Of a DNA stretch of 64,000 nt, positions 1 through 64,000 are shown piece after piece. The DNA comes from Alphaproteobacteria bacterium (GTDB taxonomy: Bacteria > Pseudomonadota > Alphaproteobacteria > Rs-D84). The stretch spans positions 24,012-88,011 of the forward strand of contig SUUM01000003.1 of the NCBI GenBank assembly GCA_015062525.1. The letters run 5' to 3'. The notes beneath the pieces were generated by a model that was not told where the DNA came from, did no database searches, and worked only from the letters and a program-made list of their open reading frames with translations. The translations under genes were made by a program, and so were the position numbers. How positions within the stretch are numbered: position 1 is the stretch's first letter; each line of letters opens with the position of its first letter.

Positions 1-249
1 GGGAAACTTAAATCTTTTATCGCCAAACTGTAACCAGAACAACAAATCATACGATGATTCCAAACCAAACGGCATCTTGTACTGATAATAAATTTTGAAC
101 GGCAATTTTATTCCATACCGGGCATATCGTTGTTCACTCTTCAACGCAGACGGCGGATTATATTCATATTCAAACGCAGACAATTCACGCAAAATATTTT
201 TACGCGCCACCACTAACTCTGCGTTTTCAAAATTTACCTTCTTATTCAT
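1..249 (-). CDS. Hypothetical protein, N-terminal fragment (gene continues past the window start); start overlaps the lolE stop (ATGAATAA)
   Basis: Open frame on the minus strand from an ATG at 249-247 (MNKKVNFENAELVVARKNIL...) running to the window edge. The 8-nt overlap with the lolE stop suggests translational coupling. No Walker A motif, so it is not LolD. Confidence 0.35.
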   Translation of the reverse strand, partial: MNKKVNFENAELVVARKNILRELSAFEYEYNPPSALKSEQRYARYGIKLPFKIYYQYKMPFGLESSYDLLFWLQFGDKRFKFP

Positions 250-1495
250 TTCTCAGCACCTCGACCGGGTCTGTGTTTGCCGCCTTCCATGCTGGGTACA
301 GTGTTGCCAAAAACGCCAACAACACCGCAATCATGGCAATTCCCAACACATCTGTCCAAACCAACTTGGACGGCAATTCTGACAAATAATACAATTCCGC
401 TGGGAACAAATCACGCCCCGTAATCCATTGAAAGAACTGACGAATTGGTTCTATATAAATTGCAACCAGCACCCCAAATATCGTCCCAAAGAACGCACCA
501 ATCACCCCAATGGATGTGCCTGATAAAATAAATATCTTCATCATAGACTTGCGCGACACACCGAACGTACGCAGCACCGCAATATCTTTGTTTTTATCTT
601 TGACCAACATAACCAACGACGACACAATATTAAACGCCGCCACAATTACAATCAGCAACAAAATTAAAAACATAACATTTGATTCCACCTGCAATGCCCC
701 AACGAACCCACGGTTCAAATCGCGCCAATCACGCACCACAAAGCCATCTGGCAACAAACGCGCCAAACTTTCGACGACCGCCGTTGTATCTTCTGGATTA
801 TCCAAGAATAAATCAATATGGGTTACACTGTTTCCAATATTCAAATACTTCTGTGCGGTTTCCAACGGCATGAATATATACCCAGAATCATATTCATACA
901 TCCCCATAAAGAAAGAACTCATCACCGGGTACGACATAATCCGTGGCATAGAACCGAATGGTGTTGGTGTTGCATTATTGGCGGACACCAATGAAATACT
1001 GTCCCCCATACCAACACGCAAAGCCCGTGTAAGCGACGCCCCCGCCACCAATTCACCATCTGTTATCGCCGATAAATCCTTGCCATAGATACGCGTACCT
1101 GTCTTGGTCTTTTCCACCAAATCAGACATTCGAATACCGCGCACCATGGCACCTGTATTATTTCCATTGGCGGTTGCCATAACCTGACCCTCGGCAATTG
1201 GCACAATAGACACAACGCGTTGTGCAACGGCCTTGTTCTGCCGCATTTTATCAATCAAGAAATCAAAGTCAGAAATCGCACCATCCTGATGATACACGAC
1301 AACATGCCCGTTCATTCCAACGATACGTCCCAGCAACGTGTCATGAAAACCACCCATAACAGACATCACCACAATCAGTGTTGCCACCCCCAACATAATA
1401 CCAATCAGCGACACCCACGAAATCACAGAACCAAATCCGCGCTTTTTCGCACCCAAATATCTAAAAGCAATCTTTCTTTCTAACCTTGAAAACAT
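242..1495 (-). CDS. lolE: Lipoprotein-releasing system permease LolC/LolE (FtsX-like ABC permease with a MacB-type periplasmic domain)
   Basis: 417 aa. N-terminus MFSRLERKIAFRYLGAKKRGF...SLIGIMLGVATLIVVMSVMGGF, a large periplasmic domain, and a C-terminal FtsX 3-TM bundle: all typical of the LolC/E family. Confidence 0.85.
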   Translation of the reverse strand: MFSRLERKIAFRYLGAKKRGFGSVISWVSLIGIMLGVATLIVVMSVMGGFHDTLLGRIVGMNGHVVVYHQDGAISDFDFLIDKMRQNKAVAQRVVSIVPIAEGQVMATANGNNTGAMVRGIRMSDLVEKTKTGTRIYGKDLSAITDGELVAGASLTRALRVGMGDSISLVSANNATPTPFGSMPRIMSYPVMSSFFMGMYEYDSGYIFMPLETAQKYLNIGNSVTHIDLFLDNPEDTTAVVESLARLLPDGFVVRDWRDLNRGFVGALQVESNVMFLILLLIVIVAAFNIVSSLVMLVKDKNKDIAVLRTFGVSRKSMMKIFILSGTSIGVIGAFFGTIFGVLVAIYIEPIRQFFQWITGRDLFPAELYYLSELPSKLVWTDVLGIAMIAVLLAFLATLYPAWKAANTDPVEVLRNE

Positions 1496-1507
1496 ACTTT
1501 TCTATCC

Positions 1508-2836
1508 TTAGTCCTGTAAAAAATCCCGCAACGCATCCCCAATCAGTTCATTTGACTGTTCGATACCCGCATTATCTGCGATTGAAATCACCCGTGGCGA
1601 CATAAACACCACCAGTTCTGCAAACGGCGACACCAATGTTTCCGGTGTTGTTACAAACGAATGTGTCGGAATACCGATAATTACATAGTTATCACCAACG
1701 GTTGATGGGATATTAAACGAACTCAGTTCACCCTGGCTGGTGCGCAGAACAATCTTGGCATCAATTTTGTCGCGTCCGCCAAAGTCCCCATATGTCCCGG
1801 TCGCCCCAACAACCAAATCTGTTTCCAATCTTTCTTCGCGCCCACATTGACCAATATCAAACCGCGACTGCCAACCATTTGGAATTGCAAACGTCCCTTG
1901 GGAAATCAGAACAACATTCGCCTGTTGTCCTAAAAATTCCTGTAATGTTTTTGTGTTAATTTCTGGCCCCACGACAAGTGCGCGCCCAACAACACCCGGG
2001 ATTGACATTTTAATATTCTTTTCCCCAAACGCAGGCAACAAATTCATCCACACAATCGGATTGTCCGTCCGTGGATACACACGATACACATCAATATCCC
2101 ACGCCAACATATATTTCTTGCCTGAAATATCTGCGATTATTTTCGCGACTTCGCGTTCTGTCTGATAATTACCCTCGAACACAACGGTTTTGTCCGCCCA
2201 ATCGACCAACAAATTACGCATATCCGCCCCATGCATCGCATCCAGCAATGCCATAATTATCGTCTGGTCCTGGGGCATTTTAATCAGCCACTTTGCCCGA
2301 TGCGACAAATTCAATTCACCATTTTGCGCATCGTACGAATAGTACACACGTCCCATCTTGGTCATTAATTCAACCGCATCTGACAAATCCCCCGATGAAA
2401 TAGTCCCCGTGATTTTTTCATACAATGCGCCCTGTTCCACCACAGCAATATCGGTTCCATCCAATAATTTATCCAGCGCATTTTTCACCGTCAAATCCTT
2501 GAATTCATAATCAGAAACTTGTAATTCCGGCAACGCGTCGCCCGCCCCCAATCGTACCATTTCGATATGTTCCGCTGGCACCACCGACACAACACTTTGG
2601 TTATCCCAGTCCACCTCGCACCGCATTGGCAATTCCACCGAGAATCGTCGCGCAGTATCCGTGGTCAACGCCGCTTTCTTTGGGAAAATCGGCACAGAAT
2701 TTTCATCAATTACCAAATCATCAACAACCGTGATATTGTCATACAACGGCATATTTTGTTGTTGCTGTTGTGCACATCCCACAACCAGCCCCACACAAAA
2801 TATCCCAATCAAACTTTTCATAAACTTCATTATCAT
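1508..2836 (-). CDS. Secretin-family outer-membrane lipoprotein (BfpB/TcpC/PilN-like small secretin)
   Basis: Signal peptide plus lipobox LVVGC. A strong AAGGAG RBS lies 5 nt upstream of the ATG. The C-terminal ~135 aa resemble the secretin domain (…LVVGATGTYGDFGGRDKIDAKIVLRT…GDNYVIIGIPTHSFVTTPE…ELVVFMSPRVI). N0/N1-like repeats lie upstream (FKDLTVKNALDKLLDGTDI…). Confidence 0.5.
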   Translation of the reverse strand: MIMKFMKSLIGIFCVGLVVGCAQQQQQNMPLYDNITVVDDLVIDENSVPIFPKKAALTTDTARRFSVELPMRCEVDWDNQSVVSVVPAEHIEMVRLGAGDALPELQVSDYEFKDLTVKNALDKLLDGTDIAVVEQGALYEKITGTISSGDLSDAVELMTKMGRVYYSYDAQNGELNLSHRAKWLIKMPQDQTIIMALLDAMHGADMRNLLVDWADKTVVFEGNYQTEREVAKIIADISGKKYMLAWDIDVYRVYPRTDNPIVWMNLLPAFGEKNIKMSIPGVVGRALVVGPEINTKTLQEFLGQQANVVLISQGTFAIPNGWQSRFDIGQCGREERLETDLVVGATGTYGDFGGRDKIDAKIVLRTSQGELSSFNIPSTVGDNYVIIGIPTHSFVTTPETLVSPFAELVVFMSPRVISIADNAGIEQSNELIGDALRDFLQD

Positions 2837-2881
2837 TATCTCCTTTCACTGCACTCTGAACTCTGCACCCTGCAAACTGGC

Positions 2882-3205
2882 TCAGATATTCATTACCCTT
2901 TCAAATTCTTCCAGCGTCATTTCATGAATTGGCTTTTGCGACGGTGTCGTCAAATCACGCACGCGTTCAAACTGCGCCGCAAATCGATTAACCAATGCAA
3001 CAATTTCCGCACCAACGTTTTTATTTTGTTCTATCAATCTGCGTCCATATTCGACAACATATTCCAACACATCCGCCATATAGAACCGCCCAACATAGTT
3101 TTCCATTGCAATTCCGCCCTTTTGCACACATATCGCCGACATCAGCATAGCGGTCTGATTGTAATAATTTGCCAATTTAATAAATTGTTGCACAGTAATT
3201 GCCAT
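2882..3205 (-). CDS. Hypothetical protein (107 aa)
   Basis: ORF between the secretin-like gene and a divergent lipoprotein gene. No recognisable motif. Confidence 0.4.
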   Translation of the reverse strand: MAITVQQFIKLANYYNQTAMLMSAICVQKGGIAMENYVGRFYMADVLEYVVEYGRRLIEQNKNVGAEIVALVNRFAAQFERVRDLTTPSQKPIHEMTLEEFERVMNI

Positions 3206-3282
3206 GGGCGTTGTTCCTTCTCTCTTTTTTCATATTATAAAAACTATTGCCCCCCAAACGCAATTAAATTATAATATAAAAC

Positions 3283-3669
3283 ATGAGAATAAATTTTCCA
3301 ACAATCTTGGTATCAATTTTCTTGGCGTCCTGCGCATCTGTCAACCGTGGCAGCATTGATGACGCAACTGTCCTGAACTGGGAAAACGAAGCGGTCACCA
3401 CCGAACAATTCGTTCGCGACCACAAAGCATGCCTTGGGATAACCAAGCCATCGCACCAGCCACGTTCCCGTATTGCAAAATTAATCGCCCCGAACCAGGC
3501 CGCAATTATGCCCGACTGGGATGGACTGTGGGTTACATTTCAGTCAAACGAATATCGCGACGTGGGCCAGCGCAGTTTAATGTCCGTTCCCCGCAATACC
3601 ACATCTAAATCGGTTGGCGCATACCGCAAATGTATGTTTCGACGTGGGTATTTATTGCGCGCTATGTAA
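3283..3669 (+). CDS. Hypothetical lipoprotein (128 aa)
   Basis: Signal peptide with lipobox (MRINFPTILVSIFLASCAS). Followed by a hairpin terminator. Confidence 0.5.
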   Translation: MRINFPTILVSIFLASCASVNRGSIDDATVLNWENEAVTTEQFVRDHKACLGITKPSHQPRSRIAKLIAPNQAAIMPDWDGLWVTFQSNEYRDVGQRSLMSVPRNTTSKSVGAYRKCMFRRGYLLRAM

Positions 3670-3794
3670 ATTGGAATATACACCTATACAAAACCAAGTC
3701 AAAATATCACATAATACAAAACGCGGACACTGCACGAACAAACCCAAAGGGCTTCTAGGGCCCCGAACCCACATCCCTAAATGCATTGTTTGCG

Positions 3795-3821
3795 AAAATC
3801 CCGGCACCCCCGGGATTTTTT
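3795..3821 (+). terminator. Rho-independent terminator hairpin (aaaatcccggcacccccgggatttttt)
   Basis: 10-bp GC-rich stem plus a T-run, read directly from the sequence. Confidence 0.5.
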
Positions 3822-4053
3822 ATTTGAAATTTGTTGAAATTATAAAATTTATAATCTAAAATCCCACCGTACGCGGTACTAATACAATGACGTGATTAAC
3901 GACCACCGAGTGTTGTACCACAAACAAAAGTTATAAATCAGGGTGGCACCGCGCAGCCGAATTGACTTGCGCCCCTGAAAATTAACAAATGAAACAGGGT
4001 GCCGAAATTCCAAATTTTGTTTTTCGCGCCCGAAATAAAAAAAAGGGACCAAA

Positions 4054-5823
4054 ATGTTATCTTTGAAATCAAAGTACAGAACGCATACATGTGGTGAACT
4101 GAACACATCTAATGTGGGCGAAAGTGTTGTTTTATCGGGTTGGGTACATCGCAAACGCGACCACGGGTCATTGATGTTTATTGACCTGCGTGATAATTAC
4201 GGTATTACCCAGGTGGTTTTTGACGGTGGTAACGAGGCGTTGGAAAAAGTACGCCCGGAATCCGTGATTAAGGTTGTTGGCACGGTTGTTGCGCGTGATA
4301 CGTCGGCCGTCAATGATAAAATTCCAACCGGTGGTATTGAAATTCAGGCAGAATCTTTCGAGGTTTTAACAAACGCAGACATCTTGCCATTCCAGGTATT
4401 TGGCGACGATGATTCTGTTGCCGAAGATTTAAGATTAAAATATCGCTATATCGATTTAAGACGCGAAAGTCTGCACAAAAACATTTTGTTCCGTAATCGG
4501 GTAATGAAATATATTCGTGATAAAATGTGGGACATGGGCTTTTCAGAATTTCAGACACCTATTTTGACCGCGTCATCGCCAGAGGGCGCACGCGACTTTA
4601 TCGTCCCCAGCCGCAATCATCATGGGATGTTCTATGCCCTGCCCCAGGCACCACAGCAGTTTAAGCAGTTTATTCAGATTTCTGGATTTGACCGCTATTT
4701 CCAGATTGCGCCATGTTTCCGCGACGAAGATTTGCGTGCGGACAGATTGCTGGAATTTTATCAGTTGGATTTGGAAATGTCGTTTGTGGACCTGCCAGAC
4801 ATTCAGGCCGTCGGTAATAAATTAATGCCGGAAATGATACGCGAATTTGTGCCTGGCGCAAAAATATGTCCAGAAATTCCACACATCCCATTTGACGAAG
4901 CGATGCTGAAATATGGTTCAGATAAACCTGATTTGCGTAATCCAATTATTATTCATGACGTGACGGAAATTTTCCGCGGGTCTGATTTTGGTATTTTTGC
5001 AAATGCCATTGAAAATGGTGCCGTTGTGCGTGCAATCCCGGCACCAAATTCTGCGGATAAACCACGTTCTTGGTTTGATAAATTGGGCGAATTTGCGGTT
5101 AAAGAATTGGGCCTGGGTGGATTGGGCTATATCGTGTTCGCCGAAGAAGCCAAGGGACCAGTTGCGAAAAAGTTAGATGCGGGGCGCATCGCAAAGTTGC
5201 GCGAAATCGCAGGTGATAATTCATCATTGTTCTTTGTTTGTGATGAAAAAAATACCGCAGCCAAGGCCGCCGGTAAATTGCGCAATAAATTGGGCGATGA
5301 TTTGGGCCTAATTGACCCAAAAGAATTTAGATTCTGTTGGATAGAAGAATTCCCATTTTTTGAAGCGGACGAAGAATCACCAACGGGTATTGCATTTACG
5401 CATAATCCGTTCTCGTTCCCGATGGCAACACTGGAAGAATTGAATACAAAAAATCCTTTGGAAATCAAGGCTGCGCAATTTGACATGGTGTTAAATGGTG
5501 CGGAAATCTGCAGTGGTGGCTTGCGAAACTTTAACCCACAGGTTATGTTAAAATGCTTTGACATCACCGGGTACAGCGAAGATGTGGTCAAGGAAAAGTT
5601 CGGTGGTATGTACACCGCATTCCAATACGGTGCGCCACCACACGGTGGTTGTGCGTTCGGTTTGGACAGATTGGTTCAAATTATGCTGGATGAACCAAAC
5701 CTGCGCCAGGTTGTGATTTTCCCAACCAATCAACGCGGGCAAGACCTGATGATGGGGGCACCAACAACTGTAACAGAAAAGCAGTTGCGTGAAGTACACA
5801 TTCAGGTTCGCAAAAAGAACTAA
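4054..5823 (+). CDS. aspS: Aspartate--tRNA ligase
   Basis: 589 aa. Class II aaRS motifs present (…FYALPQAPQQFKQ…, GGCAFGLDRLV). N-terminal anticodon-binding OB fold. Terminator hairpin at 5826-5850. Confidence 0.95.
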   Translation: MLSLKSKYRTHTCGELNTSNVGESVVLSGWVHRKRDHGSLMFIDLRDNYGITQVVFDGGNEALEKVRPESVIKVVGTVVARDTSAVNDKIPTGGIEIQAESFEVLTNADILPFQVFGDDDSVAEDLRLKYRYIDLRRESLHKNILFRNRVMKYIRDKMWDMGFSEFQTPILTASSPEGARDFIVPSRNHHGMFYALPQAPQQFKQFIQISGFDRYFQIAPCFRDEDLRADRLLEFYQLDLEMSFVDLPDIQAVGNKLMPEMIREFVPGAKICPEIPHIPFDEAMLKYGSDKPDLRNPIIIHDVTEIFRGSDFGIFANAIENGAVVRAIPAPNSADKPRSWFDKLGEFAVKELGLGGLGYIVFAEEAKGPVAKKLDAGRIAKLREIAGDNSSLFFVCDEKNTAAKAAGKLRNKLGDDLGLIDPKEFRFCWIEEFPFFEADEESPTGIAFTHNPFSFPMATLEELNTKNPLEIKAAQFDMVLNGAEICSGGLRNFNPQVMLKCFDITGYSEDVVKEKFGGMYTAFQYGAPPHGGCAFGLDRLVQIMLDEPNLRQVVIFPTNQRGQDLMMGAPTTVTEKQLREVHIQVRKKN

Positions 5824-5825
5824 AC

Positions 5826-5850
5826 AAAATCCCCCATCTGGGGGATTTTT
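5826..5850 (+). terminator. Rho-independent terminator after aspS (aaaatcccccatctgggggatttt)
   Basis: Perfect 10-bp stem with a 4-nt loop, followed by a T-run. Confidence 0.6.
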
Positions 5851-5923
5851 AAATTGGAATTCATACCTGTTGGAAAAGATTTTTTTCCACATATAATTTC
5901 GTGCATAAAATAAGAGAGAAAAT

Positions 5924-6274
5924 ATGCACAAAAATATAAATCAATTATGTGATTTGTTGGGACTGAATCAATACCAAAGTGGTAAATTGAAAATGCATTG
6001 TGAACGGTATGATTTTTCCAGACTGCAACAACGTGGTGGGGTGTTGTATGCACCATATGCAACACACGGCATGCGACAATTTTTGGAAAAATTATTGCTG
6101 GGCGCGCGTGCGGATTTAATTGGAAAAAACACAATGCTGTTGCGGGCGCAACGTGGTATTCGGTTTTGTGCAAATGGGTATCATTGTGTACGTGCGGGAC
6201 GATATACATACTATGCAGATGCAATGGGACGCGTAATTTCACGTCGTGAATTTATGGAAAATAAATCCAATTAA
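5924..6274 (+). CDS. Hypothetical protein (116 aa), low confidence
   Basis: ORF with an AGAGAG RBS-like stretch 8 nt upstream. Its 3' end overlaps the end of the convergent AsmA-like gene. No motif recognised. Confidence 0.3.
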   Translation: MHKNINQLCDLLGLNQYQSGKLKMHCERYDFSRLQQRGGVLYAPYATHGMRQFLEKLLLGARADLIGKNTMLLRAQRGIRFCANGYHCVRAGRYTYYADAMGRVISRREFMENKSN

Positions 6275-8745
6275 AACTTGTCATGTGTTTTTACAAATGC
6301 ACGCATAAATCCCGGGTCAATTTGACGCATTATATCCGACAGGGAATAAGCACGTGTATTGTCCGGCATGATACTTAGTTGTATTGTTGCAGGTGTTGGT
6401 GCCGTACCGCGCAATGTTAAATCAAATTCCGCCGTCATAAACCCGTCAGTTATTGCAAAACCACCAACACCGTCTGTGTGGCGCATAGATATTTTTGCAG
6501 GTGCGGTTGTGATAAAATTACCACGTTCATAGTCGCCAATAATCTGCAATTGTTTCAATTTTGTTTCACCACCCGTTAATGCGCGCGCCAATGCATATTC
6601 TGCGTTGAATGAAGTTATGTTTTCTGCGGACGCATAAAATTCATCAAAACCAAAGCCCGATATAACACCACCATCAAATGTTAAATCCAGATTCCCGCGC
6701 AGATTATAATATATGTCATGGGCAATCTGGCCATTGGTGTTCATGGCAATTTGACCCGTTATCATTGTATCACGAATGTTCAATGGCATATTCTCAGACA
6801 GCAACCAACCGTTAATTACAAATTGATTCAGTTGCACAAATATTTCATAGTTTGTTTTATCGCGTTCAATTGTGGCAAGCATATTTCCACGGTCTGCATC
6901 CATAATAGAAAATGTTTGGGCGTTTGGTTTTAACGAATATACAAAATTCTTGTATTCATTGCCGTTGTAAATCAAACTCTGTGCGGACAATGAAATTTTA
7001 GCAGGTATGTTAAATAATATTAACAAGGGTTCATTTGTTCTAAATTCCAATTCTGCATAATTATCTATAAACGCTTGATTTATGAATGCATCAATGGACA
7101 GAACAGGTGTATGCAAGGTGATACTGTCATCGGATGCACTGCCAACAAATTCGTAATCACCCAGACGCAATGTCAGGTTTGATATTTTTCCATCTTGGTA
7201 AAAACCAGAAATAGTATATTTTGAATCATTGATTGATTGTAAATCTATGTTCGGAAACCATGCTTTGAAACTGTTGCCGGTCAAATAAAAATAGTTATCG
7301 TATTGGGATAATTGCCAATTACCACTGTACGGTGTAAATGTCAACATTCCGCCACGCCATGCAAAATCACCACGATCTGATTTCATAAAGTCGGGCAGGA
7401 ATGGAATATTTGCCCCCATGAAATCCAAAGTTTTGTTTTTAGCAAAGTTATATGAAACCCGGGTTTCTTTTTCGTCGATTTCATATATGCCACCAATGTC
7501 TGAAAATTGGAAAGAAACGCGTCCGCGCGACCCAAGTTTTTTGATGTCATTCAAAAATTTGTTCGTTTCTGGCATGGGGGTATCAGACAAAATCGTTATG
7601 TCAAACGTATCGCCATCAACGGAAATATTGCCCGATATATCGCCATACGAAAACACGGCGCAGTTCCATTTTTGTGGTGTCCCAGAAAACAAGCACATAG
7701 AATTTACACCATCAATGGGCATTGTTATCATCAGATTATCCGCACCATCCGCGGAAATCGTGCCACCTGTTATGGCAATGTCATCGATAACAACATTTGC
7801 AATCTGTAGTTTGTCAGATTCGCCAACCGCTTGAATGCGCAGGTGATTAAATTTGTACTTATCAAATTTCAGGTTTCCATAAAAATCAATATTCAGATTG
7901 GTTTTATGTATCAATTTGCCCGGATTTTTTAGAAATGAAAAATCATAATCTATATCTTCGGACACTAATTGAATATTTTTTTCGCCATTGGGTAAAATTT
8001 CTATGTTGCCAGAAATGTGGTCGGTATTTATATTGGTCAGTTTATAACTGTTGCCACCGCTCCATTCAAAATTCGTACTAAGTTTTATTGGACGGGATGT
8101 GCGTGGGGCATCAAATCCAAACCAAGAATTTATATCGTCTGTTTCAATCGATACATGGCCACGAATTGTGCCATCGGAATATATCTGTCCCGTCATCTCA
8201 AGGTTATTGTTTTTGTTTTCTATGCTGAATGTATCACCAGAAAATTCAACATCATATTTGTGATTTGCCGTGCGTATAATTCCATTAAATTCGCCATTGG
8301 AAAATTTTGCGCGGACAATATGAAATTTACGCCCCATAAAGTCTATGTTGCTGTTATAAATTTCAATAGTGTGATTAAAATTTGCGGCGGCCAGTTCGTC
8401 AATTGTTATATCTGCATCATAAACAACAACCGCTTTTTTTAATTCGGCGTGTTCCAGGTCAAAGAAATCGCGAAATGGAATAGATAACATCACGGCGCCG
8501 ATACGGGCGGTTGGTACAACAACATCATGTGCAACAATTGTTGCGCCACCAACAAGACTGAAATGAATGTCGCCATTCAATTTTGCCGGCACCGCCATTT
8601 GTTCATAAATTGATTTTTCGATTACAGGGCGAAATTTATTCAGGGTTATCATAGGCGGAATAATAATAACGGCCAAAACAAACACACCGATGATGCCCAC
8701 CAGCGTCCAGAATATTCTGCGTCTATATCTGGGTTTTAATGCCAT
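6271..8745 (-). CDS. AsmA-family large envelope protein (N-terminal membrane anchor, periplasmic beta-rich body)
   Basis: 824 aa. N-terminal TM segment (FWTLVGIIGVFVLAVIIIPPM) followed by a long low-complexity beta-rich domain, as in AsmA/TamB-like proteins. Confidence 0.5.
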   Translation of the reverse strand: MALKPRYRRRIFWTLVGIIGVFVLAVIIIPPMITLNKFRPVIEKSIYEQMAVPAKLNGDIHFSLVGGATIVAHDVVVPTARIGAVMLSIPFRDFFDLEHAELKKAVVVYDADITIDELAAANFNHTIEIYNSNIDFMGRKFHIVRAKFSNGEFNGIIRTANHKYDVEFSGDTFSIENKNNNLEMTGQIYSDGTIRGHVSIETDDINSWFGFDAPRTSRPIKLSTNFEWSGGNSYKLTNINTDHISGNIEILPNGEKNIQLVSEDIDYDFSFLKNPGKLIHKTNLNIDFYGNLKFDKYKFNHLRIQAVGESDKLQIANVVIDDIAITGGTISADGADNLMITMPIDGVNSMCLFSGTPQKWNCAVFSYGDISGNISVDGDTFDITILSDTPMPETNKFLNDIKKLGSRGRVSFQFSDIGGIYEIDEKETRVSYNFAKNKTLDFMGANIPFLPDFMKSDRGDFAWRGGMLTFTPYSGNWQLSQYDNYFYLTGNSFKAWFPNIDLQSINDSKYTISGFYQDGKISNLTLRLGDYEFVGSASDDSITLHTPVLSIDAFINQAFIDNYAELEFRTNEPLLILFNIPAKISLSAQSLIYNGNEYKNFVYSLKPNAQTFSIMDADRGNMLATIERDKTNYEIFVQLNQFVINGWLLSENMPLNIRDTMITGQIAMNTNGQIAHDIYYNLRGNLDLTFDGGVISGFGFDEFYASAENITSFNAEYALARALTGGETKLKQLQIIGDYERGNFITTAPAKISMRHTDGVGGFAITDGFMTAEFDLTLRGTAPTPATIQLSIMPDNTRAYSLSDIMRQIDPGFMRAFVKTHDKF

Positions 8746-8803
8746 TCTCTACTCCCTTGTATTTTCATTATAATGGATTATACTCTATATTGTGAATAAA
8801 AAA

Positions 8804-10795
8804 ATGAAGCGTGCAGAATTTTATCTTGAAAGTGCTTACAAGCCCATGGGCGACCAACCAACCGCGATTGCTGAATTGGTTGATGGTGTAAATGCCGGCA
8901 AACAATCCCAAGTGTTGCTGGGGGTGACGGGGTCGGGCAAAACGTTCACAATGGCAAATGTTATTGCGGAACTGGGGCGGCCCGCACTGATTATGGCACC
9001 TAATAAAATTCTGGCGGCGCAATTATACACGGAAATGAAGTCGTTCTTTCCGCGAAATCATGTTGAATATTTTGTGTCGTACTATGATTATTATCAGCCC
9101 GAGGCTTATATGCCAACAACCGATACTTATATCGACAAGGACGCATCAATTAACGAACAACTGGACCGCATGCGCCACAGTGCAACGCGCGCCATGCTAG
9201 AAGAACGTGATGTTGTCGTGGTATCATCTGTGTCGTCAATCTATGGTATGGGGTCGCCCGAACAATATGCCGGTATGCGTGTTGTATTAAGGGCGGGCGA
9301 TATTATGTCTATGCGTGATGTTATGCGTTCTTTGGTTGATATTCAATACAAACGCAACGACACAAATTTTGAACGTGGTACATTTCGCGCGCGTGGGGAT
9401 ACGTTGGATTTATTTCCGTCGCATGCAATGGACCGTGGGTGGAAATTATCGTTCTGGGGGGATGAAATCGAAGAGATTTGGGAATTCGATACCCTGACCG
9501 GGGCAAAATTACAAAAACTGGAACGGATTGCTGTTTATCCGAATACACACTATGCAACGCCAATGCCCAGTGTTTTACAGGCTATTTCCCAAATACGCAC
9601 AGACCTAAGGGAACGGTTGGAATACTTTCACGAAAATATGAAATATATCGAAGAACAGCGTCTGCGGGAACGTGTGAACTTTGACATAGAAATGATGGAA
9701 AGTACCGGCACATGTCGCGGGGTGGAAAATTATTCGCGATATTTATCGGGACGGTTGCCCGGACAGCCACCACCGACTTTGTTCGAGTATTTGCCAAAAG
9801 ATGCAGTATTGTTTATTGACGAAAGTCATGTGACGGTTCCACAAATTGGTGCTATGTCGCGGGGCGACCGTGCGCGCAAGGAAACATTGTCCCAGTATGG
9901 GTTCAGATTACCAGCATGCATTGATAACCGACCATTGACTTTTGATGAGTGGGACAATTTGCGACCACAAACAATCTTTGTTTCCGCCACACCCGCAGAA
10001 TGGGAATTGGCACAAGCGCATGGTGTTGTGTCTGAACAGGTTATAAGACCCACGGGATTATTAGACCCGGTGTGTGAAGTGCGCCCCACAGAACATCAGG
10101 TGGATGATTTGTTGGGACAAGTCAAGCAGACATCCGGGCGTGTATTGGTGACGACATTAACAAAAAAAATGGCGGAACAGTTGACCGATTACCTGAATGA
10201 AAATAACGTTCGGGCGCGATATCTGCACAGCGATATTGAAACACTGGAACGCATTGAATTATTGCGCGAATTGCGTATGGGGAAATTTGATGTTCTGGTT
10301 GGTATTAATTTGCTGCGTGAAGGTTTGGATGTGCCAGAATGTGAATTAGTGGCGATTATGGATGCAGATAAAGAAGGATTCTTGCGTTCAACGCGTTCAC
10401 TTATTCAGACAATTGGGCGTGCGGCACGTAATGCAAATGGGCGCGTTATTTTGTATGCTGATAAAATCACAGATTCTATGCGGGCGGCATTGGATGAAAC
10501 GGCGCGCAGACGTGAAAAACAAATGGCATATAATACGGAACACGGCATTACACCAACGACTGTGTCCAAGGCAATATTTGCCGAGGTTGGCGAAAAACAG
10601 GCAAAGACCGACAAGGGTCGCAGATTTGTGTACGATAAATCGGGTGGTGTGATGGATGCAGAATCGTTGCGCAAAGAGATTGTAAAACTGACTAAAAAAA
10701 TGCATAATGCCGCCCAGGACCTTGAATTTGAATTGGCCGCCGAAATACGCGACCAGATTCATAAATTAGAAGATGATTTGTTATTGGTGGAATAA
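8804..10795 (+). CDS. uvrB: Excinuclease ABC subunit B
   Basis: Walker A GVTGSGKTF, helicase motifs, and a C-terminal UVR domain (…EIRDQIHKLEDDLL). The ORF-track start at 8792 is a GTG. The ATG at 8804 (MKRAEFYLESAYKPMGDQP) matches canonical UvrB N-termini. Confidence 0.95.
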   Translation: MKRAEFYLESAYKPMGDQPTAIAELVDGVNAGKQSQVLLGVTGSGKTFTMANVIAELGRPALIMAPNKILAAQLYTEMKSFFPRNHVEYFVSYYDYYQPEAYMPTTDTYIDKDASINEQLDRMRHSATRAMLEERDVVVVSSVSSIYGMGSPEQYAGMRVVLRAGDIMSMRDVMRSLVDIQYKRNDTNFERGTFRARGDTLDLFPSHAMDRGWKLSFWGDEIEEIWEFDTLTGAKLQKLERIAVYPNTHYATPMPSVLQAISQIRTDLRERLEYFHENMKYIEEQRLRERVNFDIEMMESTGTCRGVENYSRYLSGRLPGQPPPTLFEYLPKDAVLFIDESHVTVPQIGAMSRGDRARKETLSQYGFRLPACIDNRPLTFDEWDNLRPQTIFVSATPAEWELAQAHGVVSEQVIRPTGLLDPVCEVRPTEHQVDDLLGQVKQTSGRVLVTTLTKKMAEQLTDYLNENNVRARYLHSDIETLERIELLRELRMGKFDVLVGINLLREGLDVPECELVAIMDADKEGFLRSTRSLIQTIGRAARNANGRVILYADKITDSMRAALDETARRREKQMAYNTEHGITPTTVSKAIFAEVGEKQAKTDKGRRFVYDKSGGVMDAESLRKEIVKLTKKMHNAAQDLEFELAAEIRDQIHKLEDDLLLVE

Positions 10796-10798
10796 AAT

Positions 10799-11197
10799 AT
10801 GAAAGAATATATATTGGAAAATGTTGAACAGATGCGGGCGTGGGCACGGGATTTTGCAAAAAAACTGACCGCGCCATGTGTGGTTGCGTTGCATGGTGAT
10901 TTAGGTATGGGAAAATCAGAGATTGCACGCACAGTAATTCAAACTTTGCGCGGGGCGGACACCGTTGTCCCCAGCCCGACATTTACCATTGTCCAATCGT
11001 ATGATGGGATTTCTCATTTTGATTTATATCGTATAGAAGACGCGTCCGAATTAACAGAAATTGGTTTAGCACACGCCATGGAAAACGATATTACTTTAAT
11101 TGAATGGCCGGAAATTGCACGGGAATTGTTGCCAGAAAACACAATTCATGTGCATATTATTCAACATGCAGACGGACGCAAAATAACAATTAAATAA
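10799..11197 (+). CDS. tsaE: tRNA threonylcarbamoyladenosine biosynthesis protein TsaE (YjeE ATPase)
   Basis: 132 aa. P-loop region VALHGDLGMGKSEIAR plus SPTFTIV. Begins 4 nt after the uvrB stop. Confidence 0.8.
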   Translation: MKEYILENVEQMRAWARDFAKKLTAPCVVALHGDLGMGKSEIARTVIQTLRGADTVVPSPTFTIVQSYDGISHFDLYRIEDASELTEIGLAHAMENDITLIEWPEIARELLPENTIHVHIIQHADGRKITIK

Positions 11198-11221
11198 TTT
11201 GACACATTAAATTAATTTTTA

Positions 11222-11541
11222 GCGTTATTAGCAACGAATGGCTGGTTTGCATCACAAGGATACCCAACTCACTTGTACCATTATTCAAACCTGGCACCCC
11301 CAACGGGAATCCGCGTGTATAAAAACCCCATGAGTTGCGTTATTAGCAACGAATGGCTGGTTTGCATCACAAGGATACCCAACTCACTTGCACCATTATC
11401 CAAACATGGCACCCCCAACGGGAATCCGCGTGTATAAAAACCCCATGAGTTGCGTTATTAGCAACGAATGGCTGGTTTGCATCACAAGGATACCCAACTC
11501 ACTTGTGCCATTATCCAAACTTGGCACCCCCAACGGGAATC
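11222..11541. repeat. Tandem direct repeat, 115-bp unit x about 2.8 copies. Each unit carries a truncated copy of the tRNA-Glu 3' end (tggcacccccaacgggaatc). The last copy merges into the tRNA-Glu gene.
   Basis: Unit starts at 11222, 11337 and 11452 (period 115), near-identical. The shared 20-mer equals the tRNA acceptor/T-stem 3' strand. Confidence 0.9.
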
Positions 11542-11596
11542 GAACCCGTGTTGCCAGAATGAGAATCTGATGTCCTAACCGCTAGACGATGGGGGC
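11522..11596 (-). tRNA. tRNA-Glu (anticodon CUC)
   Basis: Manual fold gives a 75-nt cloverleaf: GCCCCCA acceptor stem, TCGTCTAGCGGTTAGGAC D-arm characteristic of tRNA-Glu, anticodon loop TTCTCAT, TTCGATT T-loop, and encoded CCA. Confidence 0.8.
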
Positions 11597-11670
11597 AAAT
11601 TCAACCTATGCCACTTATTTTATACTTAAAGTCCGCATTTTTCAAATGAAACTTTTCCAGATGCCAATTT

Positions 11671-12411
11671 TTATTTTTTTGTTTTTTTGCACCCCTGCAA
11701 ATACAGTCTTCCATATTCTGCCATAACATCAACACCCATATATCGATAATCACGCTTTTCCCATGTGCGCGTTGCAACACGTATTGCCGGCAGAAAACTT
11801 TGAAATTTAGTATCTTCCCAATCAATAAAATATGTAATATTACAATTTTCATCCAACATAAAATTCTGCCATATATCGCCCTGGAACCATCCATACAAAT
11901 AACCCGGCTTATCATTTGGATTATCTTTTAAATCGCGTATTTCTTTTGGATCCGCCATACCAACAACATATAACATATTTGCAATTTGCCGTGCGATATG
12001 ACCACGATTTGACGCAACAACCGATGGTGCCACATCGCTTAACAAAGTACCATGTGCGAACTGGTACTTTCGCACGACAATATCCTTGTAATGAATTATT
12101 TTCATTGCCGGAATTTTAATTGGCGAAATTGGCGCCAACGCCTCTAAAATACGTTGTTCACGATACGCAATTTCACGTCCATCTGTGAACAGCGGAAATT
12201 TGAACACCCATTTATCATCCAACACGACGACAAAGTTCCGACATCCACGCCCCACCCGTGTTTTGATTTTTGCCCCTTTTTTCCCGGCATATTTACGAAC
12301 GTATTTGATATAAGACAACGTCTGCGGGTACCGAATCATAACGCGCACCTTGTCCCGCAGTGTTTTTATAGGAATAAACAAACAAACAACATTCGACAGG
12401 AAATGATGCAT
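11671..12411 (-). CDS. Protein-kinase-like fold enzyme, probable LPS-core/Kdo kinase family (WaaP/KdkA-like)
   Basis: 246 aa. Catalytic-loop-like GDIWQNFMLDE and DFG-like IDWED motifs. 4 nt downstream of a GT8 glycosyltransferase gene, so likely one operon. Confidence 0.4.
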   Translation of the reverse strand: MHHFLSNVVCLFIPIKTLRDKVRVMIRYPQTLSYIKYVRKYAGKKGAKIKTRVGRGCRNFVVVLDDKWVFKFPLFTDGREIAYREQRILEALAPISPIKIPAMKIIHYKDIVVRKYQFAHGTLLSDVAPSVVASNRGHIARQIANMLYVVGMADPKEIRDLKDNPNDKPGYLYGWFQGDIWQNFMLDENCNITYFIDWEDTKFQSFLPAIRVATRTWEKRDYRYMGVDVMAEYGRLYLQGCKKTKK

Positions 12412-12415
12412 TATC

Positions 12416-13399
12416 TTACTCCTGAAACAAACCTGTTTTGCGTGCTACATCCCACCAATACTCAGAAAACACCGGTCTAATACCATTAGACCACGGTTTG
12501 ATATAATCCGAATAATGCAACACCACCAAATTATGTTTCAAATCATCTAACTGGGATTCTGAATAAATCTTGAAGATTCGTGATCCATGCGACAATTGAA
12601 AATTATATCGCAACGGCAGAAATGCAATCCGTCCCTTTAACGTATAATTCAGCACATCCTGATCAGGATTATAATAATCATGATCTTTTGAATCCTGAAC
12701 CCACACATCATAGATATTTTCCTGGCGAATTTTCTTCAAATCCATTAACAAGAACCCAGAATTAATATACATATTCGTACGCGTAGGCACAGCCGCAATT
12801 ACATTATCACCCAAATCATATTCATATATATCAATCAAGTCATTAAAGAATATGATATCCAAATCAGCATAAATAATTCTGTCTACATTTGGCACCAATT
12901 TTGGCAACATTAACCGATACCACATTGCAACGGGCCATTTACCACGACTTGATTCATCAAAATCATGATTTCCATAAACAAAATGAATATCAGATTCCGT
13001 CCCATCAAGTACCCCACGAACAACATCCTGCAATTTATCATCAACATCATCATTAATCACACAATAAATATCATAATCGCAACGCCCTGCGGACGCCAAC
13101 AACAAAGACTTAATTGTAACGGCCGCCATTTTACACCCACGTGCATCAAAACAAAACGCCACAGGTATCTTGGTTGCATATTTCTGGCGTGGGATTCTTG
13201 TTTCAGACACAGTGGAAATTAATCCCTTGTATCTAATTTTATCACGATTTAATCTGCGTTTCGCGCGTGTTTTACCAAACAAGCCTGCGACAACTGAACT
13301 AACTCTTTTAACAAAACCATATTTATACATATACAATCCTTTTCTATACACCCGTATCATAGGACATTTTTCTTGTACAAGCAAATAAAATAAAAGCAC
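12416..13399 (-). CDS. Glycosyltransferase family 8 (LPS alpha-1,3-galactosyl/glucosyltransferase, RfaJ/LgtC-like)
   Basis: 327 aa. DxD region IYADLDIIFFNDL and a GT8-like nucleotide-binding N-terminus (…FCFDARGCKMAAVTIKSLL…). Confidence 0.7.
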   Translation of the reverse strand: MLLFYLLVQEKCPMIRVYRKGLYMYKYGFVKRVSSVVAGLFGKTRAKRRLNRDKIRYKGLISTVSETRIPRQKYATKIPVAFCFDARGCKMAAVTIKSLLLASAGRCDYDIYCVINDDVDDKLQDVVRGVLDGTESDIHFVYGNHDFDESSRGKWPVAMWYRLMLPKLVPNVDRIIYADLDIIFFNDLIDIYEYDLGDNVIAAVPTRTNMYINSGFLLMDLKKIRQENIYDVWVQDSKDHDYYNPDQDVLNYTLKGRIAFLPLRYNFQLSHGSRIFKIYSESQLDDLKHNLVVLHYSDYIKPWSNGIRPVFSEYWWDVARKTGLFQE

Positions 13400-13497
13400 A
13401 CACCACCGGCACTTATTTCAAGAATAGACACCTAGTTATTTTTAGTTTTTTTCATTGTATATCTTAAATACAGCAAACCAAACAAAAGGAAAAACAC

Positions 13498-16400
13498 ATG
13501 AAACATAATATCCTAATGGGTATATCTGTACTACCTGCCCTGTTGGTTATGCCGGCATTTGCCGACACAATCACCGCACGCCAGGTTATAACCACAAACA
13601 CAACATACAACAATCTAACCGCATCCAATATTGCATCCACCACGGCAAATAACGGCGGTGTATTTTATATGGAAAACGTGCCTACAACAACATTAACCTT
13701 TGATGGCACCAGTACCTTTTCAAACAACAGTTTGAATAACGGCGGTATGGGTGGCGCAATTGGAAACGGTTGGTTATCATCCACATCTGGCACCGGCTTT
13801 ACCCCCGGCGGTAAAATCTTATTTAATGGTGATGCCACATTTTCATCTAACACGACCAACAATCCAAACGGTGGTGGCGCAATATTTAATTATGGCAATG
13901 GCACATCCAGCAACCCGGATATAAAATTTAGCGACAATGCAACATTTATAAAAAATGCCGCCAACGGCACATCAAACAACAGTGTATTTTCTGGTGGTGG
14001 CGCAATAAACAACCGTGGTGGCACAATTATTTTTGATGACGAAGCAACATTTTCGGACAACACGTCATCTTATCGTGGTGGCGCGATTTTATCAGGTGGC
14101 GACATAATATTCAATGACACAGCAACATTTTCTGGCAACACAGCCACGACCAGCGGTGGCGCAATTACAATTCTGGGTGGCAATGTACAATTTGCAGACG
14201 ATGCCACATTTACCGGGAACACGGCTGGTGCCGGCGCAGCAATATTTTTAGACAATGCGAACACTCAACTGACCTTTGCGGATACAGCCACATTTTCATC
14301 CAACACCGGCACAGGTATTTTATTAAACAACAATGCATCTAGCACGGTATCTTTTGCCAATGGTGCAACATTTGACCGCAACACCAATCCATCGAACGGA
14401 GCATTGGTCAACACCGGCACAGTAAATGGGACCGGTGGCGACTTTATATTTACCAACAACACAGGCAGTAATGGTGGCGGTCTAAAAAACGCAGGCACCG
14501 TATCAATTGATACATCTGGGCGCATTTTATTTGACACCAACACCACCACCAGCACGGCTGGCGCGCTGGACAATGGTGGCGCGATAACTATGAAATCGGG
14601 CAACATTTCATTTACTAATAACAAATCGAATGCGGGCTATAGCGGGGCAATATTCAACGCGGGCGACCTTAGCCTTTTAGGTGCAACAAACACTTTCTCT
14701 GGCAACATCGCATCCGACACAGGTGCCACAAGCAGTGGTGGTGGCGCAATCCACAATCGTGGCAATTCTGGCACATCAACATTAATCATCGGCACACAAT
14801 CCAGCACAAACACATTTACATCTAACACATCCAGCGCACATGGCGGCGCAATTTTGTCACGTGCATTTAACGGGGCATCCCATGATTCAATTATCACTGT
14901 AAACGGCACAAGCGCATTTCGCAACAACAATGCAGCTTTCAATGGTGGTGCAATCTTGAATGTCACATCAAACGATGGTGGGGTCTCGGAAATAACATTC
15001 AACGGCAACACCTCATTTACAAACAATACTGCTGGCGGTATGGGTGGCGCAATCTATAACAATGACACCATCACCTTTAACGGCAACGCTAATTTTTCTG
15101 GCAACACGGCCGGTGGCACCGCAAATGACATCTATAACGATGGCACAGTGAACATGAACGGCAACACAACAATTGCGGGTGGCATAACAGGCAACGGCAC
15201 ATTAAATGTCGCAAGTGGTAAAACATTGAATATCGGCACAGCCACCCTGACCCAGGGCGCAGTCAACCTGGACGGCACTTTGCTTGCAACACTTCGCACC
15301 GGCAACACCGCCCAAATTAACGTCGCCAACGCGGGCGGCTTTACAGGCACCGGCAACATCAAATTATCCTTTGATTCTGCGGGCACCTATCGTGTATTCG
15401 GCAACGAAACATTTGATAACACAGACATCACCAGTTCGGTCTATGACCTGACCTGGAATGGCGGGGACGTTGTTGCAACGATTAAGTCCGTTGCAGACAT
15501 TGCATCTGAAAACAACCTGTCCAATGATGCGGCACGCACGGTTTCAAACGTATCACAATCATCTTCCAGTCGTTTGAACGACCTGTCTGTTTTAATGCAG
15601 GAAAACCTGTCCACCGGGACCCAGGCTGGACGCGACGCAGTTGAACACGCCGCCCGCGCAATCAATCCAGAAATCGCCCCAATCAACCACTCAATCAATG
15701 CATCATCTCAAAACACATTGTATCAATTGGCAACCGTGCGCTTGAATGAATTCGGCATGGGTCGCAATGGTGGCGACACAACGGTTGACCTTGGTGGCAT
15801 CTGGGCCCAGGGGCTGTATAACAAATCAAAACTGAACGACAGTTTTAACGGGTACACTCGTGGAATATCGGTTGGTTTTGATGGCACAGTGAACAACATC
15901 TTGACGTTGGGTATGGGTTATATGTACGGACATTCAGACATCGGCGCCATTGCCCGCAATACCGAAGTTGACTCACACTCAGTCTTTGCCTATGGTCAAT
16001 ATAAACCCAGCAATTGGTATATGAATGCGATTGTAAATTATACAATGTCCGATTATTCGGAACGCGGCGATGCGTTGGGCGTTTATGTATCAGGGGACTA
16101 TGACCTGAATGCATTTGGCGCGGCTGCAACCATTGGCTATGACTTTATTGGTGGCATAACACCAGAAATGTCGGTTCGGTATCTGCACATTGGTTCTGCG
16201 GAATACACAAATTCATTGGGCATCCGCAACAAAATTGATGGCACAGATTACATGACCGCATCCATTGGCACGCGGTATGGATTCGATATGCTGTTAAACA
16301 ACGGTTGGGTGCTGCGTCCACAAATGCACTATGCATTAAAATACGACCTGATATCAGACGACGGTCGCATCACGGTTGCGATGCCTGGCATCAGCGCGTA

Positions 16401-16560
16401 CAGCCTGGACGGCGAATCATTGTCGCGCATTGCGAACGAAATAGGCATTGGAATTGGCATGACGTACGGCGCATTGAACATGTCATTAAATTATGACATC
16501 GAAGCCCGTGCCGACTACACATCCCAAACCGGCCGTGTAAAATTCAGATATGAATTTTAA
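13498..16560 (+). CDS. Autotransporter (type Va) with a passenger domain built from Pmp-type GGAI/FxxN repeats and a C-terminal 12-strand beta-barrel
   Basis: 1020 aa. Signal peptide MKHNILMGISVLPALLVMPAFA. More than 20 repeats of the pattern (F[ST][GDN]N[TS]…GGAI). C-terminus ends …RVKFRYEF (terminal aromatic). Confidence 0.85.
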   Translation: MKHNILMGISVLPALLVMPAFADTITARQVITTNTTYNNLTASNIASTTANNGGVFYMENVPTTTLTFDGTSTFSNNSLNNGGMGGAIGNGWLSSTSGTGFTPGGKILFNGDATFSSNTTNNPNGGGAIFNYGNGTSSNPDIKFSDNATFIKNAANGTSNNSVFSGGGAINNRGGTIIFDDEATFSDNTSSYRGGAILSGGDIIFNDTATFSGNTATTSGGAITILGGNVQFADDATFTGNTAGAGAAIFLDNANTQLTFADTATFSSNTGTGILLNNNASSTVSFANGATFDRNTNPSNGALVNTGTVNGTGGDFIFTNNTGSNGGGLKNAGTVSIDTSGRILFDTNTTTSTAGALDNGGAITMKSGNISFTNNKSNAGYSGAIFNAGDLSLLGATNTFSGNIASDTGATSSGGGAIHNRGNSGTSTLIIGTQSSTNTFTSNTSSAHGGAILSRAFNGASHDSIITVNGTSAFRNNNAAFNGGAILNVTSNDGGVSEITFNGNTSFTNNTAGGMGGAIYNNDTITFNGNANFSGNTAGGTANDIYNDGTVNMNGNTTIAGGITGNGTLNVASGKTLNIGTATLTQGAVNLDGTLLATLRTGNTAQINVANAGGFTGTGNIKLSFDSAGTYRVFGNETFDNTDITSSVYDLTWNGGDVVATIKSVADIASENNLSNDAARTVSNVSQSSSSRLNDLSVLMQENLSTGTQAGRDAVEHAARAINPEIAPINHSINASSQNTLYQLATVRLNEFGMGRNGGDTTVDLGGIWAQGLYNKSKLNDSFNGYTRGISVGFDGTVNNILTLGMGYMYGHSDIGAIARNTEVDSHSVFAYGQYKPSNWYMNAIVNYTMSDYSERGDALGVYVSGDYDLNAFGAAATIGYDFIGGITPEMSVRYLHIGSAEYTNSLGIRNKIDGTDYMTASIGTRYGFDMLLNNGWVLRPQMHYALKYDLISDDGRITVAMPGISAYSLDGESLSRIANEIGIGIGMTYGALNMSLNYDIEARADYTSQTGRVKFRYEF

Positions 16561-16569
16561 TCTTTCTTG

Positions 16570-16601
16570 AAAACAACCGCCCAAATGGGCGGTTGTTTTT
16601 T
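16570..16601. terminator. Bidirectional hairpin terminator (aacaaccgcccaaatgggcggttgtt) between the autotransporter and the convergent small gene
   Basis: 11-bp stem flanked by an A-run and a T-run. Confidence 0.6.
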
Positions 16602-16610
16602 CAAAACACT

Positions 16611-16862
16611 TTAACGCTTCTTTTCAGCACACATTAAACCAATAACACCCGCACTCATCATCGCTATTGCGGTCAACGCCATATCCTTTATCTTTTTTTC
16701 ACTCATAACTTCCTTCTCATAACGAGCCCGTGTTTCCGCATCAGAATCCTTTAACTCATCACGAAAATCCGCATTTCCAGATGCCGCCAACGCCAGCATA
16801 AAACCAACACCAACAGACATAATAGATAAATTTCTTAACAAAGCCCTTTTCTTTTTATTCAT
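16611..16862 (-). CDS. Small secreted/membrane hypothetical protein (~83 aa from MNKKKRALL…)
   Basis: Signal-peptide-like N-terminus (LLRNLSIMSVGVGFMLALAASGNA) and a C-terminal hydrophobic segment. The longer ORF extends to 16925, but the internal ATG gives the signal peptide. Confidence 0.4.
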   Translation of the reverse strand: MNKKKRALLRNLSIMSVGVGFMLALAASGNADFRDELKDSDAETRARYEKEVMSEKKIKDMALTAIAMMSAGVIGLMCAEKKR

Positions 16863-17042
16863 ATGTAATCCATTTTGTTCAACATCATGCAATAAAATTT
16901 TTGCATAAAAAGTATCGTCAAGCAAAAGTTTTTCTCAAAAAACATTAATATCTTGCGCACAAAAAATATTTTTGTTACAATATCATCACATATAAATGAT
17001 TAAATTTACTACAAAACCTTAGAACTAACAAGGAGATTTTAA

Positions 17043-17492
17043 ATGGCAGAAAACACTAAGAAACCAACAATAAGCCCATCAGAATATCTTTTCATGCAAA
17101 AAGCAAAACGATTTCATGAAGGATTAAATTTTCTTTCTACATCAAATATTCTTTCCACAATGACCGAAGAACAAGTAACAAACATAACAAAACATACATT
17201 TAGTAACTTGTTGAACGACCTTAAAAGTATTCCAGACACCATAATTACCTTTGAACCGGTAACCGGCACAAACCATTTAAACATGTCAATAAAATCTAAA
17301 GGCTCTTCAGCAAAGCTATTAAGCATCGGCCCCAAAGGCGGAATAATTTTAGGCGATAAACTAATTATGGATTCCTATACCAACAGGGAAGATTTGGCTC
17401 TACACAAATCTCTCCATAACGAAGCAATGAAAATATACAATACAAATTTCACAATATATCAGGCAAAAAAACTTCATAATATAAACAGATAA
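17043..17492 (+). CDS. Hypothetical protein (149 aa), AT-rich island gene
   Basis: ORF with AGGAG RBS (caaggagattttaaATG). Own terminator at 17494-17522. No motif recognised. Confidence 0.5.
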   Translation: MAENTKKPTISPSEYLFMQKAKRFHEGLNFLSTSNILSTMTEEQVTNITKHTFSNLLNDLKSIPDTIITFEPVTGTNHLNMSIKSKGSSAKLLSIGPKGGIILGDKLIMDSYTNREDLALHKSLHNEAMKIYNTNFTIYQAKKLHNINR

Positions 17493-17633
17493 AAAATGCC
17501 CCCTACGGGCATTATTTATTTTGGTTGTGCTCGTCATGCAATTCGCGAACTGAATTGGTAGATATTGGGCAAGAAATAATAGATTTTAAACATATTTCTA
17601 TGATATAATTGCAAACATATAAAAGGAGAAGAC

Positions 17634-17993
17634 ATGAAAAAATTATTTTTTATTTTGCCAATCATCACATTGGGTGCATGTGCCCAGGATTACAGCAAAT
17701 ATGATTCCATTTTTGAAGGTTGCGAAAGAATAGAAACGACCGAATTTCATCTGGTTTATAAATGTCCTGCGGATCAAGAATGGGCACAACAAGTAAAACA
17801 ATTACAACCAAACGGCAAATTTAGAGCTGGTGGTCAATTGAATTTGGAAGAATTATATGCTGATACAGAACATGTTTATGCAGAAGTATCATTTAATGAT
17901 CCTGGTGTCTGCAAAGAAGATTTTACAATTCGTACAATGATTGCAAAACCAGTCGAGGGTGGAGACAATTGGGCATTTATCGGTTGCAGATAA
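17634..17993 (+). CDS. Hypothetical lipoprotein (119 aa)
   Basis: Signal peptide plus lipobox (MKKLFFILPIITLGACAQ). RBS AAGGAG. Terminator hairpin at 18017-18042. Confidence 0.55.
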   Translation: MKKLFFILPIITLGACAQDYSKYDSIFEGCERIETTEFHLVYKCPADQEWAQQVKQLQPNGKFRAGGQLNLEELYADTEHVYAEVSFNDPGVCKEDFTIRTMIAKPVEGGDNWAFIGCR

Positions 17994-18368
17994 ACATCAT
18001 TATAAACCGAGTACGAAAGTGGTGGTTTTTCACCACTTTTTTAATTTCAACTTTCGAACTCGGTGGAAATTTATTTTTTTACTCTCTGGAATGCGCACGA
18101 GACCTTGATAAACAATAACCAACCGCGGGGCAAAAACTCTATCAAAAATATCCGTTTTTGCGCGGCCGCGTTTGTTCATCTGCGTATTCGCCATGCGCTT
18201 CGCTCTGGCGTATCCGTGCGCAATCAAAAATTAAACCGGCATAAAAGCCGGTTGAATTTTTGGTTGTGGTGCGTGGGCGAAACGCGAATTTTGATTGTAT
18301 AAAGTCGGATTTTATGGTACGATAAAAAAGTATACAAATAACTAATTATTGGGTAAAAAAGGATAAAA

Positions 18369-19202
18369 ATGACAAAACAGATGCCAGGTTTTCAAGATTA
18401 TAAAAACTCTAAAGAAGAAAAAATAAAGACAGAGCTAGATAAAAAAACAAAAGAAAATGAAAGACAAGAATTCCTTAAGATGCAATTAAAAAAATTTGGG
18501 ACTATATTCAAACATACCAGTAAAAAAGATTTGGCTTTTAATGATTTTTTAAGAACGTTTTTTCAGGTTCAAACAATATCTTTTTTAATTGGCAGTATGG
18601 CATTTCTTTTTTCGAGCCGTACACAGTTTGTTAATGATTATGGAAAAACAACGGGTGGTATTATTAATAATCCGTTGAATGAGATTTATGGTGACGATAT
18701 GTCTTATGGTCAAGCCATAAAAAATGCATATCTGCTTGAAGATTGGCGTAACGACAAAGGAGGTGTATTTCAAGGGATATGCGGTTTGTTAAGTATGATA
18801 ATTGCTTTGGTTTTAGCAACCCGTGAAGGTTCTCGTAAAGTAAAATCTAACATGATAAAATCAAGAACTATTTTGTTGCAATTGGATGAATTAAAAAAAT
18901 ATGGTATAGATGTAAAACAGTTAATTGAAAAATTAGGCCCAGGAGCAGAAAAACTTATTTCTGCAATGTCAGAGAAAGATAGGGGGTATTTTGATAATTT
19001 AGTTGCTGGGGGACTGGATAAAGCAAATTATGAAACGTGTGTTGCTATTGTGTCTGGTTATTTAAAATCACATCCTAAAGAATATGAAAAAGTTGTTGAA
19101 ATCATTGATGAAGCAACCTTGCCAGATGAAATCAAAAAGAAATACGGCAAAGGAAAAACGATTTCGTTTGATGCTGCTAGGGAGATATCGTCAGAAAGAT
19201 AA
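18369..19202 (+). CDS. Hypothetical membrane protein (277 aa; K/E-rich N-terminus, two TM segments), candidate secreted effector
   Basis: ORF with AAAAGGA RBS. TM segments ISFLIGSMAFLF and GICGLLSMIIALVLA. Terminator at 19213-19243. AT-rich composition differs from flanking housekeeping genes. Confidence 0.5.
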   Translation: MTKQMPGFQDYKNSKEEKIKTELDKKTKENERQEFLKMQLKKFGTIFKHTSKKDLAFNDFLRTFFQVQTISFLIGSMAFLFSSRTQFVNDYGKTTGGIINNPLNEIYGDDMSYGQAIKNAYLLEDWRNDKGGVFQGICGLLSMIIALVLATREGSRKVKSNMIKSRTILLQLDELKKYGIDVKQLIEKLGPGAEKLISAMSEKDRGYFDNLVAGGLDKANYETCVAIVSGYLKSHPKEYEKVVEIIDEATLPDEIKKKYGKGKTISFDAAREISSER

Positions 19203-19343
19203 AAATAAATTCAAACTCACCATCTTGGTGAGTTATTTATTTTCGCCCATGCACCACAACCACTTTGAACGATAATATCTGGCAGGGCGGGTTATTGTTA
19301 TAAAAATAATCTTTTTACTAGTCCGAAAGTAAAAAAGCCTTTC

Positions 19344-20444
19344 TTAATCAGAAATTTCTTCAACCATTTTATACAAGTCTTTAAATCTGTATATTGATGG
19401 GCTCTGACCAGTACCTCTTTCTTCTACTTCAAGAATTTTTTTATCTTCTAAGCTTTTTAACAGAGATCTTGCGGTACTTGCTTTAATTCCGGTTTTTTCT
19501 ATAAAATCGGTCGTTTTAAATTTAATTTGCTTAAACAAGAAGTTTAGTACAGGTATACAAAACTGTGTTTTTAAATCCGATATTTCTTCTTCCGTTTTTC
19601 TTCTGATTTCTTTTAATCGTCTAAGAGTGTTTGTTAATACAATGGTTTGTTGTTCTATCGCTGTTATGAAAAAATTAATCCAAGTTTGCCAGTCATTTTC
19701 TTTTGATATTTTTTCTAATGCATTGATGTATTTTGTTCTGTTTATAGAAAAATAATAACTTATATAAAAATATGGCGTAGATAAGATATTATATTTTTTT
19801 AAGAGTATCGGTATCAAAATACGACCAACTCTACCATTTCCGTCCTCAAAAGGGTGTATTAATTCAAAATACGCATGAATAATGGCAGTTTTTATTAAAA
19901 GGTTTTCTGAATGATTTGAGTTTATGAAGTCAATCAAGTTATTCATATATTCTTCTGTGTGCAAATATGATACGGGAGTATAAGTTATTTCTCCGTCATA
20001 TTTATTGCCAATATAATTTTGTTTTTCTTTATATTTCCCTTTTAATTTATCGCCACCCCTAGAATTCGTTAATATAATGGCCTGAATATTTTTAATCAAT
20101 CTACTCGTAATTTTAAAATTGTTATCTTCTGCTTCTTTTATGCAATAACCCAAAGCATCTTTATAATTTTCTATTTCTGTTGCGTCTTTTTCTAATCTTT
20201 CAGATAAATTCTTACCAACTTTATAGTTTAAGATATCTGTAATTGTGGCTATAGTACCTTCTAATCTTGAAGACATTACAGATTCTTGATAAAAAAGTAT
20301 ACTTGTTAATACTTCTGGATAAGGAATAAATTCTACCATGCCATCGTATTTAGCTAATTTCAATAAAGCACTATTAGTATTTTCAGAAAAAGATATATCT
20401 GTCAATATATCTGGAAATTTTTTTAATACAAAAGAATTTGTCAT
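19344..20444 (-). CDS. Fic family protein (AMPylator/FIDO fold), class II, with an N-terminal autoinhibitory SxxxEG motif and a C-terminal winged-helix domain
   Basis: Catalytic motif HPFEDGNGRVGR present. Inhibitory helix motif …MSSRLEGT… about 50 aa from the N-terminus. C-terminal ~80 aa are wHTH-like. Confidence 0.9.
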   Translation of the reverse strand: MTNSFVLKKFPDILTDISFSENTNSALLKLAKYDGMVEFIPYPEVLTSILFYQESVMSSRLEGTIATITDILNYKVGKNLSERLEKDATEIENYKDALGYCIKEAEDNNFKITSRLIKNIQAIILTNSRGGDKLKGKYKEKQNYIGNKYDGEITYTPVSYLHTEEYMNNLIDFINSNHSENLLIKTAIIHAYFELIHPFEDGNGRVGRILIPILLKKYNILSTPYFYISYYFSINRTKYINALEKISKENDWQTWINFFITAIEQQTIVLTNTLRRLKEIRRKTEEEISDLKTQFCIPVLNFLFKQIKFKTTDFIEKTGIKASTARSLLKSLEDKKILEVEERGTGQSPSIYRFKDLYKMVEEISD

Positions 20445-20479
20445 TATAAGACCTTTTATTACAATATTAGCAAAACCAG

Positions 20480-20533
20480 TTGCTTATATTATAAAATAAG
20501 CAATAGAATTAGTCAACATTATAATATAAGCAA
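20480..20533. promoter_or_regulatory. Perfect 15-bp inverted repeat (TTGCTTATATTATAA…TTATAATATAAGCAA) with a 24-bp spacer that holds a third half-site. Candidate operator in the fic promoter region.
   Basis: Read directly from the sequence, 36-90 bp upstream of the fic start codon. TATAAT-like hexamers lie inside each arm. Confidence 0.45.
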
Positions 20534-20734
20534 TTATTTGGTTCGAAAGCGTTGATAAAGAGATAATTTTTCTAAAAATTACTTTCGGATTCACCAAATA
20601 CTTGTATTACAAACAAAAAATGCCTCATTGGGCATTTTGTTAACTATGGTCGGTCGCGCACACAGGGGCCTGCGATGCCCCCCACTAAAAATTTCTTTAA
20701 AGCTCTCTGGAATGCGCTACGTATCCTTGATAAA

Positions 20735-20980
20735 TCATTTCCAAAAATGTCTTTTTGCGAATGCGTGTCCGGAACCCGTTTTAAGATATTGTTCAAAATC
20801 CAATGCAGCGTCTTTGGAACTAAACGCAAAATAATTTACCAATTCCCAAGGTTTATATTTTGCTGTATGTATTGAATATCCCGCATTATGTTGCTTTAAC
20901 CGCTGTTTCAAATCATCAGTTTGCCCGATGTATTTTTGTTCTGGACGGGAAATGCTTTTTATAAGATAGACATAAAACAT
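20735..20980 (-). CDS. GIY-YIG nuclease-family small protein (81 aa; UvrC-N-terminal-like)
   Basis: Motifs YVYLIKS…KYIGQTDDLKQRLKQHN. Located immediately beside tRNA-Gln. Confidence 0.85.
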   Translation of the reverse strand: MFYVYLIKSISRPEQKYIGQTDDLKQRLKQHNAGYSIHTAKYKPWELVNYFAFSSKDAALDFEQYLKTGSGHAFAKRHFWK

Positions 20981-21078
20981 TTACAAGTCCCCCTTCGTTA
21001 AAACTTCGGGCGACACTACTTCGCCTATGCTTCTCGCCTTGTGTGGCCTGCCACACGAAGCCTCGTAGAGGCGAAGTG

Positions 21079-21152
21079 TGGTTGGGGCGCACGGATTCGA
21101 ACCATGATAAAGAGAACCAAAATCTCTTGTCCTACCATTAGACGACACCCCA
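21079..21152 (-). tRNA. tRNA-Gln (anticodon UUG)
   Basis: 74-nt cloverleaf. U1-A72 acceptor pair and UGGGG start typical of bacterial tRNA-Gln. Anticodon loop TTTTGGT, T-loop TTCGAAT, encoded CCA. Confidence 0.8.
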
Positions 21153-21235
21153 ATTGCGCTTGCAATTATACCCACCCCACAAAATTTTGCAATAATAAAA
21201 TATCATCCAAACAAAATCCCCCTGTCGGGGGATTT

Positions 21236-21838
21236 CTAAGATTCTTCTTCCATCTCTTCTTCTTCATCAGATTCGACGGCATTCAAATCAATTTCCTTGG
21301 GAATACCTAAAATATCTTCAATTTTGTCCGACGCCGCATCCAGGTCAATCTTATGCAGCACTGCAAATTCCTGGGCCATACGTTCCAGCGCACGCAAATA
21401 TAACTGGCGCGCGGAAAACGTCATTGTGTCCGCCGCACTACGCCGTTGCAAATCACGTACCACCTCGGCCAACTTCATTGGGTCACCCGAATTGATATTT
21501 TCTTCGTACTGGGCGGCACGTCGCGCCCAAATCATACGTTTTACACCCGCCTTGCCCTTGGCGGATGCAATCGCCTCGTCCATTTTTTTGGCGGTCGTCA
21601 ACGGACGCAACCCTGAAATTTCTGCACGTTCCACTGGCACACGCAACGTCATATGGTTACGTTCAAAATCAATCACCAACATTTTTATTTTCTGTCCAGC
21701 GATTACTTGTTCCTCGATACGAACCAGCTTTCCAACACCCTGGGTTGGATAGACAACATACTGTCCCGTTTTAAAATCTAGCTTTTTACTTGGCATTATT
21801 GGATACCCTTTTACGGTTGCCATTCTCTCTGTACCCAA
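21236..21838 (-). CDS. carD: CarD-family transcriptional regulator (CdnL-like, RNAP-binding) with an acidic C-terminal tail
   Basis: N-terminal RID-like domain (KTGQYVVYPTQGVGKLVRIEEQVIAGQ…). Acidic tail ESDEEEEMEEES. Confidence 0.75.
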   Translation of the reverse strand: MGTERMATVKGYPIMPSKKLDFKTGQYVVYPTQGVGKLVRIEEQVIAGQKIKMLVIDFERNHMTLRVPVERAEISGLRPLTTAKKMDEAIASAKGKAGVKRMIWARRAAQYEENINSGDPMKLAEVVRDLQRRSAADTMTFSARQLYLRALERMAQEFAVLHKIDLDAASDKIEDILGIPKEIDLNAVESDEEEEMEEES

Positions 21839-21918
21839 TTATTATATCACAAAAAACCAGAAAAACAAACATTTGTCAAAAAAATATCTTGCACACACCA
21901 TTCATTCACAACCAAGGT

Positions 21919-22581
21919 TTATACCGCATGCTTTTTCAACAAACTTTGCACCGCCAACGGAAAATCAGTCGCCCGCGCCAAATAAGACCCCGACACTAAC
22001 AAATCCGCCCCCGCGTCCCAACATAACTGGGCTGTTTTGTCGTTAATTCCCCCATCAACAGAAATTGTGAATTTCAAACCATACTTTTTACGCGTCGCGG
22101 CCATCACAGAAATCTTGTGCAACGCGCCCGGGTCAAATGCCTGCCCCGCCGCCCCCGGCGCAACAGACATAACCATAACCTCGTCCACATCGCGCAAAAT
22201 CGGCTTTAACAGCGCAACATTTGAATCTGGATGCAACGCCACCCCAACGCGTCGTCCCGCCGCACGCACATTACGCAACGCCGTCTTGAACCCGGACGTA
22301 TTGGTTGACAATATCACCGTATCTGCCCCCACCGCAATCGCATCCGCCGCCCACACAACCGGACTTTCAGTCATCAAATGCACATGCAAGTGCGCATTGG
22401 TTCGGGCACGAATATTTTTTAACTCGTCAATTCCACCGGCAATTCTGTCTACATAGAACCCATCCATAATATCAACATGAATCATAGAAATCCCACCCGA
22501 CTGAAACAGTGAATACGTTTCCGCCCGTCTCATATCAAAACATAAACTGCTGGGCAAAATCGGAATAAATCTTTGAACTTT
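21919..22581 (-). CDS. rpe: Ribulose-phosphate 3-epimerase domain, in frame with and directly continuing the ftsA reading frame (no own start codon; boundary approximate)
   Basis: …IPILPSSLCFDMRRAETYSLFQSGGISMIHVDIMDGFYVD… aligns with the Rpe N-terminus (IAPSILSADF…HFDVMDNHYVPN). C-terminal TIM-barrel motifs present (…SVDGGIN…). Confidence 0.75.
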   Translation of the reverse strand, partial: KVQRFIPILPSSLCFDMRRAETYSLFQSGGISMIHVDIMDGFYVDRIAGGIDELKNIRARTNAHLHVHLMTESPVVWAADAIAVGADTVILSTNTSGFKTALRNVRAAGRRVGVALHPDSNVALLKPILRDVDEVMVMSVAPGAAGQAFDPGALHKISVMAATRKKYGLKFTISVDGGINDKTAQLCWDAGADLLVSGSYLARATDFPLAVQSLLKKHAV

Positions 22582-23697
22582 CTTGGGCTTGCGATGGAAA
22601 ATTTTTCCAATCCAACTTGTACGTCGCGCCCAGCGTTCATGTCGCGAAATATAACTTTGCCTATGTGCCGATTCCCCATTCCAAACATAATCAGACAGCG
22701 CACGCACCGTTGCATCCGCCGACAGCACTTCGGTCATAACGGCAAATGCATTTTCAATAAAATCACGCAACCCTTCAATCTCGGCACCACCACCGGACAA
22801 AACAATCTTGGTCGGACGATATTTGGTAAAGGACGGCAAACATTGGTCCTTTAATTGCCCGATAATATCAACCAATATCGGCAACACAATGTCATTTACA
22901 TCCCCGCGCGAAAAATCATAGGCACGATCGGCGGGCGCAAATCGGTCCATTTCCTTGGGTACCAGGGATGCCACCGCACGTTTTATCCTGTCTGCAGAAT
23001 CAAAGTCTATATTTAACTTATCAACAATGGCGCGTGTAATATCCGTGCCACCCTTTTCTATTTTCGCATGCCAAACGGGGCCACGGTCGGTCCATATAGA
23101 CGCGCTTGTAAATTGGGCACCAAAATCAACGAACAACGTATTTTGTTTTTCTGCGCGCACAATTGCATTTTGTACAAATTGCGGATCAAACATAGCATCC
23201 GCCTGAATATGCGCGCCGCGCAACTTTTCAAATACCGCATCCACACCATCGCGCGAATAATAAATCACCCCAAACGCAGAAATCAACTGCCGGTCAACAT
23301 GTCCCAGGGGCGACACCATATTTCGCGCCTGGGGCGCATCATACCGCAGTGGCACAATATGCATTGGGAAAAATCCGTCCGCGGGTTTAATTTGCGAGAT
23401 TTGATTTCTAACATCCGTCATAGTAATCTTGTGTTCCCCACCCCAAACGGTACTTTTCGCACACATTTCATATTTTGATATACCAAAATTCCCCGTGATA
23501 AAGGCACTATCAAAATGGGAACCGATTTGTTTTTCCAATTCATCCACAACGGACTTAATCGCAAATACCGTATCATAACTGTCCATTGAAAAGAACGCAG
23601 ATTTATCAATCTTTGCGCTACGCACACGATGTGCAATACCACGCACACCACACGTGCCAATATCAAGACACAAAAAAGACGAATCAAATAAATTCAT
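22582..23697 (-). CDS. ftsA: Cell division protein FtsA (actin-like ATPase), lacking its own stop codon and reading through into rpe
   Basis: LDIGTCGVRGIA (phosphate 1), FVDFGAQFTSASIW, GGTDITRAI, IVLSGGGAEIEGL, and a C-terminal amphipathic membrane-targeting helix (WARRTSWIGKIFHRKPKK). ftsQ lies immediately upstream. Confidence 0.7.
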
Positions 23698-23701
23698 ACC
23701 C

Positions 23702-24409
23702 TTACTTTACCAATATTCGTGATGCATCGCGCATATCTATCACGCTTATATCACGCTTGAAAATCTGATGATTATTATTCAGCGACACCAATGTTCCAAT
23801 CGCCCCAATTGGATTTTCCTCGGGCAACAGAACCGTGATACCACCCATTATATGCAGATTCCAACGTCTGTTCTCAATCCATTCAAGATAATCCAGCATC
23901 CCCACCAAATTATGTGCAGCCTTGGTAATTTCATCTATATCATTTGGCACCACACCACGAAACACAACATGCGCCACATCACGCGCATCAGTTGGTTTAT
24001 TTACAATTGTACCATCCGCCGACAACGGGTAAAAATGTTCCCCATCTGTCCACAATGCCACCGCCGTGTACAAAGAAACCCGAACCACTAAATTTCCGTT
24101 TGGCAAACGACGAACCGCGGACTTTTTTACCCCCGGCACCGCCCCAACACGTGCATTCAGCGCATCTAAATCAACCGAATAAGACTGCGTTCCCGGCGCA
24201 ACCGTCGCCGCCATCGCCAGCGCAGATAAATCCTTGTTATTTTTATCCGCAGTAATTGAAATATTACGCACCCGCGAAATATTACCATGCCCCATTCCAA
24301 CCATAATGATACGAGACGCAAAATAGACCGCCAAAATTACGGAAACAATAAAACACAACCAAAACCAGATTGACCGCTTCATAAGCACAATTATATCACA
24401 AAAAAACAC
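23702..24409 (-). CDS. ftsQ: Cell division protein FtsQ/DivIB (bitopic, POTRA domain)
   Basis: N-terminal TM (SIWFWLCFIVSVILAVYFA). Size and position upstream of ftsA fit FtsQ. Confidence 0.7.
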   Translation of the reverse strand: MFFCDIIVLMKRSIWFWLCFIVSVILAVYFASRIIMVGMGHGNISRVRNISITADKNNKDLSALAMAATVAPGTQSYSVDLDALNARVGAVPGVKKSAVRRLPNGNLVVRVSLYTAVALWTDGEHFYPLSADGTIVNKPTDARDVAHVVFRGVVPNDIDEITKAAHNLVGMLDYLEWIENRRWNLHIMGGITVLLPEENPIGAIGTLVSLNNNHQIFKRDISVIDMRDASRILVK

Positions 24410-24455
24410 AATTATCTAAAATAAATAAAAATTTATCTACAGTTTCGGGGGACTT

Positions 24456-25262
24456 TTATTGCATAAACTGTGTTGCGATACTGCCCAATGATTGCAAAGC
24501 ACCCATTCCACCACTGTTTGCAACCCCACCAACTGTTTGCATAATCGTCGCAGTATTGGTCTTTTGCCCCAAACCACCAACGGTATCAACCAAAAATTCA
24601 CCCCACAATGCTTTTTTCTTGGCGTTTAATTTTGCATACGAACAATTTTCAATCTTGGAAATCAACGTTCCGGCCATTTTTGCTTCTTGCTGGGTATAGT
24701 CCGCCGTATCAAAATCAATCAAATTAAACACATCATATATATTGGATACATACTGTTTATTTTTATCCGAACACCCGGTCAGAGAACCATCCGTACAATA
24801 ATAAGTACTGACCGCCATTGGGAACTTTTCCCAGACCATCCCGTCATTACCGCTGCCCCCAAACCAATCATAGCAGATTAAATCTTTTTCATCTGTCCCT
24901 TGGGCAATACGCGTGGTCGATTCATAACCACCCGTTGGCGTCGTACAGCGTTTCATACCCAATGATGTCTGAACTTCGTCCGCGGTCTTGGCACCTGTTT
25001 TTGCCCATTCTTTGATGGTATTATTCACAAAGGTTATTTCAGAACTGCTGGGGATACATTCAGCGGTCAACGCCTTTTGCTGTTGTGTTAATTGTTTAAC
25101 CCCACTGACCAGTCCCAAAACAGATCCAACCAAACTGGCTGTATTATCTGTGGTTGACGCTGCCTTGGTCGCAACGGGCGCGGCCTTTTTAATGGTAACA
25201 GCCATGGCAACATTCTGCGCCATGAATATGGTCCCAACAAAGAACAGTAAAAATTTCTTCAT
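24456..25262 (-). CDS. Secreted Cys-rich hypothetical protein (268 aa)
   Basis: Signal peptide MKKFLLFFVGTIFMAQNVAMA. 10 Cys. No catalytic motif recognised. Confidence 0.5.
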   Translation of the reverse strand: MKKFLLFFVGTIFMAQNVAMAVTIKKAAPVATKAASTTDNTASLVGSVLGLVSGVKQLTQQQKALTAECIPSSSEITFVNNTIKEWAKTGAKTADEVQTSLGMKRCTTPTGGYESTTRIAQGTDEKDLICYDWFGGSGNDGMVWEKFPMAVSTYYCTDGSLTGCSDKNKQYVSNIYDVFNLIDFDTADYTQQEAKMAGTLISKIENCSYAKLNAKKKALWGEFLVDTVGGLGQKTNTATIMQTVGGVANSGGMGALQSLGSIATQFMQ

Positions 25263-25348
25263 CTCTCTTGGGATTAATTATAACACAAAAAAAAGTCCCC
25301 TCAAATATAAAAATTGCATTTTCGTTATTTACGGTCTAAACTGGACAC

Positions 25349-25828
25349 GTGCACAAAGACAAACGCAATTTTATCATATTCACAAAACACAGACGCCTTA
25401 AACGCCTGTGGCAGTTCTTTTTTACCGGCTGGGGACTGGTGATGGTTGCGGCATTGGTTGCGGGTGCCCTGTTCACCAAGCAAATTCTTTGGACCCCAAT
25501 ATCTGCGATTAACATGACCGACATTGTCAGTAATCAGTTCAAAATGTCCGGCGCATCATTTGTTGGCACGAACAAAAACGGCGAACCATTCAAACTTAGC
25601 GCCCAAACCGGCTACCAAGAATATGACAACCCAGATATAATCTTTATGGACACGGTATCCGGAACAATACGTCGCACAACAAACAATACCAAGATTACAG
25701 ATAATATCACGGCAAACCGCGGTCAATACAACCGCACAAAGAAAACAATAACCCTGACGGGCAACGTACGTGTCGATTCCAGCAATGGCGACCGCCTGCG
25801 CACAGACGAATTGGTGATAAGACTATGA
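25349..25828 (+). CDS. LptC-like (OstA-fold, membrane-anchored) LPS transport protein
   Basis: 159 aa. N-terminal TM anchor (LWQFFFTGWGLVMVAALVAGALF) and a beta-jellyroll-like body (…ITLTGNVRVDSSNGDRLRTDELV). Overlaps the lptB start by 4 nt (ATGA). Confidence 0.55.
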   Translation: MHKDKRNFIIFTKHRRLKRLWQFFFTGWGLVMVAALVAGALFTKQILWTPISAINMTDIVSNQFKMSGASFVGTNKNGEPFKLSAQTGYQEYDNPDIIFMDTVSGTIRRTTNNTKITDNITANRGQYNRTKKTITLTGNVRVDSSNGDRLRTDELVIRL

Positions 25829-26553
25829 AACAATCAGTATTACGTGTTGAACATTTATCAAAATCCTATGGCAAACGCATGGTAATCCGGGACGTTTCCC
25901 TTATTGCGCGCCAGGGTGAATCGGTGGGCCTGCTGGGGCCAAACGGCGCGGGCAAAACAACGGCATTTTATTGCATAACGGGCCAATTGGCGGCAACCGG
26001 CGGTCAAATTTTCCTTAACTCCCAGGACATAACCCACCTGCCGTTTTATCAACGCGCACGCCTGCACATCGGCTATCTGCCCCAGGAAAACAGTGTATTC
26101 CGCGGACTGACGGTTGAACAAAACATTATGGCAATTCTGGAAGTTGTCGAACCAGATAAAAAGAAACGCCAAAAGAAACTGGATTCCCTGCTGGATGAAT
26201 TTTCCATCACATCCCTGCGTCGCAGTCCTGCAACCGCCCTGTCGGGTGGTGAACGTCGTCGCGTTGAAATTGCGCGTGCCTTGGCAAACGACCCAAAATT
26301 TATTTTGCTGGACGAACCATTTGCGGGCATTGACCCAATCGCGGTAAATGAAATCCGCAGCCTGGTATCCCAGTTAAAGAATCGTGGCCTGGGGGTAATT
26401 ATCACCGACCATAATGTGCGTGAAACATTGGGTATCACCGACCGCAGTTATGTTCTGCACGACGGCAGAATCTTAAAGCACGGAACCACATCTGAAATCG
26501 TCCAAGACGAAATGGTAAAAAAAGTATATCTGGGCGAAGATTTTGTTATGTAA
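25825..26553 (+). CDS. lptB: LPS export ABC transporter ATP-binding protein LptB
   Basis: Walker A GPNGAGKTT, signature LSGGERRRVEIARAL, Walker B ILLDEP. 242 aa. Confidence 0.9.
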   Translation: MKQSVLRVEHLSKSYGKRMVIRDVSLIARQGESVGLLGPNGAGKTTAFYCITGQLAATGGQIFLNSQDITHLPFYQRARLHIGYLPQENSVFRGLTVEQNIMAILEVVEPDKKKRQKKLDSLLDEFSITSLRRSPATALSGGERRRVEIARALANDPKFILLDEPFAGIDPIAVNEIRSLVSQLKNRGLGVIITDHNVRETLGITDRSYVLHDGRILKHGTTSEIVQDEMVKKVYLGEDFVM

Positions 26554-26610
26554 ATTTTCTAAAAACCAGAATTCAAATACAGATTTAGTGGTCAGTACAC
26601 AAACCACTAA

Positions 26611-26636
26611 AAAATCCCCCAATCGGGGGGATTTTC
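26611..26636. terminator. Hairpin terminator (aaaatcccccaatcgggggatttt), preceded by a second hairpin at 26585-26610. Lies between convergent lptB and ung.
   Basis: 10-bp stem with flanking A and T runs. Confidence 0.55.
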
Positions 26637-27298
26637 TACCACTCAATCGGCGCTTTACCATTTTGTGTTAAATACTGGTTCGCGCGACTAAAATGTTTGC
26701 ACCCAAAAAAACCACGATACGCCGATAATGGTGACGGATGCACACTTTTCAAAATCAGATTTTTTTCCGGATTTACAAATGCTGCTTTTTTCTGTGCATA
26801 ACTGCCCCATAACATAAAGACAATATTGTCGCGCGCACTAACCGCACGAATAACACTGTCGGTAAATTCTTCCCATCCGCGCCCTGCGTGCGATGCCGCC
26901 GCATGCGCCCGAACAGTTAATGTTACGTTCAATAACAACACCCCCTGGTTTGCCCAGTGCGTCAAATCACCATTTGTAATCGATTTTCGTCCCAAATCAG
27001 ATTCAATTTCTTTATAGATATTCACCAGTGATGGCGGGATTGGCGTCGGCGGCAACACCGAAAAACACAGGCCATGCGCCTGACCCGGTTCGTGATATGG
27101 GTCCTGACCAATAATTACAACCTTGACCCGGTCTAGCGGACACAAATTGAACGCATTAAAAATATTTTGTGGCGCGGGGTACACGGCTTTCCCGGACAAA
27201 TATTCCCCCCGCACAAAATCAGTCAATTTGATAAAATAGTCTTTATCAAATTCTGTCGCCAATGCATCTTTCCAAGATTGTTCAATTTTCACATTCAT
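26636..27298 (-). CDS. ung: Uracil-DNA glycosylase (family 1)
   Basis: Motif [24 protein letters not shown]. Start reassigned to the ATG at 27298 ([13 protein letters not shown]…) with a GAGGAT RBS. The ORF-track N-terminal extension is unlikely. Confidence 0.9.
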
Positions 27299-27304
27299 AA
27301 TAAT

Positions 27305-27576
27305 CCTCTTCGCCCCGCACAAGGGGTGGCGCGAATGCGACGGGCTAGTGGTCGTCAACATTCGTTTTCCCCTTCTATATTTCACATGTTAACCTAACAG
27401 GCATCCACAGTTTCAAAATTAATTTCTGTGCAATGATTACGCAGCATAATCCCCTTCGCTGGCGAAGGGGTGGCGCGAATGCGACGGGGTAGTGGTCATC
27501 AACATTCGTTTTCCCCTTCTATATTTCACATGTTAACTTAACATGCATCCACAGTTTCAAAATTAATTTCTGTGCA
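27305..27576. repeat. Direct repeat of a ~113-130-bp unit, two copies with period 143 bp. Each is preceded by a GC palindrome (…ccccttcgctggcgaagggg…).
   Basis: Copy 1 at 27321-27432 and copy 2 at 27464-27576 are near-identical. They lie between ung and the HhH glycosylase-like gene. Confidence 0.85.
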
Positions 27577-28315
27577 AGTAATCGTCCATAGAAATTAATT
27601 TTACCTGACAAGATTTCCATAACACAACATCAATATACCCCCGTGGCAATCCCGTTTCACGTTTCAAATGCGCAAACATATCATCGCACGCATTTTTTAT
27701 TTCATCACACAGCTCACCATTATTTATTTTTGATTCTAAATTTGCTTTTTGCGCTTTGCTCTTTGCACATTGTGTTGCACATTGTGTCGCAAAAGCGACA
27801 CCAAGTCTTTGAATCCAGATATCATACTTCACAACATCTTCGCCCAGGTTTCGCGCCAAATGATTTGCAGTAATTTTTCCAACATGTGGTAATTTTTGCA
27901 GAAAATTTAATTTATCATCCAGTGATTCTAATTTGTAATATTCCCCGCGCAACTGTTCCCGATTTTCCCAAATTTTACAAATCGCATTTATTTTATTTTT
28001 GTTATTAAAAATTTTTAACAACGCACCAGACAAATTGCTCTTTGCGCTTTTTATCTCGGCTGTGCTGTGCACAGACGGATGCTCTTTGCTCATTAAAAAT
28101 TCCATCACCTTGTGATGAATTTTTTTTGCTGTTTTTTGTGAAAACCCACCCGCCAAAATCACATAGGCACAATGCGACGCAAACGCATCCGCATCATAAA
28201 TTTTTCGCGCACGCAGGTTTTCCAAAATCTCATCAAAACTTTGCGCATCGCTGTCCAACCCCGCCCCACGCAGTCGCGCATCTAAATCAAAAAACCAATC
28301 CCGCGAAAAATCCAT
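27563..28315 (-). CDS. HhH-GPD superfamily DNA glycosylase-like protein (250 aa)
   Basis: Helix-hairpin-helix motif …LQKLPHVGKITANHLARNLGEDVVKYDIWIQRLG… with an Asp at the position of the catalytic aspartate. Confidence 0.4.
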   Translation of the reverse strand: MDFSRDWFFDLDARLRGAGLDSDAQSFDEILENLRARKIYDADAFASHCAYVILAGGFSQKTAKKIHHKVMEFLMSKEHPSVHSTAEIKSAKSNLSGALLKIFNNKNKINAICKIWENREQLRGEYYKLESLDDKLNFLQKLPHVGKITANHLARNLGEDVVKYDIWIQRLGVAFATQCATQCAKSKAQKANLESKINNGELCDEIKNACDDMFAHLKRETGLPRGYIDVVLWKSCQVKLISMDDYLHRN

Positions 28316-28572
28316 TACCCGCGCCCACCACGCAATTCCGCGATTTGTTCCGGGGTCAGTTGCGGTTGTTGCGCCGCCATCATTTCTTTTAACTTATCAG
28401 TCCCCGCATTAAATTTACCCGCCGGCGATTCCAGTTCTGCTAATTCTTTTTTTATTTGCTCGATTCTGGCCTTTTTATGCCAAATTTGTGAATCAGATAC
28501 CGCCGTACCATACGATTCAATTTCAGATTCCAGCCTGTGCAATTCTGCGGTTAAATCTTCCTTCTTTGCCAT
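28315..28572 (-). CDS. Small coiled-coil hypothetical protein (85 aa)
   Basis: ORF predicted to be all-helical (ELHRLESEIESY…IEQIKKELAELE). Confidence 0.45.
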   Translation of the reverse strand: MAKKEDLTAELHRLESEIESYGTAVSDSQIWHKKARIEQIKKELAELESPAGKFNAGTDKLKEMMAAQQPQLTPEQIAELRGGRG

Positions 28573-28617
28573 AATAATTACCTATAAAATCTAGGCGCGG
28601 GAAACCGCGCCAACCAA

Positions 28618-31089
<2,472 letters not shown>

Positions 31090-31091
31090 TT

Positions 31092-31661
31092 ATGAAATTC
31101 AAATTACTATATTTTGGCGACATTTTGATTAATCCGAAAAAGCGCGCCCAACATATTGCGGACATACGCATGCAGTTTCATCCACAACTAAAAAAACTGG
31201 TTGAACACAGTCCATGGAACAACCTGACGCAATACATGGTACCCGACCCAACAAAAAGCCCAATTACCACACGCCACGTTGGCGGGATTGATTGGAATCC
31301 AATTATTACACCAAATTTGAAATTGATTGCCGAATTAGACATTCAAATGTTGCACCCTGAAATTGTGGGTGTACCACGTTCGGACATTGACAACCGCGTC
31401 AAAACGATTATGGACGGTCTGCGTTGTCCACAAAACGAACATGAAATCGGGGCAAACACACCACGCGACAAGGGTCCGATTTACACACTTTTGGATGACG
31501 ACCATTTGATTACAAAATTATCTGTTAACACCAGCCACCTGCTGGATTCTGAAATCTTTGCAAATCATGCACAACGCACACCTGATTCCGTCTTTATGAT
31601 GATTGACGTGAACGTACGCGTTGCCGAAGGGACATTGGAAAACCTGCCATTTATGGTGTAA
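31092..31661 (+). CDS. Hypothetical protein (189 aa)
   Basis: ORF with AAAAAGGGG RBS, divergent from gyrB. No motif recognised. Confidence 0.45.
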   Translation: MKFKLLYFGDILINPKKRAQHIADIRMQFHPQLKKLVEHSPWNNLTQYMVPDPTKSPITTRHVGGIDWNPIITPNLKLIAELDIQMLHPEIVGVPRSDIDNRVKTIMDGLRCPQNEHEIGANTPRDKGPIYTLLDDDHLITKLSVNTSHLLDSEIFANHAQRTPDSVFMMIDVNVRVAEGTLENLPFMV

Positions 31662-31796
31662 AAGACCAATACATACTCCTAGCAACGGGGTAAAAAATAA
31701 AGATGATGGTATAGATGCGCCGTGGTCGGCAAGTGTAGTGTACAGAAGTTACATGAACGCGCCGACCACAAGCAGATATGCCATCAGATTTGTTTT

Positions 31797-32900
31797 TTAC
31801 GATAATGCGGACGTGATTTGGTCCTGCATCTGAAACGTCCCAAGCACCACCCAAGCGATTATGGCGGACACCAATAAAATCCCCAAACTGTTTAATGTAT
31901 TTGAAATCTTTTCCATCTTGCGCACAGACTCGTTCAAATAATCGTTTGCAACTTGATTCAGATTTTCATCAAACTCATTCATATCGGCATAAATTGTTAA
32001 ATCCCCAATAATTTCAGAATCTGGGAAATCGCGCCCGGTATGCGCCAATGCCCGCCCCAAGTTTTCCCCATTTGCGATATATTTTAATGCGCGTTCCAGA
32101 ATACTTTTCAAATATCTGTTCGCGCTATCCGCCAACATTCGCATAGCATCCGGGATTGCAACACCGGCACTTACCATTGCACCCAAACTCATCAGCCAAC
32201 CAACAGACACCTGAATTTTATACACACTCCACGGGGGTAATTTATCAAACATCGCACGCAGGCGCCCCGACCAGTTGGCCAGACTGACCCACACAACGGC
32301 AATTACCGATGCAAACACCACCAGGAAAATATACCAATACCGAATTGAAACATCAGACAACCACACCAAAGACTGCGCCGTCCCGCGCCAAACAACATCG
32401 CTGCCTGCGATTTCCGCCAATGGTGGCACCAAATATAATCCCACCATAATGATGATACCAAACGTTAACGCCAATAAAAACAGTGGATATCCAATCGCAG
32501 ACGTCATTGCCCGTCTGATACGTTGTGTACCATCAACCACACGTCCAACGTTTTCAAGTGCGACCACCAAATTAGATAAATTACCACTGGTCACCAACAG
32601 TGTTTCATTTTCCGGCACCCAACCACGTGTTGCCTCGGAAAAACTCATACCACGTTCCAGGTTTTTTTGCCATTCGCGCATAACAATTGCAAACGGTTCG
32701 CGCGGTTTTGTCCCCCCATGCGATTCAATCATTTCCAAACGTTCCAGCGCATCAATCAGCGTGAAATCATTACGCAACAAGGATGCCAATTTTCTACAAA
32801 TTGACATACGTTTTTCCGTATTCATCCGGAACATTAACTTGGCATATAATAATTCCAATTTATTCATATCAATATGCCCCCGGCTGGTCCAGTTGTCCAA
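31797..32900 (-). CDS. GspF/PilC-family inner-membrane platform protein (T2SS-F domain, 3 TM; BfpE/TcpE-sized)
   Basis: 367 aa. Two cytoplasmic ~130-aa helical domains, each followed by TM segments. Overlaps the upstream ATPase gene by 32 nt. Confidence 0.6.
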   Translation of the reverse strand: MDNWTSRGHIDMNKLELLYAKLMFRMNTEKRMSICRKLASLLRNDFTLIDALERLEMIESHGGTKPREPFAIVMREWQKNLERGMSFSEATRGWVPENETLLVTSGNLSNLVVALENVGRVVDGTQRIRRAMTSAIGYPLFLLALTFGIIIMVGLYLVPPLAEIAGSDVVWRGTAQSLVWLSDVSIRYWYIFLVVFASVIAVVWVSLANWSGRLRAMFDKLPPWSVYKIQVSVGWLMSLGAMVSAGVAIPDAMRMLADSANRYLKSILERALKYIANGENLGRALAHTGRDFPDSEIIGDLTIYADMNEFDENLNQVANDYLNESVRKMEKISNTLNSLGILLVSAIIAWVVLGTFQMQDQITSALS

Positions 32901-34503
32901 CCCAGCGTTCTAATTCATCAACACTAATTACACCTTGCAACATTAACGACACGGCGGCCTCTTTTAGCGTACGTCCATCCATTTCTTCTAACCAATAACG
33001 CACCGCCCCATCTGTATTACCTGATAATGCCAGACGCAAAAATTCACTGTTTGTGATGATAATTTCACCCGCTTTGACACGCCCAATATTGCCTGTACCA
33101 TTACAATGCGCGCATCCCGCACCACGTTGATATACCTGGCGCAGACCAACATCACCATACGCATCCATAACACGACGATACGCACCACGTTCTGGGTGAT
33201 TTGCCAATGGTTCGCGACAATGTGGACAAACCTTTTTGAACAGACGCATAGACACCAATCCACGCATCAATGTTTCTTCTTTTAATTTAAAGGATTCAAC
33301 CCCTAAATCCAACAATCGTGTCAGGGCCGCCATGGCTGAATTAGCATGCAATGTTGTCCAAACATTATGCCCCGACAACGCGCCACGCACGGTTAATTCC
33401 GCCGCCGCCAACGTACGAATTTCCCCCACCATAAGCGTATCAGGGTCGCTGCGCAACGCCGCCGCCAAGGCTTCGACATACTTTTCTTCACGTTGTTCTT
33501 CATTGGTTGCATTAACAACCGGCATCTGACGTGCGCCAAAAATCTTTTGTTCAACGGGGTTTTCCACCGTAATCATATTAATTTCATAGTTGCGTTCTTT
33601 CAGCATCAACGACATATTGCGTACCAACGTCGTTGACTTACCAGAACTGGTCGGCCCCGCCACAATCACCAAACCCGTCGGAAAGGAACGCATACGTGCC
33701 AACAAACGCTGTTCATAGGGGCCAAATTCTTGTTCAACCTTGATCCCTTCGGACGGATTATCATACAACAATCGCATAACCGCATATCGCGTACCAAACG
33801 CGATTGGGTTAAACTGCATACGCACGCCCAACACCCCCGATGGCAGGTATAAATCCTTGGTTCCACGCAATGGTGTACGACCATCCTTTTGCGCAGATTG
33901 ATATTCATTTACCGCATAGTTCGCATTGGAAATATCCGCCGATGCAAATGCTGCGCGCAGGAACGATTCCCCCCATTGGGAATTATATTCCATAACGGGC
34001 TGCATACTGCCGTCTATGCGGAAATATATTGTTGTCTGGTCTGCGACTTCGACATGAACGTCTGACACTTTTTGTGCGGCGGCCTTGGCGATAATATCAA
34101 CAAAATCCTTTTGCATCTGGTTATCAAAGTCCGCACGTCCGCGCCCTGCCCCCCCCAGATGACTTTCATATGATTTATAAATATGTGAAATTAATCCCAG
34201 GTCCGAATAAAACGGTTCACGCATTTTGCGATTACGTTTTTTCAGCAACTCTAAAAACGCCAGCACCCGTCCATCATATCGATGTGTACGCGATATAATA
34301 ATTTCCCCACCGGAAAAATACGCAACCAAACCCTGCGTATCATGTGGCAATTCAAACATTGCCCCGGTCGCGGTCAACAAACGATTTCCATTAGAAAACA
34401 AATAATCAATAATATCTTTGGAATCTGCACTTTCCAGTCCCGCCGGAATTGACGGCATACTTTGAAATTTGATATTATCAAAATCACTTGTTTTATTTGG
34501 CAT
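32869..34503 (-). CDS. GspE/PilB-family secretion/pilus-assembly ATPase with a C-terminal tetracysteine zinc motif
   Basis: Walker A GPTSSGKSTT, Asp/His boxes (…DPDTLMVGEIR…, VWTTLHANSA), and CPHC…CAHC zinc-knuckle motifs. Confidence 0.85.
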   Translation of the reverse strand: MPNKTSDFDNIKFQSMPSIPAGLESADSKDIIDYLFSNGNRLLTATGAMFELPHDTQGLVAYFSGGEIIISRTHRYDGRVLAFLELLKKRNRKMREPFYSDLGLISHIYKSYESHLGGAGRGRADFDNQMQKDFVDIIAKAAAQKVSDVHVEVADQTTIYFRIDGSMQPVMEYNSQWGESFLRAAFASADISNANYAVNEYQSAQKDGRTPLRGTKDLYLPSGVLGVRMQFNPIAFGTRYAVMRLLYDNPSEGIKVEQEFGPYEQRLLARMRSFPTGLVIVAGPTSSGKSTTLVRNMSLMLKERNYEINMITVENPVEQKIFGARQMPVVNATNEEQREEKYVEALAAALRSDPDTLMVGEIRTLAAAELTVRGALSGHNVWTTLHANSAMAALTRLLDLGVESFKLKEETLMRGLVSMRLFKKVCPHCREPLANHPERGAYRRVMDAYGDVGLRQVYQRGAGCAHCNGTGNIGRVKAGEIIITNSEFLRLALSGNTDGAVRYWLEEMDGRTLKEAAVSLMLQGVISVDELERWVGQLDQPGAY

Positions 34504-34508
34504 ATTGA

Positions 34509-35186
34509 TTATTTCCCACTGCTGACATTCAAATTCTGTGTTACGCCGTCTTTGTCAACGAACACAACACCATCATACAATGATATAGATTTCACCGTTA
34601 ACCCATCCAACGACTTTCCAACACTAATACGCTTAGATTGGCCTGTATTTAAATCTTCCACAGTCGCCTGTAATTGTGAGCCCGCCCCAACAACATTAAC
34701 CAAACGATATTTTTTTGTAATATCAATTTCCGGTTCTTCTTCTGCGGCTTCGGGCACAGACATGGCCTTTGCCATCTTTTGTTCTTCTATATTTGCTAAC
34801 CAAGATTCCTTTTCTTGTTCGATACGCGCGGCCTCGGCCTCTAACTTGGCCTTTTGTGTTTCAATTTCCTGTTGTTGCTGTTCTGCACGTCCCGACAAAG
34901 TATCAATTTCCATATGCAACTTGATTTTTTCGGCCGCTAATCTGTCCAATTCTAAATCCAATTGGGCGCGTTCCTTTTCCAATTGCATAAGAACCTTTTC
35001 CTGTTCCAAATCAGTAATTTGTTGGAACAGCGACCCCGACACATCATAACCAGCGACCGCATCCGCCGATACTTCTTCCATATCGACATCAACTTCTACA
35101 ACTTCATCTACTGCGGCAAACGCGCTTGAAACCGCACCACAAAAAATCAACCCCAATAAAAACATTTTCTTATTTTGCATAGACAA
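34509..35186 (-). CDS. Periplasmic coiled-coil protein (GspM/PilO-like by position), signal or anchor at the N-terminus
   Basis: 225 aa. Hydrophobic N-terminus MFLLGLIFCGAVSSAFA, then a long heptad-repeat region (LEQEKVLMQLEKERAQLDLELDRLAAEKIKL…). Confidence 0.5.
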   Translation of the reverse strand: MSMQNKKMFLLGLIFCGAVSSAFAAVDEVVEVDVDMEEVSADAVAGYDVSGSLFQQITDLEQEKVLMQLEKERAQLDLELDRLAAEKIKLHMEIDTLSGRAEQQQQEIETQKAKLEAEAARIEQEKESWLANIEEQKMAKAMSVPEAAEEEPEIDITKKYRLVNVVGAGSQLQATVEDLNTGQSKRISVGKSLDGLTVKSISLYDGVVFVDKDGVTQNLNVSSGK

Positions 35187-36483
35187 TCACCTCATAGTTC
35201 CAAGAACGCGAACGCACATCCCATGATGCCTGCATCATATATACGCCGCCAAATTCATCAAATATTTTCATAAACTGCATCGGCACCAGTTTTGATTCCG
35301 CGCCAACCTCTACCACATTAACAGACGCAGTATCAACCCCGTTTGTTAACGTATCAACAACAACCAAAGTTTCAACATTTGTATCAATTCCCTGAAATGC
35401 AGTCGTAATATCACGCACAACCGTATCTGGGTCGCGTTCATCCTGGGACGAAAACACTTCCAATGTCGGCAGGGTTGCCCGCACACGAATTGTATCTTCA
35501 TCAATTTCACTTACAAAGGCCCCCGGCATCAACTGTGTTGCAATATTATAAAATTCACCAATTGTTCCAAAACTGCGAACAAATTCCGCCACAACATGCG
35601 TTTCGCCACAGGTTGCATAAACCTGATTCCAACCTGCAATCGGTTGCATAACAAAACCAATTGCCTGATAACATTGTTCTGCCCGCGCCATCACATCCGG
35701 CAACAATTCATACGGCATAACAATTGGCTCGGGCGGTAATTCTTTTTCTATTTCAAACTGCTCGTCTAACTTTTTGCTGCTTTCTTCTATCTGACGTTTA
35801 TATTCCGCCACCAATTCTGGATCCAATTCTGCCACTTTTGGGCGCGGACTAAGTGTCTGAACAATAGAATCATGAAATATCAGCGCCAATCCAAAAATAA
35901 ACACCCCAATCAGAACAGCGGACACCATCCCCGCACCAAAGCGACTGATTGAATGTAATACAACATTATTGCGTGCCACCAACAAATCCGCAAGATTACG
36001 TTCCGCCGCCCGCGGCATACCCCACGCACCTGGTGCAAAAAACGCCCCCCAGTCTGGAATTTCTGATAACTTGACATATTCCTTGCGTGCTTCGTCTTCG
36101 GATTCGAACACACTGTCTTCCAGAATAATTCCATTACGTGCCGCGACTAAATAGAATTTTTTTCCCATCGCAAACACCGCCAAAAAAGATGTATATTCTG
36201 AAAAACTGTTCATCACGGCAACGGCGGCAACATGCATTCCCGCCCGCACACCATTTTTACGCGCCGCCAACCCAACCATTTCGCGGTATTCAGTATATAA
36301 ACTTAATTTTTTATCAATATTACGCGACAAATTGCGTGCATAATTGCGCGCAGTAAATCCCGCAGAAACAGGTTGCCAAAACAACCCGACCGCATACTTC
36401 TTACGATTAACAGATATAGTCTGACTGGCCAAGTAAATTCTCTCTCTGAATATTCTGTTGTAAATTATAACACAAAATCCCAA
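35170..36483 (-). CDS. Bitopic inner-membrane assembly protein (GspL/BfpC-like topology: ~190-aa cytoplasmic domain, 1 TM, ~220-aa periplasmic domain)
   Basis: 437 aa with a single central TM (MVSAVLIGVFIFGLALIF). First gene of a four-gene overlapping operon ending with the GspF-like gene. Confidence 0.45.
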   Translation of the reverse strand: MGFCVIIYNRIFRERIYLASQTISVNRKKYAVGLFWQPVSAGFTARNYARNLSRNIDKKLSLYTEYREMVGLAARKNGVRAGMHVAAVAVMNSFSEYTSFLAVFAMGKKFYLVAARNGIILEDSVFESEDEARKEYVKLSEIPDWGAFFAPGAWGMPRAAERNLADLLVARNNVVLHSISRFGAGMVSAVLIGVFIFGLALIFHDSIVQTLSPRPKVAELDPELVAEYKRQIEESSKKLDEQFEIEKELPPEPIVMPYELLPDVMARAEQCYQAIGFVMQPIAGWNQVYATCGETHVVAEFVRSFGTIGEFYNIATQLMPGAFVSEIDEDTIRVRATLPTLEVFSSQDERDPDTVVRDITTAFQGIDTNVETLVVVDTLTNGVDTASVNVVEVGAESKLVPMQFMKIFDEFGGVYMMQASWDVRSRSWNYEVIVYAK

Positions 36484-36540
36484 ACGATAGCAAACGAATA
36501 TTCACCCACCCCCACCCACACGATAAACAAAAATTTATAT

Positions 36541-36703
36541 TAGTGTAAGTGGTTAGTGTAAGTGATTAGTGGCGGCACTATAATGTGCGGCATTCGCCGC
36601 ACACATCCACTAACCACTTGCACTTGCACTAACCACTAAACTTTTATTTATCGCGGTATTATTTATTCATTAACTGCACTCTGAACTCTGCACTCTGAAC
36701 ACT
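36541..36703. repeat. Full-length copy of a composite palindromic dispersed repeat. Imperfect 32-bp inverted arms (tagtgtaagtggttagtg… / …cactaaccacta) flank a GC palindrome, followed by the module cttttatttatcgcggtattatttattcattaactgcactctgaactctgcactctgaacact.
   Basis: Partial copies occur at 2845-2880, 42481-42548, 43224-43260, 46437-46475 (inverted) and 49994-50040. Confidence 0.8.
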
Positions 36704-36731
36704 AAAAAATCCCCGCTCCGCGGGGATTTTT
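36704..36731 (-). terminator. Hairpin terminator (aaaaatccccgctccgcggggattttt) after the OMP gene
   Basis: 10-bp stem and a T-run on the minus strand. Confidence 0.55.
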
Positions 36732-37712
36732 CTAAAACTCGAATCTAAGTCCCAACATTGCATTAACATAGAACAAATTTTCCGCACTAAACCATTCACG
36801 ATGTTTTGTGCCATCTTCATTGGACAGTTCCCACTTTACCCGCGGAATATACATCGCCCGCACACCGAAATCCATGAACATAGTCTCGCTCAGCCCATAT
36901 GAAAATCCCAACGCCACCAATCCCACAACATTTGATGTGTTATATTCTGATTTATAAAAACGAATTAAATTAGAATTATCCACAAAATCACCATACGGCC
37001 ATAAATCGGTTTGCTCGGACAAATCGCCATATGGATCCGACATATTCAATATTGTTTTTGTATCTGCATACCCAACACCAAATCCAATATACGGTATCAT
37101 TTGATACATCGGCTTATACAACCCGTCAAAGAAATCGTAAAATGCCATCGCACTGATAACATCGGTTGATATTTTGGACTGCACAGATGCACTTTGTATA
37201 TCTACCACAACCCCCCTTACATCGCCACCAACCAATTCCAATTCACCATCAAACATAGGCGACGCATTATAATCACTTTCCGAAATATGGTCCCATCCGG
37301 CTTCTAATCGCCATTGTGGCCTGTTTGATATTGTCCAACCGATACTGGCACCGGCTGCAAAAGAAAACCCTTCAAAATCTTTACTGGGGCTAACCTTACT
37401 TAAATCACCATACCCCGCATACAAATACCCATCACAGTTTTCACACTGATCATAATACATTCCCGTCACAACTGTACTCAGGTCCGGACTGATAAAATAT
37501 TCATTTACGACCGCACCAACTTCGTTTTTGACAGTTCCCATCCCAAATGCGGCACCACCACGCGCCGAAATTACAAAGCGCGAACCATCATCGGCATACC
37601 AACCATCCCCAACATATTCCCCGGGATATTGCCACCCTGCGGCCGCGGGCACGGTCATCAGACATGATAAAACGGTCAAAGCAAATAAATTTCTTTTTCT
37701 CATACCCCACAT
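36732..37712 (-). CDS. Outer-membrane beta-barrel protein (porin-like; C-terminal …LGLRFEF)
   Basis: Signal peptide MRKRNLFALTVLSCLMTVPAAA. Aromatic-rich alternating beta pattern and terminal Phe. The ORF-track start at 37727 is a TTG, so an internal ATG is preferred. Confidence 0.6.
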   Translation of the reverse strand: MWGMRKRNLFALTVLSCLMTVPAAAGWQYPGEYVGDGWYADDGSRFVISARGGAAFGMGTVKNEVGAVVNEYFISPDLSTVVTGMYYDQCENCDGYLYAGYGDLSKVSPSKDFEGFSFAAGASIGWTISNRPQWRLEAGWDHISESDYNASPMFDGELELVGGDVRGVVVDIQSASVQSKISTDVISAMAFYDFFDGLYKPMYQMIPYIGFGVGYADTKTILNMSDPYGDLSEQTDLWPYGDFVDNSNLIRFYKSEYNTSNVVGLVALGFSYGLSETMFMDFGVRAMYIPRVKWELSNEDGTKHREWFSAENLFYVNAMLGLRFEF

Positions 37713-37755
37713 TATATCACAAACCAACCCCTAATAAAAATGAAATATATTCCAT

Positions 37756-37782
37756 AAAAAAATCCCCGTTTGGGGATTTTTT
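37756..37782 (-). terminator. Hairpin terminator (aaaatccccgtttggggatttt) after the lipoprotein gene
   Basis: 9-bp stem plus a T-run. Confidence 0.55.
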
Positions 37783-38188
37783 AATTACACTTTCCATATG
37801 TACAATCCGTCGGCACAGACACAGTCGCCACCCCACCATCACGTGCGGTACGAACGCTGTTTGGATGTGGACAATCATACACATTTGCAACCAATACGAA
37901 TGCGCGTTCCGGTCCAAATATTACCCATTCATTTGGTTTGGTACGCTGGCTGGTAATCCAATATGCATTACCTGGACGCGCCTGGTCCACGATACGATTT
38001 TCCAAATATCTGCGTGCATCTTCGGCGGCATAAACCGACACTTCGGATTCTAACTTATACAAAAAAGTACATCCAATCGGTTCCGCATCTAACTGTACTA
38101 AATACTGACTGCCATTTTCATTTTTAACCATATTCCCGCACGCCGCAACAGACAACAAAACGGCAAAAATCGCCAAGAACTTTTTCAT
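37781..38188 (-). CDS. Hypothetical lipoprotein (135 aa)
   Basis: Lipobox MKKFLAIFAVLLSVAACGN. Confidence 0.55.
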   Translation of the reverse strand: MKKFLAIFAVLLSVAACGNMVKNENGSQYLVQLDAEPIGCTFLYKLESEVSVYAAEDARRYLENRIVDQARPGNAYWITSQRTKPNEWVIFGPERAFVLVANVYDCPHPNSVRTARDGGVATVSVPTDCTYGKCN

Positions 38189-38205
38189 ATTTCCTCTCCT
38201 ATTTT

Positions 38206-39165
38206 CTATTCTTCAACTATATCATAGTTTTCAGGATTGCTGAACAATTTTTTCAAAACCAGATTATTCAGCGCATGACTGCCCTTGTACGATTCCAACC
38301 CACCACACACAAACGCGCCCGATGTGAACATATCACCAATTGCATCAATTATCTTATGTCGCACAAATTCATCTGGCCAAATCGTTTTGTTTAACGTACC
38401 ATCACCCGCGTCATTTAATGCAATAACATTAGATTCATTTGCCCCGCGTCCCATACCACGCTTTTTCAGATATTCCCACTCGGAATACTTTCCAAACGTA
38501 CGCGCGCGTGCAATATTTTCAACAAAATCATCAACCGACTTATCCGTCCCATCAAACGAATATGAATAAGACTGATTTCCTATTATCTTTTCTGGATAAA
38601 CCAGGGTTGCCTTGACATCCAAAGACTTACCATCATTCGGACTTAATTTCACAAATCCATTGCTTTTGCGCCCGGCAACAGTATTAAACACCCATAATTT
38701 GAACCGCACAAACATTGGCAATTCGCGCAGCATTTCACGCGCATGCGCAATAACTGTACGTTTTACAACAATGCGTTTCATTTTACCCTTACCTACACCC
38801 GCCGCGCGAAAAGCATCTATAAACTGTGCCGCACTGCCATCCAGAATTGGTGTTTCCGGTCCATCAATTTCAATAATTGCACTGTCAATTCCAACCATAA
38901 ACAATGCCGCCATCAAATGTTCAATTGTCTGAACATGCGCGCCATCCATTTGCCCAACGGTCGTATTGCGCATTTTCGTTTCCCCAACATTATCATACAT
39001 CGCGGCAATTAAATCAGTCCCCGGCATATCAACGCGCTTGAAAAAAATCCCACGTTCCTTGGACGGTTTAACAACCAGATTCACCGGTGCCCCAGAATGA
39101 ATCCCGACACCCGAAATTTTCACCTGTTTTTTCAGCGTACTCAATTTAACTTCTCCTTTAACCAA
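38206..39165 (-). CDS. lpxC: UDP-3-O-acyl-N-acetylglucosamine deacetylase
   Basis: N-terminus TLKKQVKISGVGIHSGAPVNLVVKP matches LpxC. About 320 aa two-domain fold. Followed by lipid A genes. Confidence 0.9.
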   Translation of the reverse strand: MVKGEVKLSTLKKQVKISGVGIHSGAPVNLVVKPSKERGIFFKRVDMPGTDLIAAMYDNVGETKMRNTTVGQMDGAHVQTIEHLMAALFMVGIDSAIIEIDGPETPILDGSAAQFIDAFRAAGVGKGKMKRIVVKRTVIAHAREMLRELPMFVRFKLWVFNTVAGRKSNGFVKLSPNDGKSLDVKATLVYPEKIIGNQSYSYSFDGTDKSVDDFVENIARARTFGKYSEWEYLKKRGMGRGANESNVIALNDAGDGTLNKTIWPDEFVRHKIIDAIGDMFTSGAFVCGGLESYKGSHALNNLVLKKLFSNPENYDIVEE

Positions 39166-40043
39166 ACCCAGAACGAATAATCTATTACAGTTTCCAAACG
39201 CGCATATTTTATCTGGTCTTGCAATTCCACCGGCAACCGCACCCAGTCTTTTTCAGTTGTAATTAATTTTGCTTTTTTCTTGTCTGCCAACGCAATTAAA
39301 CGTTCCAAATCTTCGCTTGTATATTGATAGTGGTCTGGAAAACTGCGACGCGCCACAACATTTTTCAAAGAATTAAAGAACTTTTTCGGATACCCAATTC
39401 CGGCAAACGCCACCAATTTTTCATCTTCATCATACGGTGATGTCGTCTGATTTTTCGCATAAAACACAGGCACCCCCGCCGGCAAAACAAAGTTCCTTTT
39501 TGGTTTTCTATTTTTAATAACAATAATTGCATCGGCGTGGCGTGCCATACGCTTTGGCACACGCAACGGGCCGGCCGGCAACATCAACCCATTACCATAT
39601 CCCAACCCTTCATCAAAGACAATGATTGAAACATCCTTTTTGATTGTTGGATTTTGCAAGCCATCATCCATAATGATTGGCGTATCGTCATCTTGCCTGT
39701 TCAGCACAGAAATATTACTTTTTCTGTCGCCAACATGCACCGCCAACCCGGTCCGCGCCAACATTGTTGCCTCGTCCCCGATATTACCGGTCTTGGCACT
39801 TTTTTTATAACCACGCATAACCACCGGCGCGCCATATCTGTTTGCAATTGCGCGCACCACGGGCGTTTTTCCAACCCCCCCCGCCAAAATATTACCGACA
39901 CAGATAATCGGACGACGCGATTTCATTGGATGTAAAGATCGCATAAAATACACCACACGCCCCACACCATAATAAACCCAGGACACCGGCATCAACAACA
40001 ACGATACGGGATTTTTACTTAAAAACCACCAAGGTGTTTTCAT
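39141..40043 (-). CDS. lpxK: Tetraacyldisaccharide 4'-kinase
   Basis: P-loop VGNILAGGVGKTPVV. 300 aa. Overlaps lpxC by 25 nt. Confidence 0.85.
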   Translation of the reverse strand: MKTPWWFLSKNPVSLLLMPVSWVYYGVGRVVYFMRSLHPMKSRRPIICVGNILAGGVGKTPVVRAIANRYGAPVVMRGYKKSAKTGNIGDEATMLARTGLAVHVGDRKSNISVLNRQDDDTPIIMDDGLQNPTIKKDVSIIVFDEGLGYGNGLMLPAGPLRVPKRMARHADAIIVIKNRKPKRNFVLPAGVPVFYAKNQTTSPYDEDEKLVAFAGIGYPKKFFNSLKNVVARRSFPDHYQYTSEDLERLIALADKKKAKLITTEKDWVRLPVELQDQIKYARLETVIDYSFWVWLKEKLN

Positions 40044-40045
40044 TA

Positions 40046-40846
40046 TTATTTCCCTTTTTTCTTATTTGCTTTTTTTGCTTCCCTTGCTTCGCGCTTTTGT
40101 TTTTTATAAGCACTACTTTTCATATCCTGTTCAATAAATGGCAAGCCAAATTCCGCATCCAATTCGCGCATTTGCGCAACCATAAAATCTTCTAAATCCT
40201 TGCGGATTTTTTCAAACTCTTCTGCGGTTGCACGTTTTGGCACAAAAATCGGATTACCAATATTATATACAATTTTGTTAAAAGGTAATGCCAACAGATA
40301 CTTATCCCATCTGTCCTGAATCCAGGCACGTTTTGCGGTAAAGCAAACCGGAATAATCGGTGCGCCGGACATTTTTGCAAAATACAAAGCCCCCTCTTTC
40401 ACCCGCAACGATGGCCCGCCGGGTCCATCGGGCGCCATACAAATACCATGGTCCCCGCGCGCCAGGACGCGCAACCCTTCGCGCAGTACCGACACCCCGC
40501 CCTTGTGGGACGACCCATAAATTGCCCGCAATCCGAACAAGTGCTGTAATTTTGCCATCATACGTCCATCTTTGTGGCGACTTGCAACCGCATAAGCATG
40601 CATTCCCCCCAAACAAATCAGCGGACTTAACATCAAACTGCGCCCATGCCAGAACACAAAAATCGCCGGTTTTTTGCGATATTTATAAAAAACTTCGATA
40701 TTAGTAATCTTTTTAATAGACGTAAAATAAGAAAGCCAAATTGGGATTGCCATGAACACGGCAATAACCCATTGAAAAAACCCAAGTCCCAAAATAGGTT
40801 CCCAAAATTTTTTCCACGCTTTTCTAAACGTTAATTTATCAGACAC
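40046..40846 (-). CDS. DUF374/lysophospholipid-acyltransferase-like membrane protein (the gene usually found between waaA and lpxK in alphaproteobacteria)
   Basis: N-terminal TM, HG…D acyltransferase-like core, lysine-rich C-terminal tail. Conserved position 3 nt upstream of lpxK. Confidence 0.5.
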   Translation of the reverse strand: MSDKLTFRKAWKKFWEPILGLGFFQWVIAVFMAIPIWLSYFTSIKKITNIEVFYKYRKKPAIFVFWHGRSLMLSPLICLGGMHAYAVASRHKDGRMMAKLQHLFGLRAIYGSSHKGGVSVLREGLRVLARGDHGICMAPDGPGGPSLRVKEGALYFAKMSGAPIIPVCFTAKRAWIQDRWDKYLLALPFNKIVYNIGNPIFVPKRATAEEFEKIRKDLEDFMVAQMRELDAEFGLPFIEQDMKSSAYKKQKREAREAKKANKKKGK

Positions 40847-40996
40847 ACCAAACCCTTACTTTTAATTACATATTGGCTAAATCTTAGCAAACAAAAAAAT
40901 ATAATTCAAGAAAGACTAGGAAAAGCCCCCAAAATCTGCAAAGACAATTTTTTATTTGACTATTATCATAAATAATATACAATACACACACCTTAT

Positions 40997-41073
<77 letters not shown>

Positions 41074-41210
41074 GTTAAAACAAAAAACGTACCCCTGTGG
41101 TACGTTTTTTTGTTTTATACCTGTTGCTGGATTTGAACCAACGAAGAAGGTGGTTCAACCGCAGAAAATAGGCGCACGTGTACGCCGGTTTGCGCCCCGC
41201 GCAAAATTTT

Positions 41211-41240
41211 CAAGGTCGCTAAATCCATTCCCCGCAACCA
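41211..41240 (+). repeat. Direct repeat of the tRNA-fMet 3' end (aaggtc…aaatccattccccgcaacca), 167 bp downstream of the tRNA. An att-like remnant.
   Basis: 20/20 identity with the last 20 nt of the tRNA. Additional inverted T-arm fragments at 41130-41140 and 41148-41163. Confidence 0.8.
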
Positions 41241-41390
41241 CGAATTTTCTAAAAATACCGCGTTTGCGGTATTTTTCTTTAGAAAATTCAGTGTCTCGGC
41301 GTAGTGAAACGAAGACGGACCATAACTACAAATTTGCGCACAGCCGGCACCTTGTGCCGAGCGAGCGAAATCCACCCCCACCCCGCGATT

Positions 41391-41765
41391 TTACCTTTTA
41401 ATATAAACAAAACCCTGGGGGGCGGTACGAACACCAAAGTCAGATAATGGACGTGGTACGTCAAACCTTAACACATGCCCCAGTTTATATGCATATGCAA
41501 TATTACCCCCACTAAAATAAGAATCAAAAAAACCGCGGTCAATCCCCGCTGCATTGCATGTCCGCGCCCAAACATCATCTGGGGTCCCTGAAATAATGCC
41601 ACATACATCCACAGCACCCACAACCGAACAAATCGGACGCGTGGCATATATGACAATTTTATCCACATTACACAGCGCAACACGACGCCGAAATTCAAAT
41701 TTCTTGTCGCCGGAAAAAATTCTTTCTATAAATTCTGGTTTTATTGCCAATAATATTGTTGCCAT
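41391..41765 (-). CDS. ASCH-domain protein (PUA-like fold)
   Basis: GxKxxExR motif (SGDKKFEFRRR). About 125 aa. The ATG at 41765 is preferred over the ORF-track TTG start. Confidence 0.55.
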   Translation of the reverse strand: MATILLAIKPEFIERIFSGDKKFEFRRRVALCNVDKIVIYATRPICSVVGAVDVCGIISGTPDDVWARTCNAAGIDRGFFDSYFSGGNIAYAYKLGHVLRFDVPRPLSDFGVRTAPQGFVYIKR

Positions 41766-41814
41766 AAATTCAACCTTTGAATACAATTATACACAACAAC
41801 AAATGGAACAAAAA

Positions 41815-42402
41815 ATGAAAAAAATATTAATATTATCGACTATATTATTTACAACCGCCGCCCACGCGGGCATATACACTAACACAGGCAATTTTCGCCC
41901 ATATATTGGGATTGATGCCGGCTTAAATATTGCCGATTACACATACAAGACCGAACTGGATGAAACATATTATTCTGCGACAATAAACGCAGGCGCCCGT
42001 ATTGGTCGCAATTTTGGTGTGGAATTATTTTTCACACATTCATCAACAAACGAACTTGAAAACACATATGATTTTTCTGCAATAAATCACGAGTTATATT
42101 ATATGGCATACGGTTTTGATATTTATGGCTATTACAATATAACGAACGAATTTAATTTCTTTACCACATTTGGTGTTGCAAATTACAAGACATATAATAA
42201 ATACACCTATATAAACACCTTAACCGAAACATCCGAAAAAACAGACGAAAACGATGTCAGCACCCGCATTGGCATTGGTCTGATGTACACATTTCCATCC
42301 GACAAAGTATCAGCATTAATTAAATATCAATACACCCCAATTAATAATGAAATGATACAAACAATGTCAGAATTTTCCGCCGGATTCAGATATAATTTTT
42401 AA
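41815..42402 (+). CDS. Small outer-membrane beta-barrel protein (OmpA-like/OmpW-like 8-strand barrel family)
   Basis: Signal peptide MKKILILSTILFTTAAHA. Alternating aromatic beta-strand pattern and C-terminal …AGFRYNF. Paralogous to the ORF at 48411-48992. Confidence 0.6.
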   Translation: MKKILILSTILFTTAAHAGIYTNTGNFRPYIGIDAGLNIADYTYKTELDETYYSATINAGARIGRNFGVELFFTHSSTNELENTYDFSAINHELYYMAYGFDIYGYYNITNEFNFFTTFGVANYKTYNKYTYINTLTETSEKTDENDVSTRIGIGLMYTFPSDKVSALIKYQYTPINNEMIQTMSEFSAGFRYNF

Positions 42403-42612
42403 CATGTGTTTGCTGATATAAATAAGATTTTAGCAGGGTAAGTTGCGGACTTAATTCCCCTTCGCTGGCGAAGGGAATTAAACTTTTATTTATCTAAGTA
42501 TTATTTATTCATTAACTGCACTCTAAACTCTGCACACTGCACTCTAATAAAAATCCCCATCAACCGGGCCCCGCGCAAACGAATGTTTGCGTGGGTGGAC
42601 ATTGGGGGATTT

Positions 42613-43227
42613 TTATTTACACTTTTTTAATTCCTCGCCTGATTCCATTCTATCGATTTGTTTATTTTTTATTTCCACATCTGCAAAGATTTTTTGTTTT
42701 ACCAACACAACATCTGGGTGCGATTGCAATTGCATATTCATATCATCAACCACCGAATCAATCATATCGCGTGATTTAACAAATTGTGGCATAACAGATT
42801 GCGCCGCACTATAAACAGACTTTTGTAATTCCCCCTTGAAATCATCAATCACAGACAAATAAGTTTTTATATGTTTATCTTCGTGCGCTAACACCGCATT
42901 ATATTCACATGTTTCTGGAACATTACGAATATCGATATTTACCACAAAATCATTATATCCAACCACCGCATTAACGGATTTTAGCCCAACACAAAACCCA
43001 CCATCAACCGGCACAACATCTGCATTAATCTGATAATTATCAACCATAGTCGCGACAACATTACCATGCAATTTGTCCATTTCATGACGTGGTTGCACTA
43101 TGGTCTTATTCCAATCCGGTACATTAATATAGACGGCGGGAATTTTTTTATACGCCACACAATCCACCGCCAACCCCGGCAAAGATACAAGAATACAAAA
43201 AACAAAAAATAAATATTTCACCACCAC
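42613..43227 (-). CDS. Secreted hypothetical protein immediately downstream of virB4 (possible VirB5/TrbJ-like minor pilus protein)
   Basis: 204 aa with a signal peptide (VVKYLFFVFCILVSLPGLA). GTG start embedded in a copy of the dispersed repeat. 19 nt after the virB4 stop, so the same operon. Confidence 0.4.
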   Translation of the reverse strand: MVVKYLFFVFCILVSLPGLAVDCVAYKKIPAVYINVPDWNKTIVQPRHEMDKLHGNVVATMVDNYQINADVVPVDGGFCVGLKSVNAVVGYNDFVVNIDIRNVPETCEYNAVLAHEDKHIKTYLSVIDDFKGELQKSVYSAAQSVMPQFVKSRDMIDSVVDDMNMQLQSHPDVVLVKQKIFADVEIKNKQIDRMESGEELKKCK

Positions 43228-43245
43228 TAACCACTTACACTAACA

Positions 43246-45669
43246 CTAACCACTCTTTTTCAAATATTCATTAACAAAATTATTACCATACATTTTATAC
43301 AATTCTTCGGCCAGCAATACTGACGAACGTCCCGATTCAAACAACCGCAACAAATTCCCCAAACCACCAAGTTCTGTATTCAAAATCACCGATTCCCCAT
43401 TAACCGGTCGCGACAACAACACCGCGCGTTTCAGGTTTGGATATGCCTTGCCCTGGATAAATGCCATTTCCAACGGGTTCAAATTCCAATGCGCATAGTC
43501 TGATGCATCGGCGGCGGGATTTCTGAAAAACATAACAGTCTGGGCCTGGCCACGCACCACATCCCCTACCCCCAATTTATCAAGGACATTAGCACGTTGG
43601 AATGCAACCATGTACGCCTGGCGATTTTTGCGTCCTTCTTGCAATCCTGTAATAAAATTATCACGGAACATTTTGTTTTCCAGCATTGGCGCCGTTTCGT
43701 CAATCATAATCAGCGACGGATTACCACCCGACACAGTAATATTATTAATTCTGTGTAATATATAAGAAATCACCGCAGGCGACAAAACTTCGTCCTGTAA
43801 AATATCTGTGAAATCGAACGTGGTCAGACGCGAATGCAAATCCAACGTATCGGACGCTTCGTTAAACATATCGCCATACTGTAATGGGTCAACCCATTTT
43901 TTAAGTGCCGCCCGCATATTCCCCGACGACGAAAAACAACTTTCCCACAGGTTTTTCAGCATTCTATCTTTATCGGACAAATAGTCAAAATTTACAGACA
44001 CCGCACGCGCAATTTCATCCGCAGATGCGGCATCACTTTGCCCTGAAATAATTGCAAACCACCGACGCAGAAACGCACGATTTGCCGCCGTATCCGGCAT
44101 TTTCAGCGGATTTAAGTGGGTCAAGAAACTTTGTGCCATTGGGTCTGAATTTTTCTCTTTCCCCTGCATGGTGATGTACTTTCCACCCACGGCCAGCGTG
44201 AAAATCTCGGCGCCTTTATTTCTGTCAAAGAAAAACGCCTTTAACTTTGGATGACGCAAACTTTGCGCGATTAAAAATGAAAACAATGTTGTTTTACCAC
44301 CACCTGTTGGCCCAATTGTCAATGTATGTCCAACGGCCGCCGGCTTATCAGACACATGGAATTGAAATTGATACGGAGTCCCCTGGGCGGTTGGAAATAC
44401 AACCAATGGTCCCGGTCCCCAATCCGAGTTTTCAACACCCCGCGGTTGCGTTGACATAGGTATTGAAATTGCCGCCGCACGCGATAACAATTTGAAACTG
44501 CGCGGAAATACATTAAACCCAGGAATCTGTGCAAACCAAGAAACCTTGGACGCGAATGTTTCAACAACCGGTGAAATACCGAACTGGGCTGCGATTTTTT
44601 TAAATTCATCAACATATTTTTGTAAATCTTCGCGCGTCGCACCAAATAATACAAACAGCGGGTAATAATCAACCAAACTTTGATTACCACTCAGATTTTC
44701 ATCCATGGCATTTTGCGCCTCGGAAATTTGTGTTTCGGTTGAATCCCGTCTTTCATCATCTGCGGTCGAACGCTTTTTACGTATAGTACTTTCAACATCC
44801 GCCGCGCCCATAATATGAAAACCATTCATGGCAATCATTTCTGTTTGAATTGTTGACACACTATCAAAAAATTCTTCATCCAGATAATCCGGCGAAATTT
44901 TAAAAGACAAACACGCGGCAAAAGATTGTTCCCCACCACTTATATATCTAATAATACCATCACGCAAAAATTCAACATCATCAACGGTTGTAAGTTTTGC
45001 AATATTGTTATCGGCACGTTTTGGTGCGGGCTTAGAAATCGGCGACAAAATCCGTCCAAAGAAACGCGCCATATTATCCACGCTGTCATTTTTCAACACC
45101 ACCGGTTTATACGCCGCCAAAATAGATTCTATATAATTACCATATTGATTCAGTTTTGCCCGCGCATCCACCCCAGCAACAGACACCACTATATAATAAT
45201 TATTCAAAAATATTTTTAATCCCTGCCCGCGCCATTTATCATAAATGCGTTGCAATGTCGGCTGATCAAATTCATAGTTTGTATTTTCATCCGCCGCATC
45301 ACGCACCATATAAAACCGCAACACTACATTCGGGTCGCGAATCTGATTAAACAATTGCGCCCGCAAATCCAAGAATTTTTCTTTTGTCGCATCATCTTGC
45401 ATACTGGTCTGGACACCTGCTACGCGATAAACTCGAATTAAACTGCCGTCTGTCAACTGCATAGAATTATCAGTGAACACGGTCCCGAATGGCAAATAGC
45501 TGGAATATTTCGCATAACCAAATTTTGGGAAAATTTTTCGCGTCAGTGCCGGCACATACATCATCAGCACCAGAAACAAGCACAACGCCGCCAGCACCAA
45601 AACCATCAACGTAATTGGGAATCCGCTGCCTGCAAAGTATTCAAAAAAACCGTTTAAATTTTCAATCAT
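43246..45669 (-). CDS. virB4: Type IV secretion system ATPase VirB4/TrbE
   Basis: 807 aa. Walker A GPTGGGKTT, Walker B region (…LIMIDETAPML), N-terminal membrane segment. Overlaps virB3 by 4 nt. Confidence 0.9.
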   Translation of the reverse strand: MIENLNGFFEYFAGSGFPITLMVLVLAALCLFLVLMMYVPALTRKIFPKFGYAKYSSYLPFGTVFTDNSMQLTDGSLIRVYRVAGVQTSMQDDATKEKFLDLRAQLFNQIRDPNVVLRFYMVRDAADENTNYEFDQPTLQRIYDKWRGQGLKIFLNNYYIVVSVAGVDARAKLNQYGNYIESILAAYKPVVLKNDSVDNMARFFGRILSPISKPAPKRADNNIAKLTTVDDVEFLRDGIIRYISGGEQSFAACLSFKISPDYLDEEFFDSVSTIQTEMIAMNGFHIMGAADVESTIRKKRSTADDERRDSTETQISEAQNAMDENLSGNQSLVDYYPLFVLFGATREDLQKYVDEFKKIAAQFGISPVVETFASKVSWFAQIPGFNVFPRSFKLLSRAAAISIPMSTQPRGVENSDWGPGPLVVFPTAQGTPYQFQFHVSDKPAAVGHTLTIGPTGGGKTTLFSFLIAQSLRHPKLKAFFFDRNKGAEIFTLAVGGKYITMQGKEKNSDPMAQSFLTHLNPLKMPDTAANRAFLRRWFAIISGQSDAASADEIARAVSVNFDYLSDKDRMLKNLWESCFSSSGNMRAALKKWVDPLQYGDMFNEASDTLDLHSRLTTFDFTDILQDEVLSPAVISYILHRINNITVSGGNPSLIMIDETAPMLENKMFRDNFITGLQEGRKNRQAYMVAFQRANVLDKLGVGDVVRGQAQTVMFFRNPAADASDYAHWNLNPLEMAFIQGKAYPNLKRAVLLSRPVNGESVILNTELGGLGNLLRLFESGRSSVLLAEELYKMYGNNFVNEYLKKSG

Positions 45670-45962
45670 GCTGCTAACTTCCCTGGTATTTTACGTTTTA
45701 ACAATTGAATTTTTGCGGTGATAATCTGTCCGACCTGCGGGTCTCGTTTTGAATAAATAGCCATAATTGAATGAACAATTATCACAGAAATTAAAAAAAA
45801 CATCGGATTTACAGGATTTGCCCCTTTTGTAATAATCAGGGACGCCACAAACAAAACAATCCAAATCAGGAATTGAATAACAAAATTCAGCACCGCCAGC
45901 GAATAAGGCACATAAAAAATATGCGCCGGATTTGCCAATGCTTTTAATACCTGCTGTTTCAT
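45666..45962 (-). CDS. virB3: Type IV secretion system protein VirB3/TrbD
   Basis: 98 aa with two TM helices (LAVLNFVIQFLIWIVLFVASLII; MFFLISVIIVHSIMAIY). Immediately upstream of, and overlapping, virB4. Confidence 0.7.
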   Translation of the reverse strand: MKQQVLKALANPAHIFYVPYSLAVLNFVIQFLIWIVLFVASLIITKGANPVNPMFFLISVIIVHSIMAIYSKRDPQVGQIITAKIQLLKRKIPGKLAA

Positions 45963-45969
45963 TCTCTTT

Positions 45970-46190
45970 CCGTCCTGTTGATAATTATAACAATTTCAAC
46001 AATTTTCAACAAGTACAAAAAGCCCCCACCCCAATTTTGTTAAAAGTGTTGAAAACACCCCCTTTTTTTAACTGTTAATTATTTTGCAAAATTTTCAACA
46101 ATTTTACAAAAAGGCCGGGAAACCCCGGGAATTTTTTGTTGAAAACCTGTTAATAAAAAACTAAAAACCATTTTCAACAATTTCAACAGC
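45970..46190. promoter_or_regulatory. Array of at least 8 copies of the motif TTTTCAACAA(T) in both orientations, upstream of the virB3-virB4 operon. Candidate iterons or regulator-binding sites.
   Basis: Motif positions about 45973, 45992, 46003, 46046(rc), 46089, 46136(rc), 46169 and 46180. Interspersed GC hairpins (ggccgggaaaccccgg). Confidence 0.4.
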
Positions 46191-46275
46191 CTCTACTACT
46201 ACAACTAAATAAATAATATATTATTTGATTTTTCAAAAAATATGTTTATAATCGCCTTGTAAAAAGGATAACGAC

Positions 46276-46410
46276 ATGAAATTTTTAAGTTCCTTAAAGG
46301 CTTGGAAGAAACGCGGTAATATTAAACAAATCCGTCGTGGAAAGCAAGTAATCTTGATTGACCCTGATAATCCAAAGTTCAAAGCGAAACAGGGCTTCAA
46401 AAAGAAATAA
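46276..46410 (+). CDS. rpmJ: 50S ribosomal protein bL36, Cys-less (zinc-independent, YkgO-type) form
   Basis: 44-aa ORF MKFLSSLKAWKKRGNIKQIRRGKQVILIDPDNPKFKAKQGFKKK aligns along its whole length with YkgO/RpmJ2. AAAAAGGA RBS. Terminator hairpin at 46413-46436. Too short to appear in the ORF track. Confidence 0.8.
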   Translation: MKFLSSLKAWKKRGNIKQIRRGKQVILIDPDNPKFKAKQGFKKK

Positions 46411-46519
46411 AAATTCCGCCAATCGGCGGTTTTTTTAGTGGTTAGTGATGTAATTCATGATTACCGCGATAAATAAAAGTTTGGTATAGTAAAATGACTG
46501 ATACCAGATGACTAAACTT

Positions 46520-47188
46520 TTACTCACTTAAAAATGCTTCTTTTAATGCCACGTCAACTTCGGCGCCCGACAGTCCCGCCCCGCGCAAATAAAATACCTG
46601 GGCATCGGTTGGTTTGTAAATGCTTGCGCTGTGGTCGGCACGTTTGGGTTCTGATTTTATTCTTTGCCCCGGCATAAAATCAATTTTTGCACCCACGTCC
46701 GCCATCGCAACAAAAGCGATATCGGATTCGCACCCGTCGCAATCTTTATCAATTACCGCCATGCCTGACAATTTTGAATTTGAATTTTTCCCGGCTAAAA
46801 CTTTATTTTTTATCAAAATAGCCGTGTTTTTATACAAATGTCGCGCCCGACAATCATATGTTAAATCTGATTCATTATCTAAAAATACAGTTCCCGAAAT
46901 TTTAGAATTTTTCCCGGCGTTTTTAATAAAAATGTTCAAAATTGCCGGCTTTTTTATTTTTACATTTGCGCTGATAATAACTTCTTGGTTTTCCACACCA
47001 ACCAAAACATCCAACCGGTTTTCCCCGGCAATTTCACCAACATAGATAATATGAACCGGCAAATCATACTTTGTATTAATTGGCGCGTTTGGCAATGTTG
47101 ATAAATCAGCACAATAAACACCATCGCGGAAAACGATAGTTTCCGCAGGTCTGGTTTTTATGTTGAATTCGTTCCACATGTATGACAT
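46520..47188 (-). CDS. SufD/SufB-family-like protein, short form (222 aa). The CDS contains two in-frame copies of an intergenic hairpin repeat.
   Basis: C-terminus …AQVFYLRGAGLSGAEVDVALKEAFL resembles the conserved SufB/SufD C-terminus (…FYLRSRGI.EEA…GF). Beta-helix-like repeats present. Repeat copies at 46775-46835 and 46907-46960. Confidence 0.4.
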   Translation of the reverse strand: MSYMWNEFNIKTRPAETIVFRDGVYCADLSTLPNAPINTKYDLPVHIIYVGEIAGENRLDVLVGVENQEVIISANVKIKKPAILNIFIKNAGKNSKISGTVFLDNESDLTYDCRARHLYKNTAILIKNKVLAGKNSNSKLSGMAVIDKDCDGCESDIAFVAMADVGAKIDFMPGQRIKSEPKRADHSASIYKPTDAQVFYLRGAGLSGAEVDVALKEAFLSE

Positions 47189-47215
47189 ATTATGCCTATT
47201 ATAAAGGATTTAGTT

Positions 47216-48295
47216 ATGGGATTCAATTGTGGAATTGTAGGCCTGCCAAATGTTGGTAAATCTACATTGTTTAATGCGTTAACACAAAGTGCCGCCGCCG
47301 ATGCGCAGAATTATCCATTCTGCACAATCGAACCGAACACGGGCCGCGTTGTTGTGCCGGACGCGACATTACATGCCTTGGCGCGTGTGGCGGGGTCGCA
47401 AAAAATATTACCGACGCAATTGGAAATTGTTGATATTGCGGGGCTGGTACGTGGTGCATCCGCGGGCGAAGGGCTTGGGAATAAATTCCTGGGGAATATT
47501 TTATCAACGGACGCAATTATTCATGTTGTGCGTTGCTTTGAAAACGACGATATTGTGCACGTCCATGGCAAGATTGATCCATTATCTGACATTGAAACAA
47601 TTGAAACAGAATTAATGTTGGCTGACCTTGAAAGCATTGAAAAACAGATAAAGAATCTAGAAAAGCGGGCACGCGGTCTGGACAAAGATGCAATTAAATT
47701 ATTGGCTGATGCGAACACGATTAAGTCGAATCTAGAAAAATCGATACCTGCGCGTCTGGGTGATGTTGATTCAACGCCGTTTAATTTGCTGACAACCAAA
47801 CCGGTTATTTATGTCTGTAATGTGGACGAAGCGTCCGCCGCCACCGGCAATAAATATTCCGATATGGTTCGTGAAAAATTTGGCGCAACAAATGATGTTT
47901 TGGTTATTTCGTCAAAAATAGAAATGGAAATTTCCCAAATTGTTGACCCGGATGAAAGGAAAATGTTCCTGGATGACTTGGGGCTGACCGAATCCGGTCT
48001 GGACCAGGTTATCAAGACAGGCTATAAAACCCTGGGCCTGCAAACATATTATACCATTGGCCCGAAAGAGGCACACGCCTGGACAATAACCGCCGGTATG
48101 ACCGCGCCCCAGGCGGCGGGAAAAATCCATACTGATTTTGAACGTGGCTTTATCCGCGCCGAAGTTATCAGCCCAGACGATTTCATTTCATTAGGTGGCG
48201 AAGTTGCAGTAAAAGAAGCCGGCAAAATGCGCCTTGTCGGTCGTGATTATGTGATGCAACCCGGCGACATCTGCCACTTCTTATTCAACACTTAA
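47216..48295 (+). CDS. ychF: Ribosome-binding ATPase YchF (Obg-family GTPase)
   Basis: G1 GIVGLPNVGKSTLFNALT and a C-terminal TGS domain. Start at the ATG at 47216 (MGFNCGIVG…) with an AAAGGA RBS, rather than the upstream ORF-track start. Confidence 0.95.
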   Translation: MGFNCGIVGLPNVGKSTLFNALTQSAAADAQNYPFCTIEPNTGRVVVPDATLHALARVAGSQKILPTQLEIVDIAGLVRGASAGEGLGNKFLGNILSTDAIIHVVRCFENDDIVHVHGKIDPLSDIETIETELMLADLESIEKQIKNLEKRARGLDKDAIKLLADANTIKSNLEKSIPARLGDVDSTPFNLLTTKPVIYVCNVDEASAATGNKYSDMVREKFGATNDVLVISSKIEMEISQIVDPDERKMFLDDLGLTESGLDQVIKTGYKTLGLQTYYTIGPKEAHAWTITAGMTAPQAAGKIHTDFERGFIRAEVISPDDFISLGGEVAVKEAGKMRLVGRDYVMQPGDICHFLFNT

Positions 48296-48357
48296 TCCAC
48301 TTCGCTGGCGAAGGGGTGCCGGCGCCGCCGGCGGGGTAGTGGATAAATAAATATGTT

Positions 48358-48406
48358 AAAAATTTCCCGGCTTTTTTGATAAAAATGTTCAAAAAAGCCG
48401 GGATTT
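48358..48406. repeat. Hairpin repeat R1 (aaaaatttcccggcttttttgataaaaatgttcaaaaaagccggg). Second intergenic copy at 49946-49990. Degenerate in-frame copies inside the CDS at 46520-47188.
   Basis: Near-identical 45-bp copies, each abutting a gene 3' end (OMP gene, dnaG), where they act as terminator-like hairpins. Confidence 0.85.
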
Positions 48407-48410
48407 TTAT

Positions 48411-48992
48411 TTAGAAACGATAACCGATACTTGTTGTTAACTTGAAACCAGATGTATCAACAGAATATTCATATCCATTTACATTTGTTTCAAAATTCAT
48501 AGATTGATACTCTATTCCCGCTTTGATGTTCATATTGTCATTAAAGTTATATTTAATACCCGCACCAATGCCGTATGCGTATGCGGTGTCATCAAAATTT
48601 ATACTGCCGTCATCATATTCCATGCTGGCAAAACCTAATTCGGCCATAACATATGGTTGAATATCATTATCCATAAATGGAACGACCGCACGAACATTTA
48701 ATGCCAATATTTCTTCTGTGTCCGAATCTGAATATTCCGGTGCAAAACCAATTTGTACACCATCAAAATCTGCACCAATATAAGCTATACCACCACCATT
48801 AAATGCTGATGCATCTGCTTCGCCAACTTTTTCACCTTCTATTTCATAATCCGTCGAAGAATTTGAATATAGACTTATGCCATATTCGACAAAGAATCGT
48901 GGATTAAATTTATTTTGTTCTTGTATATTTTCTGAAGCAAAAGAAGCGATTGGTAAAAAAGCCAATGCGGCGATAATTGAAATTTTTTTCAT
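48411..48992 (-). CDS. Small outer-membrane beta-barrel protein (paralog of the ORF at 41815-42402)
   Basis: Signal peptide MKKISIIAALAFLPIASFAS. C-terminal …TTSIGYRF. Confidence 0.6.
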   Translation of the reverse strand: MKKISIIAALAFLPIASFASENIQEQNKFNPRFFVEYGISLYSNSSTDYEIEGEKVGEADASAFNGGGIAYIGADFDGVQIGFAPEYSDSDTEEILALNVRAVVPFMDNDIQPYVMAELGFASMEYDDGSINFDDTAYAYGIGAGIKYNFNDNMNIKAGIEYQSMNFETNVNGYEYSVDTSGFKLTTSIGYRF

Positions 48993-49260
48993 ACATTCCC
49001 CTTTTTATTAAAAATTAAACCGTCAGAAATGACGGTTGGGGTGGTTCATAAATCGCTTTGTCATCGATTCTGTTGATTTTTTATTTTCCTGTATTTTATA
49101 TATCAACACCCCCCGACCAAAGTCGGGGATTTGCGGTCTTAATTACACCGGACAAAGCAATCCTACGACAGCCCCAAACCCACATCCCTGTGGATTCAGC
49201 ATAAATTATACCACAAAAACAAACATTTTTAATATTTTGAAAATAAAAATCCTTTCACAT

Positions 49261-49285
49261 CGTCACCCCGACGCAGGTCGGGGTC
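49261..49285. repeat. Left 25-bp inverted repeat (cgtcaccccgacgcaggtcggggtc) flanking the GIY-YIG gene. Exact reverse complement at 49680-49704.
   Basis: Perfect reverse-complement match. Each arm is itself a palindrome (ccccgac gcag gtcgggg). A third copy at 49857-49925 is split by a nested 42-bp palindromic insert, and a solo copy of that insert lies at 49758-49796. Confidence 0.85.
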
Positions 49286-49343
49286 TATTGCGTTCCTGAT
49301 ACCACTTGCGCTGGAAAATAAAAAACAATAAAATTAAATCATT

Positions 49344-49661
49344 ATGAAATCTGGTGGTTGGGTATATATTTTATCGAATAAAAAAATGGGGACTTTGTAT
49401 GTTGGCTCTACAACTGATTTGATTGGGCGCACGTGGCAGCACAAGCATCATGAAATACCTGGTTTTACATCAAGATATAATGTTGATAAATTGGTTTATT
49501 ATGAATGGCATGACAGTCTAAGAAATATGGTCACACGTGAGCGTCAAATCAAAGAATGGCACCGTTCATGGAAATTAAGATTGATAATAAACTTTAATCC
49601 AGATTGGTGTGATTTGTATAATGATTTATTAATTCAATCTGGTTACAGCCCAGAATATTAA
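49344..49661 (+). CDS. GIY-YIG nuclease-family small protein (105 aa)
   Basis: WVYILSNKKMGTLYVGSTTDLIGRTWQHK matches the GIY-YIG core. Flanked by 25-bp inverted repeats. Confidence 0.8.
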   Translation: MKSGGWVYILSNKKMGTLYVGSTTDLIGRTWQHKHHEIPGFTSRYNVDKLVYYEWHDSLRNMVTRERQIKEWHRSWKLRLIINFNPDWCDLYNDLLIQSGYSPEY

Positions 49662-50034
49662 AAAAAGTTGAATACAGTGGACCCCGACCTGCGTCGGGGT
49701 GACGATAACTTTTTATATGAACAATAGTATAATATTACAAGACCTTGTCATACCAGCATCGGGTCCGGCAAAAATTGAAAATTTTTGTGGATGATACGGG
49801 CGATTAATATTAAAGATTGCAGTTTTGTGGATTTGGTAAATAAAAGTAAAAAAGAAGTCGTCACCCCGACTTCGGGTCCCGCAAAAATTGAAAATTTTTG
49901 TGGGTGATACTAGGTCGGGGTCCATTGTGTTCTGGTTAATTTGTTAAAAATTTCCCGGCTTTTTTGATAAAAATGTTCAAAAAAGCCGGGAAATTATTTT
50001 TGCCACCACTAACCACTTGCACTAACACTAATCA

Positions 50035-51654
50035 CTAAATAGAAATCAATACTTCTAATTTCTCATTAAATTTTTCAATTTCCGAATCTATGCGCTTGAT
50101 TTCATCGCGTGCCGTATCATCCCCCGCCAACAGTTGCGTGGTTAATTCGCGTTTTTGTGCATTCAGTTTTTCCAGATACCTTTGCAACTTTAATGATACA
50201 AGGTATTTTTCCGCCCCATTTATATCCATATTTAATTCGGGCGCCGTCCCATCAAAATCCACCCCCAGTGTCCCCAAAAATTCCAAATACCGTTCCGCCA
50301 GTTCCGGATATTTGTTCACAATATAAACCAGCGTATTTTTAGTAATCACATCAATATCAGGCAATTTTATGTTGACTGTTTTTGGCGCACGTCTCCAACT
50401 GTGCCAATTTTGGAATTTGCGTTTTTCATATTCTTGCTTGTATTGCTTGCGCAGTTCTGGGTCGGCTATTTTTTCAATTTGAGCGTCCAAAAATTTTTCC
50501 GCCTGGGTCCGTCCACCCGGTGTGGACACAACATAGTTTTTGTTTGTTAATTCCCACAGAAAATCAGTCAGATTCATCGCGTCATCAATGATTTTCCGCA
50601 TGGCATCCGCGCCGGATGTTTTCAGAATTTCATCCGGGTCCTTGCCCCCACTAACAAACGCAAATTTAACATCCGATGTATCACGAATAAACGGCATAAC
50701 TATGTTGCAGGCACGCGCGGCGGCCTTTTGCCCGGCCGCGTCCCCGTCAAAACAGAATGTTATATTTCGATTTGATTTACACAGCAACGCGATATGATCT
50801 TCGGTCAATGCGGTCCCCAGTGGCGCGACGGTTTCGCCGAATCCATTTACCTGCATTTTAATTGCGTCAATTTGTCCTTCGACAACGATGCTGCGATTTG
50901 CGCGATGAATTGCTTCGCGTGCAAAGTTAAAACCAAACACAGTCTGACGTTTATGGAATATATCAGTATCAGTTGTGTTTATATACTTTGGTTCAGACCC
51001 ATCCAGCGAACGCCCTGAAAACGCAACAACCTTGCCGTGTGCATTGAAAATTGGGAACATTAATTTATCACGGAAAAAATCATACATCCCATAATCGCCA
51101 CGCCGACACAGACCAGATGGTATCAAAAATTTAGATTCTGCAAATTTGTTCGCGATGATATTATTTTTTGGCGCATACCCGATACGATATTTTTTTATTT
51201 CTTCATCTGAAAAACCGCGTCTACGCACATATTCCAGCGCATGCGCCGCGTCGGGTGTGAATAATTTTTCGGCATATGTTTGCGCCGCGCGTTCACAAAT
51301 ATCAAATAACGCGTCTTCGCGTTTGACAACATTCGGGTCGCGTGGTTTATAGTCTGGCATTTTCAGACCCGCCATATTGGCCAGTTCCGCAATCGCCGAT
51401 TTGAAATCCATATTATTATGCTTCATGGTGAACGATATGATATCGCCATGCTCACCGCACCCAAAGCAGTGATAAAATCCCTTTTCTTCGTTCACGGAAA
51501 AACTGGGGGTTTTTTCATTATGAAACGGACAGCACCCCCAGTAATTTTGTCCCTTTTTATTCAATGGCACGACGCGTCCCACAACATCCACCACCGACAA
51601 CCGCGCCCGCAGTTCATCTGTGAAATTGGAATAGTTGTGTCGTCCTGGCGCCAT
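50035..51654 (-). CDS. dnaG: DNA primase
   Basis: Zinc-binding CCPFHNEKTPSFSVNEEKGFYHCFGCGEHGD, a Toprim domain, and a C-terminal helicase-interaction region. 539 aa. Confidence 0.95.
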   Translation of the reverse strand: MAPGRHNYSNFTDELRARLSVVDVVGRVVPLNKKGQNYWGCCPFHNEKTPSFSVNEEKGFYHCFGCGEHGDIISFTMKHNNMDFKSAIAELANMAGLKMPDYKPRDPNVVKREDALFDICERAAQTYAEKLFTPDAAHALEYVRRRGFSDEEIKKYRIGYAPKNNIIANKFAESKFLIPSGLCRRGDYGMYDFFRDKLMFPIFNAHGKVVAFSGRSLDGSEPKYINTTDTDIFHKRQTVFGFNFAREAIHRANRSIVVEGQIDAIKMQVNGFGETVAPLGTALTEDHIALLCKSNRNITFCFDGDAAGQKAAARACNIVMPFIRDTSDVKFAFVSGGKDPDEILKTSGADAMRKIIDDAMNLTDFLWELTNKNYVVSTPGGRTQAEKFLDAQIEKIADPELRKQYKQEYEKRKFQNWHSWRRAPKTVNIKLPDIDVITKNTLVYIVNKYPELAERYLEFLGTLGVDFDGTAPELNMDINGAEKYLVSLKLQRYLEKLNAQKRELTTQLLAGDDTARDEIKRIDSEIEKFNEKLEVLISI

Positions 51655-51656
51655 TA

Positions 51657-53897
51657 TTACTTCTTTGCCTTGTTATTAATAAGTTTAATTGCGGTTTCTA
51701 AATCAGGCTGTTCTTTGACCGAAACATTTACCCGATTAGATGATATATACGCACCGTACCGCCCAGTCGGGTAAAAGTAAATAATTTTCTTGGTTGTGGG
51801 ATTTTCACCAATTTTAATTGGTTCGGCCTTTTTATTTGCGTTCGCCAATAATTCGCGCGCGATTTCCAATGTGATGGTTTCACGGTTATATTGTTTGGCG
51901 GCAACATTTTTCGCGCCATCCGTTACATATGGACCAAATTTTCCAACACGAAATTCAATCCCATCGCCCAGTTCAACCGCATCGTTCTTAGACGTCTGTA
52001 CGGCGGATTCTGTGGTCTGCGCCGAATTGTCATTTTTATTTAATTGTTTTGTATATTTGCAATCTGGGTATTTTGCGCAACCTATAAATGGTCCGAACTT
52101 AGACAATTTTATCCCCAACTTTGCACCACATTCGGGACATGTATCGCCCGCGTCCCCAAACAAATGATGGTGCATAAATTCGTTTATTTCATCAATAATT
52201 TCCGATGTCTTAATCCCGCGTGCGCCATCAATCATCGCGTCCGTTGGCCCCCAGAAGTTTTTGAGTGCCGTAATCTTATCCTGTTTTCCATTTGAAACAT
52301 CGTCCAACGTATCTTCTGTTTTAGCGGTAAAGTTCACATCAACTAAATCCGTAAAGTACTTGTTCAAATAAGATGCGATTACCCACCCACCGGACGTTGG
52401 ATGAAAACGACGTTGTTTGTCCTGTTCAACATATGCGCGGTCAACAATTGTTGACATAATTGTTGCATATGTAGATGGTCGCCCGATACCCAATTCTTCT
52501 AATTTTTTAACCAGCGACGCTTCGGTATATCTTGGTGGTGCCTGGGTAAAGTGCTGTTCCGGAATAATTTCAGAAATTGCAATCTTGTCCCCAACATTCA
52601 TTGGTGGTAATTTTGCATCCTTTTTATCTTCGTCATCATCCTTGTCTTCGGTATAGACCTTCATAAAACCGTCAAATGTGCGCGTTGTGCCGACCGCATG
52701 GAAAACGGCCACCTGATTATCTGTTTCAATGTCAGCGGCAACTGAATCAAATTCAGCGTTTGTCATCTGACACGCAATTGTACGCTTCCATATCAGGTCG
52801 TATAATTTTGCCTCGTCCCCCGATAAATTCTTTGCCGGCGCGTCAAAGTGTGTTGGACGAATTGCTTCGTGTGCTTCCTGGGCATTTTTGGATTTAGTCG
52901 CATAAACAATTGGCGCACTTGGCACAAATTTTTCACCATATTCGCGTGCGATAAAACCGCGTATTTCGGCAACCGCATCCGCGTTCAGGTTTGTTGCGTC
53001 CGTACGCATATATGTGATTAACCCTTGTTCGTAAAGGTGCTGGGCGGCACTCATTGTGCGTTTTGAAGCAAAGTATAATTTACGCGCCGCTTCCTGTTGC
53101 AGGGTAGATGTTGTAAATGGTGCCGCTGGTTTTCGCTGTGTTTTCTTGCGTTCAATATTTATAACAGACGCACCAATCTCAGGTGTTCCAATTTTGTTTA
53201 AAATATCATCAACCATAGATTTATTTTCAACGGTCATTTTTTCAATTTTCTGCCCGTTGAATTTTACTAATCCTGCATTGAATATTTGCTCTTTGTCTTT
53301 CTTGCATTGCGCATTGACACCCCAATACTCAACCGGCTTAAACGCCTCAATCTCTTTTTCGCGGTCAACAACCAATTTTACCGCCACCGATTGCACACGC
53401 CCCGCCGATTTCCCCAGGTTTCTGCGCCACAGCAACGGTGAAATTCCAAACCCAATCAGATAATCCAACGCGCGTCGCACCAAATATGCATCAACCAAAT
53501 TAGTATCAATTTCGCGTGGATTTTCAATTGCACTTTGCACGGCCTTTTTAGTAATTTCGTGGAAAGCCACACGATAAACTTTTTTATCTTTTAATAATTT
53601 TTTTGCCTTTAAAATATCCAGCAAATGCCATGCGATTGCTTCACCTTCGCGGTCAGGGTCGCTTGCCAGATAAACCGCATCTGCTTTTTTTAATTCATCA
53701 GTAATCAGTTTAATTTGTTTTTCTTTGCCCGGCATAATTTGCCATTTCATTTTGAAATTATTTTCTGTATCCACGCTGCCGTTTTCAGGCACCAAATCGC
53801 GCACATGTCCAACAGACGCGATAACGCGCCAACCTGCCCCAAGATATTTTTCAATTGTCTTTGCCTTGGACGGTGATTCCACAATTAATAAATTCAT
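51657..53897 (-). CDS. topA: DNA topoisomerase I
   Basis: Toprim N-terminus MNLLIVESPSKAKTIEKYLG (the ORF-track start is further upstream). Active-site region (…YATIMSTI…) and a C-terminal Zn-ribbon CPECGAKL…CAKYPDC. Confidence 0.9.
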   Translation of the reverse strand: MNLLIVESPSKAKTIEKYLGAGWRVIASVGHVRDLVPENGSVDTENNFKMKWQIMPGKEKQIKLITDELKKADAVYLASDPDREGEAIAWHLLDILKAKKLLKDKKVYRVAFHEITKKAVQSAIENPREIDTNLVDAYLVRRALDYLIGFGISPLLWRRNLGKSAGRVQSVAVKLVVDREKEIEAFKPVEYWGVNAQCKKDKEQIFNAGLVKFNGQKIEKMTVENKSMVDDILNKIGTPEIGASVINIERKKTQRKPAAPFTTSTLQQEAARKLYFASKRTMSAAQHLYEQGLITYMRTDATNLNADAVAEIRGFIAREYGEKFVPSAPIVYATKSKNAQEAHEAIRPTHFDAPAKNLSGDEAKLYDLIWKRTIACQMTNAEFDSVAADIETDNQVAVFHAVGTTRTFDGFMKVYTEDKDDDEDKKDAKLPPMNVGDKIAISEIIPEQHFTQAPPRYTEASLVKKLEELGIGRPSTYATIMSTIVDRAYVEQDKQRRFHPTSGGWVIASYLNKYFTDLVDVNFTAKTEDTLDDVSNGKQDKITALKNFWGPTDAMIDGARGIKTSEIIDEINEFMHHHLFGDAGDTCPECGAKLGIKLSKFGPFIGCAKYPDCKYTKQLNKNDNSAQTTESAVQTSKNDAVELGDGIEFRVGKFGPYVTDGAKNVAAKQYNRETITLEIARELLANANKKAEPIKIGENPTTKKIIYFYPTGRYGAYISSNRVNVSVKEQPDLETAIKLINNKAKK

Positions 53898-53901
53898 ACC
53901 T

Positions 53902-55047
53902 TTAACTCCCCTTTGCAGATAATTGTTGGTCTTTGTGAATGTGGGCATTTTGGCACAGTCCAAACCCAAACATCAGTGATAACAGACTGCTGCCGCCGAA
54001 CGACATTAACGGCAATGGCACCCCGACGGTTGGCAACAATCCCAAAACCATAGAAATATTTATAAAATAATAAACAAAAAAGTTCAACATAAATCCAAAG
54101 CACACCAATTGCCCAAATCTGTTCCTGCATGTTTTTGCCATCCAGAACAACGCAACCACAATCCATGTGTAAATCATCAACAGGGAAAATGCACCGATAA
54201 ATCCGAATTCTTCGCCCAGCATTGTGAATATAAAGTCCGTCTGCTTTTCAGGCAAAAAAGATTGTTGTGATTGTGTACCGGCCATGTATCCTTTGCCGGT
54301 CATGCCACCGCTGCCGAATGCGATTTTTGCCTGATGAATTTGATAGCCTGCGCCCTGCAAATCACTGTCTGGATTAAACAGTGTTATAATGCGCCCCCTT
54401 TGATAGTCGTGCAACCCACCATACCAAATTGCCGGTGCCGCCATCAACCCCAGTATTGCCGCAATAATAAACCACTTTTTGTTTGCGCCAACAATATAGA
54501 ACACACCAACCGTAATCATCCCCAGCGACAGCGCGGTCCCCAAATCAGGTTGCGCCACAATCAATCCAAAAGGCACCAACAACATAAGCATTGGCGCGAT
54601 ATAGTTCTTAAATTGCCCCAGTTCCACCGAATTAAACCATGCAAAATATCGCGCCAACGCCAGCACCAGCGCAATTTTAATCAATTCAGACGGTTGAATA
54701 TGAATAATCCCCAGGTTTAACCACCTTTGTGCCCCCATACCCGTATGCCCAACAAATGTCACCAGCACAATCATAATTAATGCTATGGCATAGATAATAT
54801 AAGCAGACTTTACCCACGTTTTAATATTTATAAACGCTGCGAAAAAGAACACCCCAAACCCCAGCAAAATTTTCATCAATTGCGACAACGCGAATGGTTT
54901 CCAGTTTCCCCCACCCGCCGAAAACAGCACCACAATAGAAATCGCCAACACCATACACATTGGCACAAACAACCCCCAGGAAAATCGATTTAACTTTTCC
55001 GGCAAAGTCATCATATTTGCATTTGAAACGCGTGTTTGTCGTGCCAT
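53902..55047 (-). CDS. rodA: Peptidoglycan glycosyltransferase RodA (SEDS family)
   Basis: 10-TM SEDS protein. Operon position downstream of mrdA. Confidence 0.85.
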   Translation of the reverse strand: MARQTRVSNANMMTLPEKLNRFSWGLFVPMCMVLAISIVVLFSAGGGNWKPFALSQLMKILLGFGVFFFAAFINIKTWVKSAYIIYAIALIMIVLVTFVGHTGMGAQRWLNLGIIHIQPSELIKIALVLALARYFAWFNSVELGQFKNYIAPMLMLLVPFGLIVAQPDLGTALSLGMITVGVFYIVGANKKWFIIAAILGLMAAPAIWYGGLHDYQRGRIITLFNPDSDLQGAGYQIHQAKIAFGSGGMTGKGYMAGTQSQQSFLPEKQTDFIFTMLGEEFGFIGAFSLLMIYTWIVVALFWMAKTCRNRFGQLVCFGFMLNFFVYYFINISMVLGLLPTVGVPLPLMSFGGSSLLSLMFGFGLCQNAHIHKDQQLSAKGS

Positions 55048-55051
55048 GATT

Positions 55052-56827
55052 TTATTTTAATCCCTTTAATAATTCCTTCATAACGGCGGAAACAGTGCGT
55101 GCAGCGGGACCACTGCCACCGGAATGTTCTGTGATTGCGCACACTGCAAAACGTGGATTATCGGTTGGCGCATATCCCACAAACAAACCATGATTTCGCA
55201 TTTGCCATTTTAATTGTTCGTTGGTAAGTACCCCGCTTTGACGTTCTTTTTTTGAAATGCTGCGCACCTGGGATGTACCTGTTTTCCCGCCCATTCGCAT
55301 ACCATTAACATTAATCGCGCTGCCAACCGCGGTACCACCTTTTTTCAGCACCATTTCCAGTCCATTTAATACATGCCTAATATTCCTAGGTTGTAAATTC
55401 ATACTTTCAAATTGTGGTTTAGTATTATCAAAAATCAATCTTGGTACCACACGTTTATTGGACGACGCGCGTGCCATCATTACCGCCAACTGCAAACAGT
55501 TTGTCAAAATAAATCCCTGCCCAATACCGGAAATAACAGTATCCCCATGTACCCAACGCGCACCGATTTGTTTTTCCTTCCAGTATCTGTCCGGCATAAC
55601 ACCCGGCATTTCACGGGACAAAATATCATCCATAAATTTTTCAGTCAATCCCAAACGAATTGCCATATCTTTGATTGCATCAATCCCGATACGCAATGCA
55701 ATCTGATAGAAATAAATATCGCACGAATGTTGCAGGGCCCCCGCCAAATCAACGTGTCCATGACCCTTGTCTTCCCAACAATGATATCTGCGGTCGCCAT
55801 AGTCCCAATACCCCGGACAGAAAATTTTTTCACGTTCGTTAATTGCGCCTGATTCCAACGCCGCCAACGCCACGACAATCTTGAACGTAGAACCCGGTGG
55901 GTACAGCCCCTCAATTGCCTTGTTCATAAATGGCTTTGCCACATCCTCACGCAACGTTTGAATATATTCATCCCCGTCATCTTCACGGAACATATTTGCA
56001 TCAAAACTGGGGGTTGATACCATTGCCAAAATGTCGCCTGTTTCGATATCCAGCGCAACACCACAACCCGACCGATGTTGCATCAGTGCATCATACATCA
56101 CGCGTTGTGCATTTTCGTTAATAGTTGTTTTAACGTTTTCGCCAATTATTGGGGCGATATATTGTGTTTTATCTTCGCCTGTGATACGACCAACCGCATT
56201 TGAAATCATCACGGTCTGCCCGGCACTGCCCTTCATTTCATCATCAAATCTTTTTTCCAGTCCCGTAATCCCAGTTGTTAAAAAAGGTGCATTTGGAACC
56301 GGGGTTTTTGGTTCGCCAACATAACCAAAAATCTGTGCGCCGGCGGGCCCCATTTCATATATTCGCGCATAACCACTTTCCACATGCAGTCCCGGTAAAT
56401 TTTTAGCCTGTAATTTTGCCAACACATTCCAGTCTGTATTTTCGCTGACCAGCACGGGTTGAAACTTTAATTGTTTTTTTATTTTGGCGCGAATTTTTTC
56501 AACGCGCCGCGCCCGCAAATTCAAATCATGTGCAACGGTATCGACCAAAGCATCTATGTCGTGCGCTTCTTCGGGAACGATATAGATTCTGTAAATCGGT
56601 GCGTCGCGTGAAATAGGCGCGCCATTGCGCGATAAAATTTTTCCACGTTCTGGCATATCAATCTGGATACGGAACGAATTGCTTTCGCTTTTCTTTTTGT
56701 AATCGCGATATGAAAACAATTGCATCTGCAACATGCGCAACACCAACGCAGATGTCATCACCGCCCCGGCGGTTAAAAATAATGCGCTGCGTCTGTCAAA
56801 GGTTCGTGCCACTTCTTTATCTATCAT
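55052..56827 (-). CDS. mrdA: Penicillin-binding protein 2 (elongasome transpeptidase)
   Basis: N-terminal anchor, dimerisation domain, and transpeptidase motifs STFK (…PPGSTFKIV…), SCD (QHSCDIYF) and KTG (GGKTGTSQ). Confidence 0.9.
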   Translation of the reverse strand: MIDKEVARTFDRRSALFLTAGAVMTSALVLRMLQMQLFSYRDYKKKSESNSFRIQIDMPERGKILSRNGAPISRDAPIYRIYIVPEEAHDIDALVDTVAHDLNLRARRVEKIRAKIKKQLKFQPVLVSENTDWNVLAKLQAKNLPGLHVESGYARIYEMGPAGAQIFGYVGEPKTPVPNAPFLTTGITGLEKRFDDEMKGSAGQTVMISNAVGRITGEDKTQYIAPIIGENVKTTINENAQRVMYDALMQHRSGCGVALDIETGDILAMVSTPSFDANMFREDDGDEYIQTLREDVAKPFMNKAIEGLYPPGSTFKIVVALAALESGAINEREKIFCPGYWDYGDRRYHCWEDKGHGHVDLAGALQHSCDIYFYQIALRIGIDAIKDMAIRLGLTEKFMDDILSREMPGVMPDRYWKEKQIGARWVHGDTVISGIGQGFILTNCLQLAVMMARASSNKRVVPRLIFDNTKPQFESMNLQPRNIRHVLNGLEMVLKKGGTAVGSAINVNGMRMGGKTGTSQVRSISKKERQSGVLTNEQLKWQMRNHGLFVGYAPTDNPRFAVCAITEHSGGSGPAARTVSAVMKELLKGLK

Positions 56828-57275
56828 CGCCGACCCTTTGTATCAGTTTTGCAACCGGAATATAAACAATACCCGCCAATGCGAAAATCCATACACCGCG
56901 CAATAAATTCATAAAATTAAAGTTCGCAACCGCCTGAATAAACAGCGCGACCCCAAAGAACACCATAAACGCAAACAGCCCATAATTATCCATACGTGGA
57001 ATATCGATATATGTCTGAAAACTGTTGATTGAAAAGAACAGACAATACATCGCCAACCAAAAACAAACGGTTTCCATGTTATAATCCAAACATACGCACA
57101 TTAACATTGAAAATAACACAAACCAATTTGTTGGCCTAACAAAAGAACAGATAAATATCGGTACAATCGCCAACACCCCCGCCGGATTCCATGTGGGACT
57201 GGCCAGCCGCCACAATCCGATTGTTAATAAAAACGGAAATGCGACGCGTAAAAAATGAATTATGCTTTCTTTCAT
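56817..57275 (-). CDS. mreD: Rod shape-determining protein MreD
   Basis: 152-aa polytopic membrane protein between mreC and mrdA. 11-nt overlap with mrdA. Confidence 0.6.
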   Translation of the reverse strand: MKESIIHFLRVAFPFLLTIGLWRLASPTWNPAGVLAIVPIFICSFVRPTNWFVLFSMLMCVCLDYNMETVCFWLAMYCLFFSINSFQTYIDIPRMDNYGLFAFMVFFGVALFIQAVANFNFMNLLRGVWIFALAGIVYIPVAKLIQRVGDDR

Positions 57276-58096
57276 CTGTATTCGTTTTCTGGTGTGTCAA
57301 ATTTCAGTACCATAACACGTGAAAATTCATCGGGGTCTGCGACGGCAACATCTGTTGCATCAATCATTTCCCCAACAATCAGTCCCGCCGGCAACACGCC
57401 CGAAATATTACTGCTGACCAGTTTAATACCCCGCGCCGGTTGAAATTCAGGATTACTAAAAAATCCCATTGTTGGTTTTTTTGAACCGTTGCCACTCATA
57501 AACCCATAAACCTCGGACCCGACGACGCGCACGGCAATATTTGTATCCGTGTCCGTCAATGCACGCACACGTGAAAAGTTATTTGCGCTGTCAACAATAA
57601 CCCCGGCCAGGCGCATATCAGTTGTTGCAACCACCATACCCGTTTCCACCCCATCACGTGCGCCACGATTAATAATATAAGTATTATGCCCCATTGCGCG
57701 GTTATCATGAATAACATCGGCAATCACGGCATCACGTGGTTGTGTTTTGACCAATCCCAATTCATTGCTTAACTTTTGATTTTCTTTGATTGCGACATCA
57801 CAAATATTTTTATCAATCAATGCCGCGTCCAGTCGTGCGCGCAGTTCGCGATTTTCTTCACGCAGGCTAGATAATTCTGCGATACCACCAATTGTGTCGC
57901 CAACAACCCGAAATGGCCATGTAATAACGTCGCCAATACCGCGTGCCACCGGCACCACCACATGCCCCAACGCATTCATTATTGCGTAATCAGGCTTTGC
58001 AATCATTATATATATAAACAGCACCGGCAACACCGCCGCCGTCAAGACCGCACGAATAATCGGATATATTTTGGAAGATATCTTGTTTTGCTTCAT
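57272..58096 (-). CDS. mreC: Rod shape-determining protein MreC
   Basis: N-terminal TM, a coiled-coil, then beta-rich domains (…RLAGVIVDSANNFSRVRALTD…). 4-nt overlap with mreD. Confidence 0.8.
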   Translation of the reverse strand: MKQNKISSKIYPIIRAVLTAAVLPVLFIYIMIAKPDYAIMNALGHVVVPVARGIGDVITWPFRVVGDTIGGIAELSSLREENRELRARLDAALIDKNICDVAIKENQKLSNELGLVKTQPRDAVIADVIHDNRAMGHNTYIINRGARDGVETGMVVATTDMRLAGVIVDSANNFSRVRALTDTDTNIAVRVVGSEVYGFMSGNGSKKPTMGFFSNPEFQPARGIKLVSSNISGVLPAGLIVGEMIDATDVAVADPDEFSRVMVLKFDTPENEYR

Positions 58097-58236
58097 CGGG
58101 CCTACTTTAATCCTAAAAAGTCAGATATTCAATAAAAACTTGATTTTTGAAATAAATCTGCCAAAATACCAATCAGTCAAAGTGGCAGGCATTGCCACCA
58201 GACGATAAAAACTATCTAAAAATAAAAGGATATAAA

Positions 58237-58440
58237 ATGCCAAAATTAAAGACCAAGTCGTACTTGAAAAAACGTGCGTCTATGACCGCGACCGGCAAAA
58301 TCCGTGTTGCACGCAACTCTCATAAAAAACTGTTGCGCAAGAAATCTGCCCGTGCAAACAAGGCAGGTGCAAAACCACAGTATTTGAATGAAAACATGGT
58401 GGGTCAGGCAAAAATCTTGGCACCATACGGTTTGAAATAA
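58237..58440 (+). CDS. rpmI: 50S ribosomal protein bL35
   Basis: MPKLKTKSYLKKRASMTATGKIRVARNSHKKLLRKK… 67 aa. RBS AAAAGGA. The ORF-track start at 58192 is an upstream extension. Confidence 0.9.
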   Translation: MPKLKTKSYLKKRASMTATGKIRVARNSHKKLLRKKSARANKAGAKPQYLNENMVGQAKILAPYGLK

Positions 58441-58454
58441 GGGGGTAACAGGTC

Positions 58455-58823
58455 ATGGCAAGAGTAAAACGCGGTACAACCGTTAAACAAAAGCACAATA
58501 AAATCTTAGCACGTGCCAAGGGTTACCTGGGCCGTCATCATTCAACATATCGCGCTGCCCGTGAAAAAACGGAAAAGGCGGGTCAGTATGCATATCGCGA
58601 CCGTCGCGTTAAAAAACGTGAATTCCGCGGTTTGTGGATTGTCCGTATCAATGCAGCAGTGCGTGCAAATGGTATGACTTACAGCCAGTTTATGAACGGC
58701 TTGAAAAAGGCCGGCGTCGCCCTGGACCGCAAGGTTTTGGCCGAAATGGCATATGCAGGTGATGCAAACTTCGTCAAATTGGTTGACACAGCGAAACGAT
58801 TTAACAACGCCGAATCTAAATAA
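58455..58823 (+). CDS. rplT: 50S ribosomal protein bL20
   Basis: [24 protein letters not shown]… 122 aa. Terminator hairpin at 58859-58884. Confidence 0.95.
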
Positions 58824-58904
58824 TACCTTGTCGGCGGGGTATCTGTTTTGTAATAATAAAAGCCGTCGTATGACGGCTTTTTTAAGTTTATAAGGTAAGA
58901 AAAA

Positions 58905-59852
58905 ATGCACGAACAAATAAAGAATATTAACACATTAGAAGAATTACAGGCGTTATATACCGCAACATACGGTAAAAATGGCACAATGACTGCGCGCCTG
59001 CGTGACATGAAAAATCTGGACAATGATGCCCGTGCGGCATTGAATACAGAAAATGCGACCCTGCGTGAATTATTCAAAACGCGCCAGGCGGAAATTGAAA
59101 ACGCGGTTTTGATGGCGGGTTTGCAGAAACAAAAATTGGACATGTCGTTAAATCCAGAACCAGAAAATCGTGGCACATTACACCCATTGACACAAAGTCT
59201 GTCGGAAATATCGGCGATACTGGAATCGTTTGGCTATACAATGCACACCGGTCCCGAAATCGAAGATGATTGGCATAACTTTACAGCGTTAAACACGCCA
59301 TTACATCACCCGGCGCGTGATATGCAGGATTCATTCTTTTTGGAAAATGGCAATGTGCTGCGCACACAAACGTCCGCCATTCAAATTCGTGCGATGGAAT
59401 CGGAATCTGTTCCTATTAAAATGTTCGGCATTGGTTCTACATACCGCAAAGAAATGGATGCAACGCACAGTCCAATGTTCCATCAAATCGAAGGGCTGTA
59501 TATCGATAAAAACATTACAATGTCAGATTTAATCGCGGACGTTCGTGCATTTTTGTCGCGTTATTTTGGCATTGATAATATAGAGTTGCGTATTCGCCCA
59601 TCATACTTTCCATTTACCGACCCATCGATTGAAATTGACCTGAAATGGCAGGGTGGCAAGTGGCTTGAAATCATGGGTGCGGGTATGGTTCATCCAAACG
59701 TATTGCGCAATTGTGGTGTGAACCCAGACGAATACCAGGGTTTTGCCTTTGGTTTTGGTTGGGACAGATTGGCGATGTTAAAATATGGTCTGAACGATAT
59801 TCGTCAGTTTTATGACAGCGATGTGCGCTGGTTGAACAAGGCAGGATTCTAA
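58905..59852 (+). CDS. pheS: Phenylalanine--tRNA ligase alpha subunit
   Basis: Class II motifs (…FRPSYFPFTDPSIEID…, GFAFGFGWDRLAML). 315 aa. Confidence 0.9.
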   Translation: MHEQIKNINTLEELQALYTATYGKNGTMTARLRDMKNLDNDARAALNTENATLRELFKTRQAEIENAVLMAGLQKQKLDMSLNPEPENRGTLHPLTQSLSEISAILESFGYTMHTGPEIEDDWHNFTALNTPLHHPARDMQDSFFLENGNVLRTQTSAIQIRAMESESVPIKMFGIGSTYRKEMDATHSPMFHQIEGLYIDKNITMSDLIADVRAFLSRYFGIDNIELRIRPSYFPFTDPSIEIDLKWQGGKWLEIMGAGMVHPNVLRNCGVNPDEYQGFAFGFGWDRLAMLKYGLNDIRQFYDSDVRWLNKAGF

Positions 59853-59866
59853 TACGGGGGCAAAAA

Positions 59867-62170
59867 ATGAAATGGACTTATGATTGGTTAATGGAATATT
59901 TAAAAACGGACGCATCCGCATCTGCAATTGCCGACACCCTGACACAAATAGGGCTAGAAGTGGAAGACCTGCAATCCCCAATTTCCCCAATTGCGGCGCG
60001 TATTGTAGAGTGCAAACCACATGAAAACAGCGACCACCTGCATGTATTAATGGTGAACGATGGCACCAACACCCTGCGTCAGGTTGTCTGTGGCGCACCA
60101 AATGCACGCGTGGGCTTGATATCTGCGTTGGCGGTACCAGGCTGTGTCATTGGTGGCATGGAAATCAAATCTGGTAAATTGCGTGGTGTGTTGTCAGACG
60201 GTATGATGTGTTCTGCGCGCGAATTGGGCATTGGCGACGACCACAGTGGTATTATCGAATTACCTGCCGACACAAAAATCGGTTCGCCTGTGATTGATGC
60301 GAAAACAGTCTTTGATGCGGGCATTACACCAAACCGTCCTGATTACCTGTCGGTACGCGGTGTTGCGCGTGATTTATCTGCATCTGGCATTGGTGAATAT
60401 ATTGCACCAACTGATAAAGAATTTGAACCAGTTGCGGGCACACGTTGTGTTAAACTGGAAACACCAAAGTGCCGTGCATATAAAATGATTGAAATTCATG
60501 GTGTAAATATTGCGCCAAGTGACAAGAAAATAGCATCGCGCCTGGCGGCAATTGGAATAAATCCGAAAAATGCAGCGGTCGATGCAACGAACTATATCTG
60601 TTATGACATGGCGCAACCCATGCATTGTTTTGACGCAGACGAAATCAACGGTGATATTGTTGTTCGCGATGCGCGCGCTGGCGAAAAATTCACAGACCTG
60701 TTCGGAAACGAACACGAACTGACCGAAAATGATATGGTTATTGCGGACGCATCTGGCGTATTGGCGTTGGCGGGTGTGATTGGTGGCGCGCGCGGGTCTA
60801 CAACGGAAAAAACAAAAAATATTATTCTGGAATCTGCATACTTTGACCCGGTATCTGTCCGTAAATCTGCGAAAAGATTGGGCATATCGACCGACGCGTC
60901 ATACCGTTATGAACGCGGCATTGATCCAACTATAACAGGTGTGGCCGCCATGCGCGCAGCGGATATTATAATGGATGCATGTGGTGGCAAGATTGTATGT
61001 GCGTACGCGGCGGGTACAGACGTGGCACCAGATGTAAAAATCAAATACACCCCGTCTTATTTTAAGAAAAAGACCGGCTTTGATATTGATGCGGATACCC
61101 AGGCTGAAATTTTGACACGCTTGGGGTATAAAATAAAAATATCGGGTGATGATTGGACATTAACGCCACCACCGGCGCGTGTAGATGTTCAAATCCCAGA
61201 AACTGTTGTTGCGGATTTATTGCGTATCTATGGGTATGAAAAAATCGCAACATCGTCTGCGCATACGATTGGCGATGCGCGCCCACATGACACGCATGAA
61301 ATGGAAATCAAAACATTATTAGCATCGCGCGGATTAAACGAATGTCGTTCATTTGGATTCGGAAATTTATCAACAGAACAGTTATTATCGGACAAACCAA
61401 ACGTAAAAATTGCGAACCCAATCACATCGGACTATGATACGATGCGAAATGGTCTGTTGTGTGGTTTGTTGACGGCGGTGTCTAATAATGAAAAGCGTGG
61501 CTATGCGAATTTGAACCTGTTTGAATTGGGGACGGTATTTGACGGTGATATGCCGGGAAATCAGCATACGTCCTTGTGCATTGTTCGCACCGGCGCGACA
61601 TCACCAAAACATTGGACTGGGCGCAATCGTAATGTTGATGTCTATGATATCAAATCGGATTTGATTGCGTTGATGGGCGGACAAAAATTCACCGTATCAA
61701 CCGACAATGCACCGCGCTGGGCACATCCATATCGATATGCCGCATTGATGCAGGGAAAAAAGTGTATTGCAGAATTTGGCGAATTACATCCGTCGGTTGC
61801 AAAAAAACTGCGTATAAAAACAAACACAGTTGTTGCGATTGTGGACGATATTAAAAACCTGCCCGCGCGTCGTCGTGGCACGGCACCAATATTGTCTGAT
61901 TTTCAGCCGATAACGCGTGATTTTGCGTTTATTGTGGACGCGGATACAATGGCGGAAAAATTAACCACCACCGCACGTGCGACTGACAATCGTATAACGG
62001 ACGTTGTTGTATTTGACGCGTTTGATATGGCGGACGGTAAGAAATCAATTGCATTTACAATCACGATTCAGCCAACTGAAAACATGTCTGACACAGATTT
62101 GATGGCGTTGCAAAATGCTGTGATTGGTGCGGTTGAAAAAAAGTGTAATGCACAAATCCGTGATAAATAA
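59867..62170 (+). CDS. pheT: Phenylalanine--tRNA ligase beta subunit
   Basis: 767 aa. N-terminal tRNA-binding OB fold, B3/B4 domain, and a C-terminal FDX-ACB domain. Terminator at 62178-62206. Confidence 0.9.
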   Translation: MKWTYDWLMEYLKTDASASAIADTLTQIGLEVEDLQSPISPIAARIVECKPHENSDHLHVLMVNDGTNTLRQVVCGAPNARVGLISALAVPGCVIGGMEIKSGKLRGVLSDGMMCSARELGIGDDHSGIIELPADTKIGSPVIDAKTVFDAGITPNRPDYLSVRGVARDLSASGIGEYIAPTDKEFEPVAGTRCVKLETPKCRAYKMIEIHGVNIAPSDKKIASRLAAIGINPKNAAVDATNYICYDMAQPMHCFDADEINGDIVVRDARAGEKFTDLFGNEHELTENDMVIADASGVLALAGVIGGARGSTTEKTKNIILESAYFDPVSVRKSAKRLGISTDASYRYERGIDPTITGVAAMRAADIIMDACGGKIVCAYAAGTDVAPDVKIKYTPSYFKKKTGFDIDADTQAEILTRLGYKIKISGDDWTLTPPPARVDVQIPETVVADLLRIYGYEKIATSSAHTIGDARPHDTHEMEIKTLLASRGLNECRSFGFGNLSTEQLLSDKPNVKIANPITSDYDTMRNGLLCGLLTAVSNNEKRGYANLNLFELGTVFDGDMPGNQHTSLCIVRTGATSPKHWTGRNRNVDVYDIKSDLIALMGGQKFTVSTDNAPRWAHPYRYAALMQGKKCIAEFGELHPSVAKKLRIKTNTVVAIVDDIKNLPARRRGTAPILSDFQPITRDFAFIVDADTMAEKLTTTARATDNRITDVVVFDAFDMADGKKSIAFTITIQPTENMSDTDLMALQNAVIGAVEKKCNAQIRDK

Positions 62171-62203
62171 TACTGAAAAAAAAACCGGCAATTGCCGGTT
62201 TTT

Positions 62204-62842
62204 TTATTTGTTTGGAATAATTTTTATTTCTACGCGACGATTCTGGGCGCGACCAGTTGCGTTTGAATTAGACGCAATTGGATTAGACGACCCCAGCCCC
62301 AGCACCTCGAAACGTGATGATTTAACGCCCTGACCCTGTAAATAAGACGCAACGGATGACGCACGTTCACGCGACAGGTTCAGGTTGTAATCGGCGCTGC
62401 CCGTGCTGTCGGTATGACCGGACACCATAACCGTTGAATTTGAATATTTATTCAAAACCTTGGCAACCGAGTTCAATACCGGATAGAAAGACGAATTAAT
62501 ATCCGCAGAATCTGTCTTGAAAGTAATATTGCCCGGCATAATCAAGCGAATGCTGTCATCATCTTCGATAACCTGGACACCGGTGGACACCAGTTCAGCG
62601 CGCAGTTCTGCCGCCTGGGCATCCAGATAATAACCAACACCACCACCGACGGCCGCCCCAGCAAGTCCGCCAACCAATGCGCCGGTACTGCTTTGTGTGG
62701 AACCAATCAGTGCCCCGGTCGCCGCGCCAATTGCGGTTCCCCATGTAGATTTAGACGTCTGAGTCTGACCTGTATATGGATTTACGGTTGTACACCCCGC
62801 CACCAAGGCCAAGACAGCCAATATAGATACTGTTTTTTTCAT
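62204..62842 (-). CDS. OmpA-family peptidoglycan-binding lipoprotein with an N-terminal glycine-zipper region
   Basis: Lipobox LALVAGCTT. Gly-zipper (GAATGALIGSTQ…GGLAGAAVGGGVGYY). C-terminal OmpA domain (…VSGHTDSTGSADYNLNLSRERA…RRVEIKI). Start at the ATG at 62842 with an AAAGGGG RBS. Confidence 0.85.
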   Translation of the reverse strand: MKKTVSILAVLALVAGCTTVNPYTGQTQTSKSTWGTAIGAATGALIGSTQSSTGALVGGLAGAAVGGGVGYYLDAQAAELRAELVSTGVQVIEDDDSIRLIMPGNITFKTDSADINSSFYPVLNSVAKVLNKYSNSTVMVSGHTDSTGSADYNLNLSRERASSVASYLQGQGVKSSRFEVLGLGSSNPIASNSNATGRAQNRRVEIKIIPNK

Positions 62843-62955
62843 ATTTTCCCCTTTTGTGATAATTAATCGACACAAACATTCTATACTATATTTTTCAGAA
62901 ATACAAAAACAAAAGAAAGAAAATAAAAAAACCGACAAAATGTCGGTTTAATTTC

Positions 62956-63032
62956 TGGTGGGTGTTGAGGGACTCAAACCCCCGACCCTCTCGGTGTAAA
63001 CGAGATGCTCTAATCAACTGAGCTAAACACCC
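62956..63032 (-). tRNA. tRNA-Val (anticodon UAC)
   Basis: 77-nt cloverleaf: GGGTGTT acceptor stem, anticodon loop TTTACAC, T-loop TTTGAGT, discriminator A and encoded CCA. Confidence 0.8.
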
Positions 63033-63070
63033 AAAGCCTTAATAGCGGACGAATGATATAACATATTTTC

Positions 63071-63805
63071 TTATTTGTCCAGTATTTTTTTGCCGTCCCG
63101 CACATTAAACGTTTCGGAACCAACATTTATACGGCCCGCATCATACGTTGGGGCAACCTGATGTTTCGTTGCGCTGCGCCATAAAACCGTGCCATCCTTT
63201 AACGATATGGCGTATAAATTATCGTCCGTCGCAACAACAAATGCATATTTGTCCGCAATAACAAATGGCATGGCGGATGCAATATTTACACACCAATTTT
63301 TCGCGCCCGACGTGGCATTCACACGACAAAACGCATCGCCCAGCCCCGCCACATACACGGAATTTTCGTATGGCACAATTGGCGCAATAATATCAACCAC
63401 AGATGCGCCACCGGTCATATTACTGGCACGATAAATGTCCGCAATCCACATAATCTGACGATTCTTTGGGTTTATTTTAACCAATTCGCCGGTTGACAGC
63501 CCCGCATAGACATATTTACCACTGCAAACCGGTTTTGGTTTTGCCGAAACAGTATTATTTGTTGGGAAACCGCTGAAAATTTTACGCGTCCCGTCCCAGA
63601 CAACATTGTTCGAATCCTGGGTATATGTACATTTTGTATTGTCGAATGTATAAGCGTTTTGTGGAATATCTGTGATTTCTTGGTTTTGCACATTAATAGT
63701 ATCCGTGTCAAATATCGGTGTGCGCACCCCCGGCAAAATAGGGTCATGTTTATCACACGCCACAACCAAGAACAAACAACATAAAATCACATAAATCCGA
63801 CGCAT
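63071..63805 (-). CDS. BamB-like PQQ-repeat beta-propeller lipoprotein (short)
   Basis: Lipobox LFLVVACDKH. PQQ-type repeats (…YAISLKDGTVLWR…). Lies downstream of a YfgM-like TPR gene, as in the yfgM-bamB pairing. Confidence 0.55.
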   Translation of the reverse strand: MRRIYVILCCLFLVVACDKHDPILPGVRTPIFDTDTINVQNQEITDIPQNAYTFDNTKCTYTQDSNNVVWDGTRKIFSGFPTNNTVSAKPKPVCSGKYVYAGLSTGELVKINPKNRQIMWIADIYRASNMTGGASVVDIIAPIVPYENSVYVAGLGDAFCRVNATSGAKNWCVNIASAMPFVIADKYAFVVATDDNLYAISLKDGTVLWRSATKHQVAPTYDAGRINVGSETFNVRDGKKILDK

Positions 63806-63819
63806 TTCACACCCCATTA

Positions 63820-64000
63820 ACGCAAAGATGCCGCGGTTGCCGCGATTGTTGATGGTGTGTTCTTATCGGCAATCAAATCATCCAAGATTTTATTCGCCGC
63901 CGCCGTATCGCCAGATGTTAAATATTTCTGGGCCAATGTTATGCGCGCCGTATAATAAAATGGGGAACTTTTAGAATCCATACCCGACAGATATTTTTTC
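63820..64000 (-). CDS. YfgM-like TPR protein, C-terminal fragment (gene begins beyond the window end)
   Basis: Open frame to the window edge, ending …ARITLAQKYLTSGDTAAANKILDDLIADKNTPSTIAATAASLR*. Confidence 0.4.

What the first reader, a model, noticed from the sequence alone, without database searches (positions are those of the whole stretch)
1508..2836. Orphan secretin-like lipoprotein next to lolE, about 29 kb from the ATPase/platform operon
The C-terminal third carries secretin-domain hallmarks (…GDNYVIIGIPTHSFVTTPE…ELVVFMSPRVI), and the protein is lipidated like the pilotin-independent T4bP secretins BfpB/TcpC/PilN(R64). It sits between lolE and aspS with no other secretion genes nearby, so the system's parts are scattered in the way rvh genes are scattered in Rickettsiales. 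It could be the outer-membrane conduit for the operon at 31.8-36.5 kb.
Basis: partly seen in the sequence, partly recalled or inferred. Interest (0 to 1): 0.55.

Follow-up and report, generated by a model that had tools for sequence, protein, structure and literature searches.

The report
Gate-less secretin-like lipoprotein family
This gene encodes an outer-membrane lipoprotein that descends from pilus secretins but has lost the loops that normally close the channel; it defines an undescribed, strongly conserved family in tiny-genome gut Alphaproteobacteria, and its link to the nearby pilus-motor operon is plausible but unproven.

Summary
The ORF at 1508-2836 (-), 442 aa, is real. It has a lipobox and lies 12 bp upstream of lolE and about 29 kb from a PilO2-PilP-ATPase-platform operon. 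The organism is Candidatus Enterousia, order Rs-D84, with genomes under 1 Mb.

No curated model calls it a secretin: Pfam Secretin hits 0 of 34 family members. Its distant relatives, however, are true STN+Secretin proteins. A profile-profile comparison aligns residues 82-423 with them end to end (probability 100%, E 2.5e-40). The closest solved relative of those proteins is the type IVb lipoprotein secretin BfpB. All structural matches of the AF2 model with E<=1e-3 are secretins, though global TM-scores are low (0.14-0.27).

Every family member lacks the segments that form gate 1 and gate 2 in BfpB, plus part of the lip and a C-terminal loop. Two cysteines are near-invariant.

The gene is not an orphan. 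A small cytoplasmic helical-domain protein (here 2882-3205) always precedes it, and in most other lineages a single-pass membrane protein follows it. No pilus ATPase or platform gene lies within 10 kb of it in about 160 loci.

Purifying selection is as strong as on lolE. The role as conduit for the pilus operon remains inferred. This is a new variant of a known kind.

The parts
1508..2836 (-). Gene for the 442-aa secretin-derived lipoprotein (whole ORF including the stop codon)
   Evidence: ORF. More than 1200 relatives, none with a Pfam domain. Homology to true secretins: hhalign E 2.5e-40. dN/dS 0.03-0.07.
2774..2836 (-). Signal peptide and lipobox (residues 1-21, Cys21)
   Evidence: Sequence read directly. 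The cysteine aligns in 140 of 151 family members.
2594..2773 (-). N-terminal tether (residues 22-81): a Gln-rich low-confidence linker, then short helices with the conserved LExPxRC motif that includes near-invariant Cys73
   Evidence: pLDDT 41-56 for residues 21-60. C73 is present in 150 of 151 sequences. The analogy to the BfpB LG domain (PMC12531336) is inferred.
2279..2593 (-). N0/STN-like domain (about residues 82-186)
   Evidence: Weak Pfam STN hit, E 0.022, at residues 112-134. 5 of 34 members hit STN. The region aligns with the N0 of true secretins. Foldseek also matches XcpQ N0-N2 crystal structures.
2072..2269 (-). N3-like ring-building domain (about residues 190-255)
   Evidence: hhalign and MAFFT alignment to the BfpB N3 region. 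Helix-strand-strand-helix-strand order (H191-203, E210-212, E217-222, H224-239, E242-255) in the model.
1574..2071 (-). Reduced secretin domain (about residues 256-421). The outer-barrel strands, the amphipathic loop with invariant W263 and a short lip hairpin are kept. Gate 1, gate 2 with the next inner strand, and a C-terminal loop are deleted. Near-invariant Cys331 sits at the gate-1 deletion point.
   Evidence: Family-wide deletions with zero occupancy in 34 of 34 members. BfpB element ranges come from PMC12114550. W263 is present in 151 of 151 and C331 in 149 of 151 sequences.
1511..1573 (-). C-terminal helix (residues 422-442), present only in Enterousia and a few relatives
   Evidence: Predicted helix with pLDDT 46-62. 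Absent from most A1 members.
2882..3205 (-). Conserved upstream partner: a 107-aa protein with no signal peptide and no TM segment, carrying a roughly 70-aa helical 'X' domain
   Evidence: tblastn and HMM find it directly upstream of the homologue in every lineage, with 147 HMM hits. dN/dS 0.03-0.07. No TM segment. No Pfam or NCBIfam hit.
242..1495 (-). lolE (lipoprotein-release permease), 12 bp downstream and probably co-transcribed
   Evidence: MacB_PCD+FtsX. The adjacency is kept in 80 Enterousia loci and in 9 loci of a lineage at about 42% identity. No terminator-like site between the genes.
3206..3282 (.). Divergent intergenic region, the likely promoter region for the 107-aa gene, the lipoprotein gene and lolE
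   Evidence: Promoter-like matches on the minus strand at 3301-3271 and 3344-3316. These are consensus matches only.
35170..36483 (-). PilO2-like alignment protein of a type IVb pilus machine (relatives are 420 aa, so the real start is probably about 17 codons into this ORF)
   Evidence: Pfam PAP_PilO, 32.3 bits against a cut-off of 26.7. tblastn matches plasmid 'type 4b pilus protein PilO2'. NCBI uses the same name.
34509..35186 (-). PilP-family protein: signal/TM segment, coiled coil and a C-terminal beta domain
   Evidence: NCBIfam TIGR03021 pilP_fam, 35.6 bits against a cut-off of 34.65. One TM segment at residues 7-25.
32869..34503 (-). T2SSE-family assembly ATPase
   Evidence: Pfam T2SSE, E 1.8e-61, full length. 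GspE/PilB-like by NCBIfam. Walker A motif GPTSSGKST and the CxxC pairs were read in the sequence.
31797..32900 (-). T2SSF-family platform protein
   Evidence: Pfam T2SSF, E 3e-26. GspF/PilC-like by NCBIfam.

Best explanation
The gene encodes a strongly diverged member of the type IVb, self-piloting lipoprotein secretin lineage (BfpB/TcpC/PilN-like).

Shown:
- It has a lipobox.
- It is homologous over N0, N3 and the whole secretin domain to true secretins.
- The entire family has lost the two hairpin tips that form the periplasmic gate, part of the lip, and the loop before the last strand.
- It keeps the outer-barrel strands, the amphipathic loop with an invariant Trp, and the terminal ELVVxxxPR strand.

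Inferred:
- LolCDE, whose lolE gene is co-transcribed with it, releases the lipoprotein to the outer membrane, where the lipid anchors it.
- It oligomerises into a ring. The N0 domain of that ring is docked by the C-terminal domain of PilP from the PilO2-PilP-ATPase-platform operon, which lies 17-29 kb away in Enterousia genomes.
- The ring then acts as the outer-membrane conduit of a machine whose genes are scattered.
- With no gate loops, the pore would have to be closed by the fibre itself, by a partner, or by the Cys73-Cys331 tether if these two near-invariant cysteines form a disulfide.
- The always-adjacent 107-aa cytoplasmic protein is an unexplained obligatory partner.
For: - Distant relatives found with the single sequence (E 1e-8 to 1e-4 over 1.8 billion proteins) are true Pfam Secretin+STN proteins.
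- hhalign of the family against those secretins gives probability 100% and E 2.5e-40, over residues 82-423 versus 52-470. An independent MAFFT alignment gives the same gap pattern.
- BfpB is the top solved-structure match of the secretin profile (E 1.2e-35) and of the AF2 model (E 1.4e-9). All 23 structural hits with E<=1e-3 are secretins.
- The model is confident: pLDDT 85.5 for the full length and 89.7 for the domain-only run.
- The operon passes the PAP_PilO and pilP_fam cut-offs. It matches the middle of a plasmid type IVb operon in which a secretin sits directly upstream of PilO2.
- This ORF is the only hit of the family (A1) and true-secretin (A2) HMMs in the 64-kb window.
- The target and the PilO2 operon lie on the same contig in at least 7 Enterousia species. 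One case was verified directly, with the two about 17 kb apart.
- dN/dS equals that of lolE.
Against: - Pfam Secretin hits 0 of 34 members, and NCBIfam secretin models do not hit this protein; only the window protein was scanned.
- Global TM-scores to secretin protomers are only 0.14-0.27. The domain-only model is compact (pTM 0.86), and its next-best matches are GFP-like barrels, so AF2 does not draw a canonical protomer.
- A homologue of the window's pilus ATPase, platform, PilO or PilP is never found by tblastn within 10 kb of a family member in about 160 loci.
- The conserved neighbours are unrelated proteins of unknown function.
- No pilin-type signal motif or prepilin peptidase was found in the window.
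- Co-occurrence outside Enterousia could not be tested.
- The target family is broader than the PilO2 family by hit count (1223 against 669).
- An ungated secretin pore should be harmful to the cell.
Confidence: 0.45

Rival explanations
1. The protein is the outer-membrane component of a separate, undescribed envelope module that works independently of the pilus operon. The module consists of the cytoplasmic X-domain protein, this lipoprotein, and in most lineages a single-pass inner-membrane protein Y. It is often accompanied by giant acidic repeat proteins, a double-HTH regulator and multi-TM proteins.
For: - The X domain lies directly upstream in every lineage (147 HMM hits).
- Y lies directly downstream in 63 of the non-Enterousia loci.
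- The HTH regulator, the giant soluble proteins of 1000-1300 aa and the multi-TM proteins recur upstream.
- No homologue of the window's pilus ATPase or platform protein lies within 10 kb in any locus.
Against: - No energy source (ATPase) is encoded in the module.
- X and the giant proteins have no signal peptide, so a route to the periplasm is unclear.
- Y is absent from the window and from all 80 Enterousia loci, so the module is incomplete in this organism.
- This reading is not exclusive of the pilus reading: X and Y could be extra parts of the same machine.
Confidence: 0.3
2. The protein is a secretin-derived lipoprotein that no longer forms a large channel. After losing the gates it folds as a compact monomer or small oligomer, stabilised by a Cys73-Cys331 disulfide. 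It serves a structural, tethering or binding role at the inner face of the outer membrane.
For: - The AF2 models are compact and confident (pTM 0.77 and 0.86) yet do not superpose on ring protomers (TM <= 0.27). The next-best fold matches are closed beta-barrels.
- About 60-70 residues of the pore-forming domain are missing in all members.
- Two cysteines are near-invariant, one in the N-terminal segment and one at the gate-1 scar.
Against: - The elements that secretins use for membrane insertion and for barrel edges are kept and conserved: the amphipathic loop with invariant W263, the lip hairpin and the terminal strand.
- Single-chain AF2 can fold an oligomeric beta-sheet back on itself.
- The coordinates could not be inspected, so the Cys-Cys distance is unknown.
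Confidence: 0.15
3. The protein is an outer-membrane lipoprotein of the scattered rvh-like type IV secretion system. It would be analogous to N0-domain lipoproteins such as DotD or Xanthomonas VirB7.
For: - A VirB4-family ATPase is encoded at 43246-45669.
- In some non-Enterousia loci a multi-TM protein with a weak TrbL/VirB6 match lies in the same cluster.
- N0-like folds in T4SS lipoproteins are mentioned in PMC12531336.
Against: - Homology extends through N3 and the whole secretin domain, not only N0.
- The TrbL match is below the Pfam cut-off (20.9 bits against 25.9) and was seen in one protein only.
- No VirB7, VirB9 or VirB10 genes are adjacent.
Confidence: 0.05
4. The resemblance to secretins is a chance match of two short motifs, and the protein is unrelated.
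For: No curated HMM (Pfam Secretin, NCBIfam secretin models) and no PDB sequence search reports a hit.
Against: - phmmer reaches true secretins at E as low as 1.9e-8 over 1.8 billion proteins.
- hhalign gives E 2.5e-40 over 337 columns.
- Foldseek returns only secretins at E<=1e-3.
Confidence: 0.02

Closest known systems
BfpB of EPEC (type IVb bundle-forming-pilus secretin; PDB 9u5s), with TcpC and R64 PilN as the same kind
   Same: - It is a lipoprotein with an N-terminal tether, then N0, N3 and a secretin domain, with no N1/N2 domains and usually no S domain.
- BfpB is the best solved match of the model and of the bridging secretin profile.
- It shares the terminal GDxxxxxG and ELVxxxxPR motifs.
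   Different: - It has 442 aa against 552 (BfpB precursor).
- It lacks gate 1 (BfpB 406-430), gate 2 with the next inner strand (461-492), about 13 residues of the lip and about 15 residues before the last strand.
- Pfam Secretin does not detect it.
- It is not encoded next to PilO2 or a TcpQ/BfpG-type partner.
- It carries two near-invariant cysteines.
Uncharacterised MshL/PilN-like secretins (alignment A2, e.g. P0212, P0216, P0221)
   Same: These are the nearest sequence relatives (E down to 1.9e-8). Their N0 and N3 domains and the start and end of the secretin domain align colinearly with the family.
   Different: - They pass the Pfam Secretin cut-off.
- They keep both gates.
- They have 460-740 aa.
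- At least one sits directly upstream of the T2SSE and T2SSF genes.
Plasmid R64-type type IVb pilus operon (pilin-TcpQ-secretin-PilO2-PilP-ATPase-platform-PilT-peptidase)
   Same: The window's operon at 31797-36483 has the same order and similar sizes for PilO2, the small PilP-type protein, the ATPase (544 aa in both) and the platform protein.
   Different: In the window the pilin, the TcpQ-type protein, the secretin, the retraction ATPase and the prepilin peptidase are not in the operon, and they were not found anywhere in the 64 kb.
Filamentous-phage pIV and type IVa PilQ secretin domains (PDB 7ofh, 6ve4)
   Same: These are the only structures that match the N3+secretin-domain model at E<=1e-3 (probability 0.99).
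   Different: - TM is only 0.27 with rmsd 18-25 A.
- No relatives occur on viral contigs.
- No pIV-like match appears in BFVD.

Membership tests
Secretin superfamily (Pfam PF00263 Secretin) | Match to the Pfam Secretin HMM above the gathering score | tested here: not met
   No hit even at E<=10 for this protein. 0 of 34 family members hit at E<=1.
Secretin superfamily (Pfam PF00263 Secretin) | Homology of the C-terminal domain to true secretin domains | tested here: met
   hhalign probability 100%, E 2.5e-40, running through to the terminal strand. MAFFT agrees. Foldseek probability 0.99-1.0, with secretins only.
Secretin superfamily (Pfam PF00263 Secretin) | N0 (STN-type) and N3 ring-building periplasmic domains | tested here: met
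   STN is weak (E 0.022; 5 of 34 members). The region aligns colinearly with N0 and N3 of true secretins. XcpQ N-domain crystal structures are matched.
Secretin superfamily (Pfam PF00263 Secretin) | Inner barrel carrying gate 1 and gate 2 hairpins that close the channel | tested here: not met
   The segments that align to BfpB gate 1 and gate 2 are absent in all 34 aligned members.
Secretin superfamily (Pfam PF00263 Secretin) | Protomer fold superposable on solved secretin protomers | tested here: inconclusive
Secretin superfamily (Pfam PF00263 Secretin) | Assembly into a 12-17-mer outer-membrane ring | not testable with these tools
Type IVb lipoprotein secretins (BfpB/TcpC/PilN) | N-terminal lipidation signal (self-piloting) | tested here: met
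   Lipobox V-V-G-C21. The cysteine aligns in 140 of 151 members.
Type IVb lipoprotein secretins (BfpB/TcpC/PilN) | Match to NCBIfam TIGR02520 (PilN family) | tested here: not met
   No hit at E<=10. The bridging secretins do hit it, but below the cut-off.
Type IVb lipoprotein secretins (BfpB/TcpC/PilN) | Gene located in the pilus operon, next to PilO2 and a TcpQ/BfpG-type partner | tested here: not met
   The gene lies 17-29 kb from the PilO2 operon in Enterousia and is never adjacent to it in about 160 loci. The neighbour Y shows no similarity to TcpQ or PilP.
Type IVb lipoprotein secretins (BfpB/TcpC/PilN) | Co-occurrence with type IVb assembly genes in the same genome | tested here: inconclusive
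   Met within Enterousia, where both lie on the same contigs in at least 7 species.

The most novel reading that the evidence does not exclude
A lineage of secretins has been remodelled into something new. One possibility is a permanently ungated outer-membrane conduit. Another is a compact non-ring beta protein. Either would work with two undescribed partners, the cytoplasmic X-domain protein and the single-pass protein Y, as a new envelope module in transporter-poor gut symbionts with genomes under 1 Mb. Such a module might import or export macromolecules, including the giant acidic repeat proteins encoded beside it, rather than extrude a pilus.
Probability: 0.2. Interest if true: 0.8.

Novelty: new variant of a known kind. 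Interest (0 to 1): 0.6.

Why it matters
All structurally characterised secretins (T2SS, T3SS, type IVa/b/c pili, phage pIV) close their large pore with the gate 1 and gate 2 hairpins. A family that is clearly secretin-derived, lacks both gates in every member, and is kept under selection as strong as on lolE in genomes of about 900 genes is therefore informative. It would be either a natural experiment in how a secretin can work without a gate, or an example of a secretin domain put to another use.

It also marks a gap in annotation. No curated HMM detects the family, so genome surveys score these bacteria as lacking a secretin. The Rs-D84 survey read here (PMC12306168) reports type IV pilus genes for another lineage but mentions none for Rs-D84. 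Yet these genomes carry an apparently intact PilO2-PilP-ATPase-platform block.

Finally, the conserved X and Y partners and the recurring lolE linkage give concrete candidates for how uncultured, transporter-poor gut Alphaproteobacteria interact with their surroundings.

Tried and rejected
- Direct searches with the single protein (Pfam, NCBIfam, PDB sequences) gave nothing significant. The family profile against PDB sequences also gave nothing.
The narrower alignment returned only Enterousia, with the best 80 loci at 76-95% identity, so the genome scan gave no distant contexts.
- hhalign of the family against a single E. coli plasmid type IVb secretin gave only probability 4% in N0. A lone sequence is too weak a target, so this was not taken as evidence against homology.
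- Protein Y was compared with TcpQ, plasmid PilP, the window's PilP and the 128-aa lipoprotein. No similarity was found (probability <= 1.1%).
- Phage origin was rejected: no relatives occur on viral contigs, and the gene sits among housekeeping genes in conserved positions.
- A regex for class III (prepilin) signal peptides found none in the window. Pfam on the remaining ORFs found only housekeeping genes.
- Walking along long non-Enterousia contigs to look for a PilO2 operon was abandoned, because synteny with the window is almost absent there.
- The 107-aa partner was aligned but not modelled.
Full report
**Observation**

The minus-strand ORF 1508..2836 encodes 442 aa. Most relatives are 440 aa, so Met3 is the likely start.
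- The N-terminus MIMKFMKSLIGIFCVGLVVGC|AQQQQQ has a lipobox, with Cys21 followed by Ala.
- lolE (242..1495; MacB_PCD+FtsX) begins 12 bp after the stop codon.
- Upstream, 45 bp away, is a 107-aa ORF (2882..3205, -). Then come a divergent 128-aa lipoprotein gene (3283..3669, +) and aspS (4054..5823).
- No terminator-like site separates the 107-aa gene, the lipoprotein gene and lolE.
- At 31797..36483 (-) are four overlapping or abutting genes:
  - PAP_PilO, 32.3 bits against a cut-off of 26.7;
  - a 225-aa protein that passes NCBIfam TIGR03021 pilP_fam, 35.6 bits against 34.65;
  - a T2SSE ATPase, E 1.8e-61;
  - a T2SSF platform protein, E 3e-26.

The factual part of the finding is therefore correct.

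**Organism**

Eighty genome loci with 76-95% identical orthologues come from MAGs named Candidatus Enterousia or 'Alphaproteobacteria bacterium', sampled from animal and human guts. Enterousia belongs to the uncultured order Rs-D84. Its genomes are about 0.75-1.0 Mb, lack flagella, the TCA cycle and respiration, and have few standard transporters (PMC12306168). The rest of the window is housekeeping: uvrB, gyrB, lpxC/K, fts genes, pheST, dnaG and topA. It also holds an autotransporter, a Fic protein and a VirB4-family ATPase.

**Is it a secretin?**

By curated models it is not.
- Pfam gives only a sub-threshold STN match (E 0.022, residues 112-134) and no Secretin hit at E<=10.
- NCBIfam and PDB sequence searches give nothing.
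- 0 of 34 diverse family members hit PF00263 at E<=1, and 5 hit STN weakly.

Deeper comparison rescues it.
- An exhaustive phmmer search of 1.84 billion representatives finds only 140 relatives. The closer ones are mostly full-length proteins of about 390-470 aa (together with shorter fragments); none of the ten scanned reaches a Pfam gathering score.
- All ten distant relatives that were scanned (E 1.9e-8 to 8e-6) are true Secretin proteins, six of them also with a weak, sub-threshold STN match. One carries a fused TcpQ domain, and another is encoded directly upstream of T2SSE and T2SSF genes.
- A profile of 34 family members against a profile of 29 of those secretins gives hhalign probability 100% and E 2.5e-40. 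It aligns 337 columns, residues 82-423 against 52-470. That covers N0, N3 and the whole secretin domain down to the terminal ELVVxxxPR strand.
- The secretin profile's best solved relative is the type IVb lipoprotein secretin BfpB (E 1.2e-35).

**Predicted structure**

- AF2 with the 34-sequence alignment gives a confident model (pLDDT 85.5, pTM 0.77). Foldseek against the PDB returns 23 hits with E<=1e-3, all of them secretins. BfpB (9u5s) is first, followed by PilQ, InvG, GspD, pIV and the XcpQ N-domains.
- The global TM-scores are only 0.14-0.24.
- A second model of residues 190-426 alone is even more confident (pLDDT 89.7, pTM 0.86). It still superposes poorly: only PilQ and pIV pass E<=1e-3, with TM 0.27, and the next matches are GFP-like beta-barrels at E about 1e-2.
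- The local structural alphabet therefore says secretin, but AF2 does not draw a canonical ring protomer.

**What is missing**

BfpB's elements are published in precursor numbering (PMC12114550):

| Element | BfpB residues |
|---|---|
| Outer barrel | 307-392 and 495-545 |
| Inner barrel | 393-405, 431-460 and 480-492 |
| Gate 1 | 406-430 |
| Gate 2 | 461-479 |

The hhalign alignment and an independent MAFFT L-INS-i alignment of both families with BfpB place the same family-wide gaps. Occupancy there is zero in all 34 members and near-full in the true secretins.
- About 20 residues are missing at gate 1. The gap lies next to 'FDIGQC331GR' (after it by hhalign, a few residues further on by MAFFT).
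- About 19-23 residues are missing, covering gate 2 and the following inner strand. The gap lies between 'GELSSF' and 'NIPS'.
- About 15-20 residues are missing in the loop before the last strand, the equivalent of the VPxLGDIPxLG region.
- About 13 residues are missing in the lip hairpin.

Retained elements are the outer-barrel strands, the amphipathic loop with Trp263 (151 of 151 sequences), a short lip hairpin, one inner hairpin and the terminal strand. Cys73, in the segment before N0, is present in 150 of 151 sequences. Cys331, at the gate-1 scar, is present in 149 of 151. That pattern suggests a conserved disulfide, but the model coordinates could not be inspected.

**Genomic context: not an orphan**

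I examined 80 Enterousia loci, 72 metagenome loci of more distant relatives at 25-43% identity and five contigs fetched for individual representatives.
- The 107-aa protein's helical domain of about 70 aa ('X') is encoded directly upstream of the lipoprotein gene in every lineage, with 147 HMM hits. In other lineages it forms the C-terminus of soluble acidic proteins of 165-514 aa. It has no signal peptide and no TM segment.
- In 63 non-Enterousia loci the gene directly downstream encodes 'Y'. This is a single-pass membrane protein with a Pro-rich cytoplasmic part and a conserved two-cysteine periplasmic domain of about 100 aa. Y is absent from the window and from all Enterousia loci, even at HMM E<=10.
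- In Enterousia and in one sister lineage at about 42% identity, lolE takes the downstream place instead.
- Many non-Enterousia loci also carry, further upstream, a double-HTH_3 regulator of about 330 aa, a soluble acidic repeat protein of 1000-1300 aa with no Pfam match, and one or two multi-TM proteins. One of the latter has a sub-threshold TrbL/VirB6 match.
- No homologue of the window's PilO2, PilP, ATPase or platform protein lies within 10 kb of a family member in any locus. Each locus holds a single secretin-like gene.
- No relatives occur on viral contigs.

**Selection**

Pairwise dN/dS between the window gene and nine Enterousia orthologues is 0.034-0.072. This equals lolE (0.029-0.068) and the 107-aa gene (0.028-0.071). 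The gene is functional and tightly constrained.

**The distant operon**

- The PilO-like protein matches plasmid 'type 4b pilus protein PilO2' over 95% of its length at 21-25% identity. NCBI names its Enterousia orthologues the same way.
- In an E. coli plasmid the gene order is pilin, TcpQ-domain protein, secretin, PilO2, a small protein, ATPase (544 aa), platform protein, PilT-like ATPase, A24 peptidase and transglycosylase.
- The window holds exactly the PilO2-to-platform block. It has an intact-looking ATPase, with Walker A, CxxC pairs and a full-length T2SSE match.
- There is no pilin, secretin, peptidase or retraction ATPase in the operon. There is no prepilin-type motif in the 64 kb.
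- The same four-gene block, again without a secretin, is present in a divergent Enterousia species. There it lies about 17 kb from the lipoprotein gene on the same contig (JAZLDK010000052.1; loci L065 and L160).
- Unique contig lengths show that both genes share a contig in at least six further species.
- PilP-family proteins are the components that contact secretin N0 domains in related machines. This rests on established knowledge of GspC/PilP HR domains and was not tested here. The operon therefore implies a secretin partner, and this lipoprotein is the only hit of the family and true-secretin HMMs in the window.

**Interpretation**

- About 0.9 confidence: the protein is a diverged, lipidated descendant of type IVb-type secretins, and it defines an unannotated, gate-less family confined, as far as sampled, to Rs-D84-like gut Alphaproteobacteria.
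- About 0.45: it is the outer-membrane partner of the scattered PilO2-PilP-ATPase-platform machine.
- About 0.3: it belongs to a separate module with X and Y. The two readings are not exclusive.
- About 0.15: it has lost channel function and adopted a compact fold.
- About 0.05: it has a role in the rvh-like T4SS.
- About 0.02: the resemblance is chance. This is effectively excluded.

The linkage to lolE fits with its being a Lol substrate, but it may only reflect lineage-specific gene order.

**Comparison with known systems, and novelty**

The protein resembles BfpB, TcpC and PilN in lipidation, in the order N0, N3, secretin domain, and in lacking N1/N2 and usually an S domain. It differs in the following ways:
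- it lacks both gates;
- curated secretin models do not detect it;
- it is about 100 residues shorter;
- it has different conserved neighbours;
- it carries an invariant cysteine pair.

I found no description of the family. Source names are 'hypothetical protein'. The full-text searches turned up no paper whose title or abstract describes a gate-less secretin, and the Rs-D84 genome survey (PMC12306168) does not mention this protein or any Rs-D84 secretion system. I rate it a new variant of a known kind, with interest 0.6.

Noticed in passing
window 43246-45669 (-): A VirB4-family type IV secretion ATPase (TIGR00929, E 9.6e-111, below its cut-off) stands without recognisable VirB neighbours. 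It is followed by a 204-aa protein with an N-terminal TM segment. The arrangement recalls the scattered rvh genes of Rickettsiales.
   Followed up: partly
L096 5033-8872; L110 6226-9273 (and about 45 other non-Enterousia loci): Giant soluble proteins of 1000-1300 aa are encoded just upstream of the X gene and the secretin-like gene. They are very acidic, with Tyr-rich repeats of the type DGTPYYTDEEGRAYYYDEDGNAVYY. They have no signal peptide, no TM segment and no Pfam hit. Their function is unknown, and they could be cargo.
   Followed up: partly
L096 11200-12090; L083 4952-5809; L081 1470-2471; L084 2063-2629: Protein 'Y' has a Pro/Gln-rich cytoplasmic part, one TM segment and a conserved periplasmic domain of about 100 aa with the motif RCGxxxxxxGC. 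It always lies directly downstream of the secretin-like gene outside Enterousia. It shows no similarity to TcpQ or PilP and matches no family.
   Followed up: partly
L110 1778-4870; L096 502-1953 and 2176-3744: Multi-TM proteins with 6-8 hydrophobic segments recur upstream of the double-HTH regulator in the same clusters. One has a sub-threshold TrbL/VirB6 match (E 3.4e-4).
   Followed up: partly
window 21919-23697 (-): A single 592-aa ORF combines an FtsA/PilM-type actin-like region (residues about 183-327) with a complete ribulose-phosphate 3-epimerase domain (residues 391-573). This is either an unusual fusion or a mis-joined ORF.
   Followed up: no
window 16000-20500: A low-GC stretch (0.32-0.38 against about 0.43 elsewhere) lies between the end of a 1020-aa autotransporter gene (13498-16560) and a Fic/DOC protein gene (19344-20444). 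It holds a 277-aa ORF with no family match and may be an acquired island.
   Followed up: no
window 3283-3669 (+): A 128-aa lipoprotein gene is divergently transcribed from the operon containing the 107-aa gene, the secretin-like gene and lolE. It is conserved at that position in 78 of the 80 Enterousia loci and was not found in the loci fetched from other lineages. It matches no family, and its relation to the module is unknown.
   Followed up: partly
window 36732-37727 (-): A 331-aa predicted outer-membrane beta-barrel protein, ending in ...LRFEF, lies directly upstream of PilO2 in this strain. It is absent from that position in a divergent Enterousia species (L160), so it is probably not part of the operon.
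   Followed up: partly

Follow-up and report, generated by a model that had tools for sequence, protein, structure and literature searches.

The 178-bp repeats at tyrT and tyrV of Escherichia coli, together with the rtT RNA, were reportedly described by Egan and Landy in 1978 and by Rudd in 1999. [quoted passage not shown] They were first seen at tyrT in 1978 and have no established function (PMC8144298). Inspection of strain K-12 confirmed this plan, with one unit of 175 nt behind tyrT and three of 178 nt behind tyrV, all of which close with the last 19 nt of tRNA-Tyr. RrA, RrB and RrF are TLRs that lie downstream of 5S rRNA in the E. coli rrn operons (Stenum et al. 2021, PMC8144298). Their RNAs arise by read-through transcription followed by processing, with the repeat as the proposed guide for RNase E cleavage (PMC8144298). 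In the literature that we searched, no discussion of TLRs outside E. coli and its relatives was found.

Here we describe a tandem array that follows a tRNA-Glu gene in an alphaproteobacterium of the order Rs-D84, an uncultured order with genomes below about 1 Mb (PMC12306168). The window is the whole stretch of 64,000 nucleotides that was analyzed, and L numbers denote the contigs and loci with which it was compared. The array is best described as about two and a half tandem copies of an element belonging to a new, previously undescribed sequence family of tRNA-linked repeats.

A tandem array fused to tRNA-Glu(CTC)

Tandem Repeats Finder reported a single array in the region, at 11222-11541, with a period of 115, 2.8 copies, 97% matches, no indels, and a score of 605. 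The array runs into the gene for tRNA-Glu(CTC), located at 11522-11596 on the minus strand (ARAGORN; Rfam tRNA, 60.1 bits). The original prediction of about 2.8 near-identical 115-bp copies reading into an intact tRNA-Glu was therefore sound, as was its claim that each unit carries the last ~20 nt of the tRNA: the 20-mer GATTCCCGTTGGGGGTGCCA is present in three exact copies (11292-11311, 11407-11426, and 11522-11541, the last within the tRNA). This 20-mer consists of the last four T-loop bases, the 3' strand of the T-stem, the 3' strand of the acceptor, the discriminator, and CCA, the repeated block beginning at the GATT of the T-loop. No further copies with up to three mismatches were found in the 64 kb, for which shuffles expect 0.01. 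The remainder of each unit had been put at ~70 bp of downstream sequence; it actually measures 95 nt, starting at the base right after the CCA of tRNA-Glu, and 70 nt is the length of a truncated third copy (11222-11291). On the tRNA strand the order is promoter-like site, tRNA, 95-nt spacer, GATTCCCGTTGGGGGTGCCA, 95-nt spacer, GATTCCCGTTGGGGGTGCCA, and 70-nt partial spacer, with the following features.

11617..11645, minus strand: promoter-like TTGAAA, 17-nt spacer, TAAAAT; a consensus match at 10 of 12 positions, ~21 nt upstream of the tRNA 5' end
11522..11596, minus strand: intact tRNA-Glu, anticodon CTC (ARAGORN; Rfam), of which 11522-11541 is the first copy of the block
11427..11521, minus strand: spacer of unit 1, 95 nt, with a linker of ~25 nt and the hairpin core; matched by covariance model R1 at 11422-11497 (91.5 bits)
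11449..11465, minus strand: apical stem-loop of unit 1, GTTGC-TAATAAC-GCAAC; the same in every family member found, for the metagenome members by construction, as the apex motif was their search query
11407..11426, minus strand: copy of the last 20 nt of tRNA-Glu closing unit 1, no mismatch
11312..11406, minus strand: spacer of unit 2, 95 nt; R1 match at 11307-11382 (91.5 bits); identical to the single unit of L002
11292..11311, minus strand: copy of the last 20 nt of tRNA-Glu closing unit 2, no mismatch
11222..11291, minus strand: truncated unit 3, 70 nt; R1 only 17 bits at 11195-11267
10799..11197, plus strand: tsaE, a conserved core gene (Pfam TsaE), convergent with the array and its distal limit

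Unit 3 breaks off within the 3' strand of the apical stem, between GTTGCTAATAACGC and TAAAAATT, and the stop codon of tsaE lies 24 nt from the array. An array identical to that of the window is present in a JGI contig (L001), and in an independent ENA assembly (L003) the array is present as far as the contig end. An assembly artifact is therefore unlikely, although short reads do not fix the exact copy number.

Read from the sequence, the acceptor stem of the window tRNA-Glu(CTC) opens with a G1-U72 wobble pair (GCCCCCA / UGGGGGU). This tRNA is a second Glu isoacceptor beside the tRNA-Glu(TTC) of related contigs, and in L105 a similar TTGAAA...TATAAG lies upstream of the tRNA-Glu(CTC) gene.

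One hairpin family downstream of several tRNAs

Relatives of the window's TsaE in the genome collection came from metagenome-assembled genomes of Candidatus Enterousia and allied gut Alphaproteobacteria, with identities of up to 89%. In the loci fetched through TsaE, a script found the tRNA's own last 16 nt again downstream for 24 of 100 tRNAs, at distances of 113 to 245 nt. The spacers that follow tRNA-Gly(TCC) in six species are homologous to the spacer of the window but close with the 3' end of tRNA-Gly. A 19-mer from the hairpin apex, a query that holds no tRNA sequence, matched 22 metagenome loci, and 21 of these are linked to a tRNA: Gly(TCC), Gly(CCC), Leu(TAG), or Glu(CTC). One hairpin family serves at least four tRNA species.

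Each unit consists of a fast-evolving linker of ~25 nt, a hairpin of ~75 nt, and a copy of the tRNA 3' end. Every tRNA-linked family member lies immediately downstream of its tRNA and in the same orientation. Units that can be delimited are 113 to 115 nt long (166 nt in L105), and their last 17 to 20 nt are those of their own upstream tRNA or tRNA fragment. This fragment is perfect in all tRNA-linked copies of the hairpin family with a delimitable unit; in L018, L085, and L087, where the acceptor and T-stem of tRNA-Gly are variant, the fragment mirrors the variants, which is concerted evolution. The junction falls at the T-loop/T-stem boundary in all four tRNA types.

Outside this setting few copies were found. 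Model R1 detected no clear extra copies in the window, in 83 loci (1.26 Mb of related sequence), or in E. coli tyrT. A reading as a REP- or MITE-like dispersed repeat was not supported, given that 21 of the 22 metagenome matches are tRNA-linked and that the window and the 1.26 Mb hold no clear extra copies. The same tRNA linkage differs from the pattern that had been named as the mark of a generic tandem repeat, namely an array shared by relatives without insertion polymorphism and a unit occurring widely away from tRNA genes. One copy, on a metagenome contig of higher G+C content (L088, 12055-12129), lies upstream of tpiA with neither a tRNA nor a tRNA fragment and keeps the same hairpin termini.

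A weak second match (20 bits, E 0.015) was observed ~150 nt from this copy, at 12277-12334 of L088, having only the terminal GCGTATCC...CTCGGATTCC in common. In the 166-nt tRNA-Glu(CTC) unit of L105 (6098-6327), two copies of a 32-nt hairpin repeat (TCCGCTTTCGCTTAYGCTACAGCGAGATTA..) stand between the CCA and the core, and the pair comes again after the fragment.

Structure and conservation of the hairpin

RNAalifold and an explicit pair count gave a hairpin of 20 pairs, 95% paired across the family, with 12 of the 20 changing on both sides. The observed covariation score was reached by none of 500 shuffles, and sliding the partners by 1 to 3 columns left 23 to 42% paired. The basal helix takes in the first bases of the tRNA-derived block, and it is here that a compensatory change can be read directly: a 5' arm GTAACC goes with GGTTTC at the start of that block, and GTATCC with GGATTC. 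The apex UCGUUGCUAAUAACGCAACUC is invariant.

Identity of the core ranges from 0.74 to 1.0, against 0.28 to 0.52 at the four-fold sites of uvrB (0.77 in one closely related pair). The ~25-nt linkers are 0.27 to 0.5 identical between distant genomes and more so only between close relatives; at the same Gly site across species, linkers are saturated and cores are 88 to 100% identical. The hairpin is under purifying selection, conserved far above neutral, and because the core is conserved while the uvrB four-fold sites are saturated, both the core and the perfect tRNA fragment are maintained and not decaying.

With respect to the folding strand, counts of G-U versus A-C pairs (9 versus 5) gave no decision, and the fold z-score was better on the plus strand (-4.6 versus -2.1). 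A closing stem between the linker and the tRNA fragment was also considered. It appeared in single-sequence minimum free energy folds, yet was no better than cross-tRNA combinations or shuffles (duplex energy against 1000 shuffles per sequence, z = -1.0, p about 0.15), and was rejected. A coding role for the small ORFs of the array (31 to 60 aa, both strands) is disfavored, since the 1- to 2-nt indels among family members (113 to 115 nt) and the compensatory stem changes are evidence against coding.

Filled sites, empty sites, and copy number

Comparison with relatives, which had been proposed as a means of finding empty or occupied sites, revealed both, as well as polymorphism between strains. 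The gap between the Gly and Tyr tRNA genes is 5 to 6 nt in L014, L017, L026, and L031, where the site is empty, and ~120 nt in L021, L033, L086, and L102, where it is filled with exactly one unit and a 6- to 7-nt spacer. At the tRNA-Glu locus, copy number differs between strains: L002 has one unit, the same as unit 2 of the window, beyond which lie 16 nt of another unit and then a different short flank, and the window has two units plus a partial one. L004 has one unit plus 29 nt. The distal partial copies in L004, L090, and L105 stop within 2 nt of the linker/hairpin boundary.

We favor, with a probability of roughly 0.6, the interpretation that the array is a transcribed and processed trailer RNA and that such arrays grow and shrink by repeat-mediated exchange. 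Judging from context and by analogy, the units would be transcribed from the tRNA promoter, within the tRNA trailer. The tRNA-identical 3' block could let the tRNA 3'-end processing machinery set the ends of each unit, and processing may then free small RNAs that hold the hairpin, much as rtT and RrB are reported to be released in E. coli. Candidate roles of the hairpin include binding a protein, partial termination, and protecting the precursor. At the DNA level, unequal exchange or replication slippage would be driven at first by the 20-nt direct repeats and later by the 115-nt units; the 20-nt repeats should be sufficient for both precise loss and tandem gain. Such exchange could build arrays, collapse them to one unit (as in L002), or delete them precisely (as at the empty Gly-Tyr sites), and it could also hold the fragment identical to the tRNA. 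The unequal-exchange model leaves the first arrival at different tRNAs with a matching 3' end, and the truncated distal copies, unexplained.

A rival reading treats each unit as a small, non-autonomous piece of mobile DNA, with the hairpin recognized as DNA and RNA expression incidental. A recombinase or transposase encoded in trans would insert it at the boundary of the T-loop and the 3' strand of the T-stem, duplicating the tRNA 3' end, and the array would reflect repeated insertion or later amplification. The precise filled and empty sites agree with this, as do the constancy of the junction across four tRNA types, the stacking of two unrelated families after one tRNA-Gly(CCC) in L091, each with a full fragment, the distal partial copies ending no more than 2 nt from the linker/hairpin boundary (L004, L090, and L105), and the unchanged hairpin termini of the tRNA-less L088 copy; covariation does not separate DNA from RNA. 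No candidate enzyme was found, however, with no integrase family on record within 10 kb, and no matches occurred in viral contigs, phages, or plasmids. Copies are also very few, with none elsewhere in the window and, in 1.26 Mb of related sequence, a single weak match next to the L088 copy. At the same Gly site, moreover, saturated linkers accompany cores that are 88 to 100% identical, so old insertions under selection fit better than recent transposition. We regard a mobile element of this kind as unlikely, though a serious competitor to the processed trailer RNA.

Gene neighborhood of the array

The order AsmA-UvrB-TsaE is kept in 60 of 60 related loci, and the sequence after tsaE is variable. 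Among the TsaE-anchored genome loci, tRNA-Glu(CTC) stands beside tsaE only in the window's species and in L004, the 89% relative. An autotransporter gene directly adjoins tRNA-Glu on its 5' side in L004; in the window's species, genes for a 246-aa APH-like protein and a GT8 glycosyltransferase lie between the tRNA and the autotransporter gene (Pfam: GT8 at 100 bits, the 246-aa protein with only a sub-threshold APH match). The original prediction took this kinase-like gene and GT8 for typical island cargo. Both are on the 5' (promoter) side of the tRNA, vary between strains, and fall outside any interval from the tRNA to a distal repeat, and no repeats flank them in the window. Geometry and synteny thus rule them out as the cargo of a repeat-bounded element.

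An extra APH-like gene was observed in L002, which is of the same species (TsaE 100% identical), at 10743-11468 (Pfam APH, 31 bits). Its product shares 39% identity with the 246-aa protein of the window, and the gene sits between the promoter side of the tRNA and the gene for that protein. With this pair, L002 shows a small expansion by paralogy at a variable locus.

Tyrosine integrases that target tRNA genes generate an identity block from the T-loop to the CCA. The 17- to 20-nt block at this locus is of that kind, and the locus downstream of tsaE varies between strains and species, both of which would suit attL/attR-type scars of serial island integration and excision, the islands having since been lost. 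We strongly disfavor this origin and consider it very improbable. The 95-nt interior is constant in length across species and tRNAs, structured, and selected; the fragments are perfect, where scars would be expected to decay; and the variable genes lie on the side of the tRNA away from the repeats. [quoted passage not shown] The families on record for genes within 10 kb on either side include no integrase or recombinase, as had been noted from the sequence. Likewise, a scan of viral contigs for the hairpin 21-mer found no exact copy, and the spacer gave nothing above chance by blastn in phages, plasmids, or E. coli genomes. From the earlier proposal of att-site duplication or amplification, tandem amplification, the involvement of the tRNA 3' end, and insertion polymorphism stand; the part that invoked integrase scars falls to the lack of an integrase and of cargo, to the structured, selected interior, and to the lack of a match to mobile elements.

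Integron attC sites were rejected as a further candidate upon inspection of the alignments. The base of the hairpin reads GTAWCC...GGWTTC, not RYYYAAC/GTTRRRY, and GTTGGGT occurs once, without an inverse partner. For IntI, too, there is no integrase family on record within 10 kb of the array.

Read-through versus termination

In the Glu units and in most Gly(TCC) units the extended stem leads into a U5 run. In the Glu units GGUUUUUAU comes after the hairpin, and the array, convergent with tsaE, is placed where a terminator would be expected; a duplicated intrinsic terminator, or a generic tandem repeat without specific biology, would account for these observations. We give this reading hardly any weight. 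A terminator scan did not call the element, and the Leu members and one Gly(CCC) unit (L099) lack the U-run, so termination is probably not the conserved role. In relatives the element sits between tRNA genes that are presumably co-transcribed and otherwise 5 to 6 nt apart, and the family is conserved across species and tRNAs. As for the trailer RNA that we favor, the otherwise 5- to 6-nt spacing of the Gly and Tyr tRNA genes argues that the element is read through, the exception being an element-borne promoter; the scan called no promoter-like sites inside the window's array.

Other small elements in tRNA trailers

A second, longer tRNA-linked family, with units of 158 to 245 nt, was observed after tRNA-Tyr in L017 (20023-20184), L031 (19556-19880, in tandem), L041, L051, L086, and L089, and after tRNA-Gly(CCC) in L091. 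In the latter (2300-2671), tRNA-Gly(CCC) is followed by one longer-family unit and then by one hairpin-family unit, each closing with the complete Gly(CCC) 3' end. By eye, the longer family has the motifs GAUGAGAAC, GGUUCGAC, CCGCAGGC, and CCGARGG in common with E. coli RtT. Its Tyr units scored 26 and 19 bits against Rfam RtT (threshold 45), and reciprocal nhmmer matched only the tRNA-like 3' end (E = 0.3). A distant relationship of the longer family to the E. coli TLRs is possible. In L024 (about 19028-19160), the 3' fragment of a longer-family unit after tRNA-Tyr has degenerated (cagccattatcatca versus cagccactcccacca), so fragment decay does happen in the longer family; no decayed fragment was seen in the hairpin family.

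Three further arrangements were observed within the window. The tRNA-Met(CAT) gene at 40997-41073 has its own last 20 nt again 167 nt later, at about 41221-41240 (the arrangement as a whole spanning 40997-41290). Each of these copies has a terminator-like hairpin, with an inverted T-arm-like fragment between, and tRNA-Met units of 160 to 188 nt are also present in L018, L021, L034, L037, and L054. At about 20995-21078, on the minus strand, a short element CACTTCGCC...GTGTGGCARGCCAC... lies directly after the CCA of tRNA-Gln. It was also seen after tRNA-Gly or its fragment in L006, L008, and L089, and each of the four occurrences found abuts a CCA. A third element, ATTTTC...GAAAAT..RTGYC.CGSCG..., which begins immediately behind the CCA of tRNAs or their fragments, is at 41241-41320 of the window and also in L041, L051, L052, L054, L062, and L100. 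It stood directly after CCA in 8 of 8 matches to a pattern requiring CCA and in 5 of 5 to a looser pattern that did not.

The load of such elements differs between tRNAs. In the Enterousia-like loci they follow 14 of 30 Gly(TCC), 14 of 30 Tyr, and 7 of 17 Met genes but none of 29 Thr(GGT) and none of 3 Asp genes, counts that are partly biased by the way in which the loci were gathered. Several small modular elements seem to settle preferentially in the tRNA trailers of this lineage.

Comparison with known systems

Purifying selection on the hairpin, a perfect tRNA fragment, and the tolerance of insertion inside a tRNA operon argue that the hairpin family is more than recombination debris, and in genome annotation such arrays should not be taken as evidence of lost prophages or islands. 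The same architecture has here been built from unrelated sequence in a distant, genome-reduced gut lineage. We suggest, tentatively and as a possibility short of even odds, that TLRs are a general Proteobacterial class of small structured elements that colonize tRNA 3' ends, copy or track their last ~20 nt, and are retained under selection even where the genome is smaller than a megabase. If so, the Enterousia family could provide the first comparative handle on TLR insertion and on what the released RNAs do, and the routes of insertion to compare would be T-loop-targeted recombination by an unrecognized enzyme and an RNA-templated route. The filled and empty sites, the arrays, and the mixed-family stacks are material for testing how tRNA 3' ends are duplicated.

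Among known trailer RNAs, 3'ETS-leuZ likewise comes from the 3' external spacer of a tRNA precursor, an origin that is presumed for the units described here. It differs in being without a copy of the tRNA 3' end and in acting as an sRNA sponge (cited in PMC8144298).

Att duplications of tRNA-targeting integrative elements, among them prophages, genomic islands, and remnants that lack an integrase but keep flanking att sites, resemble the array in their direct repeats starting at the T-loop, in presence/absence polymorphism, and in tandem accretion. A direct repeat that starts at the T-loop is common to TLRs and att sites and does not discriminate between them. The differences lie in the rest of the unit: here there is no integrase or cargo, the 95-nt interior is constant, structured, and selected, and no similar sequence was found in viral, phage, or plasmid collections.

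RrA, RrB, and RrF are alike in being trailer elements that close with 18 bp copied from the 3' end of the preceding stable RNA (PMC8144298). Features of their own are the linkage to 5S rRNA, the position between two terminators, and the binding of Hfq and of CsrA through GGA motifs (PMC8144298).

The likeness is most extensive with the E. coli TLRs at tRNA genes. In both, the elements lie directly downstream of a tRNA on the same strand, a copy of the tRNA 3' end (18 to 20 nt) closes each unit, and a locus carries one to several tandem units, in the window two full units and the 70-nt partial one. The consensus closing stem of E. coli RtT uses the tRNA-derived 3' block, just as the basal helix of the window's family uses the first bases of its block. 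A search of 10500-12500 with Rfam at E <= 10 found the tRNA alone and no match to RtT (RF00391; gathering score, 45 bits; positive control on the E. coli units, 133 to 137 bits). As there is no RtT match and no blastn match to E. coli, the array is assigned to the TLR class by architecture and not to the RtT family by homology. It differs from RtT in its unit of 115 versus 178 nt and in its single long hairpin, and from the E. coli TLRs in its host, an alphaproteobacterium with a reduced genome, and in the spread of one family over at least four tRNA species.

Follow-up and report, generated by a model that had tools for sequence, protein, structure and literature searches.

Additive islands linked to tRNA genes and containing repeats of partial tRNAs have been described as tycheposons in Prochlorococcus (bioRxiv 10.1101/2020.12.28.424599). 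The window analyzed here, a whole stretch of 64,000 nucleotides, comes from the gut bacterium Candidatus Enterousia (order Rs-D84), whose genomes are <1 Mb, and contains an island of ~4.2 kb that resembles tycheposons and other tandem-accretion islands: the genome is streamlined, a hypervariable island lies directly at a tRNA 3′ end, partial tRNA copies are present between the modules, strains are heterogeneous, and newer material is found by the tRNA with older remnants farther out. In contrast to those islands, no tyrosine recombinase or other integrase was found in or near this one among the families listed (25 of the 58 matched families for the window's other ORFs), the modules are tiny (0.1 to 1.4 kb), and a structured leader with a GIY-YIG mini-gene, not an integrase, holds the tRNA-proximal position. 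Integron cassette arrays are similar in having small single-gene cassettes, a recurring, imperfectly palindromic, structured element of ~100 nt between them and a cassette order that varies by strain. However, intI and attI are absent here, promoters and terminators belong to the individual cassettes, which lie in both orientations, and the junction element, unlike attC, bears a mimic of a tRNA 3′ end. The locus is probably a flexible islet that grows additively at a tRNA gene; islands of this kind are known, and the present one would be an integrase-less variant.

The island was delimited to positions 16863 to 21078 (no strand assigned) as a variable low-GC segment between a conserved 83-aa membrane protein gene and tRNA-Gln(UUG). 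Its tRNA-side edge is exactly the 3′ end of this tRNA gene (anticodon ttg; 21079 to 21152, minus strand; ARAGORN; 57.7 bits with the Rfam tRNA model), which has a genome-encoded CCA and anchors the island. A first-pass annotation had described an accessory island of lower GC content than its flanks that ended at tRNA-Gln, with a GIY-YIG ORF on the tRNA side, and this description was borne out. The GC content was 0.324 in the island and 0.274 in the Fic gene, compared to 0.425 in the window, and per-kilobase values at 17 to 21 kb were 0.31 to 0.34, versus 0.46 to 0.50 in the adjoining kilobases. The left edge, which had been placed at 16562, was found to lie at 16863. In the closest relative found (L002), homology reached window position 21079 and was picked up again at 16862, with ~211 bp in between; the segment from 16863 to 21078 is missing from this genome, in which the site is empty. 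Other genes were present at this tRNA-Gln site in L006 and L080, and the contigs of several relatives (L001, L005, L041, and L047) broke just past tRNA-Gln. All of the comparison genomes were MAGs or metagenome contigs, and some arrangements could mix strains.

The 83-aa protein (16611 to 16862, minus strand) has two hydrophobic TM segments (aa 7 to 26 and aa 60 to 80) and belongs to the conserved flank outside the island. Homologues were detected in L002 (65% identity) and L080 (34%), and the L002 homology restarts at the start codon. A 104-aa ORF at 16611 to 16925 was rejected in favor of this 83-aa gene, which starts at 16862 and is kept in L002.

Analysis of the island sequence revealed a mosaic of modules, between which lie decayed tRNA 3′ ends (T-loop to CCA) and tRNA terminator copies. 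Nearest the tRNA, the GIY-YIG module ends in a tail, TTTATCAAGGATACGTAGCGC (20714 to 20734, minus strand), that copies the tRNA-Gln T-stem but has a shorter loop and is truncated in its 3′ part. This was judged against the tRNA itself (...TTTATCATGGTTCGAATCCGTGCGC...) and against L141 and L113, in which intact tails extend to ...CCCCAACCA and the host terminator. Next to it (20617 to 20661, minus strand), a degenerate tRNA 3′ end, GTGCGCGACCGACCA (20647 to 20661), is followed by a tRNA-type terminator hairpin (20617 to 20638); this junction is homologous to the ...CCCCTGTGTGCGCCCCAACCA and terminator junctions of L005 and L080. The Fic module ends at a partial tRNA 3′ end, TTTCGCCCATGCACCACAACCA (19241 to 19262, plus strand), that is convergent with Fic and is the inverted partner, 95% complementary, of a second partial end at 18261 to 18282. 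The latter is followed by a terminator hairpin at 18234 to 18253 (junction at 18234 to 18282, minus strand), and in L084 a homologue of window positions 18272 to 18037 (88.6% identity) immediately follows the genuine tRNA-Gln 3′ end. The GIY-module tail recurs in decayed form as TTTATCAAGGTCTCGTGCGCATTCCAGAGAG... at 18049 to 18122 (minus strand); direct repeats D2 and D8 there are 77 to 80% identical to positions 20688 to 20744, the segment shares 80% identity with the tail in L080, and it contains no intact ORF. Farthest out (17489 to 17551, minus strand), a decayed tRNA-Gln 3′ half (17522 to 17551) precedes the displaced original tRNA terminator (hairpin at 17495 to 17513), and positions 17527 to 17489 are 92 to 95% identical to the sequence directly after the tRNA-Gln CCA in L005 and L080.

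Similar copies were detected at other tRNA genes. Perfect 16-nt copies of the 3′ end occurred 115 to 174 nt downstream of 7 of 51 tRNA genes in Enterousia-type loci, including the tRNA-Glu and tRNA-Met genes of this window, and none occurred upstream. In the minimal insertions of L141 and L113, the local tRNA end was copied as 16-nt flanks; clean flanking repeats were present in only these two Gln-linked leader-GIY insertions and in none of the copies at Thr, Pro, Leu, Ser, and Val tRNAs.

Individual modules were also detected in other contexts. The Fic module was 98 to 99% identical in four other neighborhoods from other samples (L081 to L084), with ends at ~20636/20608/20576 and 19240, and homology of all four independent modules ended exactly at 19240. 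In L085 to L087, a real tRNA-Thr gene lies convergently 50 nt past the Fic stop codon, and homologues of Fic and p277 were located directly downstream of tRNA-Thr (L085 to L087), of tRNA-Pro together with a serine recombinase (L169), and of tRNA-Gln-ctg (L090). These comparisons showed the absence from L002, the junction repeats and the shuffling of modules, and they confirm a genuine island that differs among strains, a cassette array carrying a predicted SoFic-type antiphage toxin. In the model that we favor, DNA would have been inserted or recombined repeatedly at the 3′ end of tRNA-Gln(UUG), by a recombination mechanism that we infer. Each event would have left a copy of the last ~16 to 30 nt of the tRNA (T-loop to CCA), often with the tRNA terminator, and older modules would have been shifted outward from the tRNA. 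The resulting modules would be the leader with GIY-YIG, SoFic, p277, the GIY-tail remnant, p119, the displaced tRNA terminator, and p149; the modules are now reshuffled between strains, probably via the repeated junctions.

The leader is a 98-nt structured element (20981 to 21078, minus strand; helices P1 to P4) that directly follows the tRNA CCA as CCA-CACUUCGCC.... Among 19 distinct copies, 93% of the cells were paired, compared to 28 to 47% with the partners slid, and 8 pairs changed on both sides. Distant copies retained P1, P2, and P4 by compensatory change, the fold z-score was −2.9, and a search of Rfam produced no family matching the leader. As judged from these alignments, the leader is a conserved, covarying structure and is possibly a new tRNA-end element. 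The gene that follows (20735 to 20980, minus strand) encodes a stand-alone GIY-YIG nuclease domain of the SLX1/UPF0213 type (81 aa; Pfam GIY-YIG, 2.2e-16). A sigma-70-like promoter (TTGCAA-16-TATAAT; 10/12 matches in a promoter scan) is located upstream of tRNA-Gln at 21165 to 21192 (minus strand), and a scan of the minus strand from 21152 to 20638 detected no terminator-like site between the tRNA and GIY-YIG genes. This promoter is probably the only one serving the leader and the GIY-YIG gene, a module that lacks its own promoter and would most likely be expressed by readthrough from the tRNA. The 3′ strand of P4, GGGGGAC, is likely the Shine-Dalgarno sequence of the gene, and translation would probably be throttled by the leader, whose last helix is predicted to hide the ribosome-binding site.

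Free-standing GIY-YIG homing endonuclease genes (T4 seg genes and I-TevI) and SLX1/UPF0213 domains share the catalytic domain with this protein, and the nearest solved relatives are the SLX1 nuclease domain (3e-6) and BH0048/1zg2. As with the homing genes, the gene is intergenic and polymorphic for presence or absence, and phage homing endonuclease genes have a ribosome-binding site covered by an RNA hairpin, as predicted here. In contrast to homing endonucleases, the protein comprises only 81 aa, has no DNA-binding domain, and is highly conserved, and the gene would always be transcriptionally fused to a tRNA gene through a conserved structure of ~100 nt.

In metagenomes, the leader starts in the same way (...ACCA-CACUUCGC), directly after the CCA, at no fewer than nine different tRNA genes (Gln-ttg, Gln-ctg, Thr-ggt, Thr-tgt, Pro-tgg, Leu-cag, Gly-gcc, Ser-gga, and Val-tac). 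Presence or absence of the leader-GIY unit was polymorphic at single loci (L002 versus the window, L006, and L041; L113 versus L167; and L152 versus L161), and further copies of the leader lay between cassettes, in each case with a partial tRNA end before them. No integrase or recombinase was present in the island or recurred next to leader-GIY loci, and the unit holds the tRNA-proximal place that is usual for the integration module of integrative elements. These features are consistent with the possible, though rather unlikely, explanation that the unit is a self-contained selfish element and the engine of mobility, in which the SLX1-like nuclease and/or the leader would direct insertion exactly after the tRNA CCA and GIY-less leader copies would be nonautonomous derivatives mobilized in trans; the island would then grow because the leader-GIY element nucleates insertions. 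However, the catalytic domain lacks a DNA-binding domain, and the strong conservation of the protein (homologues of 80 to 81 aa formed 254 clusters, with 60 to 95% identity among the 120 listed) and its usual occurrence as a single copy per locus resemble those of a maintained gene more than those of a decaying homing gene. Flanked mini-insertions at tRNA-Glu, -Met, -Pro, and -Tyr contain neither the leader nor GIY-YIG, which argues for an insertion process that is independent of both.

The strong purifying selection on the GIY-YIG protein could also indicate an ordinary, vertically inherited small gene that rides on tRNA transcription, with a leader serving only translational or processing control and tRNA neighbors acquired via rare rearrangements. 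The covarying P4 helix sequesters a purine-rich, Shine-Dalgarno-like strand 5 to 12 nt before the ATG, and in distant lineages the GIY-YIG gene lies amid housekeeping genes with no flanking repeats. We nevertheless regard this explanation as unlikely: the identical post-CCA junction at nine tRNA genes would not be recreated by ordinary rearrangements, the leader-GIY unit is missing from the closest relative, L002, and the single array of L081 contains three copies of the leader and two GIY-YIG genes, one of which is interrupted by the start of the contig.

SoFic proteins (MloA/SoFic of Shewanella oneidensis and Sofic of Escherichia coli) are class II AMP-transferases that provide single-gene antiphage defense. 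The Fic ORF, the main cargo of the island (19344 to 20444, minus strand; Pfam Fic and Fic_N), contains the HPFEDGNGR motif (aa 197 to 205) and the N-terminal inhibitory motif that had been claimed for it, the latter as SSRLEG (aa 58 to 63; S58xxxE62G), which aligns with the SoFic inhibitory motif SSEIEN. The full-length match to the PADLOC SoFic model (7e-91 over residues 5 to 362) and the alignment to the solved SoFic structure 3eqx (2.8e-28 over residues 30 to 344) supported its assignment as a class II, SoFic-like enzyme with a predicted role in defense. In contrast to the described SoFic proteins, it scored only 131 bits with the NCBIfam SoFic model, below the equivalog cutoff of 550, and hence its target and trigger may differ from those of the S. 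oneidensis and E. coli proteins. It also belongs to its own clade of ~45 clusters from gut Alphaproteobacteria, beyond which identity was ≤41%. The statement that such a protein needs no antitoxin reflects the class definition only. E. coli Sofic is toxic and is counteracted by a downstream 47-aa protein, AS1 (PMC12249575); nothing comparable to an AS1-like ORF was found downstream of Fic here. By homology, the protein would be a dimeric AMP-transferase kept inactive by its own Glu62; activation by a trigger such as phage infection would lead to AMPylation of EF-Tu or a similar target and to translational arrest (abortive infection).

A putative promoter/operator array precedes the Fic gene (20458 to 20533, minus strand). 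Four copies of a 16-nt box, TTGCTWATWTTRTAAT, were present with 0 to 2 mismatches: three direct copies with 30-bp phasing (20518 to 20533, 20488 to 20503, and 20458 to 20473) and one inverted copy (20480 to 20495). The promoter elements are a −35 TTGACT (20516 to 20511) and a −10 TATAAT (20493 to 20488). The perfect 15-bp inverted repeat (20480 to 20494 and 20519 to 20533) and the third half-site noted in the first-pass annotation were both found, and the repeat was nonrandom: when the region was simulated 200 times with a first-order Markov model that kept dinucleotide transition frequencies, no run reached 15 bp (maximum, 14). Elsewhere in the window, only 3-mismatch matches to the box were detected, with 1.8 expected by chance. 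The array was partly conserved upstream of Fic genes with 83% and 74% identity, where homology to the window starts at ~20533 to 20535. As a dimer, SoFic binds to the 100 bp just upstream of its own gene (bioRxiv 10.64898/2026.07.09.737422), and the box array fits this published binding. Fic probably represses its own promoter through binding of a C-terminal winged helix to the four boxes.

The other cargo proteins are real but lineage restricted. The 277-aa membrane protein p277 (18369 to 19202, plus strand; followed by a hairpin at 19214 to 19234) has a hydrophobic segment at aa 130 to 152, with 1 or 2 TM segments predicted. It has 37 homologous clusters (36 to 91% identity), the named ones being hypothetical proteins of Alphaproteobacteria or Proteobacteria MAGs; none contained a Pfam domain, and an AF2 model (pLDDT, 65) produced no fold or PDB match. 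The 119-aa p119 (17634 to 17993, plus strand; terminator at 18015 to 18040) is a predicted lipoprotein with a signal peptide and an LGAC lipobox in its N terminus, MKKLFFILPIITLGAC; it had no match among curated families, and a homologue with 85% identity was located at an unrelated position in L064. The 149-aa p149 (17043 to 17492, plus strand) is a near orphan, with only 5 representative proteins among 1.84 billion at an E value of ≤1e-3 and no family match. The earlier description of all three as secreted or membrane proteins held for p277 and p119, which resemble members of a lineage-specific envelope protein family, but not for p149, which has no signal peptide, TM segment, or hydrophobic window.

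Some Fic proteins are secreted effectors. The Enterousia genome is reduced and probably partner dependent (PMC12306168), and an autotransporter gene adjoins the island. The proposal that a host-dependent bacterium secretes Fic and the three hypothetical proteins as effectors directed at its host was nevertheless judged very improbable: Fic shows the entire architecture of a cytoplasmic SoFic, DNA-binding tail included, a putatively autoregulatory box array, and the antiphage SoFic match described above but no secretion or translocation domain, p149 lacks a secretion signal, p277 and p119 are envelope-like, and the families listed for the window include T2SS and type IV pilus components only, with no T4SS genes. 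Even less credible, although only one empty-site genome was found and all data come from MAGs, is an ancestral island deleted from L002 or a contig misassembled from joined strains, since the original tRNA terminator and several partial tRNA ends nested inside the island are a footprint of insertions, its GC content is 10 points below that of the flanks, unrelated cargo occupies the same site in other species, and the tRNA-leader-GIY junction was repeated in the independent assemblies L006, L041, and L141.

The first-pass annotation had missed that repeats of tRNA ends bound the modules, that these are shuffled between strains, and that the GIY-YIG gene has a structured leader. Its assignment of a hairpin terminator to every gene was partly upheld, as terminator-like hairpins were in excess (14, versus 4.8 ± 2.4 expected), but Fic has no hairpin of its own and shares the bidirectional one at 19214 to 19234.

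The window was assigned to Candidatus Enterousia by searching reference genomes with the protein of the neighboring CarD gene. This group of uncultured Alphaproteobacteria from the gut belongs to the order Rs-D84; most of its genomes are <1 Mb, and it probably depends on partners (PMC12306168). The first-pass annotation had described an AT-rich accessory island ending at a tRNA gene, and its description of the GC content, tRNA, open reading frames (ORFs), hairpins, and inverted repeat was accurate. The GC content was 0.31 to 0.34 at 17 to 21 kb versus 0.46 to 0.50 on either side, with overall values of 0.324 for the island, 0.425 for the window, and 0.274 for the Fic gene. Fourteen terminator-like hairpins were found, threefold more than the 4.8 ± 2.4 expected from shuffled sequences. 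The island itself is real, but its limits had been drawn too loosely. In locus L002, the closest relative found (CarD 97% identical), homology spans CarD and tRNA-Gln(ttg) (21079-21152, minus strand) up to the final base of the tRNA at 21079 and restarts at 16862, with only ~211 bp between these two points. The island, now delimited to 16863-21078, sits at a tRNA 3' end and has an empty site in this relative. In two other loci (L006 and L080), CarD-tRNA-Gln synteny was kept and the site was occupied by wholly different genes, while four further contigs stopped just past tRNA-Gln, as expected of a strain-variable region. At the other edge, a listed ORF of 104 amino acids (aa) had been over-extended; the true start codon lies at 16862 and gives an 83-aa membrane protein with two hydrophobic segments. 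This gene and the autotransporter gene beyond it are conserved flank, outside the island. The Pmp-like autotransporter (13498-16560, plus strand) exhibited identities of 84%, 73%, and 65% among relatives versus 88% to 97% for CarD and was absent from most Enterousia loci; because of this fast divergence and patchy presence, the variable zone may reach into the autotransporter.

Remnants of tRNA 3' ends were detected throughout the island. In L002, L005, and L080, an AAATAAA motif and a hairpin (ATGCCC...GGGCAT) directly follow the CCA of the tRNA. The same tRNA terminator is found 3.5 kb away in the window, at 17489-17527, with a decayed tRNA 3' half (17522-17551) still before it. Other partial tRNA 3' ends, which span the T-loop region through CCA, are located at 20647-20661, with the terminator copied again behind it, at 18261-18282, with a hairpin behind it, and, in inverted orientation, at 19241-19262. 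These degenerate copies, all direct except for the one at 19241-19262, correspond to att remnants bounding the element or elements; perfect 16-nt repeats flank the minimal insertions at loci L141 and L113. The degenerate copies split the island into seven modules, consisting of a structured leader with a GIY-YIG gene, the Fic gene, the gene for a 277-aa protein (p277), a second copy of the GIY-YIG tail (18049-18122), the gene for a 119-aa protein (p119), the displaced terminator, and the gene for a 149-aa protein (p149). The segment 18049-18230 was considered as a decayed GIY-YIG gene; convincing homology was limited to a tail of ~56 nt, and a coding remnant is doubtful.

The Fic protein was 99% identical (DNA, 98% to 99%) in four other assemblies and in four different neighborhoods. 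The Fic module is a genuine unit: in each case, homology to the window opened at 20636, 20608, or 20576 and stopped at exactly 19240, on the border of the inverted partial tRNA. At locus L084, a true tRNA-Gln end was joined straight to a homologue of window 18272..18037, followed by Fic. Distant homologues of Fic and p277 were likewise located directly at tRNA 3' ends (tRNA-Thr in L085 to L087, tRNA-Gln(ctg) in L090, and tRNA-Pro in L169). Serine recombinases adjoined the Fic or p277 homologue in other lineages (L169, 1788-13104; L088, 14714-17098; L090, 4608-5207), and the tRNA-Pro-linked island of L169, with its large serine recombinase, type I restriction-modification system, and RhuM, represents a classical defense-island context. 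A "248-aa" neighbor of several cargo genes was rejected as a shared mobility gene, as it comprised three unrelated families.

This pattern is the signature of additive tRNA-linked islands that arise when site-specific recombination takes place within the T-loop-to-CCA segment, as documented for the tycheposons of Prochlorococcus (bioRxiv 10.1101/2020.12.28.424599). In contrast to tycheposons, no recombinase was seen here in the island ORFs or in the families listed for the window. Pfam searches detected no integrase or recombinase domain in any island ORF, so that the element lacks the internal integrase gene of an integrase-mediated tRNA-linked island; the other ORFs of the window matched 58 families, of which the 25 listed included no recombinase; and no recombinase recurred in the window and around 30 leader loci. 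An integron is a poor description of the array, since integrons are defined by intI and attI beside promoterless, co-oriented cassettes, whereas this array has no integrase and its cassettes carry their own promoters and terminators and lie in both orientations. The best-supported reading is that the locus belongs to a known kind, the additive tRNA-linked flexible islet, with a predicted SoFic-type defense gene, encoding an autoregulated AMPylase, as its main cargo. Its form is unusual in being integrase-less, composed of miniature cassettes, and located in a reduced genome. For the question of how the streamlined, <1-Mb genomes of uncultured gut bacteria such as Enterousia and its relatives still trade accessory genes, this locus offers a compact answer: a tRNA-end cassette array, with no recombinase seen, from which modules of near-identical sequence, a SoFic anti-phage toxin among them, are exchanged between strains.

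Duplication of tRNA 3' ends is a genome-wide phenomenon. For 7 of 51 tRNA genes of Enterousia-type loci, the 3' end recurred perfectly over 16 nt at 115 to 174 nt downstream, and for none did it recur upstream; the seven include tRNA-Glu and tRNA-Met of the window. Downstream of tRNA-Glu (11522-11596), tandem 115-nt units, two complete and a third one partial, occupy 11292-11521 (minus strand); the final 20 nt of each complete unit match the tRNA-Glu 3' end perfectly, and L002 has one such unit. Downstream of tRNA-Met (40997-41073), the segment 41074-41240 holds a 151-nt insert that carries a terminator of its own and, inverted, a T-arm-like motif (GGATTTGAACC); the insert is closed by 20 nt that perfectly repeat the tRNA-Met 3' end, together with a second terminator. 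Of the similar flanked mini-inserts of 115 to 174 nt at 7/51 tRNA genes of related loci (Pro, Tyr, Met, and Glu), some share internal motifs. A different insert of ~170 nt, ATATTCAAACGCACCC...GAGGGAATTGA|GTGCGCCCCAACCA, which is unrelated to the leader, was found between tRNA-Gln and a second 3'-end copy in L047 (10748-10921) and L144 (upstream of the leader, ~3750).

The 366-aa Fic ORF (19344-20444) matched Pfam Fic and Fic_N, and the motifs that had led to its earlier description as a self-inhibited class II protein held up. The catalytic motif HPFx[D/E]GN[G/K]R is present as H197PFEDGNGR (aa 197 to 205) within the Pfam Fic match (3.6e-18), and the inhibitory (S/T)xxxE(G/N) helix, S58-S-R-L-E62-G63, lies N-terminal of the core in the same polypeptide (Pfam Fic_N, 3.2e-17). 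In a phmmer alignment to 3eqx/3zcn, SSRLEG was opposite SSEIEN of the solved SoFic. Similarity to SoFic was full length, including the C-terminal winged-helix domain (PADLOC SoFic, 7e-91, residues 5 to 362 of 366), and solved SoFic structures in the PDB aligned over residues 30 to 344. The protein is class II and SoFic type on account of the Pfam and PADLOC matches, the alignment to SoFic structures, and the catalytic and inhibitory motifs. With a score of 131.1 bits versus the cutoff of 550 for the NCBIfam equivalog "protein adenylyltransferase SoFic," it is a relative and not a demonstrated equivalog. Its clade comprises about 45 clusters (50% to 99% identity) from gut metagenomes and alphaproteobacterial metagenome-assembled genomes (MAGs), beyond which identity was ≤41%; temperate phages carry MloA relatives that are about 33% identical to this Fic.

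SoFic of Shewanella oneidensis and Escherichia coli is known for EF-Tu AMPylation, toxicity, phage defense, and binding of its own promoter (PMC12249575; bioRxiv 10.64898/2026.07.09.737422). Sofic acts in phage defense via abortive infection and is toxic in E. coli, where it is countered by AS1, a 47-aa protein encoded downstream (PMC12249575). By analogy with this work, phage defense is the likely function of the Fic protein of the window. No AS1-like antitoxin ORF was detected downstream of Fic; the sole ORF there, a 21-aa TTG ORF, was rejected as a candidate.

The 100 bp immediately upstream of the SoFic gene are bound specifically by SoFic itself (bioRxiv 10.64898/2026.07.09.737422). The palindromic operator proposed for the Fic gene contains a perfect 15-bp inverted repeat, a length attained by 0 of 200 simulated sequences, and can now be refined to an array in which a 16-nt box (TTGCTWATWTTRTAAT) occurs four times. 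Three direct copies (20518-20533, 20488-20503, and 20458-20473) are spaced at exactly 30 bp, and one copy (20480-20495) is inverted. The boxes flank the -35 element (TTGACT) on both sides and contain the -10 element (TATAAT); elsewhere in the window, the best matches had at least 3 mismatches. In comparisons with Fic loci of 74% to 83% identity, homology opened at the outermost box and the boxes were partly conserved. This putative operator agrees well with the binding of SoFic upstream of its own gene.

The three hypothetical proteins had been put forward as host-directed effectors, for which we found nothing in support: p149 has no signal and no membrane segment, and p277 and p119 look like envelope proteins. 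None of the three matched Pfam, NCBIfam, PHROGs, or PADLOC. For p277, 37 homologous clusters (36% to 91% identity) were found, none of which (0/37) contained a Pfam domain; those with names are hypothetical proteins of alphaproteobacterial or proteobacterial MAGs. Proteins of this family begin with a charged N terminus, contain hydrophobic segments (one or two), and are very conserved in their C-terminal domain. The AF2 model of p277 was poor (pLDDT, 65), and Foldseek searches of the PDB and PDB-sequence profile searches gave no meaningful match. A signal peptide and an LGAC lipobox are present in p119, which has an 85%-identical homologue at another place in a different Enterousia genome. The near-orphan p149 had five representative matches among 1.84 billion. 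We would describe p277 and p119 as variable envelope proteins.

The most novel part of the islet is the leader with its mini GIY-YIG gene, which lay outside the focus of the first-pass annotation. The leader (21078..20981) is 98 nt long and conserved, with a GC content of 0.55. Copies with or without a GIY ORF recur in Enterousia arrays (L080, L081, L082, and L084), each after a partial tRNA end. A metagenome scan with a 19-nt pattern yielded 75 loci; an HMM filter retained about 25 of these, originating from various metagenome samples, as true leaders, and the remainder were chance matches. Three more copies were found in the contexts of distant GIY homologues. Wherever an intact tRNA lies upstream, the leader starts directly after CCA (...ACCA|CACUUCGC...), and nine tRNA genes are abutted in this way (Gln-ttg, Gln-ctg, Thr-ggt, Thr-tgt, Pro-tgg, Leu-cag, Gly-gcc, Ser-gga, and Val-tac). 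A long-range helix, P1, begins at or takes in the last base(s) of CCA and is followed by two hairpins, P2 and P3, and a final hairpin, P4, with a symmetric GAA/GAA internal loop and a purine-rich 3' strand 5 to 12 nt upstream of the ATG. Across 19 distinct copies, pairing was retained in 93% of cells versus 28% to 47% when partners were slid, and eight pairs had changed on both sides. There were many U-G pairs, on the sense strand only, and whole helices were swapped by compensatory change in distant copies. Searches of Rfam 15 gave no leader match at E ≤ 1 in the window or nine diverse loci, where only the upstream tRNAs matched, and a known ribozyme class (HDV-like, hatchet, or others) is therefore unsupported. 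In the paper library searched, neither a tRNA-linked GIY-YIG element nor an RNA motif preceding GIY-YIG genes was described. The leader/GIY-YIG unit, which abuts tRNA genes, is widespread, conserved, and absent from Rfam.

The GIY-YIG ORF (20735-20980) encodes an 81-aa protein, GIY81, of a family of 80- to 81-aa proteins with an SLX1/UPF0213-type domain; identity was 60% to 95% among the 120 homologous clusters listed of 254. Apart from the tRNA promoter, no promoter-like site precedes the gene, and no terminator lies between tRNA-Gln and the gene. Because the tRNA promoter is the sole candidate and the interval has no terminator, the simplest reading would be expression by read-through, with the leader limiting translation.

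The leader-GIY-YIG unit itself is a candidate mobile element and insertion engine of the array. In favor of mobility, the unit is missing from L002; at the same loci the GIY gene is present in L113 and L152 and missing in L167 and L161; the minimal insertions at L141 and L113 lie between 16-nt stretches copied from the end of the local tRNA; and no recombinase recurs nearby. A target-site duplication was seen only at these two Gln-linked minimal insertions and not at every leader-GIY copy. Against a role as the insertion engine, other tRNAs have flanked mini-insertions that lack a leader. GIY81 shares its catalytic domain with GIY-YIG homing endonucleases (Pfam PF01541, 2.2e-16), but it has no linked sequence-specific DNA-binding domain, its 81 aa being the catalytic domain alone, and it is conserved in the manner of a maintained gene. 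Tentatively, the leader and GIY81 may constitute an undescribed tRNA-3'-end-specific element class of host-associated Alphaproteobacteria, either a mobile element, driven by a nuclease or by RNA, that would seed cassette arrays with no need of an integrase, or a new RNA, possibly processing itself at the CCA|C junction, through which a nuclease gene would be tied to tRNA transcription. If true, an insertion engine or self-processing RNA would represent a new way to target tRNA genes and to express selfish genes from tRNA promoters.

Other features of the window were also recorded. Further low-GC kilobases (0.35 to 0.37) are located at 42001-43000, 46001-47000, 49001-50000, and 7001-8000. The ORFs at 41554-42402 and 48411-48992 encode small outer membrane beta-barrel proteins, and the ORF at 42613-43227 had no Pfam match. 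A 7-kb block, AspRS-AsmA-UvrB-TsaE (4054-11197), is inverted and lies between lolE/FtsX-like genes and tRNA-Glu; in L001, L006, and L041, this block is directly upstream of FtsQ, and its placement here is either a genome-specific rearrangement or a mis-join. A 592-aa ORF (21919-23697, minus strand) encodes an FtsA-like N-terminal part fused to a complete ribulose-phosphate 3-epimerase domain (Pfam, 4.5e-41), and the full-length fusion was kept at 85% to 95% identity in six comparison loci (L001, L002, L006, L041, L047, and L080).

Follow-up and report, generated by a model that had tools for sequence, protein, structure and literature searches.

Gene content of the locus

The window, i.e. the whole stretch of DNA that was analysed, is 64,000 nucleotides long. 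It carries a single open reading frame of 592 amino acids, in which an FtsA-type protein runs in frame into ribulose-phosphate 3-epimerase (Rpe), as a sequence-only reading of this DNA had described it. The frame starts with ATG and contains no internal stop codon. The following features were assigned at the locus and in its surroundings.

21919..23697 including the stop codon, reverse strand: FtsA-Rpe fusion, a single 592-aa ORF (ORF list and translation; identical protein on 18 independent contigs)
22672..23697, reverse strand: FtsA-type actin-fold domain, aa 1-342, with subdomains 1A, 1C (SHS2 insert, ~aa 73-162), 2A and 2B (AF2, Foldseek, profile, motifs)
22597..22671, reverse strand: helix, aa 343-367, the first half conserved (HR..Y[IL]AR..RW), the second half WARRTSWIGKIF amphipathic and similar to the FtsA membrane-targeting sequence (AF2, hydrophobic moment, dN/dS)
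22561..22596, reverse strand: disordered polybasic linker HRKPKKVQRFIP, aa 368-379 (pLDDT, charge, dN/dS)
21919..22560, reverse strand: ribulose-phosphate 3-epimerase TIM barrel, aa 380-592, without a conserved start codon of its own (Pfam, NCBIfam, Foldseek, catalytic residues)
21236..21838, reverse strand: CarD/CdnL-family gene, downstream of the fusion at the canonical ftsZ place (Pfam CarD_TRCF_RID and CarD_C)
23702-24409, reverse strand: ftsQ, ending 4 nt before the ATG of the fusion (Pfam FtsQ_DivIB_C)
24456-25262, reverse strand: hypothetical protein with a signal-peptide-like N-terminus and no Pfam match, upstream of ftsQ at the place of ddl in the canonical dcw cluster
31797-36483: pilus cluster encoding a PilO-type accessory protein, T2SSE and T2SSF

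The two strings quoted in the sequence-only reading were located in the protein at aa 356-373 (WARRTSWIGKIFHRKPKK) and aa 378-384 (IPILPSS). The public gene call for ftsQ is 226 aa long, so its true start is probably near 24382. The ftsQ gene lies directly upstream of the fusion in 79 of 80 related loci and also in the very distant member L084, whose neighbourhood is the same (lolD-lolC-...-ftsQ-fusion-tsaE). Neighbouring genes vary between lineages: the hypothetical gene at 24456-25262 is conserved only in the closest relatives, and the CarD gene is found downstream of the fusion only in the 5 closest relatives. An FtsZ tubulin signature was detected within 6 kb of the fusion in none of the 80 loci. 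A motif search of the 64-kb window likewise revealed no tubulin signature (FtsZ), no Mur-ligase motif and no second Rpe motif. These data bear out that ftsZ does not follow ftsA and that a putatively secreted protein is encoded before ftsQ in place of ddl. They also support the view that the dcw cluster is fragmented.

Domains of the FtsA-Rpe protein

The AF2 model of the fusion has a mean pLDDT of 91.7. It consists of an FtsA-type actin-fold domain (aa 1-342), a helix (aa 343-367), a disordered basic stretch (aa 368-379) and an Rpe TIM barrel (aa 380-588). Both domains are well folded, and the pTM of 0.61 indicates no fixed orientation between them.

In the case of the FtsA-type domain, the pLDDT is mostly above 90. 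The domain matches Pfam FtsA (PF14450) over aa 189-327 with 37.0 bits (cutoff 31.8) and the NCBIfam equivalog TIGR01174 (ftsA) over aa 27-338 with a score of 54.8, which is far under the cutoff of 175.85. The best PDB matches obtained with Foldseek are FtsA structures (3wt0, 1e4g, 7q6f, 4a2a and 7q6d; TM 0.67-0.74), and the value for PilM is 0.52. The family profile matched FtsA chains with E = 1e-20 to 5e-13 and PilM with 4e-12; the FtsA alignment spans positions 42-340, subdomain 1C included. By fold and by profile, FtsA ranks above PilM and MreB. The Pfam scan gave no SHS2_FTSA match in the window's own FtsA-Rpe protein, and in L084 this match is above the cutoff. The nucleotide motifs D12-I-G14 (phosphate-1), D191-F-G193 (phosphate-2) and G302-G-G304 (adenosine) are kept in the core family and most distant members. 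The exceptions are P0134 and three members (P0142, P0152, P0153) with Tyr replacing the Asp of phosphate-1.

Canonical FtsA proteins (E. coli, Vibrio maritimus, T. maritima and S. aureus; 7q6d, 7q6f, 4a2a, 3wqt) have in common with this domain the actin-like fold, the 1C/SHS2 insert, the DxG / DxG / GGG motifs, a gene placed right after ftsQ and a helix behind the core whose end is basic and, in the fusion, modestly amphipathic. In contrast to the solved FtsAs, to which it is 14-18% identical, the domain remains under the TIGR01174 cutoff and its gene is not followed by ftsZ. The earlier description of a complete FtsA holds for the fold and the gene position, but it has to be qualified, because the domain is very divergent and under the equivalog cutoff. 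The best reading is that the N-terminal 342 residues are the FtsA orthologue of the lineage, an actin-fold divisome protein.

Along the helix that comes after the FtsA core, the pLDDT drops from 83 to 55, and it is below 50 for aa 368-374 of the linker. The dN/dS values are 0.16 for the helix and 0.14 for the polybasic linker (368-379), in which only in-frame indels occur. The segment 350-376 carries a net charge of +5 to +13, about +10, in all 81 orthologues. The mean maximum hydrophobic moment, calculated for the same 81 orthologues, is 0.65, only modestly above that of shuffled controls (mean z 0.86; z above 1.64 in 14% of orthologues). The corresponding value for the E. coli FtsA tail is 0.62. 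In four distant members the helix is absent altogether. Regarding the claim that the amphipathic membrane-targeting helix of FtsA is present, the helix found here ends in an amphipathic, basic segment, but it is internal and its amphipathicity is only modestly above that of the shuffles. The membrane anchoring and filament forms of FtsA have been described (PMC7613929). Unlike the C-terminal sequence of canonical FtsA, the membrane-targeting-like segment of the fusion has an enzyme domain of 213 aa behind it.

The C-terminal domain matches Pfam Ribul_P_3_epim (PF00834) over aa 391-573 with 140.9 bits (cutoff 21.1) and the NCBIfam rpe subfamily NF004076 with 171.7 (cutoff 165). The score of the TIGR01163 equivalog is 147.1, under its cutoff of 212.6. 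The AlsE model NF007266 gave 124 against a cutoff of 271, far under it, and Rpe is therefore the best assignment by sequence. In a Foldseek comparison with the stand-alone Rpe of Streptococcus pyogenes (2fli), the TM is 0.92, the rmsd 1.3 A and the identity 37%. The two enzymes share the TIM barrel, the His/Asp/His/Asp metal ligands, the Met cushion and the phosphate-binding loops. The core family shows no variation at the metal/catalytic residues H407, D409, H440 and D548, or at M411/M442/M510, P514-G515..G518-Q519, G549-G550 and G570-S571. Only two deep AT-rich lineages, P0131 and P0134, have lost catalytic residues, and both keep a full-length Rpe-like domain. Our best reading of these residues and of the fold is that the Rpe barrel is complete and predicted to be catalytically competent. 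In the AF2 model, strand beta-1 is at 380-383. In contrast to the stand-alone enzyme, the fused Rpe lacks its own start codon and N-terminus, and strand beta-1 comes straight after the FtsA linker.

Distribution and selection among relatives

The 80 relatives compared were species-level gut MAGs of Candidatus Enterousia / Rs-D84, with a locus GC of 0.34-0.56. A relative is encoded in 153 species genomes. In the best 80 of these 153, the analysis revealed an uninterrupted ORF of 588-598 aa with HxDxMDG at about residue 407 in every case (80/80), which bears out a real in-frame ftsA-rpe fusion. The exact 592-aa protein is encoded on 18 independent contigs from JGI, ENA and Logan samples. More than 120 clusters with 71-96% identity to the fusion are all about 592 aa long and contain both Pfam domains.

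The depth of the family was assessed with the FtsA part alone as the query against 1.84 billion representatives. Down to 23% identity (E ~1e-14), every match of sufficient length for a judgement measures 542-623 aa and ends in an Rpe-like C-terminus, and ordinary FtsA of about 400-440 aa enters the match list only at E ~1e-11. Among the FtsA-part matches at E < 1e-12 that are long enough to judge, none is without Rpe, so that the comparison with relatives yielded no separate ftsA and rpe genes. Two further profile searches for distant subfamilies recovered mostly the core family again, with more fusions and no unfused relative; the short matches in these searches are only fragments or 'partial' records (P0279, P0283, P0292, P0335).

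The dN/dS values over 67 pairs are 0.073 for FtsA, 0.151 for the linker and 0.059 for Rpe. The FtsA domain, the linker and the Rpe domain are all under purifying selection. As the same fusion is present in every examined relative, it is an old, selected architecture and not a sequencing error. It is also so far undescribed: the literature search found no paper describing an FtsA-Rpe fusion. FtsA and cell division go unmentioned in the paper on the strongly reduced Rs-D84 genomes of 0.67-1.6 Mb (PMC12306168). Public databases name the fusion proteins only "ribulose-phosphate 3-epimerase". Consequently, in automated surveys FtsA would be recorded as absent from the whole Rs-D84/Enterousia lineage.

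Alternative readings and proposed role

We consider it highly likely that the FtsA-Rpe fusion is genuine and ancient and is translated as one polypeptide of ~66 kDa. The sequence-only reading had also considered a sequencing error at the junction. An error of this kind, a stop codon lost or an indel introduced in one assembly, is refuted by the 18 contigs with the exact protein and the 80 species genomes with the uninterrupted ORF. Hundreds of 90%-identity clusters are about 590 aa long, and the linker, with its indels solely in frame, is under purifying selection; the probability left to this explanation is negligible. The frame could also be fused while two proteins are made, with Rpe initiated internally near codon 381 or released by proteolysis in the basic linker. 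It was inexact to say that Rpe has no ATG, GTG or TTG at its disposal, since two such codons lie in frame in the window: TTG as codon 381, for the Leu of IPILPSS, and ATG as codon 389. Of the 81 orthologues, 53 have TTG or ATG as codon 381, and all have ATG as codon 389. On the other hand, codon 381 is TTA or CTG, which are not usual start codons, in the remaining 28, and it is thus not a conserved internal start; nor is M389 kept in the distant fusions. Initiation at 381 would trim strand beta-1 and initiation at 389 would delete it. A Shine-Dalgarno motif upstream of codon 381 was found in 1 of the 81 orthologues. We dropped this as an argument against an internal start, because the ORF's own start has the motif in only 5 and is without it in 76 of the 81, so that its absence at the junction proves nothing about internal initiation. 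The pS of the linker (0.66) is no lower than that of the domains (0.57-0.61), which means that no embedded nucleotide signal is visible. The disordered, Lys/Arg-rich linker is a plausible protease site, but at the protein level both its length and its charge are conserved. Taken together, the production of two proteins appears improbable. Still less probable, in our judgement, is that the N-terminal domain is an actin-fold ATPase that is PilM-like or has been repurposed in some other way, with the true FtsA encoded elsewhere. The low TIGR01174 score, the matches of PilM models and the fact that ftsZ never adjoins the fusion gene would fit this. It is opposed by ftsQ, which adjoins in nearly all loci and in L084, by the FtsA fold (TM ~0.7) and by the full-length profile match to FtsA, 1C/SHS2 included, where the PilM match covers the C-terminal half only. 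Moreover, the pilus cluster of the window is a separate one and encodes a PilO-type accessory protein, T2SSE and T2SSF for itself.

With the genuine fusion as the preferred reading, its coupling may be functional or merely tolerated. The fusion may be a deletion-bias accident in a shrinking genome, with FtsA and Rpe working as if alone. We regard such neutrality as quite possible, though somewhat short of an even chance. Rs-D84 genomes are strongly reduced (PMC12306168), and a harmless fusion could simply persist in them. The neighbours differ between lineages, so that no wider operon logic is apparent; the AF2 model suggests no interdomain interface, and both active sites look ordinary. Against neutrality, the fusion is kept down to 23% identity of the FtsA part with no fission observed, and the linker is constrained in its length, its charge and its helix (dN/dS 0.15). 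The retention of a full-length Rpe-like domain without catalytic residues in P0131 and P0134 hints at a non-catalytic role, and would suit a structural or sensing function that persists after catalysis is lost. In such a role, the Rpe barrel would have been co-opted as a divisome part, which by oligomerising and/or by binding pentose phosphates beside the membrane tether of FtsA would control the polymer state or the membrane attachment of FtsA. We put this forward tentatively and consider it rather unlikely.

A single event is the most likely origin of the fusion: a genome-reducing ancestor would have lost the stop codon of ftsA together with the DNA between the two genes. In this process the C-terminal tail of FtsA, i.e. 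the amphipathic-ended helix with its basic residues, which in ordinary FtsA attaches to the inner membrane, would have become the internal linker. The FtsA part presumably still anchors FtsZ to the membrane, and the polybasic/amphipathic linker may lie on the membrane and thus tether Rpe at the membrane or the divisome. Free Rpe enzymes are dimers or hexamers in their solved structures, and for this reason the Rpe barrel would probably also cross-link FtsA protomers. The fusion is probably the sole source of both functions, which would explain why it is now retained.

Some likeness is seen in the PilM-PilN fusions, which were found among the weak FtsA-part matches (P0224, P0232, P0245, P0263). 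In these proteins, an FtsA/PilM-type ATPase is extended C-terminally by a module that places the ATPase at the membrane. The added module is, however, a transmembrane protein that works in the same pilus-assembly machine as the ATPase, whereas FtsA-Rpe adds a soluble enzyme of central metabolism. A precedent in Alphaproteobacteria, by analogy only, is given by CitA, KidO and GdhZ of Caulobacter, which are central-metabolism enzymes that act on the cell cycle or on FtsZ, one of them independently of catalysis (PMC7083601). They act as separate proteins and not as divisome fusions, and Rpe is not among them.

The fusion offers a natural experiment on FtsA, in which the membrane-targeting segment, if it works, is internal and has a domain of ~24 kDa, probably oligomerising, behind it. 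It bears on tether length, membrane avidity and filament state as controls of the divisome. The FtsA and Rpe halves can both be tested by expression in E. coli, and culturing the organisms is unnecessary for this purpose. If the co-option of Rpe is true, there would be a direct connection between division and the availability of pentose phosphates, the precursors of nucleotides and LPS sugars. The covalent link between the divisome and the pentose phosphate pathway, present in every examined relative, is a testable case of a possible coupling of metabolism and division in uncultured, host-associated, minimal-genome bacteria.

The fused reading frame and its conservation

In the window, FtsA and Rpe are encoded by one open reading frame, which starts with ATG and contains no internal stop codons:

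21919-23697, minus strand: FtsA-Rpe fusion, 592 codons

Pfam places an FtsA domain at aa 189-327 (37.0 bits, cutoff 31.8) and Ribul_P_3_epim at aa 391-573 (140.9 bits). The NCBIfam rpe subfamily model NF004076 passes its cutoff (171.7 vs. 165), and the ftsA equivalog TIGR01174 aligns to aa 27-338 with a score of 54.8 (cutoff 175.85). Both peptide strings quoted in the sequence-only reading were located, at aa 356-373 and aa 378-384. Its statement that no ATG, GTG, or TTG is available for Rpe is inexact; an in-frame TTG (codon 381) and ATG (codon 389) lie near the junction. A motif scan of the 64-kb window revealed no FtsZ tubulin signature, Mur-ligase motif, or second Rpe motif.

A sequencing error at the junction, considered earlier as an alternative, was refuted by the identical 592-aa protein found on 18 contigs (JGI, ENA, and Logan assemblies) and by the intact ORFs of related loci. 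The first homology search yielded more than 120 clusters (71-96% identity), all of ~592 aa with both Pfam domains, and their alignment showed no indel at the FtsA/Rpe junction. In a species scan with one genome per GTDB species, 153 genomes carried a relative, and the best 80 were examined. All are gut MAGs (yak, deer, goat, sheep, chicken, human, and other hosts) that bear the name Candidatus Enterousia, Alphaproteobacteria, or Rickettsiales. In all 80 loci (GC content 0.34-0.56), the ORF is unbroken over 588-598 aa, and the Rpe motif HxDxMDG falls near residue 407. The proposed in-frame fusion is real and old, and is present in every relative examined. In databases it goes unnoticed as "ribulose-phosphate 3-epimerase".

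The FtsA part alone (aa 1-377) was also searched against 1.84 billion cluster representatives. Down to 23% identity (E ~1e-14), all hits of sufficient length to be assessed were 542-623 aa, and proteins of ordinary FtsA size (~390-440 aa) appeared only from E ~1e-11. In every long relative, a basic linker leads on to an Rpe-like domain. Two of the strong hits are shorter and stop within that domain: P0126 ends inside it, and in P0121 the Rpe similarity fades before the protein end. Both therefore appear to be fusion records that are truncated or damaged. Where source names exist, they read "ribulose-phosphate 3-epimerase", and the sources are MAGs of Alphaproteobacteria or Rickettsiales. The very distant locus L084, whose closest group (P0147, P0149, P0157, and P0159) is 23-29% identical to the FtsA part in the window, shares its gene order with the mid-distance locus L065: lolD-like, lolC-like, hypothetical genes, ftsQ, fusion, and tsaE on the opposite strand. 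The SHS2_FTSA domain of the L084 fusion also scores above the Pfam cutoff. This points to a single old fusion event with vertical inheritance.

The FtsA and Rpe domains and the linker

The AlphaFold2 model of the fusion was built on 44 family members (mean pLDDT 91.7). Its pTM is 0.61, so the relative orientation of the two domains is not fixed. Residues 1-342 form a four-subdomain actin fold. In a Foldseek search of the PDB, FtsA structures ranked first (3wt0, 1e4g, 7q6f, 4a2a, and 7q6d; TM 0.67-0.74), and PilM reached a TM of 0.52. The N-terminal family profile aligned with FtsA chains almost end to end, 1C insert included (E = 1e-20 to 5e-13), with PilM only in the C-terminal half (4e-12), and with MreB more weakly. 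The phosphate-1 DIG, phosphate-2 DFG, and adenosine GGG motifs are kept in nearly all family members, and ftsQ lies directly upstream in 79 of the 80 loci, the remaining one beginning at a contig end. The window also has a separate cluster of pilus or secretion type (31797-36483, minus strand), notable for a genome of roughly 0.9 Mb:

31797-32900, minus strand: T2SSF-like gene
32869-34503, minus strand: T2SSE ATPase
in the same cluster, minus strand: 225-aa ORF
35170-36483, minus strand: PAP_PilO-type accessory protein

Based on the fold and profile ranking, the position next to ftsQ, and the presence of an accessory protein within this pilus-type cluster itself, we regard the N-terminal domain as the FtsA orthologue of the lineage, in highly diverged form. 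The earlier description of a "complete FtsA" holds for the actin fold and gene position; the sequence is very divergent and stays below the TIGR01174 cutoff. In the distant fusions P0142, P0152, and P0153, which retain their Rpe catalytic residues, the phosphate-1 aspartate D12 is Tyr (IYPG or IYFG). ATP binding by FtsA may differ in these proteins.

The TIM barrel starts at the strand aa 380-383 in the model. Among solved structures, its best match is Streptococcus pyogenes Rpe 2fli (TM 0.92, rmsd 1.3 A; E = 2e-38, 37% identity for the domain at 21919-22560). The metal and catalytic residues H407, D409, H440, and D548 are conserved in nearly all family members, as are the methionine cushion and phosphate-binding loops; the domain retains an intact catalytic site. 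Matches to Rpes of plants and cyanobacteria (1e-24 to 1e-26) are far behind 2fli, and proteobacterial ones follow with Pseudomonas at 1e-22 and Neisseria, Stenotrophomonas, and Francisella at 1e-18 to 1e-20. The rpe half may be of non-alphaproteobacterial origin. Two distant fusions from deep AT-rich lineages, P0131 and P0134 (the latter a 14-member cluster, with contigs of up to 198 kb), carry N or Y for H407 and Y or C for D548, with D409 replaced by T in P0134 and H440 by N in P0131. Their PG..GQ loop is gone, the Rpe-like domain is still full length, and P0134 also lacks the FtsA DIG and GGG motifs.

Between the domains, a long helix (aa 343-367) of confidence decaying toward its end is followed by a disordered stretch (pLDDT <50 at aa 368-374). 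Among 81 orthologues, linker length varies by in-frame indels of 0-4 residues only, and the net charge of aa 350-376 is +5 to +13 (mean +9.7). The maximum hydrophobic moment over 14 residues averages 0.65, only modestly above shuffled controls (mean z 0.86); for the E. coli FtsA tail it is 0.62. In 67 pairs at 80-97% identity (Nei-Gojobori), dN/dS was 0.073 for the FtsA core, 0.059 for the Rpe domain, and 0.151 for the linker. Synonymous divergence of the linker was not below that of the domains, so no hidden nucleotide signal is visible in these pairs. The linker is basic and partly amphipathic, and its substitution pattern indicates constraint as protein. The distant subgroup of P0147, P0149, P0157, P0159, and locus L084 has a short basic or unstructured linker without a helix before the barrel; hence the amphipathic segment is not universal in the family.

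Rpe could be made separately by internal initiation or by proteolytic cleavage in the disordered basic linker, which we consider improbable. Codon 381 is TTG in 20, ATG in 33, TTA in 25, and CTG in 3 of the 81 orthologues, so a usual start codon is missing in 28. Initiation there would shorten strand beta-1 of the model and initiation at 389 would delete it; M389, invariant among orthologues, is not conserved in distant fusions. A missing Shine-Dalgarno motif is void as an argument against an internal start, because 76 of 81 orthologues have no such motif at the fusion's own start. In the window, ftsQ ends 4 nt before the fusion ATG (23695-23704). Translation of the fusion may be coupled to ftsQ, or the lineage may initiate without a Shine-Dalgarno-like motif.

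Gene neighbourhood

The following genes of the window were considered:

242-1495: lolC-like gene
6271-10795: uvrB and asmA
13498-16560: autotransporter, 1020 aa
19344-20444, minus strand: Fic-domain protein
20735-20980, minus strand: small GIY-YIG nuclease-domain protein
21079-21152, minus strand: tRNA-Gln
after the fusion: CarD-family gene
preceding ftsQ: Pfam-less ORF with a signal-peptide-like N-terminus
38206-40043: lpxC and lpxK, no ftsZ beside lpxC
43246-45669: VirB4/TrbE-family ATPase, 807 aa
53902-55047: SEDS protein of the FtsW/RodA family, adjoining the PBP transpeptidase
55052-56827: PBP transpeptidase
56817-58096: two small ORFs, upstream of this pair

The secreted-type hypothetical gene reported ahead of ftsQ corresponds to the Pfam-less ORF. 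In none of the 80 loci was ftsZ found within 6 kb of the fusion; the dcw cluster is therefore fragmented, as the sequence-only reading had claimed. Cell-wall and division genes are dispersed in the window rather than gathered in a single dcw cluster. In L065 and L084, the ftsQ-fusion pair lies between lolCD-like genes and tsaE, uvrB, and asmA. The gap of ~11 kb between uvrB and the fusion in the window (10800-21900) holds the CarD, tRNA-Gln, GIY-YIG, Fic, autotransporter, and GT8 glycosyltransferase genes. Among the 80 loci, CarD and GIY-YIG, the two genes compared, occur downstream of the fusion only in the closest relatives. The Fic/GIY-YIG/tRNA-Gln group next to CarD (19344-21152) resembles a small tRNA-gene site that is mobile or prone to insertion. 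The VirB4/TrbE-family ATPase and autotransporter represent surface or secretion functions, which may be tied to a host- or partner-associated lifestyle.

Origin and possible role of the fusion

By sequence, both domains come from known families, and solved Rpe enzymes are dimers or hexamers. FtsA, which anchors FtsZ to the membrane by an amphipathic helix at its C-terminus, assembles there into oligomers and double filaments (PMC7613929). From this established knowledge, the FtsA part would perform the divisome job, the linker would be positioned on the membrane, and the epimerase would be held at the membrane or divisome. By associating with itself there, Rpe would link FtsA protomers to one another and increase membrane avidity. 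In the simplest origin, ftsA and rpe would have been neighbours that lost the intervening stop codon and spacer during genome reduction. Genomes of this lineage are 0.67-1.6 Mb with most biosynthesis missing; of the pentose-phosphate pathway they retain a non-oxidative form that lacks transaldolase (PMC12306168).

A serious rival, against which we lean, is that the fusion is neutral, a harmless tether without a role. It is opposed by the persistence of the fusion with zero fissions observed, and by P0131 and P0134, which keep a full-length Rpe-like domain despite lost catalytic residues. The same observations hint at a non-catalytic role of the Rpe domain. A precedent exists in Caulobacter, where central-metabolism enzymes act on the cell cycle (PMC7083601), but as separate proteins, whereas Rpe is here covalently fused to FtsA; the comparison is an analogy, not evidence. 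We found no published description of an FtsA membrane tail serving as an internal linker to a metabolic enzyme. The fusion is accessible to testing by heterologous expression.
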